64,000 bases of DNA from IMG/VR virus record IMGVR_UViG_3300045988_076381; one strand, written 5' to 3'. How positions within the stretch are numbered: position 1 is the stretch's first letter; each line of letters starts with the position of its first letter. The notes beneath the pieces are model-generated. The model was not told the DNA's origin and ran no database searches. It worked only from the letters and a program-made list of their open reading frames with translations. The position numbers and the translations under genes are program-made. Source of the DNA: a virus. This document shows positions 1 through 64,000 of the stretch, piece after piece.

Positions 1-3000
1 TTGTGGGGTTTGAATATCTCTATCTATATAATACTGCCCCTCAGGATTTCTTGCTTCGTAAAAATATTCTCCTCCAGTATAATCGGTTTTCTTATCTGTT
101 AATTCATAAACTGGAAATGGAAAAATTCCATTTTTAAATAAAGGATTATAATTAGGAGCTTCTACAGAATTAATACTTCCATCAGGCTGTTTATAATTTC
201 TTCTTCCCAACATAGCAAATTCCATAAAATCAATTATATCTAAATCAGTAATTCCATCTTCTTTATTCCAATCCTGAAATATTCCACCATTCTCTTCATT
301 TATAATTGGAGAAGAAACTAATAATTCAGGATGTAACCTTTGATTTATCTTAAACTCTATAATTTTATTTATAAATTTAAGTACATCATTTCCGTTAATA
401 GTAGAAGAATAATTTTCCATCTTTTTTATCTCTTCTGGAGTAGTTTCCATATGTAACCTCTCCATTATTCTTAGGATATGAGGTAATCCAAATTTAACTT
501 TAGAACCAGGAAGATCAAATGGATTTTCCGCATTTCCTTCTTTGGCAGCAAGTGCTGATAGAGAATTAAGTAACTTTTCAGCAATTTTTATGTGCTTAGA
601 TTCCGGCTTTCCAGTAGTTTTTAGGTAATTATAATAATTATATATAGATAGTAATGTATCAAATCCTATAAAATCTCCAAAGTAAGATTTATAAAATTTA
701 CCATTATATTTAGCTACTCCAGAATTCTTTTTATATGAATTTATAAATTCTCTATATTTAGATATAAAGGATTGGAATGTTTGTCCTTCCGGATTTAAAA
801 TGATCATTCTAATTTTATCTCTTCTATCTAGATCATTATCATATTTTCCATTCATTTGGTCTATGTAATAATCTCCATACTGATCTTCTGAGATAATATT
901 ATCATCCTCATCAAATATATATTTACTATGTGTAGCAAATACTACTGCTTTGCCTTTGATATTATTCTTATTTATTTCAGCATTTAATCTCTCAGATTTA
1001 GATTTTAATATAGGTTCTAATCTAGATTTTTGAGTAGTATCTGCTTTATTATATTCCTCTAAAGTTTCATAATAATCATTATATAGAGTATTTAATCTCT
1101 CGTTACGTTGAATTAATAACTCATTCCGATTAGATTTACCGTATCTAGTATTAGTTACTATATAAGGTTTGGAGAAGTAAATTCCTCTAAATTCAGATTC
1201 TTTAGATTCAAATGGAACATGTGCAAATTTTTTCTTATCTGATCCTTTATATATAATACTATTAGTAATTCGTTCTAATTCGAAATCATCTCTAAGCTGG
1301 AAATATTTATTAGATTTTCCACTTTCATCCAAAATGAAACTATTCATTATTTGTCCATAGAATTTTTGATATTCTACAAACCATGCTTTAGAAGCTCTTT
1401 GTTCTGGAGTATCAGAATCTTTAATTCTAAAAGATTCATTATTAATATTTGGTAATTCTACTATATAAAGCTCTACAGTATTCTCTTCTGTAGAAGAATT
1501 TAATATAGGAATTTCATATATAATTCTAATAACAGAATCTTCTTTTCCTATAGATTTATTAAAATATTTAGTTGCTTTTAATACAAACTTCCCGTTAGAT
1601 AAATCTAATGTTCCAGTATTTCCAGATATGTCATTATATAAATTAGATAAATCTTGTTCAATATTATAATCTTTAAATAATTTATTTCTTCTGGATTTTG
1701 TGTAATTATATAATATACTCTTTACTTCTAATATCTTTTCATCAACTCTTTCGAATTGTGTAGGATTTAAGCCATCAATTTCTCCATTAAAGAATGCTCT
1801 ATGTTCACTATTTGAATCTAATCTTAGCATTATAGCGGAATCTTTAATGCTATAAGTAGTTATATCACCATTAATTTCTGCTTTAGGTTTAATTCTTGTT
1901 CTATAAGAATAACATATAAAACTATCAGGAGAATGTTTCTCTGTTTTAGATTCTATTCTTTCTAATTGTTGAATTTCTCTATTAGCTTCTGGAGAATCAC
2001 TAAATGCAGCATCTAAAACTTTTCCTAATTCTACATTAGGTTGGGGTGTTGAGACTGATGTAGTAGAAGATTCTTTCTTTTGAGGTTCTATAGTTTTATT
2101 CTCTAACGAAGCATTAAGAGCTTTCAATCTTAATTCTGAGAAAGATTTAGCAGCTTCATTATTTAATATAGAGGATTGTGTATAACTAATTCTTTCAGAT
2201 CCTTTAGTAAGTTTAGTAGTTAACCCATTATTTATAATAATAGTACCTTCTTTAGATCTAGTTATAGCAGTATATAAATCTCTAGTAGCTTTTTCTACAA
2301 ATTCTCCATGAGATCCGAAATTAAATTTCTTATCTACTATAAAGTATTTAGCTTCTGAACCTTGTACTTCTTCAAGTTTAAATTTCCTTATTTTTCCAGG
2401 ATTCTTTTTTATATAAGTATCTATTAGCTTATATGTATCAGAATTTACATCATCATATATAAATCCTATCGGCTCTTCTGAGTCATGAACTAATTTATCT
2501 AAATCAAAAGTAGAAATAGATCCAACAATTTTATCTCCAGAGAGTTTTACGTCGTCTTCATAATATTTTAGACTAGGTACGTTCTCATAGTTAGATAACG
2601 CTATTTTTATTCCCTCTTCTAAATTAAATTCTCCTGTAGTATAGTAATTATCTACATTTCTAACTCTATCAGTTAATACTCTTAAAGAATCTAAGTTATC
2701 TTTTTTATGGATATTAGTAATTCTTAAAGATGTAGCTAAAGTAGGTGTGTATATTAAATTAGTATCTACATCTATCCCTAAATACGCTCCATCACTTCCA
2801 GCATAACCAGATTGTAATAAATCACCGGAAGTAATTAATATCTTATCATTTTGTTGAGCCCATGAAGATAATAATTCTAATTCAAATTTAGATAATTGTG
2901 TAACTTCATCGATAAATATCAATCTTTGATCTTGAAATATCCCAGATTTAAAATTAGAAGGAGTTAGATATTTAGGATTTATTCTAACAACTAATTCCTT

Positions 3001-6000
3001 GTCTTGAGTTTCTAGTATATCTATAACCCTCTCATTCTCCGGAATAGTTTTAGATTGAGGATCATTAAACTGTTTCTTGGCCTTTTCTATTATTTCTGGA
3101 GATACTAAAATAGAATTTAATAACATATCAGCGGTAATTGCTGTTAGTTTTTTATTCTTAATAGTATCATTTATAGTGTTCAATCCTTCCGTTTCAGAAT
3201 AAGATTTTCCAGTAATCGAATTTAATAGATTAACTGTTTGTTGCATCTTAGGTCCAGATATAACAGCACCTTGTTCTCCTAATAATTTATTAGCTAATTT
3301 AAATACTAAAGAATCAACACCAGTAGTCTTACCTACTCCTGGTGCTCCATTTATAAATACTGTATTTTGTAGTCTAGATATATAATTCTTATATTTATCT
3401 CTAAGTGCTGGATTTGTAATACTATTCTCAAACTCCTTAGTTAACTCGGTAGAGTTGTTCATGAAGTTTATATCTATAATACAAGCTAACGCAATCCTTG
3501 CAGCATATTCTTGAGAAAATATAGGAATTATAAGTTGTTTATCTGATCCCAAGGATTCATTCACTATATCTCTTAATGCATTATTAAATGTAGATGCTTT
3601 TGTGGTTAATATAGTATGATAATAGATAAATAAATCGGAGGGAGACATCTCAGTTATTTCAGAATTTAAAGAAGCTGGATTATTATAAGCTTCTTTCATT
3701 AATTTAGAATAATCATAATTCTGAAATAATTTAGATATTAAATGTTCTTTAGATACTGTATTATTCTTAGATAATTTAGTAGCATTATCATAAATTCTAT
3801 CTTCTACTTCTAAAATAAGTTTCTCCAATGAAATATATTCTTCATCAGTTAAATCCGAATTATTTAAACTATCTAAATTATAATTAGATAATATATCATC
3901 CACTCCTTCAAATAATTCGGGAGCTTTATTTCTAAATAATTTATCCTGATAATTCTTTATGAGAGCTTGTCTAGTTTTTATAGCTGTAAGCTTATGCTCT
4001 TTAAGTTTATTACCTTTATTTTGTTCAGATAATTTTTTATAGAATCCCAATTTATTCTTTATCCTTTCTAATTCTTGTATAACTTCAAATGCGGAATTAG
4101 ATTCTATTTCTGGAAGCTTTTCTGATACTCCTAATTTTTCTCTTACATAATTTAAAGTAGAATTAAATCCATATCCTCCATTTTCAATAGTAGAAGATTG
4201 CATCGAAGATACTACTGATTGCAATGCGTTAATCACATTTATTGCAGTATCAAGTTGTTCTAATTTAACCTTTCCTTGCAAAACATAATCAGAAAGTGTA
4301 TTAGTAGATTTTAATAAATCACTTTCATTTGATAATAATTCAAAGATATTAATATTTCCAGCAGATTCATCTACATTTAAATATATCTCAGATAATAAAG
4401 TATTTAAAGGATTCTCTACTAACTGAGAAGGATCTATTGAAGCTTCTGATAAAATATTTATTTCTGATAAAGATGATTTTGTTTTAGATTTATTTGAATC
4501 ATTTATACTTTCTATAATGATCCTTTTCTCTACATCATTTAAATTAGAATTTTTTAATAGGCTTGCTATTTCAAACCAATCTTTTACATTTTTTAACTCT
4601 TCTGATATTTGTATTACCTCTTCTAAATTATTAACTCCAATTTCTTCAAATCCTTCTTTTAAAGCAGCTTGAAAATCCGGAGATTGGGATTTTATATTTT
4701 GTAAATCATAATTAACTAATTCCCCAAGACTCTCATCTACATAAGATAAAAGATTAGATACATAAGAAGAGTAATCTAATTCTACCTTATTATCTGATTT
4801 TAGATATGTCTTTATATAAGAATATAAATCCTTAGTTAATTCTATTCCCTCATTTCTAGCACTTTCAATTAAATTCATCATTGATCTAGTCCTAAGTTGG
4901 GGAATTAGATTAAACTGTAATAATCCAGATAAATTAATAAGAATCTTTCTAATATTAGATATTACTTCTTCTGAAGAGTTTAAATTAGGAAGATTTAAAT
5001 TATTTTGTATATAAGATTTAACTATAGAATTAGAAATGTTCTTATTTAAAAATTCTTCTATAGATTCTCTTATTACGAAATTTTTATCTAAAGTAGGATC
5101 TGAGTTTAATTTATTGTTAATAGAATTAGATAAGGTATCTATTTTCTGATCTATATTAAATATTGTATCAAATATATTAGATATAAATTCTCCAGAATTC
5201 TTATATGTAGAGAAAATACTACCTACATCAATTCCAGATCCATCCTGATTTATTGAATTAAAGAAGTTTTTAATTATATTCTGAGTATTTATATCAGATA
5301 AATCCGTATTTCTATATTCAAATATATAATCAATCCCTCTTTCTACAGGAACCCCTAATTCAAGTCCTAATTTTCTTGCTAAATCAAAATTACGTTTTGC
5401 ATCTTCATCAAGATTAAGTAAGGCCTCTTCATCTATTCCTGATAGATATCCTTTTATTTTATTTAATAACGGTAACTTAGATACTATATTTATAATATTA
5501 TCACCATATTTCTGTGATAATGACGTAAATATTTTATACGCTTTATCTAATTTCTCGTTATTATCTTCTCTATAAGCTTTATATCTAGATTTAATTTCCT
5601 CTCTTTCGGATTCTGATAAAGATCCGTACGGTTTGCCAAGAATATTTTCTGTATATGTATATATATCAGAAGAATAAATTTTATTAGATATTTCGCTTAT
5701 ATTAAATAAAGCTCTTTTTAAATACTCTTCGGATTTTCCTCCTCGTAATAGTATATCCTTCTCTGTTCTTTTTTGTTGAAGTTCTTCATTTATTATATTT
5801 AATCTACTCTCCAACTCTGTTTTATTCGGAATTTCTTTATTAGGAGCATTTAATCGATTCTCTATATCTTTCTTTTCTAGGAGTAGATTTCCTATTTCTT
5901 TTCCTAATTGATTATAATCTCTAATAATATCTAATCTTCCATCAAATTTAATAAGATCTTCTACTCTCCTATCCCTTAATGCTGATAAAGATATTAATTC

Positions 6001-8148
6001 TTCATCACTAAGGCGTAGATTTTCTTCATTAATAATAGCATCCCACTGATTTATTAACTGTAATGATAGGTCTATTACAGCATCATTTTGGGAAATATCT
6101 CCAGATTCTACAGGAGAGTAATTTATATTCTCTCCTTCTATTGTTCTATTAGTAGCAGAAAGATTTTTTGGAGCTACACCTTGTTGTCTTAATCTCTCTA
6201 ATTCTGAGATTAATTTAGATTTACCTCCATTTCGTAATATGTAAAAGATATTATCAGTAGCTTGTTCCGGAACTCTTTTATTTATATCAGATAAATTATT
6301 AGCAGCTTTAAATATAGCCCCACCAATAGCACCCCCAAATCCAGCCATTAGATATCTTTCCAATGGATTAGAGGATAAGAAATCAAAAGAAGCATCTTTT
6401 TGTGTACCAGAAATTCCTGTGAATACATCTGTAATAGCTTTAGACATATCCATAATAGCTTCTTCTGACATTTCCTCAATTCCCTCAGCTACAGCATTAC
6501 TAGCTATTCCAGAACCTGAGATAATATTATTTATAGGTTCCTTTACTTTTTTAAATGTATTTATAGCTTTCTTTAATACAGAATTAAATGTAGCTTTATC
6601 TTTTGTATTATTTGCAGTATAATGTAATAATTCTCTATTTTCTTCAATAAATTTCTTTCCAGCATTTCTTATAGCGGCCCTTTCACTGTCAAACCCCAAA
6701 CCTTCTAAAGCTTTCTGTCCTATCTCTGTAGATTGTATCATCCAAGTGGTAGCACCCATAGCTAATCCAGCAGTTAGAGCTGCGGTTCTTCTATCATATC
6801 CAGCATCTAGAGCATCATTATATACATCCAAGGTAGAGGTTCCTGACATATAAAAATTAGCCATGAATCTACCTAAGAAATTATTTCTTATATTCGCTTT
6901 ATTTATAGCATTTATAACTGCTGGATCTGAGTTAATGATAGTATTATATAATCCTCTATTTTGAATTATACTACCGTCAGAGATAGCTTTTACTACCTCA
7001 TCTCCATATTTAGCTTTTATAGCTTTTAAAGCAGCTCTTTCAGAGTTTCCTATACCAAGCCAATTAGGGATTTGGGCTAATAATCTCTGTTGGAATAATT
7101 GGGAGCCTATATCAGATACTAACCTTCCAAAATTTTCAAAGGTTAATAATTTCTCTTGAGACTTATCCGATACACTAGTATTAAATTGGTTTGCTTTAGC
7201 TTCTATAGTATTTAATATCCCAAAATTAGGATTTGGATTATTATTAATAGCTCCATCCAGCATTTTATATAAAGTAATCCCTAACTTAGTACCTTCTCTA
7301 AGAACTAAAGCTCCAGCGTATGCTTGACCTACATAGGGGATAAATAGAGGAGCTATACTAGCTACAGTTTGTGCTATAGTAGACCCAATACTTGATTCTT
7401 CTCCATCATTATCAAAAAAATCAAATTTATTCCATGTAGAATTTTCTCTAGTAATTACATCAAATGCACTTAATACCTGTTTACCATGAACTTCTCGATT
7501 CCCAAGAGTTTCATAATAAGGCATTCCAGTCTCATCTAGTTTTATCTCTCCTTTTTTATGTTGTATTAATCTCCCAGTTTCTGGATCAGTCTCTTGAACA
7601 TCTTTATCATACTGAGCCAGAACTATAGGAGTTTTAGTTACTGTTCCCCAAAATCCTAGATCCTCTGGAGTTAAATCCATCCATCTGTTATTCTCGGTAT
7701 CGAAGATTTTATTTTGTTGAGCCATTTCTCTAGTAGACATACTAGTCATTTCTGTACCTAGTATAGTATTTAATCCAGTACTCTGAATAAAGGGATTTTT
7801 AGTCTTTATTATATCTAAGGAAATGTCTTGTACAGGAGAAAGTTGGGATTTAAAAGGAGACATTATATCATACTGCACCTTAGGAAGATCTTCTTCTGTG
7901 AATTGTCCTATAGATAATGTATTATATGAAGATAATGCTTTATTATAAAATGTATTAAATGCGTTATCATCAAACTTTCCATCTGGCGAAGTAAATGCTT
8001 GAATGATCTTTTCATTTTGTTTATATTCATCCTTTGACTTCAATTCTATATCATTAGGAGTAATTCCATTTTGTAAGAAGTCTATATAAGTTTTATCTTG
8101 GTTTGAGTAATATAACCCAAACCAATCTTTTTTCTCTAAATTATCCAT
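1..8148 (-). CDS. giant virion/ejection-type protein (>2716 aa, 3' end lies beyond the window start) with an embedded SF1 helicase-like P-loop NTPase module
   Basis: The ATG at 8148..8146 translates as MDNLEKKDWFGLYYSN. No stop occurs down to base 1. The ORF track lists only terminated ORFs, which explains why it shows nothing on the minus strand here. I checked these motifs as in frame: Walker A INGAPGVGKTTGV (3325..3348), Walker B RLIFIDEVTQL (2902..2922), motif-VI-like TAITRSKEGTIII (2245..2271). Glycine-zipper hydrophobic segments occur near the N-terminal third. Confidence 0.8.
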   Translation of the reverse strand, partial: MDNLEKKDWFGLYYSNQDKTYIDFLQNGITPNDIELKSKDEYKQNEKIIQAFTSPDGKFDDNAFNTFYNKALSSYNTLSIGQFTEEDLPKVQYDIMSPFKSQLSPVQDISLDIIKTKNPFIQSTGLNTILGTEMTSMSTREMAQQNKIFDTENNRWMDLTPEDLGFWGTVTKTPIVLAQYDKDVQETDPETGRLIQHKKGEIKLDETGMPYYETLGNREVHGKQVLSAFDVITRENSTWNKFDFFDNDGEESSIGSTIAQTVASIAPLFIPYVGQAYAGALVLREGTKLGITLYKMLDGAINNNPNPNFGILNTIEAKANQFNTSVSDKSQEKLLTFENFGRLVSDIGSQLFQQRLLAQIPNWLGIGNSERAALKAIKAKYGDEVVKAISDGSIIQNRGLYNTIINSDPAVINAINKANIRNNFLGRFMANFYMSGTSTLDVYNDALDAGYDRRTAALTAGLAMGATTWMIQSTEIGQKALEGLGFDSERAAIRNAGKKFIEENRELLHYTANNTKDKATFNSVLKKAINTFKKVKEPINNIISGSGIASNAVAEGIEEMSEEAIMDMSKAITDVFTGISGTQKDASFDFLSSNPLERYLMAGFGGAIGGAIFKAANNLSDINKRVPEQATDNIFYILRNGGKSKLISELERLRQQGVAPKNLSATNRTIEGENINYSPVESGDISQNDAVIDLSLQLINQWDAIINEENLRLSDEELISLSALRDRRVEDLIKFDGRLDIIRDYNQLGKEIGNLLLEKKDIENRLNAPNKEIPNKTELESRLNIINEELQQKRTEKDILLRGGKSEEYLKRALFNISEISNKIYSSDIYTYTENILGKPYGSLSESEREEIKSRYKAYREDNNEKLDKAYKIFTSLSQKYGDNIINIVSKLPLLNKIKGYLSGIDEEALLNLDEDAKRNFDLARKLGLELGVPVERGIDYIFEYRNTDLSDINTQNIIKNFFNSINQDGSGIDVGSIFSTYKNSGEFISNIFDTIFNIDQKIDTLSNSINNKLNSDPTLDKNFVIRESIEEFLNKNISNSIVKSYIQNNLNLPNLNSSEEVISNIRKILINLSGLLQFNLIPQLRTRSMMNLIESARNEGIELTKDLYSYIKTYLKSDNKVELDYSSYVSNLLSYVDESLGELVNYDLQNIKSQSPDFQAALKEGFEEIGVNNLEEVIQISEELKNVKDWFEIASLLKNSNLNDVEKRIIIESINDSNKSKTKSSLSEINILSEASIDPSQLVENPLNTLLSEIYLNVDESAGNINIFELLSNESDLLKSTNTLSDYVLQGKVKLEQLDTAINVINALQSVVSSMQSSTIENGGYGFNSTLNYVREKLGVSEKLPEIESNSAFEVIQELERIKNKLGFYKKLSEQNKGNKLKEHKLTAIKTRQALIKNYQDKLFRNKAPELFEGVDDILSNYNLDSLNNSDLTDEEYISLEKLILEVEDRIYDNATKLSKNNTVSKEHLISKLFQNYDYSKLMKEAYNNPASLNSEITEMSPSDLFIYYHTILTTKASTFNNALRDIVNESLGSDKQLIIPIFSQEYAARIALACIIDINFMNNSTELTKEFENSITNPALRDKYKNYISRLQNTVFINGAPGVGKTTGVDSLVFKLANKLLGEQGAVISGPKMQQTVNLLNSITGKSYSETEGLNTINDTIKNKKLTAITADMLLNSILVSPEIIEKAKKQFNDPQSKTIPENERVIDILETQDKELVVRINPKYLTPSNFKSGIFQDQRLIFIDEVTQLSKFELELLSSWAQQNDKILITSGDLLQSGYAGSDGAYLGIDVDTNLIYTPTLATSLRITNIHKKDNLDSLRVLTDRVRNVDNYYTTGEFNLEEGIKIALSNYENVPSLKYYEDDVKLSGDKIVGSISTFDLDKLVHDSEEPIGFIYDDVNSDTYKLIDTYIKKNPGKIRKFKLEEVQGSEAKYFIVDKKFNFGSHGEFVEKATRDLYTAITRSKEGTIIINNGLTTKLTKGSERISYTQSSILNNEAAKSFSELRLKALNASLENKTIEPQKKESSTTSVSTPQPNVELGKVLDAAFSDSPEANREIQQLERIESKTEKHSPDSFICYSYRTRIKPKAEINGDITTYSIKDSAIMLRLDSNSEHRAFFNGEIDGLNPTQFERVDEKILEVKSILYNYTKSRRNKLFKDYNIEQDLSNLYNDISGNTGTLDLSNGKFVLKATKYFNKSIGKEDSVIRIIYEIPILNSSTEENTVELYIVELPNINNESFRIKDSDTPEQRASKAWFVEYQKFYGQIMNSFILDESGKSNKYFQLRDDFELERITNSIIYKGSDKKKFAHVPFESKESEFRGIYFSKPYIVTNTRYGKSNRNELLIQRNERLNTLYNDYYETLEEYNKADTTQKSRLEPILKSKSERLNAEINKNNIKGKAVVFATHSKYIFDEDDNIISEDQYGDYYIDQMNGKYDNDLDRRDKIRMIILNPEGQTFQSFISKYREFINSYKKNSGVAKYNGKFYKSYFGDFIGFDTLLSIYNYYNYLKTTGKPESKHIKIAEKLLNSLSALAAKEGNAENPFDLPGSKVKFGLPHILRIMERLHMETTPEEIKKMENYSSTINGNDVLKFINKIIEFKINQRLHPELLVSSPIINEENGGIFQDWNKEDGITDLDIIDFMEFAMLGRRNYKQPDGSINSVEAPNYNPLFKNGIFPFPVYELTDKKTDYTGGEYFYEARNPEGQYYIDRDIQTPQ

Positions 8149-8149
8149 A

Positions 8150-10024
8150 TTATTTAAATGCCTCTGGATTTAATCCTCCAGTTCTTTGTGTAATTTGATT
8201 AGTATTTCTTATTACATTCTCGTAACCTAAATTAGATTTAGCTGTTTGTGGAGCTGTTTTTCCTGTGAATAAGATTGACATTAATTCATCTTGTACAGGT
8301 AAGAATATAGAGGATTTATAAATATCATCGTCAGAAAGAAGCCAGTATTCTGGAGGTACATAACCATTAGCTCTTAATAATTTATTTTCTAAATTTGATC
8401 TAACTCTAGAATACATATCCCTAGCTTTATCCTCCAAATCATTACTTAATCTCTTAGTAACTTTATTTAATTGTGTCTCCTCTGCTACTTCTTCTGGGAT
8501 TAGAGATGGGATAACCATAAATTGATGCATATAAGATAATTGACTTTGTGCAGGTTCTCCATTTCTAAGTATCAAATGATCAACATTATGCGCTCTATAA
8601 ATATTTAATTTCTGATCTTCTGTAACAGTTGGACCTATAGCAGAAATTTCATTATCAGCATCCTCTAAACGTTTTAACGCATTTAAATCTACTACTTTAG
8701 ATCCTGTTTTGGGATCGGTTACATAGGGCAACCATGTCATTGCTATTCTATCCCCTTCATATAGCACTTTACTTAAATCATTAGGATTTAAAGTAATTCC
8801 AGTTCCAACAGAAGCTCCAGAAATATCTACTAAAGAACCTAATCCCCCATCTGTGATTATATCAGATAAGTAATTCTCATTTAATACTTCTCCTTTAGAT
8901 CCTATTAGGGGTCGTATACTAGCCTTAGCATCAAAAGAATATTTATTTCCTACATTTATAGTATATTTTTGATTTTTGGGATCAGATACATAACTCATTA
9001 AAGGATTGATATCAGTCATTCCTCCCGAACCTCCTGATCCACTTCCAGATTTACCTTCTATAGCTTCATCTTTTAAAGATTGAGAGTAGGAATGATCTGT
9101 TCCGAATATAAGAATATTCTTAATACTCTCTATTGCATTTTCTCTAGGATCTCCAGTATTATTAATAGCAGCTCTTGCTATTAAAGTGTTTCTAGATTGT
9201 TGATCTAAGTTATTCCATATATAATTTAACGCAAGATTAGCATTCTTCCTTTGTGTAGCAACTTCCTCAGTTAATTTAAAAGTTCCATCAGGAGCGGTAT
9301 TTAACTTCTCACTTACAATAGCTTGTAATCCTTTTTCTAATTGATTAGCTCTAGCTTTATCAAAGTAATAATCAGAAGATTGTTTTTCTACTCCTATAGA
9401 TTTAACAATATCCTCTATTCTTTTACTTATATCATTTATATTTAAGCTTCCAGCAACAGTTTGTGATAAACTATTATCAAATATATAAGCTCTACTATTA
9501 TTTCTTAAAGTTAAAAGATCATTATTAGTTAGTATCCTATATCCTTCTCTATCTTCTGAATACTGATCTGGAGTAATCATTACAAGTTCTCCATTAGTAT
9601 TTTGTGCAAATAAATTCCCGGAATAATCAACTGCTGCTTCTGAAAGTGTTCCTTTAGATAAAGCATGTTCTTTTGCTTGATCAAATATCTGTTTATTATT
9701 CTGAATCTCGTTTAATCTAGATACTAATCCTGTATATTGTCTAACGCTGATAGGTTGTCCTAAAAGATCTGTATCAGCAAAGATATTACCAACTTGTTCC
9801 GCGAAATAATTAACTTCATTAGTTAATCCTTTACCAACCATTTGACCTATAATATCTTTCAACTGTTTCTGAGAATTATCAATCTTAGTATCACCAGATT
9901 TAGCAGAAGAATTAGCTACGGCTGATGTCCCTTCTTCTCTTCCAATAGGTTGAAAGAAAGGAGAATACCCAACCCACGGGGCCAGTTGTCCTCCTTCTTG
10001 AAATTTTTTAATATTTAACTTCAT
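8150..10024 (-). CDS. virion internal/ejection-type protein, function unknown (624 aa)
   Basis: Long ORF packed tightly between its neighbours. The N-terminus MKLNIKKFQEGG carries the recurrent aromatic-x-x-GG motif. It contains an internal GSGSGGSGG linker. Confidence 0.6.
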   Translation of the reverse strand: MKLNIKKFQEGGQLAPWVGYSPFFQPIGREEGTSAVANSSAKSGDTKIDNSQKQLKDIIGQMVGKGLTNEVNYFAEQVGNIFADTDLLGQPISVRQYTGLVSRLNEIQNNKQIFDQAKEHALSKGTLSEAAVDYSGNLFAQNTNGELVMITPDQYSEDREGYRILTNNDLLTLRNNSRAYIFDNSLSQTVAGSLNINDISKRIEDIVKSIGVEKQSSDYYFDKARANQLEKGLQAIVSEKLNTAPDGTFKLTEEVATQRKNANLALNYIWNNLDQQSRNTLIARAAINNTGDPRENAIESIKNILIFGTDHSYSQSLKDEAIEGKSGSGSGGSGGMTDINPLMSYVSDPKNQKYTINVGNKYSFDAKASIRPLIGSKGEVLNENYLSDIITDGGLGSLVDISGASVGTGITLNPNDLSKVLYEGDRIAMTWLPYVTDPKTGSKVVDLNALKRLEDADNEISAIGPTVTEDQKLNIYRAHNVDHLILRNGEPAQSQLSYMHQFMVIPSLIPEEVAEETQLNKVTKRLSNDLEDKARDMYSRVRSNLENKLLRANGYVPPEYWLLSDDDIYKSSIFLPVQDELMSILFTGKTAPQTAKSNLGYENVIRNTNQITQRTGGLNPEAFK

Positions 10025-10025
10025 A

Positions 10026-13000
10026 TTATTTCTTAATTATTCCTCCGAATCTAAATACTTTAGGATATTGTCCAGATAATCCTAATTTTTGTAAATCTAT
10101 ACTCCTCTTTAATCCTTTAAGTTGTAACTCTTTTTGAGCGTTAATAATATTTTTATATTCTGGATCTAAGAATAATTTAGTAGGATCTTTCTTATATTCT
10201 TCTTTTTGATATAACGCATCTAATCTTCTCTGTAAATCTGATGCAGTAATAGAATCCTCTGTAGATAATCTAGCATTTTTATATTGAGAATCTAAAAGTT
10301 GTTCATTTACTTTTCTAGCATTATTTGTATTTATATACTGCTTAGTTTGTTCTGTTACATCATGTAAGAATGTATCCCAGATATTAGCATTTTGTCCTAT
10401 CTTCTGAGCTTTTAAATTCGCTAAAGTATTTAAATACTCTGTAGTAGCTAAACGATTTCTATTTGCAGCTTCCTCTCTTCTCATTAAATTATTAGCATTA
10501 ACTTGAAATGCTTTTTCTCTAGACTGTTGTATAGCTTGTTCGTTTGCTAAATCTCCTTGTAATCTTGCTTCTGCTGCATTTTTAGCTACTTCTAAATTAT
10601 ATGCTAATTGTCTATCGGCATCTGAGGTTAGAGGTGTTCTAGTTAATCCTTCTAAATTTGCTGCTTGTTTATAATAAGCTTGTCTAACTCCTTCATTTCC
10701 TTGAATGGAATAATTTAAATCCGTAGGGAGATTTATTAAAGAAGGTCTTAGATCTTTTTTTAATGTTTTATATATCTTATTATTAGCTGCTGTTTTTTGT
10801 ATAGCAGAAGCTAAGGAAGATATAGTAGTTAGAGGAATACTTCCTAATGACGATTTAGTTGGAAGATAATTTTGAGATTCAATATTAGAACCAGTTGAAG
10901 ATTTAGTGATAGGAGTATTTAAAGAAGATGTATTCATTGGTTTTAAATTAAAATCAAGAGTATTATTATTTAAAACTCCAGCATCAATTCTCCTCATTCT
11001 AGAAGGTGATTTTCCAGTCGCAATAACTTCTTCTAATATGTTAGTAGGTGTAACTCCTCCATCTTGATATTTAATAACTCCTCCATTTTTAAATTCCTTA
11101 ACTTTTTTATTTGCTTCAATCCATTCTTTAGAGCCTAATTCATATTTATCTCTTTCTTTAAGAAGTTTATTTCGAACAGAATAATAATCTAAATTACCTC
11201 CATTTTTATATCTTGGTAGTAGTGCAATCATATTTTGATATTCTATCCATTTATCAGAACCAAATTCATATTGATCTCTTAATCTTGCATATGTATTACG
11301 AATTTTTAAATTAGTTAGTTTCTTTTTATTTATATTATCTATTGGTTTGTTTATTCCGGAAACTATTTTAGATAAATGTTCAGCTTCTTTTCTATATCCT
11401 AATTCATTAAGTCTTTTTGCTTCTTCAATATCCCTTTTCCTTCTTAATTCTGATATCCGTAAAAGTTCTGATATTTTCTTATTATTCTGATTATTAATTT
11501 TTCCACCTGAATTTGTAACTATTTTGGATAAATTTTTATTTTCTTCTTTATACCCTAATTCATTACGTCTCTTGGTTTCCTGACCTTTTAAATATGCTAA
11601 TTGCGTTCTCCTCCTTGCATCTTCTAACTTTTGTTTATTTGCAGCTATTATTGCTTTTCCTTCATCACTTTCTCTAAATTTTTTAGCATCCGCTTTTCTT
11701 ATATCAGATTTAGTTACCCTAGTAGCTTTTCCAGAAGGTTCTACTAAAGGTCTAGTTGTGCCAAAAGGAGTTGACTGCATAGATTCTAATAGGGTACTAT
11801 TTAATGTAGCATCATTAGCTCCTTTCGTAGGATTTACAACTCTATGTATTAATTTCTCCTTCTCTTCAAGTATCTCCGATCTTGGTGCTCTTACATTAGT
11901 AAGTTTTCCTGGGACTTTTTCAGTTAAAGGTCCATGATAAACTACAGTAGGAGCTCCAGAAATTTGTCCGAGATAAATATTATTATCCTCTAATTGTTTC
12001 TGGATATTGCCACGTCTATAATAAGCCTGCTCTGCTACTAATCCTTTCTGGAAGGATGAGAGTTTATTATTCTTAATCTTATCTAAAGTTTCTGGTGTTA
12101 ATTCTCTCCCAGCTACTTTAGTTTCTTTTACTTTTCCAACTCCGCGTGTGAAAGAATTATACCATTTACCTTTAGGTATTTTTATATTACTTAAATCCTC
12201 GTCAGTTAAATCCGTATATTGAGATTTTAATTTAGTCTTAACAGTAGTTAATTTATCCTCTGTCGACATCTTATTAAATCCCTCTACCTCATTATTTTTA
12301 AATGAAATTTCTTTAGTTTTACCGTTAACATTAACTTCTAGAGGTTTAGATAATTCTCCTGCACTAGCTTTTTGAGTATATAACTTCTTCCCAGCAACAT
12401 TTCTACCGATACCTGTTACAGCATTTAATCCATTAGCTAACAATCTCCAGTCATTTATAGTTAATTCTTCTCCTGACATCACTTTACCTAAAGCAGTAAG
12501 AGAAGTTCCTAATCCTAATGCAGTAAATGCTTTACGTAGTATTGGAGCTGCTGTTTTTATTGCTTTAGTTACTTTAGCTCCTTTAGCCACTGTTCCTAAT
12601 CCGGGAATTAATGTTGCTGCATCCATCCCTAGATTTAGTATTAAGTTCCCAGTATCACTCCATGACCAATCATCATCACGTTTATAATCAGCAATAGCAG
12701 TAGAAATTGTAGATCCTAATCCTGTTGCAGCTCCCACAGCATTTCCTACACCAAACGCAGCGGTAGAAGCTAAGCCAGCTACATCTAATGCTAATGCTGT
12801 TAAATCTGCTTTATCTGCTGCACTTAATGATTCTCCAGAGAATACATCTGACATGGAAGCAGATTGTTTATCTTGTAGATCTGAGGAAATTGAATTTCTT
12901 AATATTCCACCTTCTTGATACATTCCTACTCCACTTGGTATATATCCGGTACTTGCATAGTTACTTATTGGAGCATATTTTAATCCTAAAAATGGTTTAA

Positions 13001-14600
13001 TCTCGTTATCATATAAGCCATATTTAGAATATAAATCAGCCAAAAACTTACTTCCCAAGGTTAAATCTCTCCCTTCAACTGGATTTACATTAAGCTTATT
13101 TAAATTAATAGAAGAAATTCCTGGATAATTTGATGTCGGACTAAATTGTAAATAACCTTGATTATATTTAAATTCCCCAGGAATTATATCTCCAGTCTTT
13201 TTATTAATAGCATAAATCCCCGTCGATTTATATGGTCTACCACTACTTAGATAACTCTCAACATTCTGAGGATTATTTATTCCAATAAATTCATAATCTT
13301 CAACCGCTTGATTATCTCCTATATAAGGATTAAAATAATCAATACCATATTCTTCTCCTTCCGGAAGATTTAATAACTTAGCTAATTTATAATAAGCATT
13401 ATAACTCTGTTCCTTATCCCAATCTTTCTTATATTTAATATTCTCAGCATTTTTTCTCCAACTATATACTTCTGGATTATATATATCATTTAAATATTTA
13501 ACATTACTTCCTACATAATCCTTAATCTTTTCATAAGGTATATAATCAGTATCATACCATCCAGATTTTAACATATATGTAGCTGGGTTAGATTCAAATG
13601 GAAAATGCCCTCTTAATCCTATAAGATTACCAGAAGGATCTATTTCTCTCAATCCTTCTTTAGTAACTACTATATTTTTCCCATTGAAGTTATATTTTAA
13701 AGGAGCATTTTCTGGTAAATTGTTTACTTTTCTTATTTCATCTTCTTCTTTTTTAATCTCGTCCGGAGATTTACTTGATTCTTGTGTGGTAGAAGTTCCC
13801 TGATCGGAGCTTCCAAAGATATATTTCCAGATATAATCCCCAAATCTTTGGTTATTTTTTTGCTCTTCCCAATCAAACTCGGAATTAGGATTTCCGTCTC
13901 TACCTTGTGATAAATCTTCTATAAATTGATCGTATTCTTGTATAGATTTAAAAGGAAGATTTTCATATCCTTTAAATGGGGTTTTATCTTCCGATGATAA
14001 ATATTCATAGAATCTTCCTCTATTACTTTCTAAAGCCCTGATTACATCATCAATCCTTTCTGAGGTAGTTTTTCTATTATATACTTCTTGATTTATTTTT
14101 CCTCCCCATACAGAATTAATTAATTCTCTAGGATTCCATGATACATCTATTTTATCAGGTTCTTGTAGAGTATTAGAGTATTCAGTAAGATTTAAAAAAT
14201 TATTATCTATAGCTTTAGCTAGATAATCACTACTATATTTATCACCTAAATTAAATCCTTCTGAGTTGTTATATTTAATATCAAATCCACTTGGAGTACT
14301 ATTAATCTCTTGTATATCACCTTTATTTAGAGCGTCTAAAAATCTATTATAAGAAGCATCTACTCCAGATCCTCTTCTTCTATAAGAGTTTTTTAAACTT
14401 CGGGAGTCATCAGAACTAACCCAATTCTGGAGTTTTTCTTTAGCTTCTTTTATATCGTATTTTTTACCGTTAATAGTAATTGTCTTTGTTTCTTGCTCTT
14501 TTTTATTATAAAGGTCTTGTAATTCTTGCTTCTTTTTATTATATTCTTCTATATTTGAAGGAGATTTACCTCCAGTTTCAAATTTAGGAACTTGTGCCAT
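10026..14600 (-). CDS. large internal virion/ejection protein with glycine-zipper membrane segments (1524 aa)
   Basis: Long ORF with a Gly/Ala-rich hydrophobic block (LTALALDVAGLASTAAFGVGNAVGAATGLG...LGLGTSLTALGKV). It carries six copies of the [FY]-x-x-GG motif and internal tandem repeats. Confidence 0.65.
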   Translation of the reverse strand: MAQVPKFETGGKSPSNIEEYNKKKQELQDLYNKKEQETKTITINGKKYDIKEAKEKLQNWVSSDDSRSLKNSYRRRGSGVDASYNRFLDALNKGDIQEINSTPSGFDIKYNNSEGFNLGDKYSSDYLAKAIDNNFLNLTEYSNTLQEPDKIDVSWNPRELINSVWGGKINQEVYNRKTTSERIDDVIRALESNRGRFYEYLSSEDKTPFKGYENLPFKSIQEYDQFIEDLSQGRDGNPNSEFDWEEQKNNQRFGDYIWKYIFGSSDQGTSTTQESSKSPDEIKKEEDEIRKVNNLPENAPLKYNFNGKNIVVTKEGLREIDPSGNLIGLRGHFPFESNPATYMLKSGWYDTDYIPYEKIKDYVGSNVKYLNDIYNPEVYSWRKNAENIKYKKDWDKEQSYNAYYKLAKLLNLPEGEEYGIDYFNPYIGDNQAVEDYEFIGINNPQNVESYLSSGRPYKSTGIYAINKKTGDIIPGEFKYNQGYLQFSPTSNYPGISSINLNKLNVNPVEGRDLTLGSKFLADLYSKYGLYDNEIKPFLGLKYAPISNYASTGYIPSGVGMYQEGGILRNSISSDLQDKQSASMSDVFSGESLSAADKADLTALALDVAGLASTAAFGVGNAVGAATGLGSTISTAIADYKRDDDWSWSDTGNLILNLGMDAATLIPGLGTVAKGAKVTKAIKTAAPILRKAFTALGLGTSLTALGKVMSGEELTINDWRLLANGLNAVTGIGRNVAGKKLYTQKASAGELSKPLEVNVNGKTKEISFKNNEVEGFNKMSTEDKLTTVKTKLKSQYTDLTDEDLSNIKIPKGKWYNSFTRGVGKVKETKVAGRELTPETLDKIKNNKLSSFQKGLVAEQAYYRRGNIQKQLEDNNIYLGQISGAPTVVYHGPLTEKVPGKLTNVRAPRSEILEEKEKLIHRVVNPTKGANDATLNSTLLESMQSTPFGTTRPLVEPSGKATRVTKSDIRKADAKKFRESDEGKAIIAANKQKLEDARRRTQLAYLKGQETKRRNELGYKEENKNLSKIVTNSGGKINNQNNKKISELLRISELRRKRDIEEAKRLNELGYRKEAEHLSKIVSGINKPIDNINKKKLTNLKIRNTYARLRDQYEFGSDKWIEYQNMIALLPRYKNGGNLDYYSVRNKLLKERDKYELGSKEWIEANKKVKEFKNGGVIKYQDGGVTPTNILEEVIATGKSPSRMRRIDAGVLNNNTLDFNLKPMNTSSLNTPITKSSTGSNIESQNYLPTKSSLGSIPLTTISSLASAIQKTAANNKIYKTLKKDLRPSLINLPTDLNYSIQGNEGVRQAYYKQAANLEGLTRTPLTSDADRQLAYNLEVAKNAAEARLQGDLANEQAIQQSREKAFQVNANNLMRREEAANRNRLATTEYLNTLANLKAQKIGQNANIWDTFLHDVTEQTKQYINTNNARKVNEQLLDSQYKNARLSTEDSITASDLQRRLDALYQKEEYKKDPTKLFLDPEYKNIINAQKELQLKGLKRSIDLQKLGLSGQYPKVFRFGGIIKK

Positions 14601-14616
14601 AGTTAATGATTAAAGT

Positions 14617-14651
14617 AAAAAATGGAGTATTATATTTAAATAATACCCCAT
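14617..14651 (-). terminator. rho-independent terminator
   Basis: On the minus strand the stem ATGGGGTATTAT / ATAATACTCCAT (one mismatch) is followed by TTTTTT. It sits directly after the 14662 stop. Confidence 0.6.
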
Positions 14652-14661
14652 CTAAGATAAT

Positions 14662-14940
14662 TTATTGTCTTTTCTTTACTACTAATTTAGTACCTTTTCT
14701 CGCTAAAACAGGTTCAGTAGGAGCTTCTGCTTGAGCAGCTTGTCCCTGAGTCATTTCGACTAACGCTGAACATACCGCCAATGCAGCTTGACAATCCTGA
14801 TTTTGAGTTGCCTGAGCAGCTAATTGAAGAATTTGCTGAAAGATTTGTTCTGGACTAGGTTGAGCCTGAGTAGCAGGTTCCGCGGGCATAGTTCCGCCCT
14901 CTTGTAAGATTTTTACTTTAAATTTTTCGTTTACTTTCAT
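14662..14940 (-). CDS. small Gln/Ala-rich protein (92 aa), unknown function
   Basis: ORF with markedly higher GC than its flanks. The N-terminus MKVNEKFKVKILQEGG carries the GG motif. A terminator lies downstream. Confidence 0.55.
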   Translation of the reverse strand: MKVNEKFKVKILQEGGTMPAEPATQAQPSPEQIFQQILQLAAQATQNQDCQAALAVCSALVEMTQGQAAQAEAPTEPVLARKGTKLVVKKRQ

Positions 14941-15159
14941 TTCTTTAATATTTAACGTTAAACTTGTACAAAGTTAAGATTTTGTATGTGAAATTCCTAT
15001 TATTTGGTAGTGGATAATAATTCTGAATTATTTACCACCTTTTGAGCCTTTACCTTTAGATTTGCTTTTAGATTTACAAGCCATAGTGTTTAAGATTTAA
15101 ATTTGTTAGACATACAGTTAGTTATCTAATATATTAGATATTTATTCTTAATGTATTTA

Positions 15160-15918
15160 TTAAATTGCTTTTAATTTACAACCGGACTTAAGTTCTTCTT
15201 GATTCTGAGCATTTGATTGTTTCTGTAATAATTTAACTTCATGATTGAGTCTCTTAATTTCTTCTTGCATCTCATGTAACATTTCATCATGCTCTTCAAT
15301 CTTCTTTCTATTAAATAATACTGCTTGGCCAATTGTTTCTAAATCAAATGTGTATAAATACTTATTATCCATAGATTCCGAATCCTTTGCGTTAGTTTTA
15401 GTTTTTGACATACCCCAATCGTTTACAAATGTTTTATATAATTCTTTCCAAGTGTCGTAAGAGACATTTAATTGTTTACAGATATTTATATCAGTATCAC
15501 ATAGCTTTCCAAAATTCCCATCTTTATACATTCTCTCTTGAAGAACCATGTATGCAGATTTAGATTTAAAATCTAAATTCTTGTTATCTAAAAAATCATA
15601 TGAAAACATCTCAAAGTTTTTATAGAGAGGACTATCTATATTAAATTTATATAAATTGCTATTTTTAAATCCCCTACTTATTTTTGTTATATGTCCATCT
15701 TTTTCTAATAAATCTAGATATTTCTTTAATGTAGGTCTAGAAAGTCCAGATTTTTCTGATAACTTCTTATAGGAAGGAAAACATTCCTTAGTATCTTTAT
15801 TCATATAATATCTAAGGATTGCATAAACTCCAACTCCTAGATAATTTATTTTTGAATTTGTTATTCCATGAGGAATTTGAACATGTCTAATAGTTGATTT
15901 ATTATCATTTGTTTCCAT
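15160..15918 (-). CDS. helix-turn-helix DNA-binding protein (replication-initiator/regulator-like winged helix), 252 aa
   Basis: The segment CFPSYKKLSEKSGLSRPTLKKYLDLLEKDGHITKISRG is a typical HTH/winged-helix pattern. The gene has its own promoter-like region upstream. Confidence 0.55.
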   Translation of the reverse strand: METNDNKSTIRHVQIPHGITNSKINYLGVGVYAILRYYMNKDTKECFPSYKKLSEKSGLSRPTLKKYLDLLEKDGHITKISRGFKNSNLYKFNIDSPLYKNFEMFSYDFLDNKNLDFKSKSAYMVLQERMYKDGNFGKLCDTDINICKQLNVSYDTWKELYKTFVNDWGMSKTKTNAKDSESMDNKYLYTFDLETIGQAVLFNRKKIEEHDEMLHEMQEEIKRLNHEVKLLQKQSNAQNQEELKSGCKLKAI

Positions 15919-15956
15919 AAATTTAAATATTAAATTGTAAAGTTGATTTACATTTG

Positions 15957-15987
15957 CAAATATAATAAATAAACTTGGTTATTCAAA
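15957..15987 (-). promoter_or_regulatory. Bacteroidota-type promoter (TTTG -33 element, 19-nt spacer, TATATTTG -7 element)
   Basis: The minus strand reads TTTGAATAACCAAGTTTATTTATTATATTTG and ends about 38 nt upstream of the ATG at 15918. This matches the TTTG / TAnnTTTG consensus of Bacteroides sigma-ABfr promoters. Confidence 0.55.
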
Positions 15988-15994
15988 ATAAATT

Positions 15995-16036
15995 TATAAG
16001 GAATTTTTTACAATACTATAAGGAATTTTTGACAAT
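15995..16036. repeat. two tandem 20-nt direct repeats TATAAGGAATTTTT[T/G]ACAAT with 22-nt period; candidate operator/activator sites
   Basis: The copies at 15995-16014 and 16017-16036 are 19/20 identical. A third partial copy, GGAATTTTTTACAC, lies at 16152-16165. All sit just upstream of the promoter of the HTH gene. Confidence 0.6.
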
Positions 16037-16208
16037 TAAAAAATCAATATTTTATTGAAAATATTTCTTATTAGCTTTATTTTAATTCTAAATTTCTAGG
16101 TAAATTATAATTTATGCTATATTTAACTAAATGTTATATCTTTAACAATCCGGAATTTTTTACACTATCTATATATACTGGGTCGCAAAGCTCCGAACTA
16201 GATTTAAT

Positions 16209-16243
16209 GTTTTTATTAAAACACTTCGTGTTTAAATAAAAAC
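16209..16243. terminator. long AT-rich hairpin; candidate terminator after the lysozyme gene
   Basis: A stem of about 16 bp with one mismatch around a TTC loop. It lies in the 394-nt intergenic region downstream of 16313. Confidence 0.4.
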
Positions 16244-16312
16244 TTTGTTTGTTTTATCACTTATAACTTATTTAAATATCCGTATTTATAAGCTTTATAT
16301 ATATTTAAATAC

Positions 16313-16885
16313 CTAAGATTTATATTTGTTAGATATATAATTATTCACCTCATCTACTCTATTTAACCATCCCTTCAAAAATTTATTTTGAGACGGTTTT
16401 CTATCTACAATTTCTTGATAATATTCTTTTCTTTTAGAAATAAACTCTTGCAGCAAATTTTTCGAATTACATAAATTAGCTAATCTAATTGTAGTAGGTC
16501 CAATTTTCCCATCCACATCCAAAGAATGTCCTAAATTTAAAATAGCTTTTTGGAGGCATTTAACACCATTAGAGACACCAGCATTAACTGAATGATCTAA
16601 CAGATGGGCAGAGATATAAATGTTGCTTATATCGTCTATTTTACATTTGTTATAAAATTGATCTGCATAGAATTGTTCTACTAAATCTTCTAATTCCTTA
16701 ACTGTTGTTATTATTTGCCCCCTTTTTAAGGGTTTGAATTTATCAATGATCTTCCATCCTTCCCATTTAGGGAAATTAGCACGAGATATTCCGCAGTATG
16801 TCTCTTTCCCAGAGTCGTCAGGGTCAAATACATAACCCCCCTCGTTTCTTAAGATCATTGATATAAGAGTATGAGATTTATTCAT
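16313..16885 (-). CDS. GH108-family lysozyme with C-terminal peptidoglycan-binding domain (endolysin or virion lysin)
   Basis: The N-terminal ILRNEGGYVFDPDDSGKETYCGIS matches the GH108 signature EGGY..dp.D.GG.T.yGI. The C-terminal half (DVDGKIGPTT...) resembles a PG_binding_3 domain. Confidence 0.75.
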   Translation of the reverse strand: MNKSHTLISMILRNEGGYVFDPDDSGKETYCGISRANFPKWEGWKIIDKFKPLKRGQIITTVKELEDLVEQFYADQFYNKCKIDDISNIYISAHLLDHSVNAGVSNGVKCLQKAILNLGHSLDVDGKIGPTTIRLANLCNSKNLLQEFISKRKEYYQEIVDRKPSQNKFLKGWLNRVDEVNNYISNKYKS

Positions 16886-16898
16886 TTAAATATTTAAA

Positions 16899-17930
16899 TT
16901 ATTTATATTTTTCTATTAATGCCTTTAATTCTGGATTATTTTCAATTAATCTAAGCCCTTTTCGTATAGTTTCTGAATATTTAGTAGGATCAGATCCGTT
17001 ATCATATATACTATATGAAGCACTATTATACATTTTTGGATTTTCCTGGAAATACTCTAGAGCACTTTCAATAGGATCAAATTTCTCAACAGATTCTTTA
17101 GCTTTATTTAAACTATTAATAATGGCATCCGGAATTTTATTATCTCTAAACCTTTTCTTTAAATAATTAACAAAATATTCTTCCCCTTCTGGAGTTAGAT
17201 GGTATTGTTCTCCGCCAAATAGAGCTCTATCTTTTGTTATATAATCAATTCTTTTTTCTCCAGGTTTTGGTTCTGGCATAAATTTGGTTAATATTTTTAT
17301 ATAATCAAGCTTTCCTTTTCTATCTGGATGATCCAATCCAACAAGTTGATTTGGAGTATATGTAGCATTTTCTTTATATATTGCAATATTATAATTCATA
17401 GCATCAGTAACATCCTTTTTTGTAGCATCTTTTCTTCCTAAATATCCATGTCTAGAAGGATTAACTCCTAAAGTAGATTCATTGTAGGATAATGCTATTG
17501 CTTTCTCAGGTGTCATTCCTTTAACTTTTTTAGAGGCCTTGATTATATCTATTAAAGGTTGTTTATATATAGGAGGAAGATTAACATCATTTCCATTTTC
17601 ATCCTTAGTTATTCTAATAACATCTGATTTATCTTTAATTTCCCTAATTCTGACATTTTTAGTATAGAGAGCATGTTGGAGATCTCTGAATAGAGTATCT
17701 AATGTATCAAAAGCAGTTCTCTTAGGGTCTCTTGGATAATTATGTCTGATTGCTATTGCCTTATCTTCTTGTTCGGGTGTAAGTTGTCTATTATCAAAAG
17801 CTTCTTCCCAATCTTCATTTATATAACTAGTATTATCTCTAAGTTCTTTAGTTGTCATAGGTCTGGTAGATCTATTAATAACTAAATCTCTATATAATTT
17901 ATGTAATTGTTCTTTAGTATAATCACCCAT
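16899..17930 (-). CDS. hypothetical protein (343 aa), weak lytic-transglycosylase-like motif
   Basis: ORF. The segment AIALSYNESTLGVNP resembles the Glu-Ser catalytic motif of SLT domains, but this is only a short motif match. Confidence 0.35.
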   Translation of the reverse strand: MGDYTKEQLHKLYRDLVINRSTRPMTTKELRDNTSYINEDWEEAFDNRQLTPEQEDKAIAIRHNYPRDPKRTAFDTLDTLFRDLQHALYTKNVRIREIKDKSDVIRITKDENGNDVNLPPIYKQPLIDIIKASKKVKGMTPEKAIALSYNESTLGVNPSRHGYLGRKDATKKDVTDAMNYNIAIYKENATYTPNQLVGLDHPDRKGKLDYIKILTKFMPEPKPGEKRIDYITKDRALFGGEQYHLTPEGEEYFVNYLKKRFRDNKIPDAIINSLNKAKESVEKFDPIESALEYFQENPKMYNSASYSIYDNGSDPTKYSETIRKGLRLIENNPELKALIEKYK

Positions 17931-18603
17931 GTTTTTCAGTATTTACATATTCCGGATCATTATTATCTTGAATTTTCATGTATTTAAATACAGACTTACC
18001 TAATCTCTTATATACAGAATCGGTTTTTAATTTCTCTGCTTTTTTAGCTTGGCGAATTAAGACTCTAGTATTCTTCCTAGAAAATATTCTCTCTCCACCT
18101 TTTATTTTATATTGTACTTTACCGTTAGTAGAAAGTATCTCTAGTAAATCCTCTAAATCATCAATATCATTTTCTATTTTATCTTTAGGAGATTCATCCT
18201 CCAAATCTTCTAAATAATCTAATCTTTCTTCAAGTACTTCATCTAATCCCTCAAACTCTACACTTTCTCCAGATCGAATTCCGGAATTATTAGATACCTC
18301 TAATACGAATAACACATTCTTTTCAGATATAATACTTGTATCATTAGGCTTCCCTTCTTTATTAGATATTACTTTAAATTCTGGAGAGATGAAGACTATA
18401 TCTAAATATAAAGGTGTATCTTTCATCCAATAATTTACTTCTTCTTGTACTTCTGGATATATAAATAGAAGTCCTTGATTTTCTGATAGACTTTCTATAT
18501 GCATAAATCCATGTTCTCTTTCCCAGTCATCTATAGCAGTATCACAGAGATATTCTTTATTATGTACTTTAACTTTTACAATTGATTTCTTTAATTCTGA
18601 CAT
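17923..18603 (-). CDS. DUF192-domain protein (226 aa)
   Basis: The pattern REHGFMHIESLSENQGLLFIYPE...NYWMKDTPLYLDIVFISPEFKVI...VLEV fits the DUF192 (COG1430) consensus. Confidence 0.6.
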   Translation of the reverse strand: MSELKKSIVKVKVHNKEYLCDTAIDDWEREHGFMHIESLSENQGLLFIYPEVQEEVNYWMKDTPLYLDIVFISPEFKVISNKEGKPNDTSIISEKNVLFVLEVSNNSGIRSGESVEFEGLDEVLEERLDYLEDLEDESPKDKIENDIDDLEDLLEILSTNGKVQYKIKGGERIFSRKNTRVLIRQAKKAEKLKTDSVYKRLGKSVFKYMKIQDNNDPEYVNTEKHG

Positions 18604-18612
18604 AATTATATA

Positions 18613-19425
18613 TTATTTAAAATAAGGATCTTCATCATCAATATAATAATTCTTCATATTATCTCTTAATAAATAAGATCCTACTTTAGGATTAAATTTA
18701 ATATCTTCCCTAATTTCTAAAGATTTCTCTCTTTTAGGAATAGTATATTTCCCTGTAACTATAGAAGGAAAGTCATATGTATCATTTACTTTAATAGTAT
18801 TATTCTCCTTATCCCATTGGATAGTAAAATTCCCAAAAAGATCTAATCCGGTTGCCCAACGTTGATTCTTATTCGGACGTTCTATATATTTAACAGTTAA
18901 TCCCTCATTAACTACTTTCGGCTCTCCAGATTCTAGTACCTCTTTTCCGGTTTTATATATCTTTTCCAATCTAGATTTACTAGGTAATTCTGGATATTTT
19001 TCTATGTATTTATCATAATTACGTAGAATTTTACCTACATTTAAGGTGTCTACCATAGATTGTACTCTACGGGCTACTGGTTGCGGGATTCCTACATATT
19101 CAGCATTTTTAGGATCTTTATCTTTGTCAGCATTTATCCTAGCTTTAGAAGATTTTATTAATCTCGAATCCTTTCCTAAATTTAAATAATGCTTAAAGAA
19201 AGCTTCTTCAATAGGAGTGGCCAATTCTTTTTCATCCCGTACTGGAACTGGAGTGTTAGTATAATTTAAATATGGAAGGCGTATATAATAAGGAGCACTC
19301 CAATAACCATCAGCAGGATTAAGGAAGTTGTATACTCTTTCTGCTTGAGTTTGCTTTACATTGCTTTTTCCTCCACTTTGATACTTTTGTATTAAATAAG
19401 AATTTACTTTATTTAAATTTAACAT
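18613..19425 (-). CDS. hypothetical virion protein (270 aa)
   Basis: ORF. The N-terminus ends in the motif IQKYQSGGK. Confidence 0.5.
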   Translation of the reverse strand: MLNLNKVNSYLIQKYQSGGKSNVKQTQAERVYNFLNPADGYWSAPYYIRLPYLNYTNTPVPVRDEKELATPIEEAFFKHYLNLGKDSRLIKSSKARINADKDKDPKNAEYVGIPQPVARRVQSMVDTLNVGKILRNYDKYIEKYPELPSKSRLEKIYKTGKEVLESGEPKVVNEGLTVKYIERPNKNQRWATGLDLFGNFTIQWDKENNTIKVNDTYDFPSIVTGKYTIPKREKSLEIREDIKFNPKVGSYLLRDNMKNYYIDDEDPYFK

Positions 19426-19490
19426 AGTATTATATATAAAAGGTTATATTTAAATAGAATATATTTCAATTCTATTTAAATATACCTATA

Positions 19491-20705
19491 TTATTCAATT
19501 TCTTTAATTACTTTACCTTTATCAATAGTATTATGTAATATCTCCTTAACTAATAACTTCCCAGCTTCAATAGCGGCCTCATCACTATCTTCTTTATATA
19601 ATTCCTCCAATTTTTCAGTAACTTCTAATCTAAGAATTAATTCTTCCCGTTCTATTTCAGCTACCTGAGATATCTTATCTCCTTCTTTTAATATAACAGG
19701 AATCCCTTTCCTAGATATATCTTCTGTATCTAGATGATGAAGTTCTTTATGTAATTTACCCTCTGGAATTATATTCTTCTCTCCTATTTTTCCACCATCT
19801 TTATATTTAAGAATATTTTTCTGGGATTCAGTGTATTTAATTCTAAAGGATTCTAAGAATTTAAATCCATCCTTTCCAAATCTAATATTATTTAATCCTC
19901 CAGATTGTTCTAATTGCAATCTATTAGTAAACATATCAGAAGAACTTATTGATCTTGCGGATCTATCTGATGCATCTGTTAAGATATCATCTATAGTATT
20001 TTGATATCCTTGAGCTTTATCCATTTTTTTATTAGCTTTTTTCCTGGCTTTATTAGAAAATAATCCATATTTTTTTCCAGATAGACCTCCAGCATCTGTA
20101 ATGAATTTACCAGTTCCTGTATAAGAAGAGTTATTAGCAATATTTTGATCTACAGTAAATTTTCTAGATTTTTTTCCAAATGCGTTATTTATTAATCCTA
20201 CAGCACCAAGATTAAAAAAGCTACTTCCTAAAATAGCATCAGCTGTAGTCATTTTATCTGTTCCAATTCCTAATTTTTCTAATCCATTTCCTACTAATTT
20301 ACCTGCCTTCATTGCTATTCCTACACCTGGAATTGCAGTTCCTACAGTATTACTAATAACATCATATCCAGCATCAAGTCCTTTAGTTATATTTCCCTTC
20401 TTACCGGAATAATCCTTTCCAATTAAATTGGCTCCTATATCTAAAACAGATCCTATATTAGCAGAAGTACCTAACCCACTTAAAGCACTTGTAGTTAAGG
20501 TAGGAATAACCAATTTACTTAGAGCACTTATAGTTGAAGTAGGAGCAAAATTAGCTTTAATACTATCCCATAATCCAGGTCCTGTTTTAGATAAAGAAGC
20601 ATTTTGCAATGCCATTTTATTTAATGTAAGAGGGCTGCTAGCACTAACAGATCCTATCAAAGGTCCTGTTGATGTAACTATTCCCCCATCATAAAACTTT
20701 TTCAT
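19491..20705 (-). CDS. glycine-zipper membrane-active ejection-type protein (404 aa)
   Basis: The N-terminus is MKKFYDGG. Gly-rich hydrophobic repeats follow (GTAIPGVGIAMKAGKLVGNGLEKLGIG, LGAVGLINNAFG). A second YKDGG motif is present. Confidence 0.55.
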   Translation of the reverse strand: MKKFYDGGIVTSTGPLIGSVSASSPLTLNKMALQNASLSKTGPGLWDSIKANFAPTSTISALSKLVIPTLTTSALSGLGTSANIGSVLDIGANLIGKDYSGKKGNITKGLDAGYDVISNTVGTAIPGVGIAMKAGKLVGNGLEKLGIGTDKMTTADAILGSSFFNLGAVGLINNAFGKKSRKFTVDQNIANNSSYTGTGKFITDAGGLSGKKYGLFSNKARKKANKKMDKAQGYQNTIDDILTDASDRSARSISSSDMFTNRLQLEQSGGLNNIRFGKDGFKFLESFRIKYTESQKNILKYKDGGKIGEKNIIPEGKLHKELHHLDTEDISRKGIPVILKEGDKISQVAEIEREELILRLEVTEKLEELYKEDSDEAAIEAGKLLVKEILHNTIDKGKVIKEIE

Positions 20706-20715
20706 TTTAGTTTAT

Positions 20716-23700
20716 TTAACAAAAGCTTATTTCAAACATTGTTTGTAATGCGGTAATAATAACTCTCTTATCTCCTTTATATTTAACTCTAATCTTTATA
20801 TATTTATCTCTGGGCCTAGTTTCTTCTATTTTTAATTTAATATTTCCCTTATTTCCTTTTTGATATTTAAAAGGTTCTAGAGTAATATTAACAAAGTCTT
20901 CCTGATATCTGGTATTACCTTTAATAATACCACAAGTAGACATATCCTTAATAGGTTGAATTCTTCTTAAACTATACTCAGATAATCTATCATCATAGAA
21001 TACAATAGCAGATTTTCCAGTAGATTTATTATTACAGTCTTTATTATCGATAAATTTTATATAATCATCTGTCTCAGATTCTTCAATTTCTCCCTTCTGT
21101 ACTAAATAAGTATTTTCTTTTAAATCTGGGATGTTAGAGAAATCATACGCATCTCCGATTACTTCAAATGAGACTAATTCTGGGAGGACGTTATTAGATA
21201 TAATAAAGAGATTTGTAAAGACTTTATGATATCCAACATTCTTATTTACAACAAACTCAAATTCAAATGGGTCATAAGAAAGAGGTACTCCTTTTGAATC
21301 TCGTTCTTTATACCATGAGGTTGGATAGATTTTTTCTTTATTATCAAATATTCCAGCTACTCCATGTCTCCAGAAATATGTAGGATTTTTCCAAGTCTCG
21401 GAAGATGTTCTTATATAAACTACTCCAGTATATGTACTACTAGCATCTACTTCTAATTCTTCCATATTTGATGTTATAGATTCGTTTCTCCCTCGCACTA
21501 ATTCTGCTCGAATATTTAGAGTTACATACTTATTCCCTTCTAGGTATTTATTTCTAATAGTACTATTAGATGATCTTAATATCAACCATGTCTGTCTATT
21601 CGAAACTTTATTACCTATCTTATCTTCATGAGTATATAAATAAAAATCTTCGTTATCTGGATAAATGTCATTATTTATAAATTCATATTTAGAGTATTTA
21701 ATTCTAAATTTATCTGGATCTACATCTAATTTAATATCTAATAACCCTACTGCAACATCTTTTCCAATTGTAATAGGAGAGGTAAGATCCGGGATCTCTA
21801 TTCCTTTATATACAACTAAAGGATTATTAATCGGATTTAATATACTTTCCCAACTTACTTTATTCGAATAAGTAGTGGGATCTCTTAATATAATTCCTTT
21901 AGCTGCAACAGAACCTTCCCATGTAACTGAGACTTTAGATATATTCTTAGAATCTTCTTTATTATTAGTAAAGAATACATTAGATATATTTTCAGACATT
22001 AATGGAATCCATGAATATCTGGTTGTCCACAATTGTAATTTTTCATTATAACACAAATTCCATTCTCTAGAAGTTATAAATTCTCCTACTGGATTTATAT
22101 CCTGAATATCATCATAGAAAGTAAATAATACATCAAATTTAAATTTATTAAAATGTGTTTTTACATTCCGCAATCCTAAGGTAGTGCTTCTCTCTCTTTC
22201 AGTAAATGAAATATTATCATTTAAATATTTCTGAATTTTAAAATCAGATATAATCTCAAATGATTTTCCATTTGTTCTCCAAATCTTTTTAGCAAAAGTA
22301 TCGACACCATATACATAATTATCTGTTTTTAATACAGAGTCCTTCCACTGAGATCCATATAATTTAGATAATAAAATAGGACGTTCTGGGAGAACATTAT
22401 TGGAATTTAAATATACTGGATTATTTAATTCTCCAGCTGTTTGGATTCTTTCATTTATTGGTATAAGTCCAACTCCCTTTTCGAATACTACTACTAAATC
22501 TCCATACCATTCGATAATAGATGTAATAGTTCCATATTCTTTATTATAATCTCTATAATTACTTAATTGAAATACTCTATAATTATTTTTAAATGCGTCA
22601 GATATGAATATATCAGAATACATTATTCTATTAGAAAAATCATTTTTTATATATGGAACATCCGGAAGAATAAAATAATTCTTATCTGATGTAGAACTAT
22701 TATATCCAGAATTATATACTGTACTTTCAGGAATTTTATACTCTCCAGATGCATTAAATCTAGATATAGGATAAAATGTTCTAGGATGTCCATTTAAAGC
22801 CGCTTCTGAGGTATTAGATCCATCTTCACATCGTAATGCTAAATTTATATTAGATAAACATTTTAATGTAACCCAATGTCCAATTTGAACTGCATTAACA
22901 TCTCCTCTATTTATCAGTTCCGCTTTTTCCAAATCTAAAGCTCCATCTTCTGAACCAGTATAATTATCTCTCCATGTATAAGGATCTACAATAGTATCGT
23001 TAGTAGGACTTTCCGGATCTTGGAAGTTTCTACACATTCTATGAGTAAAAATATTTATATAACAATCTCCTCTATAACAAACTAATTCTTCGCCTTCTAA
23101 TGAATCCCACTCATATCTATCACATATAGAATAATATGGAGACATATCACTAAATCTAGCTTTAAAATAATCGACTAACATGCCTTCATTATATCCCGGA
23201 ATCATTATATCTACTAATTTACAGTATGATTGTAGTCCTTCAATTCCTACATAAGAACCCCAAGATCCCCGTAATAGGTTTTTTGCTTTAGCTTTATTAT
23301 CTTCTTTACCTAGATATTTAAATTTATATGCAACTTCGGCTTCACCAGCTCTAGAAGAAAAATCTTGCGTTCCAGATGTTTTTAATTGAATGTTATCATC
23401 AATATAAGTTAAACTTATATTTTGATACCAAGATCTACTACTATTACCTTCTTTATTTCTAGAGAAATTCGGAAATGTATAATGTCTATCATCTCCTCTT
23501 TGGGTAATATAATTTTCTGTAGTATCGTACGTTAAATACGAATCTCTGAGAACGAATTTAGATCCATTAAATATCTGAGAGTATAATTCATTATTTAATT
23601 CCGCTTCCGGAACAATAGCAGCATTTGGTAGGGTATCATTAGAATATAATAATCTATTATTAATATCATTTTCTAAAATACTATCCCCATTACTATTAGC

Positions 23701-25629
23701 TATGAAAGATTCAGTCATTCCTAACGGTTTACCGTCTCCACGTTTTACTGGAAGAACAGGGATCTTAGAATTTAAATCTAATCCTATAGTTGCTCCTTGA
23801 CAATATACTGTTGGAATTCGTTTTTGACGTACAAAAAAGAATCCTTTAGTATATTTTTTTAATTCTTTTATTAAATTCTCAGTATCCTTCCAAGTAGGAT
23901 AATCGGAGTTATTTTCTGAATTCTTAAATATGAATTTAATACCTACTGGTTTATTATATCCATCATAAGTAGAGTTCTTTTCAATACTTAATTTAACTAC
24001 ACCTTTAGCATTATCCAAAGAAGATTTTATAAATCCATTCTCTAAAACTTCTATATAATTTCTATCTCCCGGAAGTTCGGTATCTTTATTCCAATTATAT
24101 ATAGATTCAATTTTTTCAGTATTCTCAATTCCTAAATTCCTTCCCCGGATATTAAATACTGGAGACAATGTAAAGTCATTCATTATATATACTATTCCAA
24201 ATCTATATATATCTTCCCAATATCCTACTCTATGATAGATATTATATACATTATAATACATTCCGAAGGTTTCTCTACTAGATCCAACTGGTGTGTAATA
24301 CCCATTATCTAATGATATATCTCCAACCTCATCTTCTGTATAAATTTCTGGAATAATACGCAAAGATAGATCAGCCAATTCTTTATACGGAATAGTTGTT
24401 TTATTTACATTACTTAAAAATAATCTATTTTGTACTTGAGCCTGAGATTTAGCATTTTCTACAATACTATATTGGATATTAATATCATCTAAACTAATTT
24501 CTGACACAGGTTCTATACCTGTTATAGTAACAGTACATACAGTATTTATTACAGAGAAGCTATTAACTAATTTATATGCTTTTGTAATCTCTGTTCCATT
24601 TTCAGTACTAGTGGATCTTGTATAATAGATATTTAGATAATCATAAGAATCGTCTATATTAGTTATAGTGAATCTAATAGTTTTATACGCATTAGTATCT
24701 AATATTCCACCTTTTATAGTTTTTATATCACTAATATCTCCTATATAAACAGAAACAATTCCTGATTCAGCAACAAAATCAGTCTCGTTTCCATCAGAGT
24801 CTTGATATTTAAAATAAAATACATAATTCCCAACCTTTAATTCCCCTCCAGATTCTACACCATCAAATCTAATAACTGGAAGAGTTTTTATAGTTTTATA
24901 TAGTTTAGTCTCTCCGTCTAAGGAATTTTCATCATATATATTAGTATCATTACTCCCATTTCTATCTATAATTTTATACATTCCATTTTCAGTTGGAGTA
25001 AAACGGGAATTTATAAGTCTTGGGGGATTTAAATCATCATTAAGTATAAGATTTACGCTTCCGTCATACGATTCTTGAATCTCTATATCAACTGGATTAT
25101 TTATACTAAAATTTAAATCTTTAGTACTAAAATCAACTAAATCCCCTTTTCTATTAGATGTAATCAATCTTCCTTCATTATTACCTGGATTACCAACTTC
25201 AATTTCTTTTTTGCTATTAGTACGAACCCATTCTCTTGGACTTAATGCTTGTCTTGGTGTATATTTAAGAGAAGAGTATTCAGCGGTTGCTTCTGAAAAT
25301 CTACTTTTAACTTCATCTGTATTTATATTACTATTATTAGAACTTATTATAAATAAAGTATCTATATTTTGATCAGTAATATAGATTTCTTTTTCTTTAA
25401 ATATTCCAGTATCATTATCTATAGGTTCAATTATTTTTAAAGTAGCAGGAATTTCAATGTCCCCACTTTTTATTACATATCTTCCATCAGTAGCTTTAAG
25501 ATATCTATTTCCGGATAATCTTAAATTTCTAAATGGATTATATTCATATGCTAAAAACCCTTCTGTTTGAAGAGTCTTATACATAATTTCAAATGTAATA
25601 TCAAAATTTAAGGTTAAAAAAGGGGTCAT
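20716..25629 (-). CDS. very large tail structural protein (1637 aa)
   Basis: Long beta-rich ORF in the tail module. The call rests on size and position only. Confidence 0.55.
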   Translation of the reverse strand: MTPFLTLNFDITFEIMYKTLQTEGFLAYEYNPFRNLRLSGNRYLKATDGRYVIKSGDIEIPATLKIIEPIDNDTGIFKEKEIYITDQNIDTLFIISSNNSNINTDEVKSRFSEATAEYSSLKYTPRQALSPREWVRTNSKKEIEVGNPGNNEGRLITSNRKGDLVDFSTKDLNFSINNPVDIEIQESYDGSVNLILNDDLNPPRLINSRFTPTENGMYKIIDRNGSNDTNIYDENSLDGETKLYKTIKTLPVIRFDGVESGGELKVGNYVFYFKYQDSDGNETDFVAESGIVSVYIGDISDIKTIKGGILDTNAYKTIRFTITNIDDSYDYLNIYYTRSTSTENGTEITKAYKLVNSFSVINTVCTVTITGIEPVSEISLDDINIQYSIVENAKSQAQVQNRLFLSNVNKTTIPYKELADLSLRIIPEIYTEDEVGDISLDNGYYTPVGSSRETFGMYYNVYNIYHRVGYWEDIYRFGIVYIMNDFTLSPVFNIRGRNLGIENTEKIESIYNWNKDTELPGDRNYIEVLENGFIKSSLDNAKGVVKLSIEKNSTYDGYNKPVGIKFIFKNSENNSDYPTWKDTENLIKELKKYTKGFFFVRQKRIPTVYCQGATIGLDLNSKIPVLPVKRGDGKPLGMTESFIANSNGDSILENDINNRLLYSNDTLPNAAIVPEAELNNELYSQIFNGSKFVLRDSYLTYDTTENYITQRGDDRHYTFPNFSRNKEGNSSRSWYQNISLTYIDDNIQLKTSGTQDFSSRAGEAEVAYKFKYLGKEDNKAKAKNLLRGSWGSYVGIEGLQSYCKLVDIMIPGYNEGMLVDYFKARFSDMSPYYSICDRYEWDSLEGEELVCYRGDCYINIFTHRMCRNFQDPESPTNDTIVDPYTWRDNYTGSEDGALDLEKAELINRGDVNAVQIGHWVTLKCLSNINLALRCEDGSNTSEAALNGHPRTFYPISRFNASGEYKIPESTVYNSGYNSSTSDKNYFILPDVPYIKNDFSNRIMYSDIFISDAFKNNYRVFQLSNYRDYNKEYGTITSIIEWYGDLVVVFEKGVGLIPINERIQTAGELNNPVYLNSNNVLPERPILLSKLYGSQWKDSVLKTDNYVYGVDTFAKKIWRTNGKSFEIISDFKIQKYLNDNISFTERERSTTLGLRNVKTHFNKFKFDVLFTFYDDIQDINPVGEFITSREWNLCYNEKLQLWTTRYSWIPLMSENISNVFFTNNKEDSKNISKVSVTWEGSVAAKGIILRDPTTYSNKVSWESILNPINNPLVVYKGIEIPDLTSPITIGKDVAVGLLDIKLDVDPDKFRIKYSKYEFINNDIYPDNEDFYLYTHEDKIGNKVSNRQTWLILRSSNSTIRNKYLEGNKYVTLNIRAELVRGRNESITSNMEELEVDASSTYTGVVYIRTSSETWKNPTYFWRHGVAGIFDNKEKIYPTSWYKERDSKGVPLSYDPFEFEFVVNKNVGYHKVFTNLFIISNNVLPELVSFEVIGDAYDFSNIPDLKENTYLVQKGEIEESETDDYIKFIDNKDCNNKSTGKSAIVFYDDRLSEYSLRRIQPIKDMSTCGIIKGNTRYQEDFVNITLEPFKYQKGNKGNIKLKIEETRPRDKYIKIRVKYKGDKRVIITALQTMFEISFC

Positions 25630-25635
25630 ATATAA

Positions 25636-28600
25636 TTAAGTAAAATTAACTAAATTCTCTGGTTTACTAAAATTAGACCCAGTTATATTTCCTCTTACCT
25701 GTAATTGTTTGCTAAATACCAGATCATCTGGATTTCTAAGGTTAGCATTACAACAATCTTCATTATCTGATAAATTTCTAAAAGAATACCAGTCAATATA
25801 TCTAGATTCCTGATTACTTGCTCCAAAACCCATTCCTATCAGATGAATGTTATTATTTAGAATACTAAAAAGAGGATGTACCTCAAATTTATCTACTCTC
25901 TTAAAATATAATTTTTCATTATTAGTAGCGTACATGTTATCTAAATCCTTAGACATATATGTAGTATAACTACTTGCTTCGAGATATATGTTTTTAACTT
26001 TATTTAAATTAGAGGAGGTTAAAGAAGAACTAAATATATATCTATAAGGTATGCCAGCTGAAAAAGGAGCTTGTGTAGTTTCTATTGGTTTGTAATCTTC
26101 TAATTTTGTTTTATCGGGGCCAGTATCTGTACTTCCATATCCAATATAATACTCATTATCCTTTAATGAATTTATATATGTATTTATTATTGTAGTAATC
26201 CTGTCATTTAGAGGTATAGTACCATCATCTGTTTTTATATTAATATTTACTGATGAAAATGATCCAGTTAATTTTATCTTTCCTTCTAATGTAGTATCAT
26301 AAAGATTATCATATTTAATTGTATCAGGATTAGGTATAGTATAAGGATTATTAGATACTCCAGATACTTTACTTGCTCTATATAAATTATTAAATAATGT
26401 ATTAAATTCTGACCTTATATTATCTGCTGACATAGTATTTCCAACTCTAGTTCCGTATATATTACAAATACACATTGTATTTCCATCAAATTCTATTATA
26501 ACAAAGGTTGATGGATAATATTTAGAAGAATTTTTATTAGGATAAAAATATAATTTATTACAGGTTCTACTTCCCCAGTTATTTACGAAAGCTTCTAGAG
26601 AAGTATCAAGACTATCTCCAGCAAATGCTAATATCCCTATTTTATTATTCCCTAGTCTTGATTTTATTTTATTTACGACTGTGGTTGGAGAATTTCCTGC
26701 GTCTACAGTGTAATCTCTATCATAACCCCCTTTATTTGGATCTTTAGTAACCCACTCAGATGATACATCCTTATCTACAAAAATATTATCTACTCCATCC
26801 TTAACACAGATCCAATCTCCACGTCCATCATCGTTATGATAATAAGGTATTCCAGATGATACTTGTAGTCCATCCCACCCTAATAATCCTACAGGTTCCC
26901 ATTTATTATATTCTATTTTATCTCCCGGAATATTTGTAGTATATGTTCCTGATTTTACTTGTTTATTTAGGGTTGCAGTTATAGTAAGCTTCCTAATATT
27001 TTCATCATCCTGAGTTTTATCATCAGTTATAACAGCGGATGGAAAAATTAATGGAGTTCCAGAAGTAGTTAAACTATAATTAGATGTATCAGATGAGTAA
27101 ATTATATCAGCATCTAATATCCCAAAATTAAGTTTATTTACTTTTCTAAGTTTATACTCTGAACTTACTGTAACACTATTTTCTATAGTAGTTTCATATA
27201 GCGTCTTGTGTTCCCCTTCTTCAATTAAATCGGAAGCTGATGACAATGAAGGTTGTAGTATATTATCTTTTTTATGGATAATAGTTGGTCCAGTAATACT
27301 CTTTTGGGATAAATCTATAGCAGAATCCGATACTACTGTTATATAATTATCTATTTTAAGTGTTGAAAAGTTCTTAGTATCTTCTGTAATAGCAGAAGTA
27401 TAATAAGAATTAAATTGTCCATTTGTGAAAAGAGTATATAAAGCATTATATTCCTCAACCTCAAATCGGTGTTTTTCTGTATCCTTATTAAAGCTCAATC
27501 CACATATTCTACATATATAAAAATTATTATATCTTAACCTAGTATATTCAGAATTATATACATAATTATTTTGAGTACTAAAATTCTTATATATTTTAGT
27601 ACCATTTCCTAATTGAGGTTCTATTTTATATATCCACGGTAATCTAGGATTAGATATAGAAGGCTCTTTAGTATTTATATTCTCTTGAACAGTTTCTCCA
27701 GATACTATTTTAAAATAATCCTCTAATCTTGAAGAATCCAATAATAAATAGTAATTGGTACCGGAAGATTCTAAATAATTATTTTCGAAATTTGTAATAG
27801 CGGAATCTATATCTTCCACCCCTTCCCCGTTTTGATAATAATAAGGTTCTACTTTTAAATCTTTATCAAAACAATCTATAGAGAAATTATAGGATCCTGA
27901 AATAGATTTAGATAAAGGGTATATAAGAGATGCATTTGCGGATACATCATAAAATTCTATATACATTACATCACACTTATTTAATCCATTTGATGTTCCT
28001 CTAACAAAGAAGTCTGTAGTAATAGTAACCCTTTTAACTTCTCTTCCTTCTATATTAGTAGTACTAGTAGTAGAATATCTCCATATATTAGATTCTTTAC
28101 TAGTTAATAGATCTCGATAATTTAATACTGTTGTATATTTAAGATTCTCAAACCATTGGAATCTTGAATATGGTTTTATAGTTATACGTGTATCTTTTTC
28201 TTTACTTAATTTTAATAAATCATGTTTAATTGATATTACGGGTTGTGGAATATTCTCTCCGGGCTTTAAAATATACTCGGGATCTATTTCTTCATCCTCA
28301 TGGGTACCTTCTTCATCTTTTTCTATTCTTACTCCATATACATTATTATAACTATCACTTTCACTATTAATAGTAAGTTCTACATTGTAATCATCCTTAC
28401 CATTTTCAGTTACATCTCCTATCTCAATATTAAAAAAATCAATAGGTTCTATCTCTAATACTATAATTAAATATCCATTAAATCTAGAACTATATGTATT
28501 ATATAATGAGGGATCCTGAACTGTTTTTAATTGAATATTACCTCCAAATGCTTCGCCTTCTGTATAAAAAAACTTTCTAACTTCGTTTGTAAATACATTA

Positions 28601-29217
28601 GTTTGATCTTCTATATAAGTAATAGATCCATTTTCATTTACAGTGGCAAGATGTAATGAAAAAACTCTCCGTTGAAGTTTCCCGTTACTGAATGTAGTAT
28701 TGTAATTTTTATAAGTTTCTATAAAGTCATCTATCGAAGAGCTACCAGTGCTAGGAGTTATATAAATTAGAAATTTATCCCCGGGCCTTAAAACCATTCG
28801 TTGCAATAAAGAAAAATCAGCTTTTAAATAAGTAATTTGTAATCCTTTACTCTTCCCTTCTGGATATAAAGTACTATCAAGTATATCAGTATCTATATCA
28901 TCCATAGATAATTCTTCCGAAGATATATTCCTTTCTGGAGATGGAAATGAACCTAATTCACATTCTCCAGTAAGAGGATTCATCGATGCTATATATATAA
29001 TCCCTCCATACTGCTTTATTCCAAGAGGAATAAAATCTTTCTTTAATGCACAAGATTCAACTCTCCCATTTCCAGAATCATTTTGTAATATAAACTCATT
29101 ACCATCAAAAGTTATAATCGTTCCATTTAAACAATCTGTTAATACTGTATTCGGAACTACAGTATCATTCATATCCATTAATAATCCTCCATTAAAGGAG
29201 TTTTGAGCTATTTCCAT
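25636..29217 (-). CDS. large tail structural protein (1193 aa)
   Basis: Long ORF adjacent to the 1637-aa protein. The call rests on size and position only. Confidence 0.55.
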   Translation of the reverse strand: MEIAQNSFNGGLLMDMNDTVVPNTVLTDCLNGTIITFDGNEFILQNDSGNGRVESCALKKDFIPLGIKQYGGIIYIASMNPLTGECELGSFPSPERNISSEELSMDDIDTDILDSTLYPEGKSKGLQITYLKADFSLLQRMVLRPGDKFLIYITPSTGSSSIDDFIETYKNYNTTFSNGKLQRRVFSLHLATVNENGSITYIEDQTNVFTNEVRKFFYTEGEAFGGNIQLKTVQDPSLYNTYSSRFNGYLIIVLEIEPIDFFNIEIGDVTENGKDDYNVELTINSESDSYNNVYGVRIEKDEEGTHEDEEIDPEYILKPGENIPQPVISIKHDLLKLSKEKDTRITIKPYSRFQWFENLKYTTVLNYRDLLTSKESNIWRYSTTSTTNIEGREVKRVTITTDFFVRGTSNGLNKCDVMYIEFYDVSANASLIYPLSKSISGSYNFSIDCFDKDLKVEPYYYQNGEGVEDIDSAITNFENNYLESSGTNYYLLLDSSRLEDYFKIVSGETVQENINTKEPSISNPRLPWIYKIEPQLGNGTKIYKNFSTQNNYVYNSEYTRLRYNNFYICRICGLSFNKDTEKHRFEVEEYNALYTLFTNGQFNSYYTSAITEDTKNFSTLKIDNYITVVSDSAIDLSQKSITGPTIIHKKDNILQPSLSSASDLIEEGEHKTLYETTIENSVTVSSEYKLRKVNKLNFGILDADIIYSSDTSNYSLTTSGTPLIFPSAVITDDKTQDDENIRKLTITATLNKQVKSGTYTTNIPGDKIEYNKWEPVGLLGWDGLQVSSGIPYYHNDDGRGDWICVKDGVDNIFVDKDVSSEWVTKDPNKGGYDRDYTVDAGNSPTTVVNKIKSRLGNNKIGILAFAGDSLDTSLEAFVNNWGSRTCNKLYFYPNKNSSKYYPSTFVIIEFDGNTMCICNIYGTRVGNTMSADNIRSEFNTLFNNLYRASKVSGVSNNPYTIPNPDTIKYDNLYDTTLEGKIKLTGSFSSVNINIKTDDGTIPLNDRITTIINTYINSLKDNEYYIGYGSTDTGPDKTKLEDYKPIETTQAPFSAGIPYRYIFSSSLTSSNLNKVKNIYLEASSYTTYMSKDLDNMYATNNEKLYFKRVDKFEVHPLFSILNNNIHLIGMGFGASNQESRYIDWYSFRNLSDNEDCCNANLRNPDDLVFSKQLQVRGNITGSNFSKPENLVNFT

Positions 29218-29218
29218 A

Positions 29219-29818
29219 TTAAAATTCCGTTAAATCTTCTCTAGTTATATTATCAATTTTAGTAAACTCGTACCCATCAAAAGATCTTTTTAAGAAATAT
29301 TCTACATCTTTAGTAGAATAATTCTCAAAAAATACCTTATATCCAGGAATTCCGTATAATTTAACTCTAAAGAAATGATCGTAGTTTAAATTAAGCAAGC
29401 ACTCATCAAGCACTCTATATAAGCATACATCTCCAAAATTAAACGTAATATTTCTTTTATTTAAATAAATAGATTTAAATTTCTCCTCAGTTAATCCAAA
29501 ATAACAATACCCCCACCATTTAGTTCTACGCTGTCTATATAAAAACCTCATCTTAGTAATCATCTTACTAATAGCGTATCTAATTTTGTGAGCAATACTT
29601 TGAAATGTAACTCTTCCAATGAGAAATTTAAACATCTTACCATCTATTTTACTAGATAAATAAACATCACTATTATTAGATATTACATAATATAAATATC
29701 TATTCCCATATTTAATAATAGTAGTTAAATCTTCTATACTAAATTCTGGGAATTTTTCTTGTAATATCGGGAGATAATCCTTTAAATACTTAATCTTATT
29801 AGCCATACTTATTACCAC
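29219..29818 (-). CDS. hypothetical protein (199 aa)
   Basis: ORF in the operon, with start/stop overlaps to its neighbours. Confidence 0.45.
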   Translation of the reverse strand: MVISMANKIKYLKDYLPILQEKFPEFSIEDLTTIIKYGNRYLYYVISNNSDVYLSSKIDGKMFKFLIGRVTFQSIAHKIRYAISKMITKMRFLYRQRRTKWWGYCYFGLTEEKFKSIYLNKRNITFNFGDVCLYRVLDECLLNLNYDHFFRVKLYGIPGYKVFFENYSTKDVEYFLKRSFDGYEFTKIDNITREDLTEF

Positions 29819-30260
29819 TATTTACATTATCAAAAAATTCTCTAGTTAAGGAGTAATTTAACATTACTCCTCTAGTTAAAGTTCCTTTCTTACCTTTCTC
29901 ATAGAATAATTTAATTTGTGGGTATTTATACTCAGAATCAAAATAATTATACATTGTATTTGTAGAAGTCTTTAGATGATTTAAAAGTTCTTCTCCTTTA
30001 AGTATTTCAATCCCCAAAATCATTCTTTTTCTGGTTGTAAATACGAAAGTAGTACTATTTCTGATAATATCCAATATTACTAAATATAAAAAGTAAATAT
30101 AAATCCTACAACACCATAATCGGAGTTCTGCACCATTTTTATAATTCTTTTTAAGCATTTTTCTAGATACCTCTAACTTCTTTAAATCGAATTTTTCAAA
30201 CAATTCAGGTGCGGAGAATGTATAACTAAGAGAAGATATTGTTGTATTATTATATTTCAT
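29799..30260 (-). CDS. hypothetical protein (153 aa)
   Basis: ORF that overlaps its neighbours by a few nt. Confidence 0.45.
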   Translation of the reverse strand: MKYNNTTISSLSYTFSAPELFEKFDLKKLEVSRKMLKKNYKNGAELRLWCCRIYIYFLYLVILDIIRNSTTFVFTTRKRMILGIEILKGEELLNHLKTSTNTMYNYFDSEYKYPQIKLFYEKGKKGTLTRGVMLNYSLTREFFDNVNSGNKYG

Positions 30261-30949
30261 TACTTCTCTGGTTTAAATGATTTTCCGTAAGATTTTCTAT
30301 CAAAACTAGTCATTACATCTAAAATCCTATTCATATCGTTTTGAGATACTTTTTCCGGAACTCTAGCTCTTTCACATAACCTAGCCCATTCTAATTTTAT
30401 ATTCTGAGCCATTTGATATGTATTAGGATCTCTAGTTCTAATAGCTTGTTTATATAAATCTGTATAAGCACAATATGCTGCAATTGCTTCGGCCTCTTTA
30501 GAATTTATATAAGGAAATCCTTCTTCATCTAGAATTTGTTTCCTATATAAAACTAATACATTCTTATAATCCTTATCAAATAATAAAGTATTTTCCCTCA
30601 TCTGGTAATTTAATAATACTCCATAATCATATAATAAGGATTTATTATATTTCCAGTATTCTATATATTGTTCTATGTAATTAGTAATAACTTGAGGCCA
30701 ACGTTGTTTATTAGATGTTTTTTGAGAGTCTATAAAATTCCCGAATACTGCTTCGATACTAGTAACATCACATGGGAGTTCTAATTCCCCGTTTACAACG
30801 TCTCCAACAAATTCCTTTATCTCAGTTTGTTTATTTCCTATCTTATCATATGCAATCATTCCTGAGGATTCAAATTCTAATTGGTCTATATTTAAACCGT
30901 AATTAGTTTGAATATATGTATATGCTGTGTGGAAGTTTAAATTCTTCAT
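30260..30949 (-). CDS. hypothetical head-tail joining region protein (229 aa)
   Basis: ORF; the call rests on position only. Confidence 0.45.
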   Translation of the reverse strand: MKNLNFHTAYTYIQTNYGLNIDQLEFESSGMIAYDKIGNKQTEIKEFVGDVVNGELELPCDVTSIEAVFGNFIDSQKTSNKQRWPQVITNYIEQYIEYWKYNKSLLYDYGVLLNYQMRENTLLFDKDYKNVLVLYRKQILDEEGFPYINSKEAEAIAAYCAYTDLYKQAIRTRDPNTYQMAQNIKLEWARLCERARVPEKVSQNDMNRILDVMTSFDRKSYGKSFKPEK

Positions 30950-30954
30950 ATATA

Positions 30955-31638
30955 TTAAGCTTTAGCTACTTGATCATTTGGTAGGTTAGGTGCGGCTAAA
31001 CTCCTATACCACCGTACCTTTTTTTCTGTGATTCTTCTTTTAATATCATTAGTCAAGAAGTTCATATTAGATACCTCTTCTGCATTACAACAAGTAAATT
31101 GTTCTAATTGTCTAGGATCTTTAAATACGGCTATTATAGATAATGTTTTAATCAACGGAGCATTAAATATATAACAATCATACATCCCATTTTCATTAGG
31201 TGCTGTATCTATATAAATATAAGGCTTTCTTCCTAACCACCTATTATATTTATGATACTGATAAGATATATCAGTATAAATTTTAAATGGAGTATTTCTA
31301 TCAACAGTTCCGAAATACTGAATTGCATCAACTCCTAAATCTGTAACAATTTGAGGTATTTCTACATGAGGAATATTAGTCTCTCTAACATTTAAATTAG
31401 AATTACATAAATTACAATTCTCTATAGGTTTACAATCTACCTCTAAACAATTAATAGATGTAACTAAATCCTTAACTGGAAGAAGTCCTTTTAAAGCGTA
31501 TTCTTTTATTATAGTTAATCTCTCATCTACTATATCATCTTCTAACTGTTCAACAGATAAGGATATATTAGATGTAATACCTCTTAATCCTGATAAAATA
31601 TCGTTTAAAATCGCAGAGGCTAATTTATTTAATTCCAT
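30955..31638 (-). CDS. hypothetical head-tail joining region protein (227 aa)
   Basis: ORF; the call rests on position only. Confidence 0.45.
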   Translation of the reverse strand: MELNKLASAILNDILSGLRGITSNISLSVEQLEDDIVDERLTIIKEYALKGLLPVKDLVTSINCLEVDCKPIENCNLCNSNLNVRETNIPHVEIPQIVTDLGVDAIQYFGTVDRNTPFKIYTDISYQYHKYNRWLGRKPYIYIDTAPNENGMYDCYIFNAPLIKTLSIIAVFKDPRQLEQFTCCNAEEVSNMNFLTNDIKRRITEKKVRWYRSLAAPNLPNDQVAKA

Positions 31639-31652
31639 ATAGTATAATATTT

Positions 31653-31692
31653 AAAAAGGCAGATAAGAATATTATTATCTTACCTGCCTTTT
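31653..31692 (-). terminator. rho-independent terminator
   Basis: On the minus strand the stem AAAGGCAGGTAAGA / TCTTATCTGCCTTT is followed by a T-run. It lies directly after the 31716 stop. Confidence 0.6.
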
Positions 31693-31715
31693 ATTAAATA
31701 ATATATTTTCTTATA

Positions 31716-32858
31716 TTAAGCGGTTACAGTTACATTAACAGTTAGTACTGTATCTGATCCTTTTTTATAAATTACAGCTACAGCAGAGTCTGTAGTAGCC
31801 TTGCCAGTAATTTCTGTTCCTTTTACTTCAACTTTGTCAGTAGAAGCAGAAGATACACTATCATATTCAGAAATCTTAATATCTACATATTTCTTTTCTC
31901 CTACTTTTAATGTCATAGTCTGAGTAGCCGCATCCGTACCAGTATTATCGGAAGCTTTTTCTACATCATCTATAACTACTCCAGCAGCTTTTACAGCAGT
32001 TTCGAAAGTATCTGAGATAGAAGTATTAACCCAGAAAACAGCTTTAGTAATAGATACTAATTTTTCACCTACAGCACCCATACCAGTATGATCTCTTTCG
32101 CATTCATAATCAAATACATATTGATTATAAGAAGCTCCCGGTACAATCTTAGAATCATCATTATCCTGATTAAAGATACCAGTTCTGAGACTAGTCTGGA
32201 TCTGTACATTTTTCAACATAGTCCAGTAAGTACCGACACCTTCTTTAGCAGTTTGAGTATGGCTACCAGTTAAGATAGTTCTGTATACTGGTTCTTTAGG
32301 ATAATAATTACCTAAAGCAGCAGTACTAAAATCTTCTAATTTCTGTACTTCTAGTACATTAAATAACTGGAACTCATTAGCAGAAGTTACAGTAATTTTA
32401 GCACCATCAAGATTAGCTTTAAACCGAAGATTGTTATAGAAATTACCTTGTTTATTTATAATTTCAGCTAATTTTGAAGCAATATTAGAAGCAGTATCAG
32501 TACTAACTACATCTAAATTAGCATAAAACATTCTCCGACGCCTATCATCCATAGTTTCAGCGAAATATGAATCAGCAGATCCGGAAAGCTGCATACCAAT
32601 AGCTAATCTAATATGATTTATTACACCAGCAGTTGTGGGTTTAACAGCATCAGTAATAGTAATTTCAGATATAGATACCTGAGGATTTGAAGCTGATGTC
32701 TTATATATCTTCCCACCTTTAATATTTGCAGTTTTATAATCTCCTACACGAAGAACCCTAAAACCTTGTTCACCACTTATCTGATTATCGAACTTATTAA
32801 GTCCACTAAGCGAATCTTTCGCACTATTAATAATTACTTCATTTACAAATTCAAACAT
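31716..32858 (-). CDS. capsid-associated protein with C-terminal Ig-like domain (380 aa); candidate auxiliary/decoration protein
   Basis: The C-terminal ~70 aa (TLKVGEKKYVDIKISEYDSVSSASTDKVEVKGTEITGKA...LTVNVTVTA) looks like a bacterial Ig-like (Big_2) domain. A strong terminator follows. The gene sits close to the MCP gene. Confidence 0.5.
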   Translation of the reverse strand: MFEFVNEVIINSAKDSLSGLNKFDNQISGEQGFRVLRVGDYKTANIKGGKIYKTSASNPQVSISEITITDAVKPTTAGVINHIRLAIGMQLSGSADSYFAETMDDRRRRMFYANLDVVSTDTASNIASKLAEIINKQGNFYNNLRFKANLDGAKITVTSANEFQLFNVLEVQKLEDFSTAALGNYYPKEPVYRTILTGSHTQTAKEGVGTYWTMLKNVQIQTSLRTGIFNQDNDDSKIVPGASYNQYVFDYECERDHTGMGAVGEKLVSITKAVFWVNTSISDTFETAVKAAGVVIDDVEKASDNTGTDAATQTMTLKVGEKKYVDIKISEYDSVSSASTDKVEVKGTEITGKATTDSAVAVIYKKGSDTVLTVNVTVTA

Positions 32859-32869
32859 GTTTATAAATT

Positions 32870-33607
32870 TTATTTATTAGGGGAAATAGGTGGAGCTATT
32901 GTTTGATTAACTATAGGATTGGTATTTAACCTAGGATCTCTATGTCTCTCTAAAAATAATTTCACCATAATATTAATTATCTCGTAACATACATATTTAG
33001 GAAACTCTAAGTCCTCCAGAATCTCGTCCTCACTCTCTAAATCATTTAAAGTCAGACTCAATTCATTAGGATATTTAATATAATCTATAGATATATCTGA
33101 GATATTTATATTCTTATCTTCTCCATAAAACAGCTTTATAATAACTGGAGTTCCAGTTTTAATTTGTCCAGAATCATCATTATATATATAATAATAAGGT
33201 GTTTTATATGAAGGTTTAAAGTAATAATTATTTAATATCCCAGGATATTTATCAGATGTTAATCTTCTTGCTCCCTTTTTAATTATTGAATTAGAATTAC
33301 ATTTAGCATTAGGGTTATTAAATGTAATTACACAATTTTTAAGATGAAAATAATCGCTAGGTAAAGTAAATAATGTTTTATCGTCATCTTTACTTACTAT
33401 ATTCCCTCCAGATAAAGTGGCAGTCATATTTAATACTCTAAGATCATCATCTTCTTGTTGGTTCATATCACAAAAGTTATATTTAGTATTTATATACTGA
33501 ATAACACTTTTATAATAATAATAATTAAACTCGTCTAAGAGCATACTGGGAGCTTTTTGTTTTTCTAATTCTATAAGTACTGCTTGATAGACTTGTTTTA
33601 AATTCAT
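32870..33607 (-). CDS. hypothetical structural protein (245 aa)
   Basis: ORF. Confidence 0.45.
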   Translation of the reverse strand: MNLKQVYQAVLIELEKQKAPSMLLDEFNYYYYKSVIQYINTKYNFCDMNQQEDDDLRVLNMTATLSGGNIVSKDDDKTLFTLPSDYFHLKNCVITFNNPNAKCNSNSIIKKGARRLTSDKYPGILNNYYFKPSYKTPYYYIYNDDSGQIKTGTPVIIKLFYGEDKNINISDISIDYIKYPNELSLTLNDLESEDEILEDLEFPKYVCYEIINIMVKLFLERHRDPRLNTNPIVNQTIAPPISPNK

Positions 33608-33615
33608 ATTATGTA

Positions 33616-34626
33616 TTATTTACTAGTCTTACTAGTAGGTTTACTTTTATTCTCCAATGGAAGTTTTTCGGCATTTTCTAAATCTTTTAATATTTCGGAA
33701 TCAGACTTAGAATCATCCAGAAAACCCTGTGTTGTAGATACCTCATTCTGTGCTTTTAAATCCTCAATTCTTTTATTATCATCGGAAATAGCTTCTATAA
33801 TTACATCCTTATCCTTTACAGAAATTTCTTGAATTTCTCTTAAAATCCTATCAGTAATAAGTTTATTCTTAGGATTTTTCATAAAATCAATACAAGAATC
33901 AGCATCTCTACCTATGATATCATTATCATTATATGTATACAATCCTGCTTTCTGTCGTAAAATACCTTTCTGTTTAGCATATGTAAATGCTATTAGATAT
34001 TTAGTATCATTACTCTCAAATAAAGAAATAATCTTCTCAGCATCTTTTTTAGCAAATTCTGTTAGAAACTCTTCAATTTCCTCATCGTAAGCATCTTTTA
34101 TATATTTACCTAAAAGCATTGCTCTAATTCTTAAAGCATCTCTTGAAGCATTATAAATATAATTTAGTGCTTTATTTAGTTTCCTTGAGGCTGTATTACG
34201 TTTTTTAGTATCCTCAACAATCCTTTCTACATAATAAACTGCTTGAGGTCCGATTTTTTCATTTGGTCCTACTAACATTTTACCACTTTCATCAAATTTC
34301 CCTTTACTATCAAAAATAAGATCAGAAAATTTAATAGCTTCCCATTGTTTAGATTTAACAGGATTACTTAGATCAAACTCATCCCCATCTTTAATAAAGA
34401 ATCTATCAGTAGTTCTAACGAAATAATCCAAAGGATCATCATCTTTACCTAAGATAATATTTCCAGATGAATCCACATTTCTGACACAAGAAGGAAATTC
34501 TCTTGTTAATGGATTCTTAACTGGGGAAATTGACATTCCAGCGTGATTAGGACCAAAACGGCTACGTAAATGTATTACCGTATCAAGTTCCTCTTTTAAA
34601 GCAGTTGTACTTATACTCATATTCAT
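33616..34626 (-). CDS. hypothetical structural protein (336 aa)
   Basis: ORF immediately downstream of the MCP terminator. Confidence 0.45.
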   Translation of the reverse strand: MNMSISTTALKEELDTVIHLRSRFGPNHAGMSISPVKNPLTREFPSCVRNVDSSGNIILGKDDDPLDYFVRTTDRFFIKDGDEFDLSNPVKSKQWEAIKFSDLIFDSKGKFDESGKMLVGPNEKIGPQAVYYVERIVEDTKKRNTASRKLNKALNYIYNASRDALRIRAMLLGKYIKDAYDEEIEEFLTEFAKKDAEKIISLFESNDTKYLIAFTYAKQKGILRQKAGLYTYNDNDIIGRDADSCIDFMKNPKNKLITDRILREIQEISVKDKDVIIEAISDDNKRIEDLKAQNEVSTTQGFLDDSKSDSEILKDLENAEKLPLENKSKPTSKTSK

Positions 34627-34647
34627 TGATCATTAAATAGTTTAAAT

Positions 34648-34680
34648 TTAAAATAAAGAGGGTTATTAGCCCTCTTTATA
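34648..34680 (-). terminator. rho-independent terminator after the MCP gene
   Basis: On the minus strand TAAAGAGGG-CTAATAA-CCCTCTTTA is followed by TTTT. It begins 3 nt after the modelled MCP stop at 34683. Confidence 0.7.
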
Positions 34681-34682
34681 TT

Positions 34683-34747
34683 TTATTTATTATAGCGGAT
34701 TCTGTCTAAAGATAACAGAACGATAGGGTGCGTATACTGATACGCCG
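34683..34747 (-). CDS. MCP exon 7 (..S)AYQYTHPIVLLSLDRIRYNK*
   Basis: The frame is fixed by exon 6 ending GGGGTT. The 3' splice site lies after GACAG; an alternative site sits 3 nt downstream. The stop TAA is at 34685..34683. Confidence 0.55.
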
Positions 34748-37700
34748 CTGTCATTTATATTTAAATAAGATCGTTACTCTTATTCGAGCGTTTGCTCCAC
34801 TATGTCGCCATAGTGATTAGACTATATCTTTAACTTAAACACTGTTACCATATTTAAGTTACTCTCCATTTCCGATAGACTTCTATCGTACTCTACTCAT
34901 TTACTTGTTATAGGATTTCTCTATAACTACACTTTCGATAGTCGTTGAACTTTATATACTACTAAATGTGATTTAGTGTATATCTTAGCTGCTGATTGTC
35001 TAAGATAGAGTTTCCAGCAATTAGAAGAGTTGTTTTCTCTAATATCGCTACTAAAGGGGGTCTAAGCTTTAAAATTTTCAGATATCAAACCCCAGTAAAT
35101 CATTTTCTTGAGCCTCCTGATCATTTTTGATCAAGAATCTTCATATTTCCATGAAGAACAGACTATATTATCACTTTTAAAAGTGTCTCCTCTTTCGAAC
35201 TTATTTAAGTTCTATGCCTATTTAATAGGACTTACTAGTCGTTGAACCTTTTTCTTTATTTAAAGAAACTTGGCTGCGGATTGTCTAATATTTAACCTTG
35301 TTACTATACCGAAGTAGTTACCTTCGCCATATAATTATTGCTAATTATATTTAGTAGTTAAATCTCTAAAGATGTTCCCGCAATTTAGGAGATTAGGATC
35401 CAAAATGATTCAGATCCTGCAACTGGTGTGCTAGCGGTTCCTCCTGAGATACCGTCGATCCCGCCTCAAAGGCTATTTTCTTATATTTTCATATAAGTTA
35501 GACTATATCATTAACTTGTTATAAGTTTATTCAATATATTTAAACACAAACCCTTTACAATGTGAAGCAGTTCCTTTAAGAACCTTGCTAACATTAGCAT
35601 ATTGTTTTCTACATTCCCTAACAGTATCAAATGTTTCTAATAGATTTCCTTCAAAATCATATCTTCCTACTTTTCTTTTTTTACATGGATTGAAATTTTT
35701 GGGAATTTCTAATTTATCTACTTTCTCCCAAGACCAAAAGTATCCACCATAACTTTGATTTAGATTTATAGCATTAGATAATCTATTTTGTTTTAAATTA
35801 CAAAATTCCTTAGCTTCTTTAGAATTTTTAAAACTACGTAAAAAATTACCTTCTAAATCATACTGATAGATAGGGTCATTACTTCTTTTTCTTTCTTGAG
35901 ATTTTATTGGATAAACATCAAATTTTCTATCGGAAATATAATATTTAGATATTTTAGTTCCTAATTTTACAGCTTTCTGTATTGAACTAAGATTAACATC
36001 TAAGTATCTAGCTGTATCAGACATAGATTTAAATTCCATGAAAAATACTCCTTTAGAAGTATATAAATAAGTTGATTTCTTTTGTAAAATAGGTTTGTTA
36101 GACAGATCTAGTTTATCAACTTTTATATCAGACCAATAAAATTCTCCACTCATACTTCCATTCAATACTGCACGCCCAATTGCAGCTTCATGAATATGAA
36201 TATGATCAGATGCCTCTTTAATACTATTAAAAGATCGTAAATAGTTTCCGGATAAAGAATACTGGTATATAATTTTATTTAATAATGGAGGAGTATCTCC
36301 GCCTAATGTAATATTATATGTATCAGATCTTCCAATGAAATTTTCATTTACTAAAAATCTTTCAATATTTTCTGCTTCTTCTCTTGTATTACATATAAAT
36401 AATGTAACTCTAGAGAAAGCATCAAATCCGTATTTCTTAACAGCACTCTGAAAAGGAGTTTTTGGATGTAATATACTAGATGGTTTATATATATTTACCC
36501 CATTTCCCAAATATCCATCAAATTTATCAGGATTCTCTGTTTCGTGTATTCCAATATAAATTTTTCTGTTTTTATTATTTATCGTTAGGTATACTATAGT
36601 TTTCATATATTGTGTTTTTACTTATACATTAAGTTATTTCCCATTTCGGAAGTAGAACTTCCTACGTCTATCCAGACTAGTCGTTGAACCCAATTTTGGA
36701 GTTTACATAAGTCTTACATATCCCAAAACCTTGGCTGCTGATTAGCATGTAATATTTATATTATTTAGCTTTCCAGCAATTAGAGAAATTTATTTTTCTG
36801 CATATCACTATGCAGCGGCGCAAGCGGATCTATTTACGCCAATTACATCAGTTTTAATCATATCACAGCCCTTGAACGTCCAAGATTCAATAGCTGGTTT
36901 TCCGTTAGCTAAGTCCGGAGTTAAGTCAAGAATAAATCCAAATGCTTGATCAGGATATTCTATATTTAAAGCTTTATCCGGCATAAAAGTAATCGTATTA
37001 CCCTGATATTCATAGCTAACAAAAGTATTACCTACTTTAACACCATCAACCGTTTCACCTACTTTCTTCTTCATACCAGAAGATTTACTATACATCAAAG
37101 TAGCAGTAGGAGTCCACCTTCCAATTTCATCCATTAAGTTATCACCAACCTGATTCCAAAGTAAAGAGTTACAGATTAATACGTAATCATTACCAGTTAA
37201 ATTCTTTGCCTTAGAGGTTAAGAAACTTAATGCTTCTTTGAAGTGTGAAGTAAGTAATTGATCGAAAGAGATTAAGTATGCATATCTTTCAATTTGAGGA
37301 ATTATCATTTGTGTTAGCTTTATGTTACCATAAAGATCAGACTATATCTTAATCTTATATATTTAATTATTAAGATCCCCTCCATTTCGAGAAATTTTTC
37401 TCTACTCCATATTGGATAGTCGTTGAACGTTTCTTATAAAAGACTTCGCTGCTGATTGTCTTTATATTTAAAGATGTTCCAGCAATTAGAAGGGTGTTTC
37501 AGTATTTATCACTAAATAAAGCGGCAAATTTCTTACCGTCGCCTATATACACTATTTATACTTTATATCACTATAAAGATTAGACTATATCATCAACTTA
37601 TCTTGTAACAATTATTTTTATTTAATTATTTAAGTTGTTCCCTGCTTCCATATATAAATATGTACGTCCGAAGACTAGTCGTTGAACTTTCATTAAATAT

Positions 37701-39941
37701 GATATAAATATATACAATATTTAATGCTTAGCTGCTGATTGCCTTTAAGTAGCAGATTAAAGATATTCCAGCAATTCAAGGAATTTAATTTATCATACTG
37801 TTTCCAGTATGCGACCCATGTTTAACATAGACGTTTGTTAAAATTTCCCAGGTCTCTGCGTTTGCGAATCAATTATAGTCGGTTTTCCGTTCTTATCCAC
37901 ATTACTACGTGCCCAAAGATCATGTTTAGCTTTAACTTCCAAGAAATTCTCAATCAAGGTCTTTTCCATTGAAGTCATAGTAAACAATTTCTCACTTCCC
38001 TTAGTTTCTGTATCACTAATTTTCAAGAATACATCTTCATTAGCTAAATAGGCTTGAGATGCATCAATATCATTTCTATGTAAGGTTAAGTAGTTACGAT
38101 GAACCTCCATATTAGACTGATATTTAGTCGTTCCAAAGTCGTGATAATCAAACGGATGAGCATTTGATAAGAAGTGAGTAGTCATACCAGGTTGACACGC
38201 AGAAGTATCAAGATACGACATATAATCAGTATCGATTAATCGAACAGTGTATTCATAATATTTATTACTTCTCCAAATTGGACGAGCAGTAACATAACAC
38301 TGTTGATGTGATTTATCTATCACGAAAATATCATGTTTATCGTAGTATTTTTCTTTAAACAACATCCGAATTTCAGTTCCTCCAACACCATCGCCTTCTG
38401 GAACAGCAACAAACGGAATACGTTTAATGAACCTATTCTATTTAAAGAACTTAGACTATATCATTTACTTATTAGTATGATATTTAAAGATATAATCTTT
38501 ATAATATCTATCCCCCATCTGGATATTCTTTAATTTATTTGATGGGATATTGTATTTTTCTCTTACTTCTTTTATAGTATTTAAAGTCTCTATATAATTC
38601 CCAAATTTATCATACACATCAATTATCATTCCATTAGAATAACATTTTTGTGGAACTTTAGATACTTCTGTAGTAGATATGTAATAATCCTTATACCATC
38701 CCTCGTTATAAGATAATATATTCTGAATTTTAGCCCATGAATGAAGATTTATAACCTTCATTACTTCTTTCCCTTTAAATCTTCCTATATAATTTCCTTC
38801 TTTATCATATACATAATAAATAAGATTCTTACAACTTATCCTAGCCTTCGGAATAAATTCATCTACTAACTTCTTAGATATATAATATTGATTCTGTACT
38901 AGAGACTGATTTTTAATAGCTTTACTTATATCTAATATTCCTATATATTCAGCACATTCCTTTTCTGATTGAAACTCATTTAAGAGCTTCCCTTTTTTAG
39001 AATATAAATATACAGAAATAGGTGGATTAGATTTCTTACAATATTTAATAACATCTATCTCTGGTTCTAATGCCCAATAAGAATTAAGAAATTCACATTT
39101 CTTATCTATAGCATATTGAAATTTTTTAGGAGATTGTCCGTAAAAATCAAATACTTCTAAAGAATATTCCCATTTCTTTTGTAACTCTCCAGATGTATTA
39201 AATTGATAAATTGTTTTATATAAATCTGTATTTAAATAATTATAAGTATGATCCGCTTTTAAATACTCAGTATTTATTAACTCAGATTCTTTATTATACG
39301 CCTCTTCTAGAGTATCATAAATATATAAAGTAGTTCTCTCAAATGCTTTTGTTCCATACTTTTTAACAGCATATTGAAATGGAGTTTTTGGGTACATATA
39401 AGTACTTGGTTGATCTATATAAACTCCACACCCTAAATATCCATCAAAAGTATTAGGATCATTTGTCTGATGCACTCCAATATAAATTTTATTTAACTCT
39501 CCAACTTTAGATTTTAAATTTTTAGTAAGATATACAATATATTTCATAAGTAATTCAGTTTTTTAATCTTATTTAAATAATAAGATTTACAGGTTTCCCC
39601 TAGTCGTTGAACACTGTCTTCATCAAGACCATGCTGCTGATTATCTCTAGTAGCAGTAGAGAGTTCCCAGCAATTTAAAGAATTTATTGTGAACCTCATT
39701 GATTCACATCCACGTCCCATTCGATAGCAAAAGCATCAATACTCTTACGTCCGGGCTTAGGAATATCTTGATAAACCATATTTTCAATTCTCTCAGTTAA
39801 AGCTGATACAGTATGTCCGGGACATAAAGATGCAGCTAAACCTACTCTATGAGTAATTCGTCCCAAGAATTGGGAGAAGTCATGAAAAGTTCTTGAGCCA
39901 TTCATATTGGCTCGATTTGAAATGTATTCTGCTACAAACAT
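34683..39941 (-). CDS. major capsid protein gene, interrupted: 7 exons, 6 group I introns; spliced product about 485 aa
   Basis: Three listed ORFs (39696..39941, 37838..38365, 36808..37308) read as consecutive pieces of one HK97-type capsid protein. The gene follows a scaffold-like gene and precedes a terminator. The exon lengths 240+582+15+482+55+19+65 sum to 1458 nt, which is in frame throughout. The intervening DNA carries group I core elements and stops in all frames. Confidence 0.8.
34748..35087 (-). mobile_element. group I intron 6 of MCP (about 340 nt, ORF-less)
   Basis: The minus strand carries P TCTAATTGCTGGAAAC, Q AATCAGCAGC, R GTTCAACGACTAT (34938-34950) and S AAGATATAGTCTAA (34817-34830). 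The P1 helix GGGGTT(T)/(T)AGACCCC places a U.G pair at the 5' splice site. Confidence 0.75.
35088..35106 (-). CDS. MCP exon 6, 19-nt micro-exon (KMIYWG + 1 nt)
   Basis: The exon is AAAATGATTTACTGGGGTT. Its first 9 nt are complementary to AATCATTTT beside the guide sequence of intron 5 (P10). Its last 6-7 nt form P1 of intron 6. Confidence 0.65.
35107..35411 (-). mobile_element. group I intron 5 of MCP (305 nt, ORF-less)
   Basis: It carries P CTAAATTGCGGGAAC, Q AATCCGCAGC, R GTTCAACGACTAG (35236-35247) and S AATATAGTCTG (35158-35169). The P1 helix AGGATCT/GGATCCT ends in a U.G pair. Confidence 0.75.
35412..35466 (-). CDS. MCP exon 5 (55 nt; (V)GGIDGISGGTASTPVAGS)
   Basis: This is a GC-rich island between two introns. 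The 3' splice site after CCTTTG is supported by P10 pairing of AGGCGG with CCGCTT beside the intron 4 guide. This is the only frame that joins exon 4 (ending GT) to exon 6. Confidence 0.65.
35467..36835 (-). mobile_element. group I intron 4 of MCP (1369 nt) carrying a GIY-YIG homing endonuclease gene
   Basis: It carries P CTAATTGCTGGAAAG, Q AATCAGCAGC and R GTTCAACGACTAG (36678-36689). The HEG lies between R and S, and S is GATATAGTCTAA (35498-35510). The P1 helix GGCGT/GCGCC ends in a U.G pair. Confidence 0.8.
35527..36606 (-). CDS. GIY-YIG homing endonuclease (359 aa), intron-encoded
   Basis: The N-terminus reads IVYLTINNKNRKIYIGIHE...GYLGNG...FLVNENF...YNITLGG, which fits GIY-YIG. Four nuclease-associated repeat modules follow (IYQYSL.GNYLRSF.S..EA etc.). 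Confidence 0.8.
   Translation of the reverse strand: MKTIVYLTINNKNRKIYIGIHETENPDKFDGYLGNGVNIYKPSSILHPKTPFQSAVKKYGFDAFSRVTLFICNTREEAENIERFLVNENFIGRSDTYNITLGGDTPPLLNKIIYQYSLSGNYLRSFNSIKEASDHIHIHEAAIGRAVLNGSMSGEFYWSDIKVDKLDLSNKPILQKKSTYLYTSKGVFFMEFKSMSDTARYLDVNLSSIQKAVKLGTKISKYYISDRKFDVYPIKSQERKRSNDPIYQYDLEGNFLRSFKNSKEAKEFCNLKQNRLSNAINLNQSYGGYFWSWEKVDKLEIPKNFNPCKKRKVGRYDFEGNLLETFDTVRECRKQYANVSKVLKGTASHCKGFVFKYIE
36836..37317 (-). CDS. MCP exon 4 (482 nt; LTQMIIPQIERY...KTDVIG + GT)
   Basis: This is the body of listed ORF 36808..37308, extended 3 codons upstream to the 3' splice site after the P9 hairpin CTTTATGGTAACATAAAG. The listed ORF tail NRSACAAA is intron read-through. Confidence 0.7.
37318..37534 (-). 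mobile_element. group I intron 3 of MCP (217 nt, ORF-less)
   Basis: It carries P CTAATTGCTGGAAC, Q AATCAGCAGC, R GTTCAACGACTAT (37417-37428) and S AAGATATAGTCTG (37338-37350). The P1 helix CGGT/GCCG is short (4 bp) and has a U.G pair. Confidence 0.7.
37535..37549 (-). CDS. MCP exon 3, micro-exon (best model 15 nt, YIGDG; an 8-nt alternative exists)
   Basis: A segment of about 100 nt between S of intron 2 and P of intron 3 contains GC-rich GGCGACGGT. The 15-nt model keeps the frame from exon 2 (ends CCT) to exon 4 (starts CTA). Its 5' boundary is uncertain. Confidence 0.4.
37550..37849 (-). mobile_element. group I intron 2 of MCP (about 300 nt, ORF-less)
   Basis: It carries P GAATTGCTGGAAT, Q AATCAGCAGC, R GTTCAACGACTAG (37676-37687) and S GATATAGTCTAA (37581-37592). 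The P1 helix GACCT/GGGTC ends in a U.G pair. The P2 hairpin is CATACTG-GAAA-CAGTATG. Confidence 0.75.
37850..38431 (-). CDS. MCP exon 2 (582 nt; FIKRIPFVAVPEGDGVGGTEIRMLFKEKYY...SQTQRP)
   Basis: This is listed ORF 37838..38365 extended 22 codons upstream in frame to the 3' splice site AATAGG|TTCATT. The P10 pairing is TCATT/AATGA. Confidence 0.75.
38432..39701 (-). mobile_element. group I intron 1 of MCP (1270 nt) carrying a GIY-YIG homing endonuclease gene
   Basis: The P1 helix GTGAAT/GTTCAC has a U.G pair. It carries P AAATTGCTGGGAAC, Q AATCAGCAGC and R GTTCAACGACTAG (39601-39612). The HEG follows, then S GATATAGTCTAA (38451-38463). Confidence 0.8.
38465..39547 (-). CDS. GIY-YIG homing endonuclease (360 aa), intron-encoded; paralog of 35527..36606
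   Basis: It reads MKYIVYLTKN...KIYIGVHQTNDPNTFDGYLGCGVY...PKTPFQYAVKKYG. This is colinear with the other HEG (PKTPFQSAVKKYG). Repeat modules follow downstream. Confidence 0.8.
   Translation of the reverse strand: MKYIVYLTKNLKSKVGELNKIYIGVHQTNDPNTFDGYLGCGVYIDQPSTYMYPKTPFQYAVKKYGTKAFERTTLYIYDTLEEAYNKESELINTEYLKADHTYNYLNTDLYKTIYQFNTSGELQKKWEYSLEVFDFYGQSPKKFQYAIDKKCEFLNSYWALEPEIDVIKYCKKSNPPISVYLYSKKGKLLNEFQSEKECAEYIGILDISKAIKNQSLVQNQYYISKKLVDEFIPKARISCKNLIYYVYDKEGNYIGRFKGKEVMKVINLHSWAKIQNILSYNEGWYKDYYISTTEVSKVPQKCYSNGMIIDVYDKFGNYIETLNTIKEVREKYNIPSNKLKNIQMGDRYYKDYIFKYHTNK
39702..39941 (-). CDS. MCP exon 1 (240 nt; MFVAEYISNRANMNG...AFAIEWDVDVN)
   Basis: This is listed ORF 39696..39941 minus its last codon. 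The 5' splice site follows GTGAAT. Confidence 0.75.
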
Positions 39942-39959
39942 TTTAAATTAAATTTAGAT

Positions 39960-41027
39960 CTAATCCTTTAGGTTAAGAAAACTTTTTAAATCTGAATTTT
40001 CTATTTTATTACCTTTACCTGTTGATAGATTAGATGTGTTATTACTACGTTTTTTATTTTTAAGTTTACTTAATTTCTCTAGTCTATTCTTTAGGTACTC
40101 TTCATCGTTAAGTACATTATTATAATGTTCATGAATAGCTTCAATTAGTTCGTCTCCATGAGTAGCATAAAATGCTAATTTAAATAATGTATCTGGATTA
40201 TCTAAATCACTTGCAAGTTTTGTCCTTCCCGTAATCTGGGGTTTAGTTATATAATCCATTGTACTATCTATATCTGATTCTTCAAGGTCAAAACCTCCAA
40301 TAGTCTTAATATTTTTTCCAGCCTCTCTAAGAGTACCTATTATCTTATTTAATTCTTCCTCAGATAACTGAGAGTCTTGTTCTTCTTTCTGTTTAGCTTC
40401 GGCAGATAATCTTTCTTCTTCTGCTTTATATATCTCACGTAATTTATTAACCTTTTTCTCAAAAGATTCAGAATTTTCTTTAGCTTTATTTACTTCATCA
40501 ACTAATTCATCTTCTGTTAAAATATCTCCGTAATTATTTTTTATATATAAAGCATATATATCCTCATCTGATAATTCATCTACCTTATAAACAGCTCCTT
40601 CATTTGCTAAATATTCCTCAATTCCTTTCTGTTTGTAATAATTTACTAAAGATTCGGAGTTAAGGTTATTTTCACGCATAAATGTAAGAAGATTTATCTC
40701 ATCATCGTCTAGGTTATAATCATCTTCTTCTAAATTAAGAAGTTCTATTTGTTCTTCTCTGCTTAACTCAGTAAATGGGACACTGTGAATTACTCCGGTT
40801 TCAGTATCCTCTATTTTTATATTATTAAAATCTATTCCTCTAGATTTAAGAACAGACTCTAATAAAGATTGTTCGTCTATAACAGGAGAAGTATTCTCCT
40901 CTGTATTAACTTCCTCTTGGGAAGTATCTTTTTTACCATCCACATTCTCCTCAGATGATTTTTGAGGAGTAGATTCTTCGTCTAATGAGTTGAAGATATC
41001 TAAATCATTTTCATATTCCATATACAA
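39960..41027 (-). CDS. scaffolding-like protein (355 aa, acidic, coiled-coil)
   Basis: The protein is highly Glu/Asp/Lys-rich with predicted coiled coil. It lies immediately upstream of the MCP gene. Confidence 0.5.
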   Translation of the reverse strand: MYMEYENDLDIFNSLDEESTPQKSSEENVDGKKDTSQEEVNTEENTSPVIDEQSLLESVLKSRGIDFNNIKIEDTETGVIHSVPFTELSREEQIELLNLEEDDYNLDDDEINLLTFMRENNLNSESLVNYYKQKGIEEYLANEGAVYKVDELSDEDIYALYIKNNYGDILTEDELVDEVNKAKENSESFEKKVNKLREIYKAEEERLSAEAKQKEEQDSQLSEEELNKIIGTLREAGKNIKTIGGFDLEESDIDSTMDYITKPQITGRTKLASDLDNPDTLFKLAFYATHGDELIEAIHEHYNNVLNDEEYLKNRLEKLSKLKNKKRSNNTSNLSTGKGNKIENSDLKSFLNLKD

Positions 41028-41033
41028 TATTTA

Positions 41034-41324
41034 TTACAGAAGTTCTATATATTCCCCAAACTCTGCTAAAGACTTCTTTCTAATATTAAAAGGAGTAGAG
41101 GAAATAGTTTCTTTAAGAGAATTTTTATATTTATCATCCAATTCAAATGATTCCGATTCTACATTCTCTTCTAAAATTTTCATAATCTCTAAATCTCTTT
41201 TAATTGTAGATAAAGTTAAAGCTTTTTGGCTCGGAACTTCATAACAAAATAACATTAAACTTACATAATTAGCCGGACGCTGTGCATCCACTTTAATGTC
41301 AATAGGCTTATTTTCAATAATCAT
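41034..41324 (-). CDS. hypothetical protein (96 aa)
   Basis: ORF. Confidence 0.4.
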   Translation of the reverse strand: MIIENKPIDIKVDAQRPANYVSLMLFCYEVPSQKALTLSTIKRDLEIMKILEENVESESFELDDKYKNSLKETISSTPFNIRKKSLAEFGEYIELL

Positions 41325-41399
41325 AGTTCATTAATTTTTAGTTATTCATCCACAAAAGTAGATAATATTTGTATGTAATACAATAAATAAATAAAAATT

Positions 41400-42017
41400 T
41401 TATTTTTTAATTTTATACGATTGTATCTTTATCTTATCTTTAAAACAATCAGATGTTGCAGTAATTTTACTAATATAATGATTCCGGAATCCTATTGTAT
41501 TATATCCGAATTCTTTTCTTTTCCTAAAATTATACCAATATATAATATCTCTATAGTCTATTATAGTTATATTTATATCAAAATCTAAAGAATCTATAGT
41601 AAGATATAATTTCTCATTATTAATTTCTAGAGTTTCATGTAATGTAATACAATCAATAGATTTAATTATCGGAATACAAGTATCTTTTATTATTTCAATA
41701 TTATTTAATATAGTATCTCTAATTACTTTAGTTGTGTTTATATTAGCTTTAATTACATTGTCTAATTGTTTAATCTTTAAATCTTTTTTCTCTAATTCCG
41801 ATTTAAGTAAAGAATCCTTTGATAAAATTATTCTTTTAAATTGTTTCTCTGTTACGATATGTACTTGTTGAAGAGAATCTATTGTACATAATTCTGAGGT
41901 ATGAATATCTTTTAAATCTCTAATTTCTCTAGATTGTTTATCTACTAGTTTTATTAAATATATTAAGGATATGATAAAGATTCCTAATGTAATATATTTA
42001 ATTAGTATTGTTTTCAT
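41400..42017 (-). CDS. membrane-anchored coiled-coil protein (205 aa), spanin-like
   Basis: It has an N-terminal TM helix (ILIKYITLGIFIISLIYLIKLV) followed by a helical region. It overlaps the holin-like ORF by 20 nt. Confidence 0.35.
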   Translation of the reverse strand: MKTILIKYITLGIFIISLIYLIKLVDKQSREIRDLKDIHTSELCTIDSLQQVHIVTEKQFKRIILSKDSLLKSELEKKDLKIKQLDNVIKANINTTKVIRDTILNNIEIIKDTCIPIIKSIDCITLHETLEINNEKLYLTIDSLDFDINITIIDYRDIIYWYNFRKRKEFGYNTIGFRNHYISKITATSDCFKDKIKIQSYKIKK

Positions 42018-42252
42018 TATTATTAGATTTATTTATATTCTTTCTCCATATAGATGTAATAGTGTCAGCCCCTAATAGAGTAGTACTACATATGAAGAGC
42101 ATATCTACTATTTCTGGGGATTCTATTACTTTTATTGTGCACCATATACATATAAATAAACAAACTATCCACCCAAAAAATCCACATACTCTCTTAGAAC
42201 TTAATCCTGAATGAGCTGTGAACATCTTAATAAAGAAATTATTACAGTTCAT
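41998..42252 (-). CDS. holin-like small membrane protein (84 aa, two TM segments, polar C-tail)
   Basis: The two hydrophobic segments are VCGFFGWIVCLFICIWCTI and VDMLFICSTTLLGADTITSIW. The C-terminus is charged and Asn-rich. Confidence 0.4.
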   Translation of the reverse strand: MNCNNFFIKMFTAHSGLSSKRVCGFFGWIVCLFICIWCTIKVIESPEIVDMLFICSTTLLGADTITSIWRKNINKSNNNENNTN

Positions 42253-42280
42253 TTTAGAATCTGATTATAATATTATATAC

Positions 42281-42655
42281 TTATTCACCTTTAAAACCAG
42301 GAAAATATTTTTTATAATTTTCTGTAAACCATTTAGCGAGATCTTTTTTCATTTTGATTTCTTCTCCAGTTTTCATGCTTTCTTGTATAGCCGCGTCTAA
42401 TGAATATGGAGGTCTTGTATAATCAATTAATTTTCCTGTTTTCTTATCTTTTTGTACAGATGGATAAACATATCCATGAATACCATCATCACTCCATCCC
42501 ATTTTATGTGTTGCAATTGATAAAGGATCCACCCAGTCTTGAATAAATTCTCTATTTGGATCCTTTAATCTATTGATAAAATCAATATTTTTTATATTTT
42601 TAATTGCAGTTATTAATTTAGATGTGTCTGTAATATGTGATAAATCAACTGGCAT
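42281..42655 (-). CDS. hypothetical protein (124 aa)
   Basis: ORF. Confidence 0.4.
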   Translation of the reverse strand: MPVDLSHITDTSKLITAIKNIKNIDFINRLKDPNREFIQDWVDPLSIATHKMGWSDDGIHGYVYPSVQKDKKTGKLIDYTRPPYSLDAAIQESMKTGEEIKMKKDLAKWFTENYKKYFPGFKGE

Positions 42656-42812
42656 TTTGTTTAATATTTAAATTTGTAGTATATTTAATTTAGACAGTAT
42701 AAGAGTTAATAATTCATTATTCTCTTTTACATAATCTAATATACATAATATTTGTTGGGATTGGGGACATTTATCACATCCTTTACATTCCCTTAAAGAA
42801 TCTTCCATATTA

Positions 42813-43586
42813 TTAAGCGTCTATTGTTAAATATTCTATAATCATTCTGGGATTATTGTAATCTATATTACCTTCTTGTATACCTCCGATTTGTAGTCCA
42901 ATAGAATCTAATGGGATAGCATTAACATTTCCAAAATCCCATAAAAGTGCTCTTATACTATTTGATTCATTGATATGATATAACTTATTATTTATATATT
43001 CTATTGCGAAAATATTAGCTTTTCCCATATCTCCTCCATATATTATAGGATGATTAATTGGATCAGCATTTCCATTAACGTCTTGTACTACTATTTTAAT
43101 TGTTGGGTTAGTAGTATCTGTACTTCTTAATATACTTAAATACTTTCTATCATTAGTATCTGATACTAAAAGAGTTAATAAACAATTATAAGAATTTTCA
43201 GAACTTCCAATAGCAGTAATAGTATATCTAAAAGAAACTCTCCAATTATTTTTTCGATTCTCGAATAGATTAGCTATTAATATAGATGAATAATCTTTCA
43301 TAAACATGGCTCCAGTGCTACTATGCGAAATTGCTCCTACTTTTCGAATAACTGAAGTAACAGAAGATGTAGTTGTATTAGATGCTCCATTATATAAAAA
43401 GATCCGAGATAATATTTTAATTATATCATCATCTGCTGGAAAATCATATAAACTATAACTACTAAGTGGAGTAGGATCGGCTCCAGAGAGAATAGCTCCA
43501 TCTTTATGTATAAAATTCATATTTGTACTACTAGGAGATCCTAATCTATTAGCAGCATCTTTAAAAGTTAAAAAATCCTTACTCAT
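42813..43586 (-). CDS. hypothetical receptor-binding-cluster protein (257 aa)
   Basis: Beta-rich ORF adjacent to the MAEF paralog array. Confidence 0.45.
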   Translation of the reverse strand: MSKDFLTFKDAANRLGSPSSTNMNFIHKDGAILSGADPTPLSSYSLYDFPADDDIIKILSRIFLYNGASNTTTSSVTSVIRKVGAISHSSTGAMFMKDYSSILIANLFENRKNNWRVSFRYTITAIGSSENSYNCLLTLLVSDTNDRKYLSILRSTDTTNPTIKIVVQDVNGNADPINHPIIYGGDMGKANIFAIEYINNKLYHINESNSIRALLWDFGNVNAIPLDSIGLQIGGIQEGNIDYNNPRMIIEYLTIDA

Positions 43587-43590
43587 ATTT

Positions 43591-43905
43591 CTAAGTTTTA
43601 GTTCCGAATACTATCCAATCTATAGTTTTTGGATCTTTTCCTCCACTATACAATTCTATATATGTCTTTGTTACACCCATAACATTACAAGAATATCCAG
43701 CTTCATTATTTCCCCGAAATGAACATACAGCAGTTCTTGGTATATAATCTCCTTGTAACGATACTCTAGTTTCAGTATGTCCCTCACATAAAGTACTTCC
43801 TATCTCAAATACCAAAGGACCTAATGTCATGACTACATGACCTGGTCTAATTATATCATGTGTAGTCTCTAATATATTATCTAATTCCGTTATAAACTCC
43901 GCCAT
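43591..43905 (-). CDS. MAEF-family small protein, paralog 1 (104 aa); fibre-tip/adaptor-like
   Basis: It shows MAEFITE.., GNNEAGY, GGKDPK and WIVFG. These motifs are shared with the three upstream paralogs. Confidence 0.55.
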   Translation of the reverse strand: MAEFITELDNILETTHDIIRPGHVVMTLGPLVFEIGSTLCEGHTETRVSLQGDYIPRTAVCSFRGNNEAGYSCNVMGVTKTYIELYSGGKDPKTIDWIVFGTKT

Positions 43906-43942
43906 AATTGATTATTTACTGATAATCCTATTATTAAAAATG

Positions 43943-44221
43943 TTACAGTTTTATCATCTTTTCCCCCAGAGAAAATGTTACTCCTGTAGTATTTAAACTA
44001 GATATACTTATAGCATATCCTTGTTCATCATTATTTTTTAATGAAGCCATTCCGGTAATTATCCCACTAAATCCTTTTAATGGTACAGAAACAACATCAT
44101 ACCCAGGACAAGTAGTAGTTCCATAAGCGATTCGTAGTCCTTTATAATTTATATATGTAACAGGATCTACCATTTCCACGGAATAGTCCTCTAAATTATC
44201 TTCTGTTAAAAATTCAGCCAT
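43943..44221 (-). CDS. MAEF-family paralog 2 (92 aa), C-terminally truncated relative to the family
   Basis: It shows MAEFLTE.. and NNDEQGY. The frame breaks at a G5A4 run (43959-43967). The -1 frame continues as GGKDDKTVTFLIIG, which matches the family C-terminus. Confidence 0.5.
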   Translation of the reverse strand: MAEFLTEDNLEDYSVEMVDPVTYINYKGLRIAYGTTTCPGYDVVSVPLKGFSGIITGMASLKNNDEQGYAISISSLNTTGVTFSLGEKMIKL

Positions 44222-44223
44222 AT

Positions 44224-44517
44224 TTAATCACTTTCTCCTATTATTAAATAATAAAATTCTTTAGGATCTTTCCCTCCGAGTATGAAAATAGCCGAGGTAT
44301 TAGTATAAGAGGATAAATTTACTGTATAACCTGCTTCATTATTATTTTTTAAACAACAGAATACTCCATATACTGATTTAAATCCGGAATAAGTAATTGT
44401 TATACCTCTACTAGTTATAGAAGAATATCCTCCAACCATTCTGAGTCCTAAACCTTCAATCCCTCCAGATCCAGTAGAATCTAAAGCTCTATCGTCTACA
44501 GTTAGATATTCTGCCAT
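44224..44517 (-). CDS. MAEF-family paralog 3 (97 aa)
   Basis: It shows MAEYLTV.., NNNEAGY, GGKDPK and YYLIIG. Confidence 0.55.
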   Translation of the reverse strand: MAEYLTVDDRALDSTGSGGIEGLGLRMVGGYSSITSRGITITYSGFKSVYGVFCCLKNNNEAGYTVNLSSYTNTSAIFILGGKDPKEFYYLIIGESD

Positions 44518-44669
44518 ATTATATTATTTTAGCTCTTTGTTTTAATCGATGTACATCATCTTCTAAAGATTGGATTTTGTCTTTTATTATATTTAATTCT
44601 AAGGAATCTTTTTTAATAAAGATTCTATGTAAAAATGTTTTAATTTTATTTAGTAACATATTAATTTAA

Positions 44670-45008
44670 TTAATATCCTATAGCTAACCAAAAAAATTCA
44701 CTTCTGGTATTTACTGGAGGAGTTCCTACTAATTCTACTGTACATGAGGAATTTGTGAAGGATTTGATGGTTAAAACATCTCCTTTAGACCAATGACCAT
44801 AATAATTATTAGGAGTGAGTTGCACTACACAGCATTTAGTAGGAAATGTTTTTGGATACGATACTGTTGCAGTCATACTTCCAGTATTAAAGTTACTAAG
44901 TCCTGACTGAATTAATATCCCCCCCCCTTGTAAGATATCTGCTCTTGTAGGAGCTGCTTTAGAGAATAAGGTATTTAAATTATCTCTGGTTATAAATTCC
45001 TTTGCCAT
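44670..45008 (-). CDS. MAEF-family paralog 4 (112 aa), gp53-like fibre C-terminal pattern ending WLAIGY
   Basis: It reads MAKEFIT.. and ends FFWLAIGY. It contains an in-frame G9 tract encoding GGG. Confidence 0.55.
   Translation of the reverse strand: MAKEFITRDNLNTLFSKAAPTRADILQGGGILIQSGLSNFNTGSMTATVSYPKTFPTKCCVVQLTPNNYYGHWSKGDVLTIKSFTNSSCTVELVGTPPVNTRSEFFWLAIGY
44919..44927 (-). repeat. G9 homopolymer inside CDS 44670..45008
   Basis: Nine consecutive C on the plus strand. A change of +1 or -1 nt gives a stop within a few codons. Confidence 0.9.
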
Positions 45009-45038
45009 TTATTAATATTTTATTTAATTGTTATATAT

Positions 45039-45779
45039 TTATGTTAATTTTTTATATGTATTTCCACTTCTAATTAATTCTGTCCACCATATATCTCCTT
45101 TATAATTGATGAGTTCTGGAAGAATTCCTACAAGTCCAAACTCTTTTACCTCACTGTGGGCATAAATATCAAGTAAATAAGGATATGATTTTTGGTTAGG
45201 TATAGACATACTTATACATTTATTACTTCCATATATTAAACATCTCACAAAAAACCTTGTAATAACTTCTCTAGAAGGAATAGGATATGTTTGTTGCCAT
45301 GACGTGCGCCAATCCCAAGTATTACTAATTGTTATATAATTCTGACCATTCTCATCTATATACCATGTACTGTACCGACCTGTATCTTCTTTAGTAAGAA
45401 CTTGAGAATACATAGTAGGACTAACATCCTTTCCTTTAGTATAAGAACATGAATCGTTAGTCTCATTTACATATAATCTAGCTACACTCCTATACGTTTC
45501 TCCAACATCAAAATACGCATAATGATAATTATCAATTTTCTCTACATAAAAAAAAGATCTTGGGTATTTAAAATTACTACCAGTATAAGCAGCTATAGCA
45601 GTGAGAGTATTATTAGATGTATTTAATTTATATATTCTGAATTGCGTATCAGCATCTGGAGAAGATCCACTACAACAAAATAGATAATTACCTGATAAAG
45701 CCGAAGTAGCTATATTATACCAATATCCAGTAGAACCACCCAGAGATATAGGTGTAGTAACCATTGTACCATTAACCAC
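45039..45779 (-). CDS. hypothetical beta-rich protein (246 aa from GTG); the frame stays open upstream to 45911
   Basis: The listed ORF starts at a GTG. The same frame continues for 44 more sense codons with protein-like sequence and overlaps the end of ORF 45860..46045. Confidence 0.5.
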   Translation of the reverse strand: MVNGTMVTTPISLGGSTGYWYNIATSALSGNYLFCCSGSSPDADTQFRIYKLNTSNNTLTAIAAYTGSNFKYPRSFFYVEKIDNYHYAYFDVGETYRSVARLYVNETNDSCSYTKGKDVSPTMYSQVLTKEDTGRYSTWYIDENGQNYITISNTWDWRTSWQQTYPIPSREVITRFFVRCLIYGSNKCISMSIPNQKSYPYLLDIYAHSEVKEFGLVGILPELINYKGDIWWTELIRSGNTYKKLT

Positions 45780-45859
45780 AACTCCGAAAGTGATATGTTT
45801 AAAATCGGAAGCTGCATAAACAAACGGAATTCTTTCATCATCAGGATTTGCTACAACAC

Positions 45860-46045
45860 CTATACGACAATAGACACTTCTGTAGAAAGAAAATCGTTTA
45901 AAACCTGCATATTATCAATAGACTTTTGTACTTTCGATAGAGGTATGAATTCCATAGAAGAATACGAAGTTAATAAATCCTCTCTTGCTCCTCCGGAGAT
46001 TGCCTGAATTTTAGCTACAAATTCAGACCCCCCCCCCACCTCCAT
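45860..46045 (-). CDS. small ORF (61 aa); possible 5' part of a frameshifted gene
   Basis: It starts ATG GAG GTG then G-run (MEVGGGSEF..). It ends 17 codons after a T_TTA_AAC heptamer. Confidence 0.4.
   Translation of the reverse strand: MEVGGGSEFVAKIQAISGGAREDLLTSYSSMEFIPLSKVQKSIDNMQVLNDFLSTEVSIVV
45896..45902 (-). promoter_or_regulatory. candidate -1 programmed ribosomal frameshift heptamer T_TTA_AAC
   Basis: The heptamer is in the correct phase of ORF 45860..46045 (GTT TTA AAC). It lies 3 codons after the -1 frame opens (TAA at 45914..45912). Confidence 0.4.
46028..46037 (-). repeat. G10 homopolymer at codons 3-6 of ORF 45860..46045
   Basis: Ten consecutive C on the plus strand. Confidence 0.9.
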
Positions 46046-46078
46046 TTATAGAAGATCCTAAAATATTATTTGTTTGTG

Positions 46079-48463
46079 CTATAGTAGCAAATTCTTCTGA
46101 CATAATTCTTTTAAATTACTTATTTCCTGTTCTAAATATTTTATTTTTTTCTCAAATTCTTTCTGAGATTTAATTCTTAAATTATATTCCTCTTTTAAAG
46201 CCTCTTGAAGAAGGATTGTATATCTTTCATATGAAAATGTTAAAATAGAATTATTTATTTCTTTTACAAGCTCTGGATAATATTTATTCCAGTATTGAGC
46301 TGAGGTTCCTATACATAAATCATTCTCGTCCATCCAATTATATTTAAATCCGGGAGAATTTAATACTAAAGATAATGTATTAGATAAATTCTCTATATTA
46401 TGCTTGTATCTAATATCAGATACAGAAGTTGTTCCAGCTCCATTTGTATGAACAGTATGTTTTGTGAAAGTGATTTCGTCAAGACTATTAATCTTAGCCA
46501 TTATTGTTTCAGGTGTTTCTCCGGAAGAATTCATTAATGTATCTACATCAACCCTTAAACTAAGAATATTCTGTTGTAATGGAACTAAATCAGATAGATA
46601 AGATATTTCATTATCTCCCCATGTAATCCTTCTATTAAAAGTGCTAGGTATATTAAACACGTTATTAGTCCCCTCTTTATTTGGAATCCATACTCGAAAA
46701 TCAGTATCCATACCTAGTATCGACCAGTTTATTTCTTTTGTAGAAGGTGCAGATAATTTAAGCATTCCGTTTATCTCACAATCTCCTTTTAATCTTATAT
46801 ATCTACAATACACTTTTTCAGAATAGACTCCGTATATATCAGAACCTAATAAAGTATCAAAATATATAGGATCTCTAATACCTTCTAAACACCCTAATCT
46901 TAATCTAGGAGATAAGGGTGTAACTTCATCATTTATACCTAAATAAGATTTATCTAAACATTCTCCAGTCTTAGGATTTGTTTCTCTAATACTATGTAAA
47001 TATAAAGAATCTTGAGTTTTTAAATATAAAATATCCCCAACTTCTGGAAGTTTTTCTAATTCTCTCTTTCTTTCCTCATCAGTAGTTTTATCTAAATACT
47101 CTTCTAAATCCTTATCTAAAACATTCCCATCGATAGTAGCAACTATATTACATCCAGAAATTGTAAAAGTACCCTCATCATAAATCCATTCTAATTTTTC
47201 AATCTTAATTCTTCCTTTAGATATTATTTTAGTAGTAGGAATTAAAGTACTTACATCAATCCCTTCCTCAGAATTTTCTGGGATTTCTACATTATATCCA
47301 TAAGAATGCTTCTCAAAATATAAATAATCTCCTATTTTTATATTATAAATCCCATTTATAGATATCTCATATTTAATAGGAATAACTTCTCCAGATTCTC
47401 CAGATTCTTCTTCATCAGGAACTATTTCAGATATACTAGATACAATTCCTTGTGGTTCAAAGAAATAATTAGTATTTAATCCTCTAGTAATAAAATCCTT
47501 CTCTTTAGATGAACTATCCCCAAACGGGCCTTTAGCAGAATTTCTCACTATTAAATTATCTACTTCTAAAGTCCACTCTGAATTTATATTCTCTAATCTA
47601 TATCCAGCCATTCCCTCTATGAAATTATCAGATATTATTCCAGAATTAAGAACAGCTTTATCTTTCACATATATATTTCCATCTACCTCAAAATTATAGT
47701 TATAAGTTGGGGGATATCCTATAGATATATATTTTCCATTTATATATGTGATACCTTCTTTAGAATTAAATTTAATTCCAGAAGTATTAGTATCTAAAAC
47801 TATTTCATTATTATTAACTACTATATTTAAATAATCTTGTTGATTTTTTACCTGCAACCCGTTTGGACCAATTACATTAAGATCTCCGGACCCATGGAGA
47901 TTATTTTCTAAATTAATAGTCACTTTATCTTTAACTATTCCTCCAGAGGATAGATTTAGATATAATTCTACTAAAGTTCCATTGTTATTATAGTAATGAA
48001 CTTTATCATCAGAATTAAAATAAACAAAATCAGTAGGTAAGATTGCAATATTATCTTGGTTATCTATAATAACTTTTAAATTCCTTTGAGCAGTTCTGAT
48101 TTGTTCTAGAGTAAGATTTTGATTATAATTGATAGCTAAATAATCCTCAGAAGTTTCTACGTCGTCTCTATTAGATAATATTGGATATAGCACTCCATTT
48201 ATTTGAAAATAAATTGAATCTTCTGATTTTACAAAATACCAACCATCAGCAGCTCCTATATCATTTTTATTCTGAACAATATTTATACTATTAGTATCAT
48301 CAGTAGTCTTACATACCTTTCCATTAGAAATAAGATCTAAAAAAGAATTTCCGAATCTAACTTTTATATTACCTTTTCCATTAAGAATAATATCAGTATC
48401 AGCAGATCCTACCATTAAATATGGCTTTCCTAGAATCTTTTCTACTTTAATAAGTTCTCCCAT
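46079..48463 (-). CDS. tail fibre/spike with C-terminal S74 intramolecular chaperone domain (794 aa)
   Basis: The C-terminus SDIRYKHNIENLSNTLSLVLNSPGFKYNW...IGTSAQYWNKYYPELV...FSYERYTILLQEALKEE matches the Peptidase_S74 auto-cleaving chaperone pattern. Confidence 0.75.
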   Translation of the reverse strand: MGELIKVEKILGKPYLMVGSADTDIILNGKGNIKVRFGNSFLDLISNGKVCKTTDDTNSINIVQNKNDIGAADGWYFVKSEDSIYFQINGVLYPILSNRDDVETSEDYLAINYNQNLTLEQIRTAQRNLKVIIDNQDNIAILPTDFVYFNSDDKVHYYNNNGTLVELYLNLSSGGIVKDKVTINLENNLHGSGDLNVIGPNGLQVKNQQDYLNIVVNNNEIVLDTNTSGIKFNSKEGITYINGKYISIGYPPTYNYNFEVDGNIYVKDKAVLNSGIISDNFIEGMAGYRLENINSEWTLEVDNLIVRNSAKGPFGDSSSKEKDFITRGLNTNYFFEPQGIVSSISEIVPDEEESGESGEVIPIKYEISINGIYNIKIGDYLYFEKHSYGYNVEIPENSEEGIDVSTLIPTTKIISKGRIKIEKLEWIYDEGTFTISGCNIVATIDGNVLDKDLEEYLDKTTDEERKRELEKLPEVGDILYLKTQDSLYLHSIRETNPKTGECLDKSYLGINDEVTPLSPRLRLGCLEGIRDPIYFDTLLGSDIYGVYSEKVYCRYIRLKGDCEINGMLKLSAPSTKEINWSILGMDTDFRVWIPNKEGTNNVFNIPSTFNRRITWGDNEISYLSDLVPLQQNILSLRVDVDTLMNSSGETPETIMAKINSLDEITFTKHTVHTNGAGTTSVSDIRYKHNIENLSNTLSLVLNSPGFKYNWMDENDLCIGTSAQYWNKYYPELVKEINNSILTFSYERYTILLQEALKEEYNLRIKSQKEFEKKIKYLEQEISNLKELCQKNLLL

Positions 48464-48485
48464 AAAAGTACTTTGCTATATTTTA

Positions 48486-48493
48486 CAAATATA
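48486..48493 (-). promoter_or_regulatory. TATATTTG (-7-type) promoter element upstream of the fibre gene
   Basis: The minus strand reads TTATTATATTTGTAAAAT about 23 nt upstream of the ATG at 48463. No clean TTTG -33 element is present. Confidence 0.3.
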
Positions 48494-48531
48494 ATAATTC
48501 TAGGTAAAGAATCCAATAATTGGTATATAAT

Positions 48532-48560
48532 AAAAAAAAGAAGAGAATCCCTTCTCTTCT
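48532..48560 (-). terminator. rho-independent terminator
   Basis: On the minus strand GAAGAGAA-GGGA-TTCTCTTC is followed by T8. Confidence 0.75.
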
Positions 48561-48574
48561 TTCATTTTAGATAG

Positions 48575-49270
48575 TTAATCTCTATCTTCCTTATGTTTAT
48601 GTTTTAAATGCTTCATATAATGATAGAAAGCTTTTCCCTCTGGAATAGCTTTATCACGTAACCATAAATATGTAAGCTTAGCACACATTTGAATATCGTC
48701 TTTACATAAATCCTTAAATAAATGATAACAGATATTTAATGCATAATGCCAATCATGTTCATTAAAATCCTCAAACTCAACTCCGAATTTTTTAGCGACT
48801 TGTTTTGATTCCTCATATTCAAATTCAGCTTCTTTTGCTTTATAATCTTCCATAATACATTCAAGAGCTTCTTCACATAAATCTTTTGTGAAATGAGGGC
48901 CATTAATCATTTCATAGAGTTTAAATTTAATTATATGATACATTTCAGGACATTCCTCTTTTAAAGATTCCATTGCATCAATAAATTTATCCTCTAAATC
49001 TTCAAATAATTCAGAATCATCATCTTCATCATCTTCGAATAATCTAGATCTTTTATGTTTATATTTATATTCTTCATCATCTTTCTTAAACTTCTTATTA
49101 GTTCCTACATATTCCTCATCACTTCCCTCATTCTCATCATCTTCTCTAAATCCTCTATATTTCTTAGATTCTTTAGCTTCGTATGGATAATGTTTCTTAT
49201 GGGATTTCTTTTTACTTCCCATCTCCGACATCTCCCGTAGTAATTTCTTCATTCCTTCGATTGATTCCAT
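48575..49270 (-). CDS. highly charged protein (231 aa), unknown function
   Basis: ORF rich in K/E/D/H. Its start overlaps the upstream ORF, so an internal Met start is possible. Confidence 0.45.
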   Translation of the reverse strand: MESIEGMKKLLREMSEMGSKKKSHKKHYPYEAKESKKYRGFREDDENEGSDEEYVGTNKKFKKDDEEYKYKHKRSRLFEDDEDDDSELFEDLEDKFIDAMESLKEECPEMYHIIKFKLYEMINGPHFTKDLCEEALECIMEDYKAKEAEFEYEESKQVAKKFGVEFEDFNEHDWHYALNICYHLFKDLCKDDIQMCAKLTYLWLRDKAIPEGKAFYHYMKHLKHKHKEDRD

Positions 49271-49772
49271 TGCTTATAATTTTAGTAAGTTCTTCAATTT
49301 TCTTTTCTAAAGCTAATATCCTATTATCATCAGAAGAAATTCGTCCAAGTGAAGGATTATCCCCTAATAATTCTTGTTCTACTTTTTCACATTCTTCTAC
49401 TATTTTATTATATCTATCTAAAGATTTAAGTTGATTAGTAGCGTCAGTTTTCCTTACTCTGATTTCCTGTAATACATCCTCTTTAGTGATACATACAGTA
49501 CGTGTATCAGCTCTAGCTATAGACATATCCCTAGTTACAGTAAATGGGAATTGAACACCATTAAATAATGCGGTAATAGTTAAACTCTGAACCGGTTGAT
49601 TAATTCCGGTCTTCTGCATAAGAGTTTGGTATACATTATTTAAATTCTCTTTAGGAGGTTCATTAACAATAACTGTTTGGACTAATCCTTTTATATAAGT
49701 TAAATCCTTTTTAAATTGATTATAATCAATTAAATATAAAACATCACCTGGTTTTAATTCTCCGAAATTCAT
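49212..49772 (-). CDS. hypothetical protein (186 aa)
   Basis: ORF. Confidence 0.45.
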   Translation of the reverse strand: MNFGELKPGDVLYLIDYNQFKKDLTYIKGLVQTVIVNEPPKENLNNVYQTLMQKTGINQPVQSLTITALFNGVQFPFTVTRDMSIARADTRTVCITKEDVLQEIRVRKTDATNQLKSLDRYNKIVEECEKVEQELLGDNPSLGRISSDDNRILALEKKIEELTKIISNGINRRNEEITTGDVGDGK

Positions 49773-49801
49773 AAGATATTATTTTATTTAAATATTAAAC
49801 A

Positions 49802-50230
49802 TTACGCACCAGGAGTAGCTGCTACAGCAAACTCTAATGCTACATTTCTTGAAAATTTATTAAATGCTCCATCTGGACATCCACCGCAAGTATTAGTAAA
49901 CGTTTCAGCATCATTTAAAGTAGTTGTGGTAGTTATAGTAGGAAGAGTACCTACAGAAGGAGGAGTAGTTAATTCTAGAGGAATAGTTATAGTATACTTC
50001 TTCACAGTAGTTTTAAGAACTGAACAAGAAACAGGTCTATAAGTTATCGTGTGCACTAGCGAATAATTTAATAGAAACACATTAGAAGTACCTATTCTAG
50101 TTATAACAGGATCTTCGATAGTAATTGTACTGGAAAATCCTTCTCTACATATTAAAGATGGGAATCTTTCTACTATTTGGAGATAAGTAACTCCTTCATT
50201 AACGAATCCTTTATTATTTATTACACTCAT
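49802..50230 (-). CDS. hypothetical protein (142 aa)
   Basis: ORF. Confidence 0.45.
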   Translation of the reverse strand: MSVINNKGFVNEGVTYLQIVERFPSLICREGFSSTITIEDPVITRIGTSNVFLLNYSLVHTITYRPVSCSVLKTTVKKYTITIPLELTTPPSVGTLPTITTTTTLNDAETFTNTCGGCPDGAFNKFSRNVALEFAVAATPGA

Positions 50231-50242
50231 AACAGTATTGTA

Positions 50243-50269
50243 TTAAATAAGGGAGATTTCTCTCCCTTA
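50243..50269 (-). terminator. rho-independent terminator
   Basis: On the minus strand TAAGGGAGA-GAAA-TCTCCCTTA is followed by TTTAAT. Confidence 0.6.
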
Positions 50270-50286
50270 TGATGTTAATATTTAAA

Positions 50287-51237
50287 TTAAGCAGGAGTTA
50301 CAGTTGTTGAAGACGGACATCCACACCCATTATTGCATCCGTATCCGTTATTATATCCATAGGGATAAGCTTGGTAAGCAGGAACTGGTCTCGGAGGAAT
50401 TATACATTCGAGATAGTCCAATTTAGCGGTAATAGGATTAATTAAAGCTTGTAAAGCGTTATATTGCTGTAAGGTCTGAACACTGTTATTCAATTCAGCA
50501 TTTCTAGTTTGAAGAGCTTCGATCTTGTAATCACACATCATGTCTTTAATAGACTGGAATCCTTGGTTAATAGCTATAGTCTGTGCATCTATTTTAGATC
50601 CTACATTAGCAAAACCTTGGTTCATGTTATTATTTATATTACAAGTTTGTTCCTGACAACGTAATTGTTCCTGATAACCTAAACTAGTTAAATTTAAATT
50701 AACAGCATCTATTGATCTCTGAGTAGAGCAGCAACATTGATTAATAGCTTGTTCTATAGAACATCCAGTAGATTGAACAGTACTTAAGATAGCACTATTA
50801 GATGCACAGATTTGATTGATTATATCTTTCTGACCAAGACCTACAGTCTGACCAACCTGATTAATAGCATTCTGAATTGCGTTAGTATCACAATTTAACT
50901 GAGTAGCTAAATTCTGTACAAAATTCACATTATCTCTAGATGCAGAATTAATAGCAGTTAGTAAGTATTCATTAGATAATGCTGACTGTACTTCCGGAGT
51001 TCCAAAACCAGCACCGAATCCATTACGCCCAAAGCCACCAAAACCACCATTACAGAAAGCTAGGATAAAAATAAGCCAAACAGCCCATTGACCTCCCCAA
51101 CCATCATTATTATTTCCATCTTTAGATAAAGCTAAAAGACCTGCTAAATCATTTATTCCACTACCAGACTTTCCAGCTTCTGGAATAAAATTAAAAATAT
51201 TAGGCATTCCACTGCCCATTTCGGTAAAATTTGCCAT
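50287..51237 (-). CDS. Gly/Gln/Asn/Cys-rich membrane protein (316 aa), unknown function
   Basis: It has one TM segment (WAVWLIFILAFC) flanked by GFGG repeats, a long Q/N-rich helical region with many Cys, and a C-terminal YGYNNGYGCNNGCGC. Its GC is higher than the flanks. Confidence 0.5.
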   Translation of the reverse strand: MANFTEMGSGMPNIFNFIPEAGKSGSGINDLAGLLALSKDGNNNDGWGGQWAVWLIFILAFCNGGFGGFGRNGFGAGFGTPEVQSALSNEYLLTAINSASRDNVNFVQNLATQLNCDTNAIQNAINQVGQTVGLGQKDIINQICASNSAILSTVQSTGCSIEQAINQCCCSTQRSIDAVNLNLTSLGYQEQLRCQEQTCNINNNMNQGFANVGSKIDAQTIAINQGFQSIKDMMCDYKIEALQTRNAELNNSVQTLQQYNALQALINPITAKLDYLECIIPPRPVPAYQAYPYGYNNGYGCNNGCGCPSSTTVTPA

Positions 51238-51263
51238 AGATTAAATAAGTTTAAATTAGACAT

Positions 51264-51311
51264 AAAAAAACTATCTTCGCGCTCTGATTGTTTTCATAGC
51301 ACAAAGATAGT
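51264..51311 (-). terminator. hairpin with T-run; candidate terminator/attenuator
   Basis: On the minus strand AACTATCTT...AAGATAGTT forms a 9-bp stem with a large loop, followed by T7. The 5' arm overlaps a TATCTTTG -7-like motif. Confidence 0.4.
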
Positions 51312-51349
51312 TAATATATGATTTATTTAAACTTATTTTCTATCTGCAA

Positions 51350-51628
51350 CTAACACATGTGGTATTTTAATTTAAATTCTTTATCATAGTTCTTTAAATA
51401 TTCACATTTATTTACAGCTCTTATTATAGTAGAATGGTGTTTATTATAAATCTTTGATAAACGATAGAAAGAAATTCCATATTTAACATGTAAGAAGTAG
51501 AATAAAATACTTCTTGCATCTGTATGAGATCTAAGCTTTCTATTATCTCTCAATTCTTCTATTGTTATATTGAATATATTAGAGATTATACTTTCTAATT
51601 TATTTATTATTTCTTCCATAGAAATCAT
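51350..51628 (-). CDS. small HTH protein resembling DnaA domain IV (92 aa)
   Basis: The segment SHTDARSILFYFLHVKYGISFYRLSKIYNKHHSTIIRAV follows the pattern of the DnaA C-terminal DNA-binding HTH. Confidence 0.5.
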   Translation of the reverse strand: MISMEEIINKLESIISNIFNITIEELRDNRKLRSHTDARSILFYFLHVKYGISFYRLSKIYNKHHSTIIRAVNKCEYLKNYDKEFKLKYHMC

Positions 51629-51720
51629 ATTTTAAATTTTATATACACACTCTCTAGTATCAAAACGTATATATAAGCTATCATATCTATGGAAATCATA
51701 GTAGATAAATTATAAAATTA

Positions 51721-54700
51721 TTATATTAATTTTTGTATTAAAGAAGTTAAATCATTTAATCTAGTATTTAAAGAGTTGATATCTTCTTTAAATTTCTTTC
51801 TTTCTTCTTCTCTTAATCTATGTTCTTCTTTTAAAGCTTTTTGTAGTACTACTGTATATCTTTCATATGAGAAAGTTTTTGTTCCATCCTCCATCTCATG
51901 TACTAATTCCGGAATTTTATCTTCCCAATATTGTGCTGAGGTACCTATAGAGGTAGTTGTTTCATCCTTCCAGTTATATGTAAATTCTGGAGCATTGAGG
52001 ACTTTATTTAAAGTATCATCTGGTAAAGAATTAAAATTAGATTTGAATCTTATATCTGATGTAGATTGTAACCCTGCTCCAGCTGAACATACTACATGCT
52101 TCGTAAAAGTAATCTCGGATTGAGAATTAATTTTTGACATAATAGTAGCAGCTGTCTCAGCACTTGGAATAGAAGGCCTGTTACTTAAATCATTATAACT
52201 TCCGGATGTAGCTACGGTAGCAAATGATGGTTTACTTGTGACTTCACTCCAAGATGGCCAACGAGTCACATAAGCTGAGGGTGCAGCCTTTAACAAAGCA
52301 TCCCAAGAAGCTTGTAGATCACTAATATCAGATAAAGGATGTGTGTGACTTGACGGAGTAAAGGTACTTGGTTTACTTGTTATCTCAGACCAAGAATAAG
52401 AAGGCTTACTTGGTGCTTTTGCCCACGCATACACATCAGAAGCAGGCATTGAAGACGGAAAATCTGTTATCTGAGACTTGGCATGTGTATGACTAGAGGG
52501 TGCGGCTTCAATAAGCGTTCTTACCTCAGAAGGTGCAATATCTCTAAATACTTTGCATCCATTTACTAATGTTTTATCAATACCCACAAGATGTGATGCT
52601 GTAGAAGCAGTTAATCCATATCCATTATAAGCAAGCTGGATGTTATTGCTACCCCCACCTGAATCCAATATATATGTTGCCGGACCCCCAGCACTAGGAG
52701 AAGCAGCATAATTATGGGTATGAGAACTAGCAGCTGCCCCAATAGCAGCAGGAGTGATATTCACAGTTTTAGCTGCATTAGGAGCATATGTGGTATTAGT
52801 AGATCCGTTGAATTTGATAGTTAATGCTGCTATGTTAGACGTATCTAAAATAGTATATTGTGTACCATTTTTGCAGTGCATTAAATTAGTATTACTTGAT
52901 CGCAGTATCATTTGATCTACCACGGTACCAATTTCTACTTGTGTATTAGTTACTCCATCAACTCCAGCTTGATGGTAGGCTAGTAGAGCATTACCATCTA
53001 TACTTTCTATATAATTTGTGTTAATTCTGGGAACAGTTAACCTTCCAGTAAGAGTACCACCAGTAAGAGGCAAATAACCACTCAAATGAGTAGTAGTAGC
53101 TAACTCCTTCCAAGCTGTGTGTTCATCCTTATTACTTCCTGCTGGTGATCCAGCTCTAACAAACCATCTGTTAGAAGTATAGGTTCCATAGATTTGACTT
53201 GAACCATCATATACTCCGGGAATGACGATAAGAGATCCTGCTTGCTGTATTGGGTATCCTCTGTCTGTAGTAGCATCACTATTAGCTGGTTGAGCAGCCA
53301 TCATCGGAAAATGATTAAACGAACTATTTAAGCTTGTAGTTCCGAGATTCCTTGAGAAATTATAAGAATCAAATATCAGACAATGCACACCATTTCTATA
53401 ATGTAGTAGATCAGAACTATTTGATCTAAATACCAGTTGAGAGTCTGGTGTGCCTACTCCTACTTGTGTATTACTTACTCCAGTCCAATCTGTTGGATGA
53501 TAACTCAATAATCCGAGTTGCTCACGAGTAGTCGATATTGAATCTACATTTAACTTATTATAAATAATTACAGGAACATTTGTACCTGACGGCCCTCCTA
53601 CTACAATCCTATTATCGGATCCCATGTATATCCCTTCCACCCATGTTCCTCCGGTCTGCTTAAAAAGAATCCCATAAGTATTAGATAATACAGGCCTTCC
53701 ATCTGCAGTTATAGACATTTGCCCTCTGCCATTATAAGGATAGTATACAGTACTTAAATCTGATATATCATCTTTAAAAGCTAATTCTTTATACCAAGTA
53801 ATCTTTCCACTGTCCCCACCTCCAATAACAGCTTTCATAATATTACCTTCGTGTGCTACACTAAGGTAAGCATGAGTATCCCCGATGGCCCATCCTAAAG
53901 AGGCAGCATGAGCTCCGGCAGTTCCTAGGTCTGCCGAACCACTTCTGAAAGGCACTACCCAAGAAACACCGGAATTTGACCCCCAGATAGTTTCTGGAAA
54001 CTTATTTATAAGATTATCCCCAAAAGATGAAGAGGAAACTGATTTTATTCTAGTAGCTTTAGGAGTCCCTATAATATTTCCCTCTAAAGTGTAATTTAAT
54101 AAAAGTTCTTCTACATTTAAGTTACTAGTATCATAGACTGTGTACTCAGCACCATTCTTATAATGTTTTATATCATTGTCTCCTATAGTATGAATCGTAG
54201 TCTGTGAATTCTGATCATTTCCGGAAGTAATTATTCCAGATTTAATATTTCCATTAACATCAGTATACCCTAATCTAGTGACATAACTATTTCCGGAATT
54301 ATCTATATTTAATAATGCAGTATTGCCTAAATCACCTCCTATTAAAGTTTCATAATCCCCGAAGCTTCCTAGATATAAAGAAGTACCATTAGTACTATTC
54401 CTCATAAATAAAGCCCATGCATTTTCTCCAGTATCAGTCTTATTTACTAACGCGGAAGTTGGAGAAAAATATAAAGGACCAGTTAAAGCATTTGTAGATC
54501 CGGCACTTAGAGGTAAGTAATGACCAACTAAAGATTCTACGGTAGCAAAGGGTTTTCCATCTTTATCACAGAAATTTCCCCACATTGGAAAATTAACATG
54601 TAATGGAGTATATGTTGAATTAAGATTATATGTAACACTTCCATCAGATCCTGTAGTTTCAGTAATTTCTATAGTATTTTGTTCAATATCTGGGACATTA

Positions 54701-57672
54701 CTACTAGAAGATATAGAGAATCCCCCATTTACATAATGTAATGTTAATTTCTTATTAGGGTCATTTGGATTAACAACTACGAGACTATCAAATCCATCTA
54801 TAGAAGTAATAACATTGGTATTACTATCCCAAGCTAAATATTTCTTATTTAAATTCCAATAATTAGCAAATACTATCTGAGATAAATCGGAGGTTCTAAA
54901 TCCAGTAGGAATTATTATACTAACACTAAATCCTAATTCCAGAGAATTTGTCTTGATTAAAGAACGATCCCGAGAAGGGATAAATTGTATAGTATCACCA
55001 GCTATATCAAATGTAAAACTATCAGTACCTCCATAAAATTGACAACTTTGATCTTTAAATCCAATATATGAATCTAGAATAATAGGATTAGTAAATCCTA
55101 AGGCTTTATGTGAGCTAGTTAATATATCTAATATAGGAATTTTATAAACAGCCTCTCTTGTCAAAGTAACTCTTGGAGATATAACAAGATTCCATGCATT
55201 TGATGCTTTAAGCCCTGCAATATCAAAATTCCCATTTTGGGTTGATAATTTAACTTGATTATCAACATCATCAATACTAGGGAAAAAATCTAATCCTCCT
55301 TTATCAGTATATACAGCATTTAAGGCTTTGATTGTTTTTTTATCCGAATCGTATTGTAAAAACATTCTATCCGATATATCAGGATCGATAAAAGCTAGTT
55401 CGTATCCATCATCTCTTTTAAAAGTTGAAGCCCAAATTTCTTTATCAAATACATATTTAGTAGCAGAAGGACTAGATTTAAATAAAATATCATCTAAAAC
55501 CCTTAAACTTAAATATTTATCATTAGTATCTCCATATTGTAGATATAAATCATTATCAACTCTTTTAAATATAATATCTGTATCTTTCTCAGATAGATTT
55601 TGTAATGCAAACCTTAAAGCCAATTGAATTGGAACAGTACTAGTAGTTTGTGCTCTTTTAAATGTAGAATTCCAGGTTAAGAAAGCACCATCTACCATAT
55701 CAGGTTCATTATCTCGAAGCATTAAAGGGAATTGATTTCCCTCAGTACCACATTTAAATCTATCATCAGATTCATCAAAGATAATAAAATAATTCGGAAG
55801 TTTTCCTCTATCAATCTCCAATCCAGAGATTCCTTTAGTGACGCCTTCACCTTGTTCTCCACTATTTAAAGTAAGAATATTATCAGTTACTTTTACTTCT
55901 TCTGTATCTATAATGAAAGCACTTCCACCAAATACTATATCCTCTTTAATAGTTAAATTTCTAACTATTAAATCTCCATATTCTGTATCATCCTCATTTC
56001 TAACACTAAATCCTTCTTTTTCATTCTTCAATATCTGATCTCCTATTTTCCATGTTTTAGATGGTGTTCCTTCATATGTAAGAGGAGTTCCATTAACATC
56101 CTTTAATCCTTGTATTACATTGAAATCTGTTGAAGTAATAGATCCGGCAATGGTAGATGTAGCCATTGGGAGAGAATAATATTTATCTTCGTAGGTATTT
56201 AAAAAGGGATTATATGATTGATAATGTATAATTGCTTGAGTTGCAGATGTTGTGTCGGTATCTATTAAATCTGTTAGATATTTAACTACATTATCTAGTT
56301 TCCCTTTATCAGATGAAGACATTACTCCCGCTTTTTCCGAAGTGGCAGATTTAAATACTATCTGTACTGGTTCTTCTACTCCAGTTTGTGGGTTATTAGT
56401 AACTAAATTTAATATAACAGAATTAGAGTTGTACGTATTATCAGATACAGCTTGGACAATAGAAGAAATATTTCCTAATTTATTCTTCTCCATTGCTGTG
56501 ATTAATCCGGCAGTAGATGAGGTAGCAGCATCTAATACTAAATATTTAGACGTTACTTTTTTAGATATAGGATCATATATAGGAAATATTATTTGTAGAT
56601 CTTGTCCAGTATATTCTTTAGTAGGATCTCCTGTGTAATAACTCTTTAGCGAATCTATATAATCCTTATATTTAGGAGACATTAATCCGGATATTGCAGA
56701 AGATACATCAGGGAAGCTAAGTATCTTAGAACTAGATTCTCCAATAGTAGGATCTTTAGTAGTCACTTTAAGAGAAGCTCTATTATTAGCCTCAGCATAC
56801 TCTACATTTTCTACATAATCAAAGATTTGATTTATTTTAAATATCTGAGAAGTATCTAATAAATCCTTTCCAGGAGCGACATCTACTTTTTTATTTAATA
56901 ACTCCTGTACTTCTTCTTTTGTGTATATATTATTAGTAACAGTATTTAATAATCTAGAAAGATTTAAACAAGCCTCCTTAGACATTAAACCATTCTGATT
57001 TATATTAGCCTCCCGAATTGGTAAGGATTTAGTTCCATCACTACTAACTATATCTAACACTAAAGTATCAGCTCCAGAAAATGATATTTCTTTTACATAT
57101 TTAGTAATTGAATCTAATTTAGTTTTATCCTCCTTACTAAATAATCCGGGAGTGGTTGGTGAAGCGACAGGAAGTGTAACACCATCCCCAGAAGAATTTA
57201 ATATCTGAATATTATCTTGATTTATTTTCATACTTAAATGGATAGTAGAAATATCTACTAAAGCTCCATTATTATATCTATACTCTTTTGAATCCTTTTT
57301 ATTAAAGAACTCATATCCATCTTTTAATTGTATTCTATCCCAATATTTAAGAGTATCTCTCCAAGTACAATGGTAATATTTATCCTCTACTCTTAATATA
57401 TAAGATACTCCACTTTCAGCATTGCTTGGAATATTATCTACTATATCTTCTACGGGACTTAAATGTGTAGGTTCTGAAACATCATTTAATTGAAGAATGT
57501 CTGTGGATATGACAACATCTGGAGATTGTTTGATTATAAGTTTTTTGGTGATAGGATTAAATTCTATTTCTTTTATCCTAAAATCCTCTACTCTCTTATC
57601 AAAACAAGATTCAGGTGTTATATTATATATCTTACTTTCACATCCACTGGAATTTTGTGCTTTGGTAATCAT
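51721..57672 (-). CDS. long tail fibre (1983 aa) with HxH fibre repeats and C-terminal S74 chaperone domain
   Basis: It has three SSHTH (His-x-His) repeats and repeated SE(I/V)TSKPS units. The C-terminus SDIRFKSNF...FTYNW...IGTSAQYWEDKIPELV...FSYERYTVVLQKALKEE matches S74. Confidence 0.75.
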   Translation of the reverse strand: MITKAQNSSGCESKIYNITPESCFDKRVEDFRIKEIEFNPITKKLIIKQSPDVVISTDILQLNDVSEPTHLSPVEDIVDNIPSNAESGVSYILRVEDKYYHCTWRDTLKYWDRIQLKDGYEFFNKKDSKEYRYNNGALVDISTIHLSMKINQDNIQILNSSGDGVTLPVASPTTPGLFSKEDKTKLDSITKYVKEISFSGADTLVLDIVSSDGTKSLPIREANINQNGLMSKEACLNLSRLLNTVTNNIYTKEEVQELLNKKVDVAPGKDLLDTSQIFKINQIFDYVENVEYAEANNRASLKVTTKDPTIGESSSKILSFPDVSSAISGLMSPKYKDYIDSLKSYYTGDPTKEYTGQDLQIIFPIYDPISKKVTSKYLVLDAATSSTAGLITAMEKNKLGNISSIVQAVSDNTYNSNSVILNLVTNNPQTGVEEPVQIVFKSATSEKAGVMSSSDKGKLDNVVKYLTDLIDTDTTSATQAIIHYQSYNPFLNTYEDKYYSLPMATSTIAGSITSTDFNVIQGLKDVNGTPLTYEGTPSKTWKIGDQILKNEKEGFSVRNEDDTEYGDLIVRNLTIKEDIVFGGSAFIIDTEEVKVTDNILTLNSGEQGEGVTKGISGLEIDRGKLPNYFIIFDESDDRFKCGTEGNQFPLMLRDNEPDMVDGAFLTWNSTFKRAQTTSTVPIQLALRFALQNLSEKDTDIIFKRVDNDLYLQYGDTNDKYLSLRVLDDILFKSSPSATKYVFDKEIWASTFKRDDGYELAFIDPDISDRMFLQYDSDKKTIKALNAVYTDKGGLDFFPSIDDVDNQVKLSTQNGNFDIAGLKASNAWNLVISPRVTLTREAVYKIPILDILTSSHKALGFTNPIILDSYIGFKDQSCQFYGGTDSFTFDIAGDTIQFIPSRDRSLIKTNSLELGFSVSIIIPTGFRTSDLSQIVFANYWNLNKKYLAWDSNTNVITSIDGFDSLVVVNPNDPNKKLTLHYVNGGFSISSSSNVPDIEQNTIEITETTGSDGSVTYNLNSTYTPLHVNFPMWGNFCDKDGKPFATVESLVGHYLPLSAGSTNALTGPLYFSPTSALVNKTDTGENAWALFMRNSTNGTSLYLGSFGDYETLIGGDLGNTALLNIDNSGNSYVTRLGYTDVNGNIKSGIITSGNDQNSQTTIHTIGDNDIKHYKNGAEYTVYDTSNLNVEELLLNYTLEGNIIGTPKATRIKSVSSSSFGDNLINKFPETIWGSNSGVSWVVPFRSGSADLGTAGAHAASLGWAIGDTHAYLSVAHEGNIMKAVIGGGDSGKITWYKELAFKDDISDLSTVYYPYNGRGQMSITADGRPVLSNTYGILFKQTGGTWVEGIYMGSDNRIVVGGPSGTNVPVIIYNKLNVDSISTTREQLGLLSYHPTDWTGVSNTQVGVGTPDSQLVFRSNSSDLLHYRNGVHCLIFDSYNFSRNLGTTSLNSSFNHFPMMAAQPANSDATTDRGYPIQQAGSLIVIPGVYDGSSQIYGTYTSNRWFVRAGSPAGSNKDEHTAWKELATTTHLSGYLPLTGGTLTGRLTVPRINTNYIESIDGNALLAYHQAGVDGVTNTQVEIGTVVDQMILRSSNTNLMHCKNGTQYTILDTSNIAALTIKFNGSTNTTYAPNAAKTVNITPAAIGAAASSHTHNYAASPSAGGPATYILDSGGGSNNIQLAYNGYGLTASTASHLVGIDKTLVNGCKVFRDIAPSEVRTLIEAAPSSHTHAKSQITDFPSSMPASDVYAWAKAPSKPSYSWSEITSKPSTFTPSSHTHPLSDISDLQASWDALLKAAPSAYVTRWPSWSEVTSKPSFATVATSGSYNDLSNRPSIPSAETAATIMSKINSQSEITFTKHVVCSAGAGLQSTSDIRFKSNFNSLPDDTLNKVLNAPEFTYNWKDETTTSIGTSAQYWEDKIPELVHEMEDGTKTFSYERYTVVLQKALKEEHRLREEERKKFKEDINSLNTRLNDLTSLIQKLI

Positions 57673-57859
57673 TATTTAAAAAATATTCGATGATTGAATT
57701 AAATAGCGAGTCTTTTATACAATCTATTTCATTATATTTGAGGAATAAAACTTCTTCAACTATGAAACTTTCATCTATATAATTACCGTATTGATATTCT
57801 TCTATTAAGGAGTGGTAGTCCTTAATTGCTTTTTCTAGTAATTGATTTATTTTATCCAT
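57638..57859 (-). CDS. hypothetical protein (73 aa)
   Basis: ORF that overlaps the fibre gene start by 35 nt. Confidence 0.35.
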   Translation of the reverse strand: MDKINQLLEKAIKDYHSLIEEYQYGNYIDESFIVEEVLFLKYNEIDCIKDSLFNSIIEYFLNNDYQSTKFQWM

Positions 57860-57880
57860 AATTAATATTTTACGTAATAT

Positions 57881-58762
57881 TTATCTCCATTCCTCTGGGA
57901 TATCATAATAATTTGGTATTGAAGAACAATTCTCAAAACAATGTATTCCATTTATTATTCTAGGAAATTCATCATAACTTGTACGTTCCCATAATTCTAT
58001 ATTATTAATTCCAGAAGGAGTTATTGATATATTACATTGCTTAAAACAACTACCAAAATTAGCTATCTTAAAGCAATTATCAAATAAATTATTTGAAATT
58101 TGAGAAAGATTATAACAATAACAAAAACAATATCTAACAGTTTCTACTTCTGGAGTATATTGAAACAAATCCTCAGGTATAGTTTTTAAATTAGAGCACA
58201 TATACCAACACTCCTCAAAACTAGTTATTTTATTATTATTAATAAATAATTTTTCTGGAATATAGGTTAATGAGTCACAGCCAGCAAAACAGCCCTCTAT
58301 ATATTTAAGATTAGGGAAATAAATAAATAGTTCTTTTGGAATCTCAGATAATAGTTGACAATTTCTAAATATATTTATAATACTAATTACATTTGAACAA
58401 CCTTTAAATAAATCCTCACTTACTTTATATAAATTAAAACATCCATAAAAACATCCAGTTAAATTAGTCTGTAATGGTATAAATTTAACATAAATTTTAT
58501 GCCTTCCAGGATCTTTAAATATTACATCCAAAGCAGAAGTATTTGACTTTTTATTACTTAATAAATCTCTTCCTTTATCATCATAAATATACTCAAAATA
58601 CTCCCATCTATTAGTTATTCTAATAATTTCATTAGAATTTACCGTAGTATATATCAAAGTAGAAGAATCTTCTGGAGGGGACCAAGATACAATGTGAGAA
58701 TTATAATTCTCACACTTATAACTTTGCGATCCTAATATAGTAACTACTTCTGATTTCTTCAT
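57881..58762 (-). CDS. BspA-type leucine-rich-repeat protein (293 aa)
   Basis: Units of about 22-24 aa repeat (F..C..L..IP..LF): GCFNLYKVSEDLF, GCSNVISIINIF, NCQLLSEIPKELF, GCDSLTYIPEKLF, CSNLKTIPEDLF, CYNLSQISNNLF. Confidence 0.65.
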   Translation of the reverse strand: MKKSEVVTILGSQSYKCENYNSHIVSWSPPEDSSTLIYTTVNSNEIIRITNRWEYFEYIYDDKGRDLLSNKKSNTSALDVIFKDPGRHKIYVKFIPLQTNLTGCFYGCFNLYKVSEDLFKGCSNVISIINIFRNCQLLSEIPKELFIYFPNLKYIEGCFAGCDSLTYIPEKLFINNNKITSFEECWYMCSNLKTIPEDLFQYTPEVETVRYCFCYCYNLSQISNNLFDNCFKIANFGSCFKQCNISITPSGINNIELWERTSYDEFPRIINGIHCFENCSSIPNYYDIPEEWR

Positions 58763-59562
58763 TATTTTCTACAATTGCAAGAATTAAATCCAGAGGAGTA
58801 TTTAAGATAGTCATTATTACAAAATCCCCCACAAACCTGAATTTCTTCTATAATTCTCTCTGCTTCGTAATAACTACATTTATCTATTAATCTATGTATT
58901 AATTCTAAAGCTATAAATACCATATTTCTATCTCTAAATACCTGAGAAATATTATTATCATTTTTTATATTACATCTAGTATACAATTTATTATAATAGA
59001 TATATTTTAATTTATTCTCATAACAATATTCTAAATTCCCTAAAAGAAATGTCTCTTCTTCAATCCCTATTATATTAGAGTTAGATTGATTACTATATAA
59101 ATCCATTATAGATACTTTCTTTTCAGTATAACTTCCGGATATAATAGTTATTTCATAGATCTCTACTTCTCCATTTGAAAGTTCTTTCGCGGAATAGAAT
59201 ATTTCCCCTTCCATATTTAAACTAGATGGAGATACTCCATGAACCCATTCGTAATTAGGTAATGCTAAATGATCTATTATATGCCATCCATCTATTTTAG
59301 TAGAATAATTTAATTTATAATCAGTATATTCTTGATCTGAATGACATACATAATAAAAATCAGATACTTTAGGATCTTCAATAGTATTTAAAGTAATCAA
59401 ATCAATAAATACAATATCTTTTGTTCTTAAATAATTAGAAGATATCTGTGATACTTCTGGATAGATACTACTAGTACTTATACCAGTAGTATCCTTCAAT
59501 GTAAATCCAGATATTCCATATTCAGTTAATGAAATGCTTAAATTTAATGAAATATTTTTCAT
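58762..59562 (-). CDS. hypothetical protein (266 aa), Cys-rich C-terminus
   Basis: ORF with start/stop overlaps on both sides. Confidence 0.45.
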   Translation of the reverse strand: MKNISLNLSISLTEYGISGFTLKDTTGISTSSIYPEVSQISSNYLRTKDIVFIDLITLNTIEDPKVSDFYYVCHSDQEYTDYKLNYSTKIDGWHIIDHLALPNYEWVHGVSPSSLNMEGEIFYSAKELSNGEVEIYEITIISGSYTEKKVSIMDLYSNQSNSNIIGIEEETFLLGNLEYCYENKLKYIYYNKLYTRCNIKNDNNISQVFRDRNMVFIALELIHRLIDKCSYYEAERIIEEIQVCGGFCNNDYLKYSSGFNSCNCRK

Positions 59563-61796
59563 TTTCCAAAATTTACTTCGTTATTTCTAGGATTGTTATC
59601 AAATAATTGTGCCCATTCAATATCAGCTTTCTTTTCTTCAATCTTATTTCTCTCTTTATCATTTTCATCTTTAGATTTAGCAGTAAACCATTTAATAGAG
59701 GAATCTTGTTCTTTTTGTTTTAGATTTTCTACTTCTTTAATAGATTTTTGCAATTCCTCTTGAAGTTGCTGTATCTGTTGTTGAGCTTCTTTAAGAGCTT
59801 GATCATATTGCTGTATCTGCTGTTGAGCTTGTTGTATTTGATTATTCTCCTCTTTTTGACGTTTAATTGCGTCTAATGTTATTTGTTTATATTCTGTGAT
59901 ACTCTTACATCCAATAGCTTGTACTAATACATCAGCTGTTAATTGTCCCGATTTAATTAACTCAAGATTATATGCTTTTATAGTTTCTAAGTCTTGTAAA
60001 GCGGATTGAGTATCAGCAATATTTATATCAAAGTCTGTTACTGTATAATGTTCTGGAAGTGCTGTGAAAATAGCTTTTTGTTTCTCTCCAAGAATTATAG
60101 TTCCTTGAAATCCATCTTTATATACTACTTTAGCTATATTTAAACTATCTAAGAATAATTCTCTTAAAGCTAATGCCATGTTAGAGAAGTATATTTTTGT
60201 GACAATTAGTGATTGATTAATTCCGGTTCTAACATTAGTAACAGCATCTCTAGTTTCAACTCCTCCAATAGCTTCTCTAAATGCTCCTGTTATATTAGAT
60301 GCGAGTTGTTCTATTTTTTCTATAGCTAAATCTAGAGCTTGCATTGATTGGTAGGATAAACTCATATCATATGTATTAAATACAGCATTTGGCATAGATT
60401 GTCCAGCCTCACTTTGGGAAGTATCTAATGCTGCGAATCCTTGTTTTACATACGCCATGAATTTAAGTAATCTGTTTGTTTCATCTTCCTCGTCTAAGAA
60501 TGTGGGGATTTTAGAGAAATCTACTGCAATACCTTTTGTCCCACTTACTGCAATGGCATTATTTCGAAGGAAAAATAGTATATTATACATATCTTGCAAA
60601 TCTGCTGTAGCTAATACTAAACTAAACGGGATATTTTGTCTCGTTGTCATAAATAACCCATTAACAGATAATGTACATTCCTTAGGATTATCCATAGATC
60701 TAACTACATTTAAATCTACATCCCTAACAATATAAATATCACTAGCAATTTTAACTACAGAGTATCTATGCATTACACCATCTTTTCCTGTCTCTATATA
60801 TTCTACCTCATATACAGTAATTAATCTATTATTATATCCATACATTCCAGTATTCCCATCCCAAACAGGAGTTACCTCTAGTCCCCCTAATATTCCGGTA
60901 GCAAATTCCGAATCCTCTGTAGTAGCAGCATTTATTGGTCCGGTAGATCTTATTATATACTTCTGATTATCAGTATAATATGCCTTCTCTAATTCATCTC
61001 TTAACTTAGTTTTATCAGCTTCTGTTAATTCTGAATTATATTTAGATAAGATCTGATCTACTGTCATGTAATATCTACAAACAGCTCTAGGAGATTTATT
61101 TAAATAATAACTATTAGGATTTTTCTCCACAAAAGTATTAATAGGATTTAATCCTTCTATATCCACATTATTCCCACTTCTAGAAGGTTGTGTTTTAAAA
61201 TAAAGTGTTCCGGAGATTAATAAATCCGTCATTAATAATCTAGCTTTTATATCTAAATCAATACTTTTAGATTGAGATAAATATGTTATAATATTCTGTG
61301 CTGCTATTTCATATTCAGAAATAAAATTTTTATCTATATCTTCCTTTAATAATTGTAGAGACTTTTCAGTTAGAGGATCTTTTGTTATAGGAGTATTCTG
61401 ATCTCCGAATTTAGAGAGAATAGTATTATATAAATTACTCATATATAATTCCCTAACTCCATCTAATACTTTAAGCTGTCTCTCTCTATTTATTAAAGAT
61501 AATGTCTTTTGATCTTTACATGTAATTTGCATATTTAATGGAGCATCTAGAAACTTCCCAACTAAATAATCTATGTGCTTTTTTATAAGTGGTATAAATT
61601 GTATTTGTGTCGGAGTTCCTATTCCATAATTTTCTTCGAAATGCTTATATTGATCTAAATCCATCTTCCCGTGATAGTAGTTATAAGCTTTTCTTATCGC
61701 TACTTTATCATACACGAGATCAGAAATAGCTTGATTAGCCTTCTGAATTTGATAGTCTTTTGATCCTCGTTTGTACTCGACGCTCATCCAAATCAA
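59559..61796 (-). CDS. portal protein (about 742-745 aa)
   Basis: The call rests on size, on position just downstream of the terminase gene, and on a Gln-rich coiled-coil C-terminus (QQAQQQIQQYDQALKEAQQQIQQLQEELQ). The true start is probably the ATG at 61787. Confidence 0.7.
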   Translation of the reverse strand: MIWMSVEYKRGSKDYQIQKANQAISDLVYDKVAIRKAYNYYHGKMDLDQYKHFEENYGIGTPTQIQFIPLIKKHIDYLVGKFLDAPLNMQITCKDQKTLSLINRERQLKVLDGVRELYMSNLYNTILSKFGDQNTPITKDPLTEKSLQLLKEDIDKNFISEYEIAAQNIITYLSQSKSIDLDIKARLLMTDLLISGTLYFKTQPSRSGNNVDIEGLNPINTFVEKNPNSYYLNKSPRAVCRYYMTVDQILSKYNSELTEADKTKLRDELEKAYYTDNQKYIIRSTGPINAATTEDSEFATGILGGLEVTPVWDGNTGMYGYNNRLITVYEVEYIETGKDGVMHRYSVVKIASDIYIVRDVDLNVVRSMDNPKECTLSVNGLFMTTRQNIPFSLVLATADLQDMYNILFFLRNNAIAVSGTKGIAVDFSKIPTFLDEEDETNRLLKFMAYVKQGFAALDTSQSEAGQSMPNAVFNTYDMSLSYQSMQALDLAIEKIEQLASNITGAFREAIGGVETRDAVTNVRTGINQSLIVTKIYFSNMALALRELFLDSLNIAKVVYKDGFQGTIILGEKQKAIFTALPEHYTVTDFDINIADTQSALQDLETIKAYNLELIKSGQLTADVLVQAIGCKSITEYKQITLDAIKRQKEENNQIQQAQQQIQQYDQALKEAQQQIQQLQEELQKSIKEVENLKQKEQDSSIKWFTAKSKDENDKERNKIEEKKADIEWAQLFDNNPRNNEVNFGK

Positions 61797-62061
61797 TTTT
61801 TTGTCCTACGAAGTATCTAGTTAGATTTAAACCTCGAAGGTGTAGTTCTTTCTTTATTTTTTCTAAAAACTTCTCTTTACTATCACATTGGATATATATA
61901 CATAAAGGAGTTAGGTAATCTTCTGTTATATACATTTTAAGTATATAACCATCCTCTGTTTTAATTATATCCATTGATTTATTATATATCGCCCCATATA
62001 ATTCTAATATGTATTCTTTAATCATACATATTAAATATTCTTTTTCAGTCGTATTAATCAT
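61735..62061 (-). CDS. hypothetical protein (108 aa)
   Basis: ORF that overlaps the terminase stop by 8 nt and the listed portal start. Confidence 0.4.
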   Translation of the reverse strand: MINTTEKEYLICMIKEYILELYGAIYNKSMDIIKTEDGYILKMYITEDYLTPLCIYIQCDSKEKFLEKIKKELHLRGLNLTRYFVGQKIDLDERRVQTRIKRLSNSEG

Positions 62062-62243
62062 ATACTGAATCTGTTCTAGATATTAATACTTTTAAATCCT
62101 CAGGAATTCCATCATCTGTAGGTATTTTTCCAAAATGTTTTACTCCATTAGAATCATAATAATATCCTATTTTACTTATTTTAATTTTTTTCTTCTTCTC
62201 ACCAATTCCTCCTAGTAATCTTAGTTCTTGATCGCCCATTTCG
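62054..62243 (-). CDS. terL: terL last exon (190 nt)
   Basis: This is listed ORF 62054..62239 plus 4 nt upstream. It joins AT|C to give Ile. An alternative 3' splice site lies 3 nt upstream. Confidence 0.6.
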
Positions 62244-64000
62244 CACCATATTTGTTATCTATAAGGCTTTTTATCCTTATATTCTTATAATTTCTTATAA
62301 GCTCAGCATATATTTTCATCTTATATTTAAATAAGATGTTCCGCACTCGTGGAAGGATTATTACTCTCATTAACGTTCACCTTCTATGCGTTACAATGGC
62401 TAACGATGTTTTAGCTTATCTCGGTATTAGCATGGTATTTAAACTTTAACTTTCACCGATTTTGCGGAATTATTTTATTACCTTAAATTTCTTTAAGGAG
62501 GGACATGCAAGGTCTATCCCCATTGCAGCGATAATATCAAACTTCCTCTTATTCTCATAAGAATAATCCTTTAACTCATTTAACATCTCTATACAATCAA
62601 TTCTATCCCAGAATTCATTAACATAATCCTGAATAAGTTCAAGATAATACTCAATAACTCTTTTTGAGGGATAAATACCGTACATACTAGAATTTAAAGA
62701 TTTCTTCTTAGATACATCTGTACTATTCGGAGATTGTAATTTTTTCATTAATAAATATTGTTTTCCTTTATCCTGAAAATAACTTACAATAGCTGTTCTG
62801 GAACTTTCTAATACTGCTTTTGCTCCATACCATTCTAATAATAGAATTGTCTGATTATAAGCTGTTCTAATATTCTCAGGCCTATCTTTATATATAGCTA
62901 CATATTTATTTCCATCAAGTCCATAATTCCTCTTCTTTATAACTAAACAGAAATCAGATGTATCCTTCTGCCCAGTAGACTGATCAATACCTTGGTCAAT
63001 AGAGTCAATTCCAGCAACATAAAGATTAGGTATTAAATCACCATTCTCATCTCTTATAGGCTCTTCAAATATTTTAACTTTACCATTAGGAGAAGAGATG
63101 AATTTAATATTATCTCTACCTCCATCTGTGGCTAAAGCAAGTATACCAATTTTTGGTTTTATTCCGTAGCCATGAACTTCTATATCTGTTAATCTTTGTG
63201 CGATTAAATTCTGATTGAACATATTATCTCCTTTCCTAGATAAAGCTTCTTGGAAAGTCCAACAATACTCTGCACAATGTACCATATAAGCAAAGGGATC
63301 ATTTGAGTATCTTTGACGTTCAATCATTAAAAATTCTTCTGCTTTCTTACGTATTGTAACTCCTCGATTATCTATTATCCCAGGTTGCATTACTATGGCA
63401 GTAGATGGGATAAAGTATGCTGTATAGACTGTACGATTATCTGAGGAGTGATTATGTTTATATGGTAAGATTCCGAAGGAAATTGGATCAAGAAACATCC
63501 GTTCTAGTCCTTCTAAAGATGGACCACTATCTCCCACTTTGTTATCTCTAGAGCTTTTTATCTCTAGATTCTTACACTTCTTAATTTATGTAAGGTCAGC
63601 ATATATTTTCATCTGTTCTAGATGTCGAACACTCGTGGTAGGATTATATTTATTCACCTACTATGCGTTACAGTATCAATTAACCTTTCGCAATTTAATT
63701 GATTACCTCGGGATTGGCATCACAGCTTTCCCCGATTTTGCTCGATTTTCTCAATGAAGATTCCTCTTCAAGCCGGCAAAATTTTATATTTTCTTTCTAA
63801 ATAAATACTGGAATATTTACCGGTACCATAACCAATCTTAAATCCAACTCTTTGTCCAATTACCTTAATAAGAGCATCTCCTTGAATCCATTTCTTAATC
63901 AACTCGGGGTCAGAACCACATTCTTCGTATATAAGTAATTCACATCGATCACCTCTGACTTTAGAAGGTTTATCCGCTACAATACCTGTTATCATAGATT
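62054..64000 (-). CDS. terL: terminase large subunit gene (5' end outside the window), interrupted by at least two group I introns
   Basis: The pieces read ..DKPSKVRGDRCELLIYEECGS..GYGTG | GDSGPSLEGLERMF...VAGIDSIDQG...FDIIAAMG | IEMGDQELRLLGG... The breaks coincide with two homologous non-coding elements. Confidence 0.75.
62244..62515 (-). mobile_element. group I intron, family 2, copy B (272 nt, ORF-less)
   Basis: The P1 helix GGGAT/GTCCC has a U.G pair. The P4 halves are TCGGT/ACCGA. R-like TGTAACGCATAG (62384-62395) pairs with S-like ATATATGCTGA (62303-62313). The intron ends in GTG. Confidence 0.7.
62516..63534 (-). CDS. terL: terL middle exon (1019 nt; nuclease domain)
   Basis: This is listed ORF 62470..63537 trimmed. 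Its GTG 'start' is intron sequence, and its tail IDLACPSLKKFKVIK is intron read-through. Confidence 0.7.
63535..63818 (-). mobile_element. group I intron, family 2, copy A (284 nt, ORF-less)
   Basis: The P1 helix CCGGT/GCCGG has a U.G pair right after codon GGT of GYGTG. The P4 halves are TCGGG/CCCGA. R-like TGTAACGCATAG lies at 63661-63672 and S-like ATATATGCTGA at 63596-63606. The intron ends GTG|GGAGAT. Confidence 0.75.
63819..64000 (-). CDS. terL: terL upstream exon (partial; continues beyond 64000)
   Basis: The listed ORF 63768..63995 stays open upstream of its Met to the window edge. Its tail KYSSIYLERKYKILPA is intron read-through. Confidence 0.65.

Follow-up and report, generated by a model that had tools for sequence, protein, structure and literature searches.

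How one major capsid protein (MCP) could be produced from a coding sequence scattered over more than 5 kb is the question raised by the locus at 34690-39941 on the minus strand of virus IMGVR_UViG_3300045988_076381, of which a stretch of 64,000 nt (the window) was analysed. Three large open reading frame (ORF) fragments of the MCP, noticed in a sequence-only reading of the window, were indeed found (81, 175, and 166 aa). That reading proposed six group I introns that divide the gene into seven exons. Its core interpretation is supported: the comparisons described below make it highly probable that the MCP gene of this phage, a large crAss-like phage of the gut, consists of seven exons and six group I introns. 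Calculated from the corrected coordinates, introns occupy 3806 of the 5252 nt of the locus (72.5%), in line with the earlier figure of about 72%. The gene occupies its normal place in the structural module, in a crAss-like genomic context with a P22-like portal and CrAss_Ring_1/2. No second MCP-like ORF turned up within the 64-kb window, in which every intron signal is confined to this one gene.

Group I identity was assessed with the Rfam covariance model RF00028 (Intron_gpI; gathering threshold 50 bits), a check that the sequence-only reading had suggested and that turned out in its favor, as all six intron segments were matched. Introns 3, 6, 2, and 5 scored above the gathering threshold (107.2, 88.2, 77.0, and 66.1 bits, respectively). 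Introns 1 and 4 gave partial hits below it because ORFs of approximately 1.08 kb split their cores: the 5' half of intron 1 (39739-39535) reached 34.1 bits (E 5e-6), while the 5' half (36845-36610) and a 3' part (35574-35480) of intron 4 reached 47 bits (E 6.5e-10) and 26.3 bits (E 1e-3). Six full sets of the P/Q/R/S core elements had been claimed, and six copies of each motif are present in the locus, the ORF-bearing introns 1 and 4 also carrying the full set. The sequences GTTCAACGACTA, AATTGCKGGRA, and AATCMGCAGC each occur exactly six times on the minus strand, always within the locus (0.00-0.07 copies expected by chance), and ATATAGTCT occurs six times in the MCP locus and once elsewhere by chance. 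RNAalifold analysis of the six introns, with their ORFs trimmed, recovered P3, P4, P5, and P9. Compensatory double changes were seen in 14 of 28 pairs, such as the replacement of U-A by G-C in P4 of intron 5; P7 is invariant across the six introns and therefore uninformative for covariation.

The 5' U·G guide pairings that had been listed are present in the sequence. A P1 helix with a U·G pair at the 5' splice site was found for introns 1, 3, 4, 5, and 6, with a length of 7 bp in intron 1, 6 bp in intron 4, and 7 bp in intron 5. P10 comprises 6, 4, 7, and 10 bp in introns 1, 2, 4, and 5, respectively, and is small or absent in introns 3 and 6. A terminal G, which had been claimed for all introns, is present in introns 1, 3, 4, 5, and 6, the junctions of which are set by empty alleles or by homologs; for intron 2, it is in doubt (A37553 or G37552).

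The splice junctions could be examined using eight IMG/VR contigs with an exon identity of 94-100%, which differ in the subsets of introns that they carry and in which the exon sequence runs on without interruption precisely at the corrected junctions 2, 3, 4, and 6. Intron 2 is missing in L009, L017, and L019, where the empty site reads CAGAGACCCGTTTATATTGGAGACGGT, specifying QRPVYIGDG. Intron 3 is missing in L029 and L031, and their empty site, GGCGATGGAATTATTCCTCAA, fixes its 3' splice site, so that this intron must end at G37306. Intron 4 is missing without a gap at the junction in L011, L014, and L031, and intron 6 is missing in L010, where the sequence TGGGGTTACAGCGGCGTATCAG agrees at every position with the corrected junction 35088|34751 (100% identity). 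An empty-site allele for introns 1 and 5 was not present among the close relatives; these junctions rest on uninterrupted homologs of 73-80% identity and on P1/P10 pairing, and both VDVN|FIKR (intron 1) and AGS|KMIYWG (intron 5) align with these homologs without gaps. Longer intron forms were seen at site 3 in L009, L017, and L019 (901 nt) and at site 6 in L017, L019, and L031 (1404-1445 nt). The long forms at both sites carry an ORF, which at site 6 is a homing endonuclease gene (HEG) of 361 aa that belongs to the same family as the two HEGs of the window, HEG-1 and HEG-2. Seven or eight insertion sites are polymorphic among the strains. The presence/absence polymorphism and the ligated sequence at junctions 2, 3, 4, and 6 are established at the level of sequence by these alleles, of which the empty ones used for the junctions are 95-100% identical.

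The corrected exon junctions are 39702|38431, 37850|37552, 37535|37305, 36836|35466, 35412|35106, and 35088|34751. Those of introns 1, 4, and 5 are as originally proposed, while empty alleles and protein alignments moved the 3' sites of introns 2, 3, and 6. The original exon model (37850|37549, 37535|37317, and 35088|34747; 485 aa; stop at 34685-34683) has an open frame, terminates every intron with G after a 5' U, and agrees with the Rfam model for intron 3, which ends near 37318. It is nevertheless scarcely credible, as site 3 has the sequence GGCGATGGAATTATTCC, and site 6 TGGGGTTACAGCGGCG, in intron-less alleles; the proposed sites would insert four extra residues (LTQM) and drop ACAG, shifting the frame. 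The 3' site of intron 2 was off by 3 nt, that of intron 3 (37318) by 12 nt, and that of intron 6 (34748) by 4 nt from the true end, G34752. As a consequence of the last error, the last exon was read out of frame and the final 25 residues were wrong; this C-terminus did not align with homologs, the coverage of which ended at residue 464. The 3' sites first assigned to introns 3 and 6 are thus refuted by the empty-site alleles.

In the corrected gene, all on the minus strand, exon 1 (39702-39941; 240 nt, aa 1-80) is an ORF that is colinear with homologs and shares 99-100% identity with its counterpart in the relatives. It is followed by intron 1 (38432-39701; 1270 nt), which was recognized by its RF00028 5' half, P/Q/R/S, P1/P10, and terminal G, and which contains HEG-1 (38465-39547; 360 aa). 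Exon 2 (37850-38431; 582 nt, aa 81-274) and exon 4 (36836-37305; 470 nt) are ORFs that align with homologs and relatives. Between them lie intron 2 (37553-37849 or 37848-37552; 297 nt) and intron 3 (37306-37534; 229 nt), both without an ORF and both backed by empty alleles, separated by exon 3 (37535-37552), an 18-nt micro-exon specifying VYIGDG that is defined by the flanking intron-less alleles and by exact matches of 18-19 nt in relatives. Intron 4 (35467-36835; 1369 nt), with HEG-2 (35527-36606; 359 aa), was delimited by empty alleles and P1/P10. Exon 5 (35412-35466; 55 nt) again aligns with homologs and relatives, and the ORF-less intron 5 (35107-35411; 305 nt) was placed using P1/P10 and homologs. 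Exon 6 (35088-35106) is a 19-nt micro-exon known from the intron-less allele and from matches in relatives. It precedes intron 6 (34752-35087; 336 nt), also without an ORF, and exon 7 (34690-34751), with 59 coding nt and a TAA stop codon at 34692-34690. The strong terminator reported after the stop codon exists as a hairpin that resembles an intrinsic terminator and has a run of T behind it (34653-34679, minus strand), albeit that it starts 10 nt, and not 3 nt, past the corrected stop codon.

The frame joined originally was open for 485 codons, as claimed; the corrected coding sequence has 481. Over its entire length, its product is colinear with uninterrupted homologs, a property that had been expected of the original product, and aligns ungapped with those of L005-L008 at 73-80% identity. 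The search with the spliced product matched 112 proteins, most of them uninterrupted, some 465-480 aa in length, and carrying PF23898 (Crass_capsid) according to precomputed hits; the spliced product itself scored 37.5 bits against this Pfam family (cut-off 27). A full-length protein at least 90% identical, as would be expected from the assembly of a spliced transcript, was not found among the 5.8 billion proteins searched. The corrected junctions would be spanned by predicted peptides such as DVDVNFIKR, RPVYIGDGIIPQIER, GVGGIDGISGG, and AGSKMIYWGYSGVSVYAPYR. The frame of the last exon, which ends with YSGVSVYAPYRSVIFRQNPL before the stop codon, agrees with the C-termini of homologs, matching them at WGYSG and VYAPYRSVIFRQ.

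Intron 2 deserves separate consideration. It must leave GTG (Val) exonic, and exon 3 is therefore 37552-37535, 18 nt instead of the 15 nt first proposed. Its boundaries would be either 37849-37553, with A as the last base, or 37848-37552, with G as the last base and a 5' exon ending in G; both options lead to an identical mRNA. The U37850·G pair is present, and if splicing at U37850 is to retain the Val, the intron must end in A. Judged by sequence, the conserved Val would be kept only with a non-canonical 5' or 3' splice nucleotide, which remains an oddity. Canonical splicing, from U37850 to a terminal G37550, is the sole option that obeys both the U·G and the terminal-G rule, and would give intron-bearing strains an MCP of 480 aa without the Val of RPVYIGDG. 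All six introns have an identical guanosine-binding region in P7, a point against a terminal A in intron 2, and a synonymous change from GTT to GTG in intron-bearing alleles would create the terminal G. We consider this variant unlikely, albeit deserving of attention: RPVYIGDG is specified by alleles without the intron, an in-frame GTG is present in the window at exactly this position, the aligned homologs have no gap at this Val, which lies within the most conserved motif, and homing adds an intron without loss of exon bases. Moreover, the guide of intron 2 pairs with GUGU and not with UAUA, giving a P10 of 4 bp if GUG is exonic and of 0 bp at the site originally assigned.

The seven-exon gene has also to be weighed against explanations in which no MCP is spliced from this copy at all. 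The gene might be a decaying pseudogene, or some of its introns might be dead, so that the copy yields no MCP; four introns lack a HEG and the splice sites of intron 2 are irregular. This is very improbable in view of the single, normally placed set of MCP-like ORFs in the window and of exons that are all in an intact frame with 94-100% identity on nine independent contigs. The catalytic core motifs are perfectly conserved, the helices covary, and the same architecture is present on contigs of 27-164 kb (most >80 kb) that are classed as viral genomes by IMG/VR. Nothing specific speaks for an assembly artefact or chimera, inteins, or translational bypass elements, which are generic alternatives for any fragmented metagenomic ORF, and we give them practically no credence. 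The recurrence of the same intron sequences at the same sites on eight independent IMG/VR contigs and the strong Rfam ribozyme matches argue against these alternatives; the spacers are rich in stop codons and change the frame, and therefore are not inteins.

Both HEGs of the MCP locus matched NUMOD1 (cut-off 22.8), HEG-2 with 77 bits (E 9.8e-22) and HEG-1 with 25.2 bits, and both matched the PHROG annotation homing endonuclease (HEG-1, phrog_314, E 1e-11; HEG-2, E 6e-23). HEG-2 also scored 37.2 bits against I-HmuI_NUMOD-like. The N-terminus of HEG-2 reached 19.2 bits against PF01541 (GIY-YIG), under the cut-off of 22.6, and HEG-1 did not match this family; neither protein had a sequence match in the PDB. 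HEG-1 and HEG-2 are 37% identical, and members of their family are also present in introns at other sites of relatives. HEG-1 is located between the P8 region and the 3' strand of P7 of intron 1.

From these features, we infer self-splicing, endonuclease activity, and homing. The late structural MCP gene would have been colonized by six mobile group I introns that belong to a single subfamily related in sequence, and would be transcribed into one minus-strand precursor of approximately 5.25 kb. Every intron is predicted to fold its own P3-P9 catalytic core and to pair its own internal guide sequence with the final 4-7 nt of the upstream exon (P1); in introns 1, 2, 4, and 5, pairing of the guide would extend to 4-10 nt at the start of the downstream exon (P10). 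By two guanosine-dependent transesterifications, each intron would then excise itself. Six excisions per molecule would be needed to obtain the 1446-nt mRNA for the 481-aa MCP. They need not be sequential, as had been supposed, because each intron is equipped with a guide sequence of its own and can be excised regardless of the others. The paralogous endonuclease genes of introns 1 and 4, which encode DNA-binding repeats of the NUMOD1 type and a putative GIY-YIG-like N-terminus, presumably specify enzymes that cleave intron-less alleles at co-infection, which would lead to homing.

The td intron of phage T4 homes into intron-less alleles at co-infection by means of I-TevI, a modular endonuclease in which a catalytic domain of the GIY-YIG type at the N-terminus is combined with DNA-binding modules at the C-terminus. 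The P7/J8-7 core sequences of the introns described here are probably very similar to those of td. In T4, a gene contains a single intron, the ORF of which lies within the P6 loop, whereas the ORFs are located between the P8 region and the 3' strand of P7 here, and the GIY-YIG score of the present HEGs is below the threshold. Fungal mitochondrial cox1 is likewise an essential gene that serves as a strain-polymorphic hotspot for HEG-bearing and HEG-less group I introns in a homing cycle; it resides in an organellar and not a viral genome, and many cox1 introns need maturases.

Among phages, several self-splicing group I introns in one gene have been described for orf142 of Staphylococcus phage Twort, with exon skipping between neighbouring introns according to the title of the study (Landthaler and Shub 1999, as cited in PMC11878797), and for DNA polymerase and TerL genes of Bastillevirinae (PMC11878797). 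These genes have at most three introns, the splicing of which was shown experimentally, whereas the MCP gene has six for which splicing is predicted. The Bacteroides-associated Jug jumbo gut phages carry approximately 18 group I introns per genome in essential genes, and splicing of 37 of 76 introns was confirmed by metatranscriptome reads (PMC12880540). Their introns are spread over many genes, with terL in two to three fragments, while those in the present window are confined to one gene.

The closest published case is that of Yutin et al. [quoted passage not shown] In both phages, endonuclease-encoding group I introns split the MCP ORF, in OLRF01000054 without recoding inside the gene. Its four spacers were recognized via endonuclease domains only, whereas the present gene has seven exons, six introns (four of which are ORF-less) identified at the ribozyme level, nucleotide-exact junctions, and micro-exons of 18 and 19 nt. 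The two phages, compared by description and not by sequence, may share a lineage. Genomes of the Zeta group, for which a family has been proposed (PMC12386605), are 145-192 kb in size and have introns at an "unprecedented density" of up to 14 per genome (PMC7886860). The contigs of the relatives measure 139-185 kb, and a reverse transcriptase gene adjoins the structural block in L001 and L002, as was likewise described for Zeta phages. The present phage is probably a large crAss-like phage of the Zeta group, to which its high intron density and its crAss-like ring and portal module are circumstantial pointers. A crAss-like MCP gene with multiple introns is, hence, a published phenomenon of which the present case is a denser one. 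Six introns do exceed the four interruptions published, but the rarity implied by the word extreme in the sequence-only reading was overstated (PMC7886860). The present gene, with six introns, micro-exons of 18 and 19 nt, and polymorphism at seven or eight sites, goes beyond any example that we found in the literature.

A wider reading takes the capsid gene as a contested battleground, the intron load as both weapon and immunity, and intron 2 as a non-canonical splicer; taken jointly, we regard this as rather improbable. A precedent for a weapon role between co-infecting phages is provided by the intron endonuclease of PhiPA3 (PMC11620839). If the joint reading is true, one intron/HEG family would be gained and lost at a minimum of seven to eight sites among strains that are 94-100% identical, and intron 2 would represent a naturally occurring group I intron in which a G paired to U precedes the 5' splice site or the last nucleotide is an A. 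The intron load would then go beyond mere parasitism, with the HEGs cutting the intron-less capsid alleles of co-infecting strains.

Searches with the Rfam group I intron model RF00028 at curated thresholds revealed four introns in the 64-kb window, all on the minus strand, at 37544-37318 (107.2 bits), 35081-34798 (88.2 bits), 37838-37561 (77.0 bits) and 35479-35139 (66.1 bits); no other Rfam match at threshold was obtained anywhere in the window. The ORF-bearing spacers of the crAss-type major capsid protein (MCP) gene were matched too under permissive filters, as sub-threshold split halves on the same strand, at 36845-36610 (47 bits, E 6.5e-10) and 35574-35480 (26.3 bits) for the spacer with the homing endonuclease ORF HEG-2 and at 39739-39535 (34.1 bits, E 5e-6) for the one with HEG-1. 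An ORF listing of the flagged stretch contained three capsid-like fragments of 81, 175 and 166 aa and two further ORFs of ~360 aa, HEG-1 (38465-39547) and HEG-2 (35527-36606). The motifs GTTCAACGACTA, AATTGCKGGRA and AATCMGCAGC occur in six copies each, all on the minus strand and all within the locus, against a chance expectation of 0.00-0.07, which bears out the P, Q and R core elements of the sequence-only reading; ATATAGTCT occurs six times in the locus and once elsewhere. In a MAFFT alignment of the six introns the core was aligned and the peripheral P1, P2, P6 and P8 were not, so the scoring of covariation was restricted to P3, P4, P5 and P9. All four of these helices were recovered in an RNAalifold consensus of the introns with their ORFs trimmed, with compensatory double substitutions in 14 of the 28 pairs. 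Because of these substitutions, the six introns, rather than being recent copies, are diverged ribozymes of one subfamily with a preserved structure. No further intron or HEG paralog turned up in the 64-kb window, of which the MCP gene is the sole intron hotspot. The feature is very probably real, and the gene split by six group I introns as first read. Inteins, an assembly error and a pseudogene were rejected as readings of the interruptions.

The gene (34690-39941, minus strand) consists of exon 1 (39941-39702, 240 nt), intron 1 with HEG-1 (39701-38432, 1270 nt), exon 2 (38431-37850, 582 nt), intron 2 (37849-37553, 297 nt), exon 3 (37552-37535, 18 nt), intron 3 (37534-37306, 229 nt), exon 4 (37305-36836, 470 nt), intron 4 with HEG-2 (36835-35467, 1369 nt), exon 5 (35466-35412, 55 nt), intron 5 (35411-35107, 305 nt), exon 6 (35106-35088, 19 nt), intron 6 (35087-34752, 336 nt) and exon 7 (34751-34690, 62 nt), which ends with the stop codon TAA at 34692-34690. 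The exons add up to 1446 nt, or 481 codons and a stop, and the introns to 3806 nt, or 72.5 % of the locus, in line with the earlier estimate of about 72 percent. A terminator-like hairpin (34679-34653) begins 10 nt past the stop; it scores on both strands, is potentially bidirectional and lies between the MCP gene and the next minus-strand gene (33616-34626).

This map differs from the one first proposed. The frame joined in the sequence-only reading was indeed open for 485 codons, but its product was faulty at junctions 2 and 3 and at the C-terminus. It passed the cut-off of Pfam family PF23898, Crass_capsid (37.5 bits vs 27), and retrieved 112 proteins, most of which are uninterrupted, ~465-480 aa long and carry this domain; homolog coverage ended at residue 464. 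Alignment with the uninterrupted MCPs showed the product to be one residue short at junction 2, to have four surplus residues (LTQM) at junction 3 and to be unalignable at the C-terminus. Placing the 3' site of intron 3 at G37306 and that of intron 6 at G34752 repaired junction 3 and the C-terminus, which then aligned colinearly. The corrected product ends ...KMIYWGYSGVSVYAPYRSVIFRQNPL*, agreeing with the ends ...KMIYWGYSGIVVYAPYRSVIFRQ... of its relatives, and the corrected model predicts the junction-spanning peptides RPVYIGDGIIPQIER and MIYWGYSGVSVYAPYR.

A scan of IMG/VR for relatives yielded eight contigs of 27-164 kb with exons 94-100 % identical to those of the window and with differing intron subsets. 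The window carries introns 1-6. Five introns are present in locus L009, which is without intron 2 and has intron 3 in a 901-nt form; in L017 and L019, which share this state and have intron 6 in a 1404-nt form; in L029, without intron 3; and in L014, without intron 4. Locus L031 has four, being devoid of introns 3 and 4 and carrying a 1445-nt form of intron 6. L010, without intron 6, has six because of an additional, seventh one near mRNA position 1154-1162, and L011, without intron 4 and with the same seventh intron, probably also has six, its 19-nt exon 6 being unplaced within a 1727-nt gap. The seventh intron (L010 7441-7717, L011 7442-7718), at aa ~384, is ~270 nt long, has no ORF and scores 78.3 bits in Rfam.

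The intron-less alleles of these strains provide natural ligated exon sequences, or empty sites. These read CAG AGA CCC GTT TAT ATT GGA GAC GGT (QRPVYIGDG) for site 2, GGC GAT GGA ATT ATT CCT for site 3, ATT GGG GTC GGG GGT for site 4, and TGG GGT TAC AGC GGC GTA for site 6, the last being 100 % identical to the window's ligated exons. They confirm junction 4 as originally placed (36836|35466) and the corrected junctions 3 and 6 (37535|37305 and 35088|34751, replacing 37535|37317 and 35088|34747), and they indicate that the GTG immediately upstream of the exon 3 start first chosen is exonic. Three of the six original 3' junctions and the C-terminus are thereby corrected, and the MCP is restored as a protein of 481 aa.

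Among more distant relatives, with 73-80 % aa identity, the gene is uninterrupted in L006, L007 and L008, holds a single HEG-bearing intron near aa 181 in L001-L004 (L001 6953-7982) and holds a single one near aa 384 in L005 (7902-9110). Rfam at the gathering threshold gave no match in L001, L002 and L004-L006, a result that does not imply absence, as the HEG-bearing introns there are split. An uninterrupted gene was present in 73 of the 86 fetched loci. With these two sites (aa ~384 and aa 181), which are empty in the window, the MCP lineage has seven or eight intron sites. At site 4, intron-bearing and intron-less alleles differ at ~9 positions over the ~22 nt that follow the intron (window 35440-35466 vs L014, L031 and L011) and at one over the 25 nt before it. 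This downstream divergence is consistent with co-conversion, with divergence of the endonuclease target site or with target-site immunity.

The empty allele at site 2 sets the expected mRNA as ...CCU GUG UAU... This sequence is obtained when intron 2 is cut after U37850 and after A37553, leaving a terminal A, or when it is cut after G37849 and G37552, leaving a G.U rather than a U.G at the 5' splice site. The conserved Val (GTG in the window, GTT in empty alleles) is incompatible with the 5'-U and terminal-G rules together, and the original statement that every intron ends in G holds for intron 2 with the Val kept only if the 5' cut falls after G. Both rules are respected by the canonical pair U37850 and G37550, originally chosen, which gives the ligation ...AGACCU-UAUAUAGG (37850|37549) and an MCP without the Val. 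That choice removes a residue of the protein's most conserved motif, RP[IVL]YIGDGIIPQIER, and no homolog in the protein alignments has a gap at this position. Homing deletes no exon bases, the in-frame GTG specifies the same residue as the empty allele, and its inclusion is supported by P10; for these reasons the Val is likely retained, with the ligation ...AGACCU-GUGUAUAUAGG (37850|37552, equivalent to 37849|37551). The splice site of intron 2, as read from the DNA, is possibly non-canonical. An internal hairpin in this intron (37553-37849), GUCUAUG/CAUGGGU, engages the guide sequence in competition with the exon.

The pairings of guide sequence and upstream exon proposed earlier, all with a U.G wobble at the 5' splice site, are present in introns 1-6: GUGAAU/GUUCAC, GACCU/GGGUC, CGGU/GCCG, GGCGU/GCGCC, AGGAUCU/GGAUCCU and GGGGUU/AGACCCC. 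An automatic P1 search chose spurious alternatives for introns 3 and 6. Introns 1, 4 and 5 can pair with the exon downstream over 6, 7 and 10 bp (P10), and intron 2 can do so over 4 bp only if the GUG is exonic. In introns 3 and 6 P10 is essentially absent (0-2 bp) and at that length was uninformative as a test of the corrected junctions. The six reactions had been described as sequential; since each intron is self-contained, they are parallel requirements and not an ordered series. Each micro-exon would serve at both ends: its first nucleotides can take part in P10 of the intron before it, and its last ones form P1 with the intron after it. Skipping of the 18-nt exon would leave the frame intact, and skipping of the 19-nt exon would shift it. 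Exon skipping has been reported for the three-intron orf142 of Twort, in a reference cited in PMC11878797. The protein search contained no full-length protein more than 79 % identical to the MCP, and thus no assembled spliced transcript is on record.

HEG-1 and HEG-2 are paralogs with 37 % identity; both contain NUMOD1 modules (Pfam) and match PHROG 'homing endonuclease' families. Pfam revealed nothing of GIY-YIG at their N-termini beyond a sub-threshold match in HEG-2 (19.2 bits vs a cut-off of 22.6), and a sequence search of HEG-1 against PDB gave no match even at E up to 1. We infer endonuclease activity for both proteins. Members of the same family are also encoded by the long intron 6 variants and by the relatives' aa 181 and aa 384 introns. 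The 901-nt intron 3 (6601-7501 in L009, L017 and L019) contains a 203-aa ORF that is unrelated to this family by phmmer and may represent another endonuclease family using the same site. The occurrence of ORF-less, ORF-bearing and empty versions of a site matches the prediction of the homing cycle. Outside the MCP gene, a 260-aa NUMOD-type endonuclease gene lies between two tail ring protein genes in L002 (12917-13699) and not in the otherwise syntenic L001 (12908-13072), a presence/absence polymorphism of a HEG.

A P22-like portal, CrAss_Ring_2 (35.8 bits) and a weak CrAss_Ring_1 match follow downstream of the MCP gene in crAss order. The relatives, with contigs reaching 139-185 kb, show the same pattern and a reverse transcriptase gene adjoining the structural block; an RVT_1 gene lies directly upstream of this block in L001 (1-114) and L002 (1-72), positioned as would be expected for the diversity-generating retroelement (DGR) of Zeta crAss-like phages. 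Zeta-group phages have genomes of 145-192 kb with a heavy intron load and a DGR located in the structural block (PMC7886860, PMC12386605), and by these features the phage would fit this group. Of the window's 41 ORFs with 100 aa or more, 39 lie on the minus strand; no tRNA genes were found. A tblastn search of GenBank phages (INPHARED) returned only two distant, unannotated records (41-46 % identity) and hence no annotated close relative.

Neither the type of element nor its mechanism is new, and group I introns with HEGs have already been described in the MCP genes of crAss-like phages. Zeta-group genomes carry up to 14 introns and 3 inteins (Yutin et al. 2021, PMC7886860), and the MCP gene of cMAG OLRF01000054 was reported as 'split into five fragments', with group I intron ORF domains encoded by three of its four spacers (PMC7886860). 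Those introns were found via endonuclease domains, so ORF-less introns and micro-exons such as those mapped here would go uncounted. Multi-intron genes of Twort and Bastillevirinae phages have at most three introns (PMC11878797), compared to six in the present MCP gene, and the Jug phages average 18.5 introns per genome, about half with metatranscriptomic proof of splicing, spread over many genes rather than one (PMC12880540). Six introns in a 1.45-kb coding sequence, with micro-exons of 18 and 19 nt between them, constitute the highest count that we found for a phage gene; the published cases found reach three introns or four spacers.

In conclusion, where gene callers see only capsid-gene fragments in an abundant gut-phage lineage, a nucleotide-exact exon map gives back the 481-aa MCP. 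As four of the six introns are ORF-less, counts obtained by searching for endonuclease domains come out too low. Most interesting are the gain and loss of introns among strains, at seven or eight sites, and the possibly non-canonical splicing of intron 2. With an efficiency e per splicing reaction, capsid mRNA yield would scale as e^6, for a protein encoded by the most highly expressed late gene. The presence/absence matrix of the near-identical strains is a natural experiment, relevant to the homing cycle and to the question whether competition between phage strains is mediated by intron endonucleases.

Follow-up and report, generated by a model that had tools for sequence, protein, structure and literature searches.

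How can an exon of 19 nt be kept between two ribozymes when nearly all of its bases also pair with the guides of the flanking introns? This question is raised by a gene on the minus strand (34690-39941) of the window, that is, the whole 64,000-nt stretch of viral DNA analyzed here. The gene is made up of seven exons and six predicted group I introns. It encodes the major capsid protein (MCP) of a crAss-like gut phage, and the piece shown above is its 3' part. The sequence-only reading of this piece had proposed that one and the same handful of nucleotides has to work for two introns and still encode conserved capsid residues, so that splicing order or cooperative folding might matter.

We consider it highly probable that the introns are independent group I introns, each with its own guide, that leave real exons of 15, 55 and 19 nt. 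Every intron would read its own splice sites: the last 4-7 nt of the upstream exon, ending in U, would pair with the intron guide (P1), with a U.G pair held at the cleavage site, and the first nucleotides of the downstream exon would pair just 5' of the guide (P10). The three very short exons would then simply be what remains where two insertion sites are close neighbors, as happens three times, at spacings of only 15, 55 and 19 nt. Such pairs may have arisen by repeated invasion of neighboring sites by mobile introns with homing endonucleases, which calls for no dedicated mechanism.

Exon map and ribozyme cores

The features of the gene are as follows.

39702..39941, minus strand: MCP exon 1, 240 nt, residues 1-80, ending ...GTGAAT, placed by its open reading frame and by colinearity with the intronless homolog P0001
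38432..39701, minus strand: intron 1, 1270 nt, guide GTTCACA at 39694-39688 and P10 guide AATGAG at 39700-39695
38465-39547, inside intron 1: open reading frame (ORF) for a predicted NUMOD1 endonuclease of 360 aa
37850..38431, minus strand: MCP exon 2, 582 nt, residues 81-274, ending ...AGACCT
37550..37849, minus strand: intron 2 (type a), 300 nt, guide GGGTC at 37817-37813
37535..37549, minus strand: micro-exon 3, TATATAGGCGACGGT, 15 nt, encoding YIGDG, placed by protein colinearity and fused alleles
37306..37534, minus strand: intron 3, 229 nt, guide GCCG at 37525-37522
36836..37305, minus strand: MCP exon 4, 470 nt, whose 3' end TGGCGT pairs with the intron 4 guide
35467..36835, minus strand: intron 4, 1369 nt, P1 guide GCGCCG at 36821-36816 and P10 guide TCCGCTT at 36828-36822
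35527-36606, inside intron 4: ORF for a predicted NUMOD1 endonuclease of 359 aa (Pfam NUMOD1)
35412..35466, minus strand: exon 5, 55 nt, completing V436 and then encoding GGIDGISGGTASTPVAGS; nt 1-7 (AGGCGGG) belong to the intron 4 P10 and the last 7 nt (AGGATCT) to the intron 5 P1
35107..35411, minus strand: intron 5, 305 nt, with neither ORF nor P2, ending ...CTCAAG; nt 1-10 (GAATCATTTT, 35411-35402) are the P10 guide and nt 11-17 (GGATCCT, 35401-35395) the P1 guide
35088..35106, minus strand: micro-exon 6, AAAATGATTTACTGGGGTT, 19 nt, encoding KMIYWG and the first base of Y461; nt 1-10 in the intron 5 P10, nt 11-13 (ACT) unpaired, nt 14-19 in the intron 6 P1
34752..35087, minus strand: intron 6, 336 nt, ORF-less, P1 guide GACCCC at 35062-35057, a weak P10 candidate (GCT, 35067-35065) and a 3' extension of 47 nt past the Rfam match, ending ...TAAATG
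34690..34751, minus strand: MCP exon 7, 62 nt including the stop, beginning ACAGCGGC and encoding (Y)SGVSVYAPYRSVIFRQNPL

Joining the exons yields a spliced coding sequence of 1443 nt, in frame, with an ORF of 480 aa that is colinear from end to end with P0001. The spliced protein matches the Pfam family Crass_capsid (PF23898, Crassvirales major capsid protein) at 41.8 bits (cut-off 27), and P0001 does so at 54.3 bits. A megablast search of the gene against GenBank phages gave no matches, and tblastn found relatives at 41-47% only. The exon 5 and exon 6 boundaries put forward by the sequence-only reading agree with the ORF, with protein colinearity and with alleles in which these exons are fused to their neighbors.

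The introns carry the marks of group I ribozymes. Introns 2, 3, 5 and 6 score above the gathering score (50 bits) of the Rfam group I model RF00028, with 77, 107.2, 66.1 and 88.2 bits, respectively, and the match of intron 4 is split by its ORF into two pieces of 47 and 26.3 bits. Intron 1 gave no Rfam match; it has both exact core motifs, GTTCAACGACTA at 39601-39612 and GATATAGTCT at 38453-38462. In fact, all six introns contain one copy each of GTTCAACGACTA and of ATATAGTCT preceded by G or A. All have a P1 of 4-7 bp in which the terminal U of the upstream exon (a T in the DNA in 6/6 cases) faces a guide G; all end in the terminal (omega) G, and their excision would restore the reading frame. 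Autocatalytic splicing of the six introns is predicted. The rest of the window was found to hold neither further group I introns nor tRNAs.

Both intron ORFs of the window reach the Pfam cut-off for NUMOD1 (25.2 and 77 bits, against 22.8). Among the relatives, intron 4 also occurs in ORF-less versions of 308-309 nt, and intron 6 in variants of 1400-1443 nt carrying a GIY-YIG/NUMOD1 ORF, for which the GIY-YIG match is below the cut-off (20 vs 22.6 bits in the intron 6 ORF of L003). By eye, the N-termini of the intron ORFs (e.g., KIYIG) resemble those of GIY-YIG endonucleases.

Guide pairings on the short exons

The pairing claimed for the first 9 nt of exon 6 is exact: AAAATGATT pairs with AATCATTTT over 9 bp and, with one additional U.G pair, over 10 bp, thereby occupying all 10 nt between the 5' splice site of intron 5 and its P1 guide. 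The chance of 9 Watson-Crick pairs in a fixed register is about 1.3e-5 at the same base composition. At the other end of the exon, nt 14-19 (GGGGTT) form the 6-bp P1 of intron 6 with GACCCC. Almost the whole exon is therefore engaged in guide helices, as had been suspected: 16 of its 19 nt, with a 3-nt linker in between. These two partners are adjacent and do not overlap, which contradicts the notion that the same few nucleotides serve both introns. Likewise, exon 5 begins with the expected P10, AGGCGG(G) with (T)CCGCTT of intron 4 (6-7 bp), and ends with a 7-bp P1, AGGATCT with GGATCCT.

Pairing is more uneven in the other introns. Intron 1 has a P1 of 7 bp and a P10 of 6 bp, the P10s of introns 3 (4 bp) and 6 (3 bp, offset) are weak, and intron 2, with a P1 of 5 bp, has no P10 adjoining its guide. 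P10 is not obligatory in group I introns. A segment of intron 2, CGTCTATGT (37833-37825), is complementary to nt 2-10 of exon 3, with a duplex energy of -10.3 kcal/mol. When contiguous pairs were counted, the cognate P1 and P10 topped every row, save for the weak P10s of introns 3 and 6. By duplex energy, the cognate partner was the best or tied for best in five of the six introns for P1 and in four of the six for P10. Moreover, the minimum free energy fold of a 777-nt precursor recovered the P1 hairpin of intron 5.

The predicted junctions are TTGGCGT with AGGCGGGAT between exons 4 and 5 (exon 5 starting AGGCGGG), GCAGGATCT with AAAATGATT between exons 5 and 6, CTGGGGTT with ACAGCGGCG between exons 6 and 7, and GCGACGGT with ATAATTCC between exons 3 and 4. 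A third micro-exon had been suggested at about 37535-37549; there is indeed a coding exon there, of 15 nt under canonical rules, although its 5' boundary, which is the 3' boundary of intron 2, is ambiguous by 2-3 nt. The U.G pair, the terminal G and retention of a conserved Val/Ile cannot all be satisfied at this junction, so that a canonical junction costs one conserved residue. Joining AGAGACCT to TATATAGG gives the 15-nt exon and loses the Val. The alternative, AGAGACCTGTGTATATAGG, treats the in-frame GTG (Val) as exonic, giving an exon of 17-18 nt (up to 37552) and an intron with a non-canonical terminal A, or G at -1.

We also considered a rule by which strong P10s would occur only before micro-exons (-10.3, -10.8 and -7.2, against -3.2, -0.5 and -2.9 kcal/mol). 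It was rejected because the same P10s persist in alleles with a long downstream exon; a strong P10 is an inherent feature of introns 4 and 5. Nor could a strong P10 enforce inclusion uniformly, since the P10s of introns 3 and 6 are weak and intron 2 lacks an adjoining one.

Regarding the encoded protein, exons 5 and 6 align with all 21 full-length homologs of the protein alignment, including the invariant G441 and G460. The suggestion that the ribozymes sit on conserved capsid residues stands in part: insertion sites adjoin the invariant glycines G279, G435 and G460, but the 10-aa windows at introns 4-6 are of average conservation (30th-47th percentile). Corresponding windows at intron 3 and at the aa180 and aa386 sites lie at the 93rd-97th percentile. 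Given the values at introns 4-6, the idea of introns aiming at the most conserved part of the protein was dropped.

Intron combinations in related phages and the alternatives

Related contigs come from human gut assemblies and measure 144-168 kb. Among the 36 related gut-phage loci compared, introns 2-6 are each present or absent independently, save that intron 6 always accompanies intron 5; all other combinations of introns 4, 5 and 6 were seen. Intron 5 occurs without intron 6, with exon 6 fused to exon 7, in five loci (L002, L017, L019, L154 and L155), and exon 6 is fused to both exons 5 and 7 in another group (L014-16, L020 and L081). Intron 4 is also found without introns 5 and 6, these two are also found without intron 4, and introns 2 and 3 each occur alone. 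In alleles that lack intron 2 or intron 3, micro-exon 3 is fused to exon 2 or exon 4. In one empty-site allele (L081), the sequence expected after ligation, GCAGGATCT followed by AAGATGATTTATTGGGGTT and AT, stands as contiguous DNA. This allele came from a scan of IMG/VR with a degenerate 16-mer for exon 6, which we rejected as a means of finding relatives: it returned 120 stretches, mostly by chance.

Comparison with relatives lacking individual introns, as the sequence-only reading had advised, showed that exon variation is confined to third codon positions and covaries with the intron guides. The P1 and P10 of introns 4 and 5 and the P1 of intron 6 are kept in 100% of cases across the 36 loci (the intron 6 guide of L018 and L150 was assigned by reading the sequence). 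In the P10 of intron 4, two pairs changed on both sides (C-G, A-U and U-A all occur), a compensatory score reached by none of 500 shuffles. Position -2 of the intron 6 P1 covaries as well (U-A, G-C and A-U), and the P1 and P10 of intron 5 show only wobble-compatible changes. These data support the view that the exon bases are under a double constraint, coding and pairing.

Independent splicing is suggested because the flanking ribozymes are unrelated beyond the catalytic core and their guides are mutually non-cognate. By blastn, introns 5 and 6 share a match of just 23 nt, located in the core, introns 4 and 5 one of just 15 nt, and introns 2 and 3 three segments of 15-50 nt at 78-93% (global pairwise identities were discarded, as they were inflated by lenient gap costs). 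Splicing would most simply proceed from 5' to 3' during transcription, and the distinct P1 and P10 pairings would favor exon inclusion over skipping.

A more demanding scenario is that the capsid mRNA requires a strict, kinetically controlled splicing order, that ribozyme folding gates capsid yield, and that intron 2 perhaps keeps the Val through a junction departing from the canonical one (terminal A, or G at -1). It is suggested by the helices of two ~300-nt ribozymes standing 3 nt apart on the 19-nt exon, and by helices possibly overlapping on the 15-nt exon, since exon 3 is also complementary to two intron 2 segments. We regard this scenario as unlikely.

If the two cores could not dock together on the 19-nt exon, a fixed order or a joint fold would be obligatory. 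Cooperation between tandem introns has been proposed for phage Twort (PMC10136302), and the crowding of helices on exon 6 would fit such a need, as would the absence from the 36 contigs of any intron 6 without intron 5 (Fisher p ~1e-4, on samples that are not independent). This association is, however, effectively one event, because all alleles without both introns share one diverged exon haplotype. Some dependence of intron 6 on intron 5 is formally conceivable, since the former was never seen apart from the latter. Cooperative folding would not be needed, because introns 4 and 5 occur without their downstream neighbor; the other combinations described above, with introns 2 and 3 each alone, and the separate pairings of exon 6 likewise argue against it. 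The high similarity between flanking introns expected of a joint ribozyme was not found here, and their dissimilarity makes a chimeric single ribozyme unlikely. Obligate order or cooperation is thus quite improbable.

Regulated or frequent skipping of micro-exons, yielding frameshifted or shortened capsid transcripts that would tune capsid output, has precedents between phage group I introns, in Twort orf142 and in SIOphi genes (PMC10136302, PMC11878797), and some conceivable routes in this gene. The P10 guide of intron 4 is partly complementary to exon 7 (5 bp, -7.7 kcal/mol), the guide region of intron 2 favors the end of exon 3 over its own exon (-9.3 vs -7.5), and loss of the 15-nt exon 3 would stay in frame. 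On the other hand, loss of exon 5 (55 nt), exon 6 (19 nt) or both (74 nt) would frameshift an essential protein; cross-pairing is negligible between the intron 5 P10 guide and exon 7 (2 bp, +1.0) and between the intron 6 guide and exon 5 (1 bp, -3.0); and the flanking introns are mutually dissimilar, unlike introns 2 and 3 of Twort. Skipping on such a scale therefore seems very doubtful to us.

Mis-assigned boundaries, a composite of intron 5, "exon 6" and intron 6, or a pseudogene are hardly credible: in Rfam the match of intron 5 does begin within exon 5 (at 35479), but the frame breaks if exon 5 or exon 6 is omitted, their residues align with the homologs, natural alleles fuse each segment to its neighbors exactly at the proposed junctions, and the protein that the exons encode is 96-100% identical among large phage contigs (80-168 kb).

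Comparison with known systems

This locus offers a natural experiment: close relatives carry nearly all intron combinations, with wobble bases that covary with the guides. Such alleles lend themselves to studies of how tandem group I introns recognize splice sites, include or skip exons, and undergo co-conversion during homing. The analysis also maps exactly the exons of a capsid gene that is left in fragments by automated annotation, exons of 15 and 19 nt being always missed by gene callers. Few viruses of the human gut are more abundant than crAss-like phages, so this map should help to annotate them.

Intron-rich MCP genes are known from the Zeta group of crAss-like phages, which have genomes of 145-192 kb and dense introns; the MCP of OLRF01000054 (166,966 bp, labelled zeta_12) is in five fragments (Yutin et al. 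2021, PMC7886860, Fig. 7a). Our phage probably belongs to this group. The gene shares with those of the Zeta group the protein family, very probably the phage group, and the presence of endonuclease-encoding group I introns inside the capsid gene. Yutin et al. recognized introns through endonuclease domains and ORF fragments, and exons are not mentioned in their main text; our map adds four introns without an ORF (2, 3, 5 and 6), together with the micro-exons and the P1 and P10 pairings.

The question of how ribozymes handle micro-exons has already been recognized for Twort, SIOphi and engineered tandem Tetrahymena introns (PMC10136302, PMC11878797). As recounted in PMC10136302, three group I introns interrupt the tail tube gene orf142 of phage Twort, the second and third of them separated by an exon of 23 nt (Landthaler and Shub 1999). 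Both this gene and the capsid gene are phage structural genes in which several phage-type group I introns lie in tandem and two ribozymes enclose an exon of about 20 nt, and both raise the question of exon inclusion versus skipping. The capsid gene differs in its number of introns, six, and of its three short exons (15, 55 and 19 nt) two fall below 23 nt. Moreover, Twort introns 2 and 3 are highly similar, whereas the flanking introns of the capsid gene are not.

Very short exons between independent group I introns are correctly spliced elsewhere too: a 1-nt micro-exon between two group IB introns in placozoan mitochondrial cox1 (PMC5436844), a small exon in the rNDPL gene of phiNIT1 (PMC11878797, which also describes exon skipping in SIOphi), and a 34-nt exon in Coxiella 23S rRNA, as cited in PMC10136302. 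These cases involve other hosts, genes and intron subgroups and are backed by RNA, whereas the capsid gene is known from comparative DNA, that is, from alleles and covariation, from which we infer self-splicing, its order and the fidelity of exon inclusion.

In engineered tandem Tetrahymena introns placed around a 24-nt exon, distinct P1 and P10 pairings and dissimilar cores suppress skipping and lead to inclusion (Ueda et al. 2023, PMC10136302). That system is artificial, with identical or engineered IC1 introns assayed in Escherichia coli; the capsid gene has the same architecture, in the configuration that suppresses skipping. It reveals no new mechanism, and adds one more well-supported case to an arrangement already met in other phages and in mitochondria.

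The capsid gene and its ribozymes

Four matches to RF00028, the Rfam group I intron model, scored above the gathering score in the crAss-like major capsid protein (MCP) gene, and two more, flanking a 359-aa ORF, were obtained with relaxed thresholds. In a scan of the full window, no group I match was found beyond this gene.

Matches to RF00028 in the MCP gene
37318-37544, minus strand, 107.2 bits
34798-35081, minus strand, 88.2 bits
37561-37838, minus strand, 77 bits
35139-35479, minus strand, 66.1 bits
36610-36845, minus strand, flanking the 359-aa ORF, 47 bits, relaxed thresholds
35480-35574, minus strand, flanking the 359-aa ORF, 26.3 bits, relaxed thresholds

The ORF fragments between these ribozyme matches correspond to P0001, an intronless 482-aa capsid homolog (70% identity) containing the Pfam domain Crass_capsid, which served as the template for placing the exon/intron junctions.

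Exons and introns of the MCP gene
39941-39702, minus strand, exon 1, 240 nt
39701-38432, minus strand, intron 1, 1270 nt
38431-37850, minus strand, exon 2, 582 nt
37849-37550, minus strand, intron 2, 300 nt
37549-37535, minus strand, exon 3, 15 nt
37534-37306, minus strand, intron 3, 229 nt
37305-36836, minus strand, exon 4, 470 nt
36835-35467, minus strand, intron 4, 1369 nt
35466-35412, minus strand, exon 5, 55 nt
35411-35107, minus strand, intron 5, 305 nt
35106-35088, minus strand, exon 6, 19 nt
35087-34752, minus strand, intron 6, 336 nt
34751-34690, minus strand, exon 7, 62 nt

The joined exons form a 1443-nt open frame, and the 480-aa product has a Crass_capsid match above the Pfam cut-off and is colinear with P0001 from end to end, apart from a gap of one residue where exon 2 meets exon 3. 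T is the last base of all six upstream exons, and G that of all six introns. Each of the six introns, intron 1 included, contains a single copy of both exact motifs, GTTCAACGACTA and [GA]ATATAGTCT; intron 1 has no Rfam match because a 1083-nt ORF separates its two core motifs. Introns 1 and 4 both carry an ORF between two conserved core motifs, and the respective products, of 360 and 359 aa, have NUMOD1 domains, as intron homing endonucleases typically do. Elsewhere in the window, a weak ribosomal S15 leader match inside a structural ORF (31324-31408, minus strand, 23.2 bits, E ~0.1) and a lone exact GATATAGTCT that has no further intron motif around it (18393-18402, minus strand) are probably due to chance.

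Guide pairings of exons 5 and 6

The sequence-only reading had drawn attention to exons 5 and 6 (35088-35466), and its coordinates and sequences agree with the exon map and with the pairings described here. Intron 5 starts with GAATCATTTT GGATCCT, in which GGATCCT forms P1 (upstream exon end with intron guide) with AGGATCT, the 3'-terminal 7 nt of exon 5, leaving a U.G pair at the splice site. The P10 (downstream exon start with the bases just 5' of the guide) claimed for the first 9 nt of exon 6 is exact: AATCATTTT pairs perfectly with nt 1-9 and the helix extends to a tenth pair, U.G, so that all 10 nt from the 5' splice site of intron 5 to the guide are used for P10. With this base composition, nine Watson-Crick pairs in a fixed register are expected by chance at ~1.3e-5. 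The 3' end of exon 6 was also rightly assigned to P1 of intron 6 (nt 14-19, GGGGTT, with GACCCC), and 16 of the 19 nt of this exon are engaged in guide pairings, only ACT being unpaired. Exon 5, as proposed, begins with P10 of intron 4, which comprises 7 bp with two G.U pairs (AGGCGGG with TCCGCTT), and ends with the 7-nt P1 of intron 5. The dual constraint on exon bases is upheld, but not the notion that the same nucleotides serve two introns, since separate nucleotides form P10 of intron 5 and P1 of intron 6.

A minimum-free-energy fold of the exon 5-7 precursor (777 nt) contains both P1 hairpins. In a matrix of contiguous pairs, the longest helix involved the cognate exon in every row, except in the P10 rows of introns 3 and 6, where pairing is weak. 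Cross-pairings leading to exon 6 skipping are negligible (2 bp between the intron 5 P10 guide and exon 7, 1 bp between the intron 6 guide and exon 5), although the 5 bp between the intron 4 P10 guide and exon 7 do not fit this simple picture.

The 3' tail of intron 5 contains, just 5' of the 3' splice site, a hairpin, CTTGATCAAAAATGATCAGG (35111-35130), that includes AAAATGAT, a near-copy of the exon 6 start without the preceding G, which could act as a competitor for the P10 guide. The tails differ among other intron 5 variants.

Natural alleles

Spliced-protein searches of IMG/VR and metagenome contigs provided 36 related loci usable for this part of the gene (numbered within L001-L021 and L142-L160, a few being duplicates of the same contig) from human gut assemblies, on contigs of up to 168 kb and with 96-100% capsid protein identity in the best segments. 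In relatives lacking individual introns, the exons on either side are joined at precisely the proposed junctions. Intron 2 is missing from L001, L005, L006, L009 and L010, intron 3 from L007, L008, L013-L015 and L020, and intron 4 from 16 loci (e.g., L003, L004, L008-L012). Intron 5 is present without intron 6 in L002, L017, L019, L154 and L155, and both are absent from L014-L016, L020, L144, L152 and L156. Cooperative folding, which the sequence-only reading had raised, finds no support, as for each of introns 2, 3, 4 and 5 there is a relative that has it but lacks one or both of its present neighbors.

All combinations of introns 4, 5 and 6 were seen among the 36 loci except intron 6 without intron 5, which was never found. 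The alleles without both introns 5 and 6 have in common a diverged exon 5-7 haplotype (GCTGGCAGT...ATAGTGGGG) and a short type 2 intron 4, so that the association of the two introns amounts in effect to one event; a possible explanation is that one endonuclease break co-converted introns lying close together. In L081, a more distant relative (73% aa identity), the capsid gene is fully intronless (3109-4542 of a 175.9-kb contig). Its contiguous DNA GCAGGATCT/AAGATGATTTATTGGGGTT/AT (slashes mark junctions) equals the predicted ligated product, and its intact intron 5 target (GGATCT/AAGATGATTT) is a natural empty site. Two further capsid intron sites, after residues ~180 and ~386, are occupied in some of L009-L021 and L146-L156 and empty in the window, which brings the population to at least eight capsid intron sites.

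Exon bases and guides also covary. Exon position -2 of intron 6 P1, the wobble base of Gly460, forms U-A in the window, G-C in L001, L007 and L013, and A-U in L003, L008-L012 and L021, this P1 being paired in 100% of cells among the related loci. P10 of intron 4 is likewise 100% paired, with C-G, A-U, G.U or U-A at position 4 and A-U, U-A or G.U at position 1, and none of 500 shuffles reached its covariation score. The intron 5 pairings show only wobble-compatible changes (A-U to G.U, U.G to U-A), consistent with pairing but short of proof. Across alleles that carry the introns, nt 3 and nt 18, each the third position of a codon, are the only variable bases of exon 6. The initial observation is correct, and independent comparative evidence supports it well.

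Two different introns, types a and b, occur at the exon 2/3 junction. Under canonical rules, type a, that of the window, leaves an exon 3 of 15 nt, and the protein then reads RP/YIGDG, one residue short compared with every homolog and with alleles without intron 2 (RPVYIGDG); the lost Val/Ile is kept by every homolog. The three bases before TAT of exon 3 (37550-37552) are an in-frame GTG, and the ligated sequence that retains Val, GACCUGUGU, is complementary without a break to the guide ACA[U/C]GGGUC. Val retention would need either a terminal A or a G at -1. The intron ends at issue lie at 37550-37552 and 37813-37849, with L007 and L011 as comparison loci. A further pairing joins nt 2-10 of exon 3 to nt 17-25 of intron 2 (-10.3 kcal/mol). 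Type b, unrelated to type a, is inserted 2 nt downstream in L011, L012, L013, L016, L018, L019 and L020 and measures 289-301 nt, or 1378 nt where it holds a GIY-YIG/NUMOD-like ORF. Its junctions are fully canonical (U.G, terminal G, adjacent 6-bp P10 of CUAUAU with AUAUAG), giving a 16-nt exon 3.

Splicing, mobility and known systems

In the simplest reading, six autonomous ribozymes, each with its own guide, would splice independently, probably in 5' to 3' order during transcription, and the distinct P1/P10 pairings would retain the micro-exons in the mRNA; we infer self-splicing itself, as well as removal order and fidelity. A chimeric ribozyme, as proposed for the near-identical introns of Twort, is unlikely, since the similarity of the introns around the micro-exons is limited to short core matches (23 nt between introns 5 and 6, 15 nt between introns 4 and 5).

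Several introns exist with and without an ORF: intron 2 (1378 vs 300 nt), intron 3 (901 nt with LAGLIDADG vs 229 nt), intron 4 (1369 vs 308 nt) and intron 6 (1400-1443 nt with GIY-YIG-like plus NUMOD1 vs 334 nt). The endonuclease families differ by variant: the long intron 3 encodes LAGLIDADG_2, and the long forms of introns 2b and 6 encode GIY-YIG-like plus NUMOD1 domains.

Endonuclease ORFs of long intron variants
L001, 7268-7879
L003, 10481-11566
L020, 4231-5322

Because of these paired versions, and because the insertion sites adjoin the invariant glycines G279, G435 and G460, the micro-exons seem to be an incidental result of repeated mobile-intron invasion.

In the Zeta group of crAss-like phages, Yutin et al. 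(PMC7886860) described group I introns at an "unprecedented" density and showed one MCP gene in five fragments; we suggest that the window phage belongs to the same group. Their introns were found through endonuclease domains and the exons were not discussed, whereas here the exons are mapped. Our literature search found no paper combining Crassvirales, group I intron and exon. Group I introns separated by short exons are already known: Twort orf142 has one such exon of 23 nt, with exon skipping, and Coxiella 23S rRNA one of 34 nt (both as cited in PMC10136302), phiNIT1 has a small exon and SIOphi shows exon skipping (both PMC11878797), and in placozoan cox1 the exon is 1 nt long (PMC5436844). 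Here three are mapped in one phage capsid gene, two of them shorter than the Twort exon, the only phage example found with a stated length, and the natural allele set is unusually informative. Engineered tandem Tetrahymena introns gave a design rule on P1/P10 (PMC10136302), with which this reading of the MCP gene agrees: distinct P1/P10 pairings keep the short exon.

Follow-up and report, generated by a model that had tools for sequence, protein, structure and literature searches.

In the 64,000-nt stretch of viral DNA which we analysed (referred to as the window), three G runs situated in accessory host-recognition genes of a putative distant crAss-like gut phage are probably simple-sequence contingency loci. 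The earlier note on this DNA had likened them to the poly-G tracts by which Campylobacter phages turn receptor-binding proteins on and off. This idea is supported by the polymorphism of the tracts, by dN/dS values of 0.11 to 0.13 in ON as well as in OFF genomes, and by proteins which, according to homology or fold, resemble the tips of tail fibres. As read, the window displays paralog 4 in the ON state (G9) and both gene X (G10) and paralog 2 (G5) in the OFF state.

Judged by its portal and terminase, which are nearest to those of the Crassvirales at 19–26% identity, the phage appears to be an uncultivated, distant crAss-like phage of the human gut. A tblastn search with paralog 4 against 50,697 phage records returned Dulem virus 41 only and no Campylobacter phage. 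Host assignment via GTDB genomes was abandoned, the sole match (an Alistipes MAG contig, 26% identity) being uninformative. A tRNA scan of the window found none.

The G tracts and their surroundings

Apart from the three tract-bearing genes, whose features are given in the following sections, the host-recognition cluster contains:

51721..57672, minus strand: 1983-aa tail fibre or spike with a Peptidase_S74 intramolecular chaperone at its C-terminus, delimiting the cluster on the upstream side (Pfam PF13884, 6.8e-8; PHROG tail fibre and minor tail)
46079..48463, minus strand: 794-aa tail fibre, likewise bearing a Peptidase_S74 chaperone (Pfam PF13884, 9.4e-8; PHROG tail-fibre C-termini)
44519..44659, minus strand: conserved ORF of 46 aa separating paralog 4 from paralog 3 (46-aa gene called at the same site in the related genomes L050 to L052)
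44224..44517, minus strand: paralog 3, 97 aa, beginning with MAEY, its GGKD motif in mixed codons and without tract (sequence comparison)
43591..43905, minus strand: paralog 1, 104 aa, beginning with MAEF, without tract (sequence comparison)
42813..43586, minus strand: 257-aa protein whose first ~57 aa resemble the gene X N-module of Dulem virus 41 (tblastn, 57% identity over residues 1–57)

Paralogs 1 to 3 stay below the threshold of PF21882 and align with paralog 4 at 26–30% identity. Neither for these three nor for the 257-aa protein were any Pfam or PHROG families found.

Re-located on both strands, all three tracts lie where the earlier note had placed them. The G9 tract (44919–44927) and the G10 tract (46028–46037), which are 1.1 kb apart, run on the coding minus strand and thus appear as C9 and C10 on the plus strand, while G5A4 on the coding minus strand corresponds to C5 at 43963–43967 and T4 at 43959–43962 on the plus strand. 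That comparable G/C homopolymers are absent from the remainder of the window holds as well: within 64 kb, G9 and G10 are the only ones longer than six, the longest other run being a single C6 at 16836, followed by 14 C5 runs. Hence, G9 and G10 are exceptional by length in this window, G5 alone is not. A chance origin, already deemed very unlikely, is hard to reconcile with an expectation of only about 0.01–0.03 runs of at least nine in a window of 29.3% GC. An order 0 model yields 0.0065 C-runs of this length per window and the empirical run-extension probability of 0.22 yields 0.03 runs, while a run of at least nine occurred in 12 of 300 third-order Markov simulations whose training sequence included the tracts. 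Each of the three runs encodes a glycine stretch. GGG accounts for only 12.8% of the glycine codons, and the 21 long ORFs contain, besides the tracts, just two Gly-Gly-Gly tripeptides, both in mixed codons. As is typical of contingency loci, G9 and G10 are intragenic homopolymers far above the background (maximum 6 elsewhere in the window), and at paralog 4, gene X and paralog 2 alike a change of the repeat causes a frameshift and truncation.

The G9 tract of paralog 4

44670..45008, minus strand: paralog 4, 112 aa, ON here; N-terminal MAKEF peptide, Gly3 linker and predicted Gp53-like_C / pyocin-fibre-like tip domain
44919..44927, minus strand: G9 tract, the probable hypervariable switch, coding for the Gly3 linker in paralog 4 (34 variants)

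The N-terminal peptide of paralog 4 comprises 27 aa. Residues 29–112 match profile positions 4–84 of the 84 positions of Pfam PF21882 (Gp53-like_C; 1.2e-12, 48.6 bits versus a gathering cut-off of 24.9), and PHROG tail-fibre C-termini are matched in addition. While comparison of the sequence with the PDB gave chance-level matches only (subtilisin, antibodies), the fold search proved informative: the structure model, which is of moderate confidence (pLDDT 74), retrieves the R1/R2 pyocin fibre in Foldseek (E 4e-5 to 3e-4). Both homology and fold suggest a tail-fibre-tip-like product.

The earlier note had read the G9 tract as lying in frame and had predicted truncation after about 30 aa upon a change in length. 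This is borne out by OFF alleles of relatives with other lengths, whose product stops at 30–38 aa. Between conserved flanks, the site ranges from G5 to G12 in 34 distinct related genomes, 11 of which are ON and 21 OFF, with 2 undetermined. The protein database likewise holds full-length forms with Gly2, Gly3 and Gly4 next to truncated calls of 81–82 aa.

According to the earlier note, switching would be refuted by invariant tract lengths across related genomes. Instead, length polymorphism is found in close relatives at all three sites, with conserved flanks and with both ON and OFF states present. It arises over short distances: tracts of unequal length are found even in pairs that are separated by only 2–5 differences per 800 flanking bases. 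This holds for three of the four pairs with at most 5 differences per 800 flanking nt, and for 10 of the 15 pairs with at most 16. On a 30-taxon tree, the paralog 4 tract changed its length no fewer than 17 times and switched between ON and OFF no fewer than 5 times. The parsimony rate ratio from this tree is given as at least 19-fold only, owing to saturation of the character and to the length of the tree, which makes the comparison of close pairs more telling. As a control, A/T runs of 6–7 nt in the same region are near-invariant, and only an intergenic A8 varies.

The G10 tract and gene X

46023..46103, minus strand: true 5' end of gene X, N-terminal anchor module MSEEFATIAQTNNILGSSINGGGGG (translation; alignment with full-length orthologues of 353–364 aa)
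46028..46037, minus strand: G10 tract, the coding sequence for the Gly loop in the N-module of gene X, in frame if G9 or G12 (alleles of relatives)
45860..46045, minus strand: 61-aa ORF, the middle piece of gene X (three-frame translation; alignment to Dulem virus 41 and L002 to L010)
45881..45883, minus strand: window-specific 1-nt deletion in gene X (ACC to AC) at about 45882 (base kept in 10 of 10 aligned relatives)
45039..45902, minus strand: body of gene X in the third frame, its first own start codon being GTG at 45779 (three-frame translation; modelled beta-propeller)

The earlier note assigned the G10 run to codons 3–6 of ORF 45860..46045. This gene model has to be revised, as the ORF is not a gene but a fragment of gene X, a gene of ~354 aa whose OFF length is G10. 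Alignment and translation reveal the true start to be the ATG at 46103 (MSEEFATIAQTNNILGSSINGGGGG...), which the 3' end of the 794-aa fibre gene overlaps by 25 nt, an arrangement common to L050 and L052. From this start, the G10 state leads to a stop after 26 aa; the frame of the 61-aa ORF is the one which a G9 tract would link to it. Gene X is thus doubly disrupted here, by G10 and by the private 1-nt deletion, and constitutes a pseudogene in this window unless the deletion is an assembly error.

Two other readings of this region were rejected. A programmed −1 frameshift at T_TTA_AAC (45896–45902), which would join the 61-aa ORF to a 246-aa ORF, is refuted because the heptamer is conserved in L002, L004 and L005, all of which have a continuous ORF, and because the frame change results from the private deletion. 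Nor can the gain of G10 and the deletion form a compensating pair, since the intervening ~150 nt contain stops in that frame.

Comparison of 11 DNA variants of the gene X tract, among them one in which the same Gly loop is encoded without a homopolymer, revealed the following alleles in relatives: G7, G9 (ON); G10 (OFF); G8AG6, G8AGGG (ON); mixed codons GGTGGAGGTGGAGGTGGA (ON). Truncated gene X calls of 332–335 aa are present in the protein database. An orthologous tract in Dulem virus 41 measures G12, and the gene which holds it is annotated as two CDS. An AlphaFold model of the intact orthologue P0102, identical to gene X of L005, displays a beta-propeller (pLDDT 86). Foldseek relates it to propellers, with the best TM to pseudaminidase and sialidase. 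The body of gene X is accordingly predicted to be a beta-propeller; Pfam and PHROG families for gene X were not found.

The G5 tract of paralog 2

43943..44221, minus strand: paralog 2, 92 aa as read, its C-terminus lost via G5 (comparison with relatives and paralogs)
43963..43967, minus strand: G5 tract, contracted OFF state of a variable tract (tract lengths of relatives)
43890..43967, minus strand: conserved C-terminus of paralog 2 as out-of-frame remnant GGKDDKTVTFLIIGLSVNNQLWRSL* (still readable by translation)

The tract of paralog 2 is located in the GGKD motif right before the last conserved beta-strand. G5 is below the usual thresholds for high mutability. Exactly at G5A4, as had been noticed before, the reading frame of paralog 2 departs from that of the conserved C-terminus, which remains legible behind it. 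Most relatives possess G6 (nine variants, ON, 110 aa), others G8 (one ON, one OFF) or G11 (OFF), and the 110-aa gene is called in L050 to L052. In this window, paralog 2 is OFF and nearly locked at G5.

Switching versus decay, recoding and artefact

The tracts might be non-adaptive hot spots, i.e. fragile sites in dispensable accessory genes, with the OFF state as the first step of pseudogenisation. The ON fraction of paralog 4 (11/32) does equal the one third expected for a neutrally drifting tract. Furthermore, the private frameshift of gene X lies outside any tract, which implies that real decay also happens in this cluster; additional frameshifts are present in paralog 4 of L031, L037 and L046, and some relatives lack gene X altogether. 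Yet, the downstream 82-aa frame of paralog 4 is open in 20 of the 21 OFF variants, and its dN/dS of 0.11–0.13 is shared by ON-ON, ON-OFF and OFF-OFF pairs (0.11 for the latter). Purifying selection of the same strength, whether the genome is ON or OFF, fits reversible switching rather than decay. ON and OFF states are, in addition, intermixed among near-identical genomes, and an uninterrupted G run is kept in all 34 paralog 4 variants despite the rarity of GGG, although a linker in mixed codons works in gene X. We therefore regard the hot-spot reading as unlikely.

Selection on the downstream frame in OFF genomes would also be accounted for by recoding. Runs of at least nine identical bases are known to cause RNA polymerase slippage, and if the G runs served mainly as sites of transcriptional slippage or ribosomal frameshifting, each genome would make a mix of products and the DNA length would be of minor importance. 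Against this, the DNA lengths do vary and in-frame lengths are not avoided, the G5–G8 alleles are too short for efficient slippage, and relatives whose ORF is unbroken have conserved the T_TTA_AAC heptamer close to the gene X lesion, all of which renders recoding improbable.

That homopolymer miscalls merely mimic length differences between constant tracts is barely conceivable: homopolymers are error-prone, and assemblers had trouble there, since the start of one contig falls within the tract and the end of another 38 nt beyond it, but the lengths span 5–12 rather than ±1, A/T runs of 6–7 nt at the same loci are stable, lengths such as the G5 and G6 of paralog 2 are much too short to be error-prone, the metagenome contigs bear SPAdes-style NODE/cov names suggestive of short-read assemblies from many independent samples, in which case the variation would not be due to homopolymer errors of long reads, and retrieval of the same contigs from IMG/VR and ENA gave identical lengths, though these are possibly copies of the same assemblies.

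Proposed mechanism and significance

Reversible switching by tract length remains the preferred reading. In gene X and paralog 4, the Gly stretch flexibly links the C-terminal domain to an N-terminal anchor peptide or module. During replication of the phage DNA, the polymerase would slip on the G run; gain or loss of one or two G would leave the downstream domain in a wrong frame (OFF), and later slippage, presumably within the same lineage, would restore the frame (ON), while changes by three G would alter linker length only. Provided that the products are incorporated into virions, a single population would contain virions with differing sets of fibre-tip proteins (the two contigs broken at the tract may hint at mixed lengths of this kind), and this diversity may serve as a hedge against hosts with variable surface structures, with a consequent effect on host range.

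Coexistence of crAss-like and related gut phages with their hosts lasts for years, and the hosts reported for crAss-like phages include Bacteroidales with phase-variable surfaces. Diversity-generating retroelements and invertible segments are known counter-strategies of gut phages.

More tentatively, the poly-G/Gly-linker runs may also be recombination joints, allowing N-terminal anchor modules to be combined anew with C-terminal receptor-binding domains, the switch cassettes possibly moving between unrelated gut phage lineages. L050 and L051 combine the gene X N-module, G12 and the paralog 4 tip domain in one gene; L052 has another N-module, poly-G and the same tip domain; and an alternative-frame N-terminus occurs in 10 protein clusters. 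The two lineages concerned have genomes of ~160 kb and 29% GC in one case and of ~93 kb and 38% GC in the other, which includes a lemur virus. If this applies, crAss-like phages facing phase-variable hosts would possess a combinatorial host-range engine.

The comparison with relatives offers three concrete, easily assayed loci with natural ON, OFF and locked (mixed-codon) alleles, and existing gut metagenome reads could directly test hedging of the receptor-binding repertoire. Gene callers split or truncate the tract genes, as seen from the annotation of Dulem virus 41 and from the entries of 81–82 and 332–335 aa, so that host-range predictions from consensus genomes are unstable at these loci.

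Comparison with known systems

No report of poly-G switching in crAss-like phages was found in the searchable literature, and for gut phages it has been a matter of speculation only (PMC12823448). The closest parallel comes from the Fletchervirus phages of Campylobacter, whose receptor-binding protein genes carry hypermutable poly-G tracts (Sorensen et al. 2021, Cell Rep 35:109214, after the summary in PMC12633550). In both cases an AT-rich, lytic-type phage has G homopolymers of ~7–11 nt within several of its host-recognition genes, the frame switches with their length, and the role proposed is phenotypic diversity towards a host with a variable surface. As in Fletchervirus, the tract genes appear to encode receptor-binding or tail-fibre proteins, judged by homology, fold and position beside two S74 fibres. 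In contrast, neither a detectable protein sequence relationship nor a common lineage with Campylobacter phages was found; the present lineage would be distant crAss-like, its habitat is the human and lemur gut, and the tracts occupy the Gly linker where a small gene encodes a tip domain on its own, as well as the junctions of chimeric genes.

Contingency loci of T2/T4 and other phages, where homopolymers in ORFs undergo reversible frameshifts by polymerase slippage, have been interpreted as bet-hedging (Gomez, Barrick and Waters 2025 preprint, PMC12633550). They mostly consist of runs of at least 6 nt in genes of every class, and in 41 BASEL coliphages homopolymer loci are under-represented in tail-fibre genes (PMC12633550), whereas the present tracts are long G-only runs confined to the host-recognition cluster. 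With the bacterial poly-G/C loci of Campylobacter, Haemophilus and Neisseria they share the intragenic homopolymer, the switching of frame and the conservation of the tract itself. Unlike these, they are virus-borne, replicated under direction of the phage, and would act on predicted virion proteins instead of surface-modifying enzymes.

At the level of the product, the model of paralog 4 resembles the C-terminal part of the R1/R2 pyocin fibre, in line with the C-terminal domains of R-type pyocin and phage fibres (PDB 6CL5, 6CL6, 6CT8, 6CXB; PF21882), yet it is a free-standing 112-aa protein and not the tip of a long fibre. Like the diversity-generating retroelements of crAss-like and other gut phages (PMC12386605), the tracts would provide a route to diversify tail-fibre tips. 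While such retroelements rewrite amino acids via reverse transcriptase, here whole domains would be turned ON or OFF by repeat length.

G runs in the fibre gene cluster

Every long ORF of the window lies on the - strand and GC skew is negative throughout; no tRNA genes were found in the 64 kb. The genes of interest comprise:

fibre gene, 1983 aa, - strand, Peptidase_S74 chaperone at its end
fibre gene, 794 aa, - strand, Peptidase_S74 chaperone at its end
gene X, - strand, following the two S74 fibres; G10 at 46028-46037 (site 2)
four small paralogs starting MA(K)EF/MAEY, - strand, following gene X; G9 at 44919-44927 in paralog 4 (site 1), G5 at 43963-43967 in paralog 2 (site 3)
46-aa ORF, - strand, between paralogs 4 and 3
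257-aa MSKDF protein, - strand, following the paralogs

The aligned paralogs are mutually 26-30% identical and share an N-terminal peptide and a C-terminal GGKDxK...(L/V)(I/F)G strand. GC reaches 39% at 52001-54000, inside the 1983-aa fibre gene, compared to about 29% elsewhere, and the structural gene block contains, at 38465-39547, a 360-aa ORF with a match (1e-11) to a PHROG homing-endonuclease family.

Among all homopolymers of the 64 kb (GC 29.3%), only two G/C runs exceed six nucleotides: C9 and C10 on the + strand, which the coding (-) strand reads as G9 and G10. They lie 1.1 kb apart. The next longest is a single C6, in agreement with the earlier note, which had noticed no comparable runs elsewhere. 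C-runs of at least nine are expected 0.0065 times per window (order-0) or 0.03 times if extrapolated from the observed run-extension probability of 0.22, and a run of nine was reached in just 12 of 300 third-order Markov simulations. GGG is a minority glycine codon (12.8%), and the remaining two Gly-Gly-Gly tripeptides within 21 long ORFs are encoded by mixed codons. Hence, this pair of long G runs is not due to chance. The claim that the tracts are very unlikely chance products thus holds for G9 and G10; G5, whose length is ordinary (14 C5 runs, this one included), would alone be unremarkable.

Gene X had been read as the 61-aa ORF 45860-46045, which is no gene. Orthologues of gene X are single ORFs of 351-364 aa, and the true start in the window is the ATG at 46103 (MSEEFATIAQTNNILGSSINGGGGG). 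With G10, translation from this ATG stops after 26 aa; G9 would link it to the frame of the 61-aa ORF. A second frame shift, a 1-nt deletion at about 45882 (45881-45883, ACC to AC), leads into a 246-aa ORF. This deletion is private to the window, being shared by none of ten aligned relatives; it may be genuine, turning gene X into a pseudogene, or an error in the consensus. Gene X is therefore OFF, i.e. its downstream part is out of frame, and additionally broken. Just upstream of the deletion lies, in frame, a canonical -1 slippery heptamer, T_TTA_AAC (45896-45902, - strand). Programmed frameshifting at this motif was rejected because it is kept in relatives with a continuous ORF; its presence is probably coincidental.

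Encoded proteins

Paralog 4 scores 48.6 bits (cut-off 24.9) against Pfam Gp53-like_C, described as "putative tail fiber protein gp53-like, C-terminal", and also matches PHROG tail-fibre families at their extreme C-termini. In its AlphaFold model (pLDDT 74), a helix at the N-terminus precedes a beta-sandwich, and R1/R2 pyocin tail fibres, through their C-terminal parts, are the sole significant PDB neighbours (E 4e-5 to 3e-4, TM 0.54-0.58). Gene X, modelled on an intact orthologue (pLDDT 86), is predicted to form a helical N-module of about 75 residues, whose lowest-confidence residues, 22-24, correspond to the Gly loop, and a beta-propeller. The latter gives its best TM-scores with pseudaminidase and sialidase propellers, a likeness which is a fold match only.

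Tract lengths among relatives

Relatives were drawn from GenBank (Dulem virus 41, lemur faeces), IMG/VR, one metagenome scan and a protein collection. The scan yielded human-gut contigs whose SPAdes-style NODE/cov names lead us to infer short-read assemblies. Invariant tract lengths in related genomes, named by the earlier note as the outcome that would speak against its proposal, are the opposite of what is seen, as lengths vary at all three sites.

At site 1, 34 distinct gene variants carry runs with a raw length of 5 (two variants), 7 (one), 8 (eight), 9 (14), 10 (five), 11 (three) or 12 (one) nucleotides. Of these variants, 11 are ON (downstream part in frame), 21 are OFF and two have no upstream part. 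Dulem virus 41 carries G12, and its depositors annotated a 32-aa and an 82-aa CDS. The protein collection holds in-frame Gly2, Gly3 and Gly4 forms of paralog 4, and about 22 protein clusters of 81-82 aa begin right past the tract. At site 2, the ON state is found with G7 or G9, with the A-interrupted tracts G8AG6 or G8AGGG, and where the codons are simply mixed (GGTGGAGGTGGAGGTGGA); G10, present in the window and one related contig (L004), and one 27-nt variant are OFF. About nine database clusters of 332-335 aa begin past this tract, as the 61-aa ORF does. At site 3, nine variants carry G6 and encode the full 110-aa product ending in ...LGGKDDKTVTFLIIGLSVNNQLWRSL; other lengths are G8 (one ON, one OFF) and G11 (OFF). 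The G5 of the window, at which paralog 2 had been noted to lose its C-terminus, is the shortened OFF form; out of frame, the missing C-terminus can still be read at 43890-43967.

Tract lengths span 7 nt, far exceeding a miscall of ±1, and control A/T runs of 6-7 nt at the same loci are practically invariant. Lengths differ in three of four genome pairs with at most 5 differences per 800 flanking bases and in 10 of 15 pairs with at most 16. On a neighbour-joining tree of 30 variants, the length must have changed at least 17 times and the ON/OFF state at least five times.

The sole A/T run of the region that varies is the intergenic A8 at 48532-48539, upstream of the 794-aa fibre gene (7 to 9 among relatives); its length change could affect promoter spacing. 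Two contigs break at the paralog-4 tract: a 96,960-bp IMG/VR contig (L014) has its position 1 inside it, and a 13,870-bp contig (L043; 13823-13870) ends 38 nt past it. Such breaks may stem from heterogeneity at the site or from trouble in assembly.

Switching and decay

Of 21 OFF genomes, 20 retain all 82 codons past the paralog-4 tract undamaged. Variable sites in this stretch are mostly third codon positions, and pairwise dN/dS is alike within and between states (OFF-OFF 0.112, OFF-ON 0.125, ON-ON 0.126). The intact frames and like dN/dS suggest that the OFF states are young relative to sequence divergence and that the domain remains under selection, the pattern that a reversible contingency locus would leave. 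Against this stand an ON fraction at the neutral third, additional frameshifts in a few genomes and the private lesion in gene X of the window; decay is thus real in some cases. The length variation among relatives, a check put forward in the earlier note, supports the proposed slipped-strand, phase-variation-like system; slippage in replication as its mechanism, heterogeneity within the population and an effect on host range are what we infer.

G runs as gene joints

In two contigs from independent samples, L050 (5001-5342) and L051 (881-1222), a G12 run connects the N-module of gene X straight to the tip domain of paralog 4, and the 1.1 kb that separate the tracts in the window, with the body of gene X, are missing. 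In a third, L052 (4001-4309), which likewise lacks the gene X body, a different N-module (MENMIYKISLKSSINRGGGG) is joined to this tip domain via a poly-G run. The G runs are thus gene joints too, and the two tracts of the window, direct repeats 1.1 kb apart, could mediate deletion of the gene X body.

An alternative-frame N-terminus (MSYSLNQLLQEQISYK) precedes the Gly run and tip domain in ten protein clusters of 100-101 aa (P0051, P0058, P0064-P0068, P0070, P0072, P0073). Since some alleles contain an out-of-frame ATG, one "OFF" length may yield an anchor-less or differently anchored product. Relatives contain extra poly-G sites, some of them in homologous N-modules:

L010 428-436 and L031/L032, another N-module (STSIT-GGG-KGSEF), G8 or G9
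L010 5716-5722, L035 3828-3837 and L047 1724-1732, short remnant ORF upstream of gene X, G7, G9 or G10
L009 3674-3680, constant G7

Lineage and cassette exchange

Identity of portal and terminase is 38-43% to unannotated human-faecal phage contigs and 19-26% to proteins of Crassvirales, Cellulophaga phi14:2 and Azobacteroides phage, by which the phage is a distant crAss-like one. Contigs of relatives measure either about 144-168 kb or about 93-97 kb. A GTDB scan for the host gave a weak match to an Alistipes MAG and nothing else. With Dulem virus 41 (PP511520.1; 93 kb, locus GC 38%, lemur gut) the window shares, at 44670-45916 and 81% nucleotide identity, only the C-terminal chaperone part of the fibre, gene X and paralog 4, and a portal search detected no homologue of the window's portal in that phage. 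This partial sharing suggests that the switch-bearing cassette has moved between phage lineages.

Comparison with known systems

For gut phages, poly-G has been raised merely as a possibility (PMC12823448). Zeta crAss-like phages have been surveyed in a review-type analysis that lists DGRs, recoding and polymerase swaps; a term search of it found neither a poly-G switch nor a frameshift. Homopolymer contingency loci have recently been described in T2/T4, and in Campylobacter Fletchervirus phages phase variation of receptor-binding proteins through poly-G is reported as established (both summarised in PMC12633550). The proteins described here share no recognisable sequence with Campylobacter phage proteins, as judged by a tblastn search with paralog 4. 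Given the Fletchervirus precedent, a known kind of system thus recurs here in proteins of no detected relationship, while the role of its tracts as modular joints may be new.

Follow-up and report, generated by a model that had tools for sequence, protein, structure and literature searches.

The 64,000-nt stretch of viral DNA analysed here (IMG/VR record IMGVR_UViG_3300045988_076381; hereafter the window) carries close to its end a minus-strand gene in three exons, separated by two related non-coding elements that the initial annotation had read as group I introns in the terminase large-subunit gene, terL. We confirmed the pair and its strand (77% column identity between the aligned copies) and refer to the elements as intron A (63818..63535, 284 nt) and intron B (62515..62247, 269 nt). 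For intron A, the previously proposed extent and junction (GYGTG|GDSGP) are exact, and its excision is gapless. Exon 1 is cut by the window end and represented by its 3' part (63819..64000, ending in GGT ACC GGT, GYGTG); exon 2 (62516..63534, 1019 nt) runs from GDSGP to FDIIAAMG plus a final AT, and exon 3 (62054..62246) from G TGC GAA ATG to the TAA, comprising 63 codons plus the stop. Neither intron contains a plausible protein-coding ORF, and the ORFs that overlap them are chance ORFs of at most 72 aa. Within each intron, the exon frame runs into a stop after 16–17 codons, ahead of the core (in intron A, a TGA at the start of the P2 hairpin); phage group I introns typically have such early stops (PMC2504315).

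Removing both introns in silico yielded a single 815-aa ORF, with the three exons in frame and no stops. This spliced TerL matches phrog_6681 (6e-39; PHROGs) and is colinear, without gaps, with TerL from the two closest relatives, in which the gene has no introns, so that the comparison with intact homologs on which the initial annotation had staked its reading came out in its favour. Junction A is gapless against the TerL of MT835470 and cr50_1, and each of the two insertion points splits a short motif that intact TerL homologs carry uninterrupted (GTG|GD and AAMGM|CE). PHROGs alone recognised the spliced product: a Pfam search with the spliced TerL fragment gave no match, and the full spliced TerL, compared by sequence with the PDB, gave no terminase match. 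Judged by the phrog_6681 match and the colinearity with crAss-like TerL, the interrupted gene is terL of a crAss-like gut phage. By our reading of the protein, site A would lie ~30 residues after a putative Walker-B-like LLIYEE, and site B directly after a putative KFDIIAA motif. The same arrangement is kept in three contigs from other assemblies that are 97–99% identical. In one of them (L015, 99% identical), exon 1 is a single ORF whose start lies 1236 nt upstream from the splice site; further intron copies in terL past position 64,000, which the initial annotation had suggested looking for, are absent from this near-identical contig.

Anatomy of the two introns

Intron A, of the alpha sub-lineage, matches R1, our covariance model of the terL intron lineage, over its full length (206.4 bits); it keeps all 54 family positions that are conserved at 90% or more and forms 50 of 51 pairs. 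All coordinates below refer to the minus strand. In the minimum free energy (MFE) fold, the internal guide sequence, the 3' strand of P1, is UUUGCCGG (63773..63780), in which G63777 is the partner of U63819, the final base of exon 1, and P2 is a hairpin (63755..63770; UGAAGA GGAA UCUUCA). The L1 loop spans 63781..63815. P3 (UCGAG 63745-63741 / UUCGA 63629-63625) closes a span (63625..63745) that holds P4 (63735-63730/63713-63708), P5, P6/P6a, the 5' strand of P7 and P7.1. The P7 5' strand, A(C)GCAUA with the C bulged (63662..63668), pairs with UAUGCU at 63603-63598, which together with the AAAAUA of J8/7 occupies 63598..63609; G63666 belongs, with C63599, to the G-C pair of P7 that is the putative guanosine-binding site. 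Stacked directly on P7 is the P7.1 hairpin (63638..63661; GUAGG/CCUAC) with its conserved loop UGAAUAAAUAUAAU. P8 (63610..63624; CAUCU/AGAUG) precedes J8/7, and the 3' part (63547..63594) is made up of P9 (63594-63588/63577-63571) and P9.1 (63568-63562/63553-63547), the latter with the loop AUAAAAAG. The terminal (omega) G at 63535 is the sole in-frame G that yields GTG|GDSGP. P10, as read from the sequence, is weak in intron A, with four pairs of which three are G.U.

Intron B, of the beta sub-lineage, matches R1 at full length with 170.1 bits and likewise keeps the full set of 54 conserved family positions. In the MFE fold, its internal guide sequence is UGUCCCU (62499..62505; P1 3' strand), in which G62504 is the partner of U62516, the final base of exon 2, and P2 is the hairpin CCUUAAA GAAA UUUAAGG (62481..62498). 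The P3-closed span (62339..62469; UUCCG 62469-62465 / CGGAA 62343-62339) contains P4 (UCGGUG 62459-62454 / UACCGA 62426-62421), L5, P6, the P7 5' strand AACGCAUA (62392-62385) and P7.1 (GAAGG 62384-62380 / CCUUC 62356-62352), and the P7 3' strand UAUGCU follows at 62305..62310.

While the location initially given for intron B stands, its 3' end probably does not: an end at 62244 (272 nt; AAMG|IEMGDQ) leaves a one-residue gap relative to the nearest TerL homologs. Based on homolog colinearity, a 6-bp P10 and the tail length of the family, the intron most likely ends 3 nt upstream, at G62247, and measures 269 rather than 272 nt. Exon 3 then reads AT|G TGC GAA (AAMG M CEMGDQ) and aligns without gaps, as GMCEMGD against GMCELGD/GLCELGD of the homologs, with the conserved Cys included. 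A candidate P10 strand, UUGCAU (62505..62510), read directly from the sequence, complements the first six exon 3 bases GUGCGA (62246-62241) through four Watson-Crick and two G.U pairs, and we found no comparable P10 pairing in intron B for an exon 3 starting at 62243. The site at 62244 was rejected in favour of 62247, where the homolog alignment is gapless. A C/T difference at 62243 in L015 is synonymous under both 3' sites and therefore does not discriminate between them.

Covariation of the group I fold

The conserved blocks that the initial annotation listed as common to the two elements are all present; one of them, GATGAAAATATATGCTGA, is found at only two places in the window, one in each element. 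Also borne out were the three helices for which compensatory changes between the copies had been proposed, namely P6a (TCAATTAA/TTAATTGA versus GCTAA/TTAGC), P7.1 (TAGG/CCTA versus AAGG/CCTT) and P9.1 (CTAGAG/CTCTAG versus ATAAGG/CCTTAT), each of which covaries across both 43 and 117 homologs. In addition, P3 differs between introns A and B at four of its five pairs, with every pair still forming. As described before, both elements end in G, and a U.G pair in P1 is predicted at either 5' splice site, where both 5' exons end in T and the predicted partner is G.

We drew the fold from P3 to P9.1, including the P3/P7 pseudoknot, by hand and evaluated it on an alignment of 43 sequences made with MAFFT and not fitted to structure (A2). 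In this alignment, 96.2% of cells are paired, compared to 31–41% with shifted partners, and in 41 of the 51 pairs both partners change. Covariation scores 0.68 versus 0.18 for shuffles, with none of 500 shuffles reaching the observed value. The same picture emerged from 117 distinct sequences. The core helices P3-P4-P5-P6-P7-P8 follow the canonical order, and the P3/P7 pseudoknot is supported: all five P3 pairs show double changes, while P7 (GCAUA/UAUGC in the window, as initially read) is 100% paired, with double changes in two of its six pairs and the remaining pairs invariant among the 43 sequences. The P7 pairs 83-153 and 87-150 switch between A-U and G-C in A2, base 84 is bulged (C or A), and G85-C152 is invariant in the 43 sequences, with both positions at least 95% conserved across the 117. 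P7.1 is 100% paired as well, with double changes in five of five pairs (43 sequences).

A lineage missed by Rfam

In the covariance-model scan suggested by the initial annotation, R1 found introns A and B in the window with 206 and 170 bits, ranking ninth and mid-table, respectively, among 121 family matches. No copies beyond these two were detected in the window, and the capsid introns scored weakly (27.5 and 18 bits). The Rfam group I model RF00028 gave no match to the window copies, neither at its gathering score nor at E ≤ 10, and none in eight relatives at E ≤ 10. Since the introns of T4 td and nrdB likewise go undetected by this model at the gathering score, its silence is not diagnostic against group I. 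RF00028 does match the capsid region seven times (four of these above the gathering score), which together with the two copies in terL makes the earlier count of at least eight group I introns in the window plausible. The proposal that the terL copies form a second, distinct family holds in so far as their lineage is separate from that of the capsid-gene introns, because RF00028 finds the latter only and R1 scores them weakly; it does not hold in the sense of a different kind of ribozyme. Judged by the J6/7-P7 element UAACGxxUA and the P8-P9-P9.1 layout, both of which it shares with T4 td, the lineage sits inside the phage IA-type architecture.

Its marks are P7 of the form GC(A/G)UA/UA(U/C)GC, a single P7.1 hairpin, the loops GAUAAAAAG and GAUAACAA, and CCA(C/A)GAGUG, in which the variable base follows the identity of the third P7 pair. 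The correlation of positions 116 and 147 with the pair 87-150 may reflect a base triple. An exact-pattern scan with variable gaps found the lineage at 120 or more loci in IMG/VR. P7.1 and P7.2 serve for the classification of group I introns (PMC3984707). In the present lineage, P7.1 is present and covaries (in some relatives its loop is extended by a nested hairpin) and is followed, in place of P7.2, by the conserved, unpaired 9-mer; no P7.2 hairpin was found between P7 and P3'. Michel and Westhof are said to have defined IA2, the subgroup of T4 td and Twort, in 1990, by the presence of both P7.1 and P7.2 between P7 and P3'. We regard the subgroup of the present lineage as IA-type, not classical IA2.

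Homing-endonuclease genes and their probable relics

Neither window copy holds an intact homing-endonuclease gene of the kind expected of a mobile intron. Relatives carry LAGLIDADG genes or remnants of them in the same loops. At site A, the intron of MT835539 (L001) contains an intact LAGLIDADG gene, and the 3' part of L1 in intron A, from intron position 27 on, aligns to this intron. Because it matches the 3' coding end of that gene, this segment is likely a LAGLIDADG gene relic. In intron B, close relatives have extra DNA at a point in L5 (62446): 56–57 nt in L015 and L043, and ~780 nt in L014, including a LAGLIDADG gene with a frameshift. These sequences show stages of endonuclease decay at the same sites, from intact (MT835539, site A) through frameshifted and a 56-nt remnant to clean deletion; the stages are drawn from the window and the three 97–99% identical contigs, with the more distant MT835539 contributing site A only.

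Comparison with known introns

The R1 model matches the terL intron of Lactobacillus phage JCL1032 over its full length with 166.2 bits, and this intron is annotated as a spliced CDS. The group I introns of JCL1032 are described as proven and self-splicing in the part of PMC6669764 that cites Riipinen & Alatossava 2004. By the model match, introns A and B share a lineage with this published terL intron of the Lactobacillus delbrueckii phage. Common to them are P7 (GCAUA/UAUGC), the P7.1 loop UGAACAAAUAUAAU, an L6 loop with GCGAAAGG, the L9.1 loop GAUAAAAAG, the tail GAUAACA and terL as host gene. The JCL1032 intron differs in its terL site, near the N-terminal ATPase region (putative Walker A region), and in residing in a siphovirus of a Gram-positive bacterium.

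A further R1 match (154 bits) lies in the terS-portal interval, i.e., the terL region, of the Bacillus cereus 03BB108 phage-plasmid pBFI_4. Going by strain and gene position, it is probably the term-IVS2 of Tourasse & Kolsto 2008 (PMC2504315), who described group I introns, classed as IA1 or IA2, in prophage terL and tape-measure genes. The features reported there, namely in-frame insertion, early stops, endonuclease-gene remnants and retargeting through P1 changes, are all seen in the terL introns A and B too.

Motif-level similarities of the window introns to T4 td, the IA2 archetype, are the J6/7-P7 element (UAACGACUA in td, UAACGCAUA in the window), nearly identical P4 strands (ACGGGGAA / AAUCCCGUGCUAA), the order P8, J8/7, P7', P9, P9.1 and a G(G/A)UAA tail. 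In contrast, td has GACUA/UAGUC as P7 and a longer, different sequence from P7.1 to P3', where the window introns have the conserved 9-nt CCA(C/A)GAGUG. In td, the P7.2 hairpin is placed between P7.1 and P3'. Its annotated GIY-YIG gene lies between P6 and P7, a position which we take to be the P6a loop, whereas the gene of the window lineage is of the LAGLIDADG type and sits in L1 or L5. Run with filters off, R1 matched td marginally (E = 0.01 on P4-P6 and E = 0.04 on the 3' half).

For Delta- and Zeta-group crAss-like phages, Yutin et al. 2021 (PMC7886860) reported up to 14 introns per genome. The window phage is of the same kind, and as in that group several introns with LAGLIDADG genes interrupt core genes, the capsid gene among them. 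Delta-group TerL, according to the same survey, typically bears inteins, not introns. Since introns were located there via endonuclease protein domains, ORF-less copies like A and B would escape it.

Discussion

Introns A and B are very probably ORF-less, self-splicing, phage IA-type group I introns in a crAss-like terL. Splicing would proceed along the group I pathway: terL would be transcribed through both introns, each of which would fold into the P3-P9 core, and the internal guide sequence would form P1 with the end of the upstream exon, placing the U.G wobble at the cleavage site. A free guanosine, presumably held at the conserved P7 G-C pair, would attack the 5' splice site, after which the terminal G would take the same pocket, P10 would align the downstream exon and the exons would be ligated, so that one mRNA encoding the 815-aa TerL would result. 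The ancestors were probably mobile copies with LAGLIDADG genes in L1 (intron A) and L5 (intron B) that have since been deleted, and the introns would persist only because they are still spliced out of an essential gene.

Alternatively, A and B could be true group I introns that need help in splicing, from a LAGLIDADG maturase encoded elsewhere in the genome or from a host RNA chaperone, and would in that case be less than fully autonomous ribozymes. Such dependence fits with the loss of the LAGLIDADG ORFs from both introns, with the homing endonucleases that the window still encodes in its capsid-gene introns, and with an A+U-rich RNA (31–36% GC) whose P1/P2 fold z-scores are only about −2; with both endonuclease genes gone, any intron-encoded maturase on which splicing depended would need to act in trans. 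We nevertheless consider such dependence unlikely, given that the core is complete and strongly conserved and that those phage group I introns that have been examined in vitro (T4, Twort, SPO1) splice themselves, to our knowledge. The reported self-splicing of the related JCL1032 intron points the same way. Endonuclease-gene loss is also the stage that precedes intron loss in the homing cycle, and the copies might accordingly be splicing-dead relics in a terL pseudogene of a defective phage. This appears very improbable: neither copy has lost any of the positions with at least 90% conservation, all helices form, the R1 scores are among the better ones of the family, the three exons are in frame without stops, and the arrangement recurs in the highly similar contigs from other assemblies.

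That no intron is involved at all, with TerL made as three assembling polypeptides or with the inserts representing miniature transposons, translational bypass sites or inteins, has the faintest chance of being correct. An ATG five codons into exon 3 (62239) and the separate ORFs listed for each piece could be taken to suggest it, but all these alternatives leave the covarying group I fold unexplained, and the breaks interrupt motifs that intact homologs keep contiguous. The in-frame stops exclude inteins, and inserts of 269–284 nt are far above known bypass gaps, such as the 50 nt of T4 gene 60.

Taking A and B as self-splicing group I introns, their presence leaves the understanding of group I introns and of crAss-like phages unchanged; the lineage is widespread and the feature ordinary. 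The consequences concern annotation. Rfam has a gap, in that its single group I model misses an abundant phage lineage in addition to T4 td and nrdB, and surveys relying on endonuclease domains miss the ORF-less copies. Tentatively, the lineage may even constitute an uncatalogued structural IA subgroup, very abundant in phage metagenomes and systematically overlooked by Rfam-based annotation. In that case, phage structural genes would contain far more ORF-less introns than annotations suggest, and mis-annotation would affect many terL, tape-measure and polymerase genes listed as 'split' or 'truncated'. With its introns unrecognised, terL of the window phage is called as three fragments, and deposited genomes are affected likewise: in cr7_1 and cr131_1, the annotated terL ends exactly at the intron start.

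Two group I introns interrupt the terminase large subunit gene

At its right-hand end, the window carries the gene for the large terminase subunit (terL) on the minus strand. Here a coding stretch at 64000..63819, ending GGT TAT GGT ACC GGT (GYGTG), a second at 63534..62516 (1019 nt) and a last one running to a stop codon at 62054 are separated by two non-coding stretches, intron A (63818..63535, 284 nt) and intron B (starting at 62515). The product spliced in silico matches PHROG 6681 (terminase large subunit; 6e-39), and its best relatives are TerL proteins of crAss-like phages, so the window derives from a distant, A+T-rich member of the Crassvirales. The spliced product aligns colinearly with its closest homolog, the TerL of MT835470 (39.5% identity), over residues 1-458 in one unbroken piece. 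Complete spliced terL forms one ORF of 815 codons. Exon 1, followed in a 99%-identical IMG/VR contig reaching past the window end (L015), is one ORF of 412 codons; the initial annotation had proposed looking for further copies beyond 64000, and the covariance model found no third intron copy in terL of this contig.

Introns A and B share 77% column identity in the alignment, and every conserved block previously listed for the pair is common to both. Each intron contains one copy of the 18-mer GATGAAAATATATGCTGA, which is found nowhere else in the 64 kb, and of the 54 positions with ≥90% conservation across the family, neither intron has lost any. The exon frame meets a stop codon 16–17 codons into each intron, ahead of the core; such early in-frame stops are typical of phage group I introns (PMC2504315).

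We wrote the group I fold by hand onto an alignment of 43 complete cores made with MAFFT alone. It comprises P3, P4, P5, P6/P6a, P7, P7.1, P8, P9 and P9.1, with P3 crossing P7. In this fold 96.2% of cells are paired, compared to 31–41% when the 3' partners were shifted by 1–3 columns; 41 of 51 pairs show changes on both sides, and the covariation score of 0.68 (0.18 for column shuffles) was reached by none of 500 shuffles. All five P3 pairs covary. P7 is 100% paired, two of its pairs alternating between A-U and G-C in about half of the sequences. Pair G85-C152 in P7 is invariant in the 43 sequences and at least 95% conserved across 117, with the neighboring base 84 bulged, as is usual for the guanosine pocket. 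From this alignment we built a covariance model (R1), which retrieved 121 copies from 100 loci. On the larger set, 94.5% of cells are paired and double changes occur in 50 of 54 pairs; three pairs (two at the P6 base and the seventh of P9) are absent from the model, so fitting did not favor these three. Minimum-free-energy folds of the 5' parts predict a P1 whose U.G pair falls precisely on the 5' splice site of each intron, as originally noted, and after it a P2 hairpin.

In the larger-set alignment, positions 116 (63635) and 147 (63604) of intron A co-vary with P7 pair 87-150 (63664/63601). The base that varies in CCA(C/A)GAGUG and a J8/7 base follow this third P7 pair: alongside A-U either C or A occurs, alongside G-C nearly always A. 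This may reflect a base triple.

Splice junctions and a revised boundary for intron B

The junction first proposed for intron A holds: IGYGTG|GDSGPSLEGL aligns without a gap to FVWGTGGDQGPALDGL in MT835470 and MFGTGGDEGPAV in cr50_1. For intron B, the 5' end at 62515 likewise stands, whereas we dropped the proposed 3' end at 62244 (272 nt). That site leaves a one-residue gap (AAMG-IEMGDQEL versus AAWGMCELGDEEL), has no comparable P10 pairing, and places the terminal G 8 nt after GAUAACAA, against 4–6 nt in family members. With the 3' splice site moved 3 nt upstream, just after G62247, the junction reads AT|G TGC GAA (AAMG M C EMGDQEL), is gapless, and regains a Cys that the two closest homologs share (GMCELGD; GLCELGD); the tail spacing becomes 5 nt. 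Directly 5' of the intron B guide sequence, UUGCAU (62510-62505) is complementary to the revised exon 3 start GUGCGA, which would give a putative P10 helix. Judged by homolog match, P10 and tail spacing, intron B most likely spans 62515..62247 (269 nt).

Relationship to known group I introns

The Rfam group I model RF00028 gave no match in terL, even at E≤10, nor in eight relatives. In T4 (1956-9113) it found neither the td nor the nrdB intron at gathering score; we therefore attribute the terL miss to the model, not the RNA, and textbook phage group I introns can escape Rfam-based scans. The capsid-gene region (34798-39739, minus strand) contains seven RF00028 matches, four introns at gathering score and three matches below it (36610-36845, 47 bits; 39535-39739, 36 bits; 35480-35574, 26 bits). 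Two capsid-gene introns lie just 16 nt apart (37544/37561), and ORFs 35527-36606 and 38465-39547 match homing-endonuclease PHROG 314. R1 links the terL-intron lineage to accepted group I introns, in the capsid-gene region as well as in T4, JCL1032 and B. cereus 03BB108. Its alignment to the strongest of the Rfam-positive capsid introns (37303-37499; 18 bits, E 4e-5) is full-length, and in another capsid intron it matched the P8-P9.1 half (27.5 bits).

On T4 td, R1 gave marginal matches. Set side by side, J6/7-P7 reads UAACGACUA in td and UAACGCAUA in the terL introns, the P4 strands are almost identical, and P8, J8/7, P9, P9.1 and the tail follow a matching layout. The classical IA2 pattern has P7.1 plus P7.2, whereas the terL-intron lineage has one hairpin (P7.1) followed by conserved unpaired CCA(C/A)GAGUG. 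R1 scored 166 bits on the terL intron of Lactobacillus phage JCL1032, which is annotated as spliced, and 154 bits between terS and the portal gene on plasmid pBFI_4 of B. cereus 03BB108. The second of these matches is most probably term-IVS2, the terminase intron reported by Tourasse & Kolsto 2008 (PMC2504315). In JCL1032, the tape-measure-gene intron (12100-12389) combines the R1 architecture (96.9 bits) with a T4-like P7, GACUA/UAGUC; both P7 versions thus occur within one architecture, and they are interchangeable within one scaffold.

Splicing and alternative explanations

We infer splicing itself, and consider it very likely that both introns undergo ordinary group I self-splicing, which would restore full-length TerL. 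Dependence on a protein helper seems unlikely, as the core is complete and the related JCL1032 terL intron is reported as self-splicing in a passage of PMC6669764. Dead relics in a pseudogene would be hard to reconcile with intact cores, open exons and an arrangement conserved across contigs, and we regard this as highly improbable; least credible of all is that the inserts are not introns, given their covarying fold and the in-frame stops within them. Earlier work has described phage terminase genes carrying group I introns (PMC2504315, PMC3984707; JCL1032) as well as crAss-like phages with dense intron loads (PMC7886860). Useful by-products of our analysis are the 3-nt correction of intron B, a covariance model that works for a lineage overlooked by Rfam, and an orderly series of endonuclease decay.

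Relatives in other phages and homing-endonuclease history

Among GenBank phages, blastn gave intron-sized matches (~72% identity) in very different phages: crAss-like cr6_1, cr7_1 and cr131_1, Staphylococcus Sextaecvirus phages, an Arcanobacterium phage, a Leptolyngbya cyanophage, and Clostridioides and Bacillus phages. Their host genes are terL, tape measure, DNA polymerase and an ATPase, and an endonuclease ORF often precedes the match. An exact-pattern scan of IMG/VR for the 3' core yielded at least 120 loci.

In cr7_1 and cr131_1 (~2998-3850), the terL CDS as annotated stops between a few and ~20 nt from the R1 match start (3019 versus 2998 and 3002 versus 2998, respectively). Since ~640 nt ahead of the portal gene carry no annotation, the terL 3' exon was probably missed in both RefSeq records. 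In phiCD211, a full-length R1 match (2328-2584; 178 bits) ends 20 nt before an annotated Intron_gpI feature (2604-2869) just upstream of the tape-measure CDS, an annotation that the current RF00028 does not reproduce at gathering score; 2328-2869 looks like a tandem of introns from two lineages.

In MT835539, a 1103-nt intron (GTG|GE) interrupts the very codon at which intron A sits; its L1 contains a double-motif LAGLIDADG gene that is intact and whose 3' end aligns with the 41-nt L1 loop of the window's intron A. In a contig 97% identical to the window (L014; 10811-11860, minus strand), the site B intron is 1043 nt long and its L5 holds a LAGLIDADG gene that is frameshifted, ~780 nt extra. 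Two further contigs, L015 (10052-10338) and L043 (2925-3212), keep a 56–57-nt remnant at the same L5 point, where intron B of the window has no extra DNA. These differences among 97–99% identical contigs are a homing-endonuclease decay series at one site. Because LAGLIDADG genes or remnants occur at both sites in relatives, we view the window introns as endonuclease-free survivors of two sub-lineages, alpha (gene in L1, P7.1 loop UGAAUAAAUAUAAU) and beta (gene in L5, P7.1 loop UGAACGUUAAUGAGAGUAAUAAU), each of which was retargeted via its own P1. The terL of MT835539.1 (3442-5906) also has in-frame stops inside conserved blocks, such as GETGP*MEGL, which suggests stop-codon reassignment of the kind described for crAss-like phages (PMC7886860).
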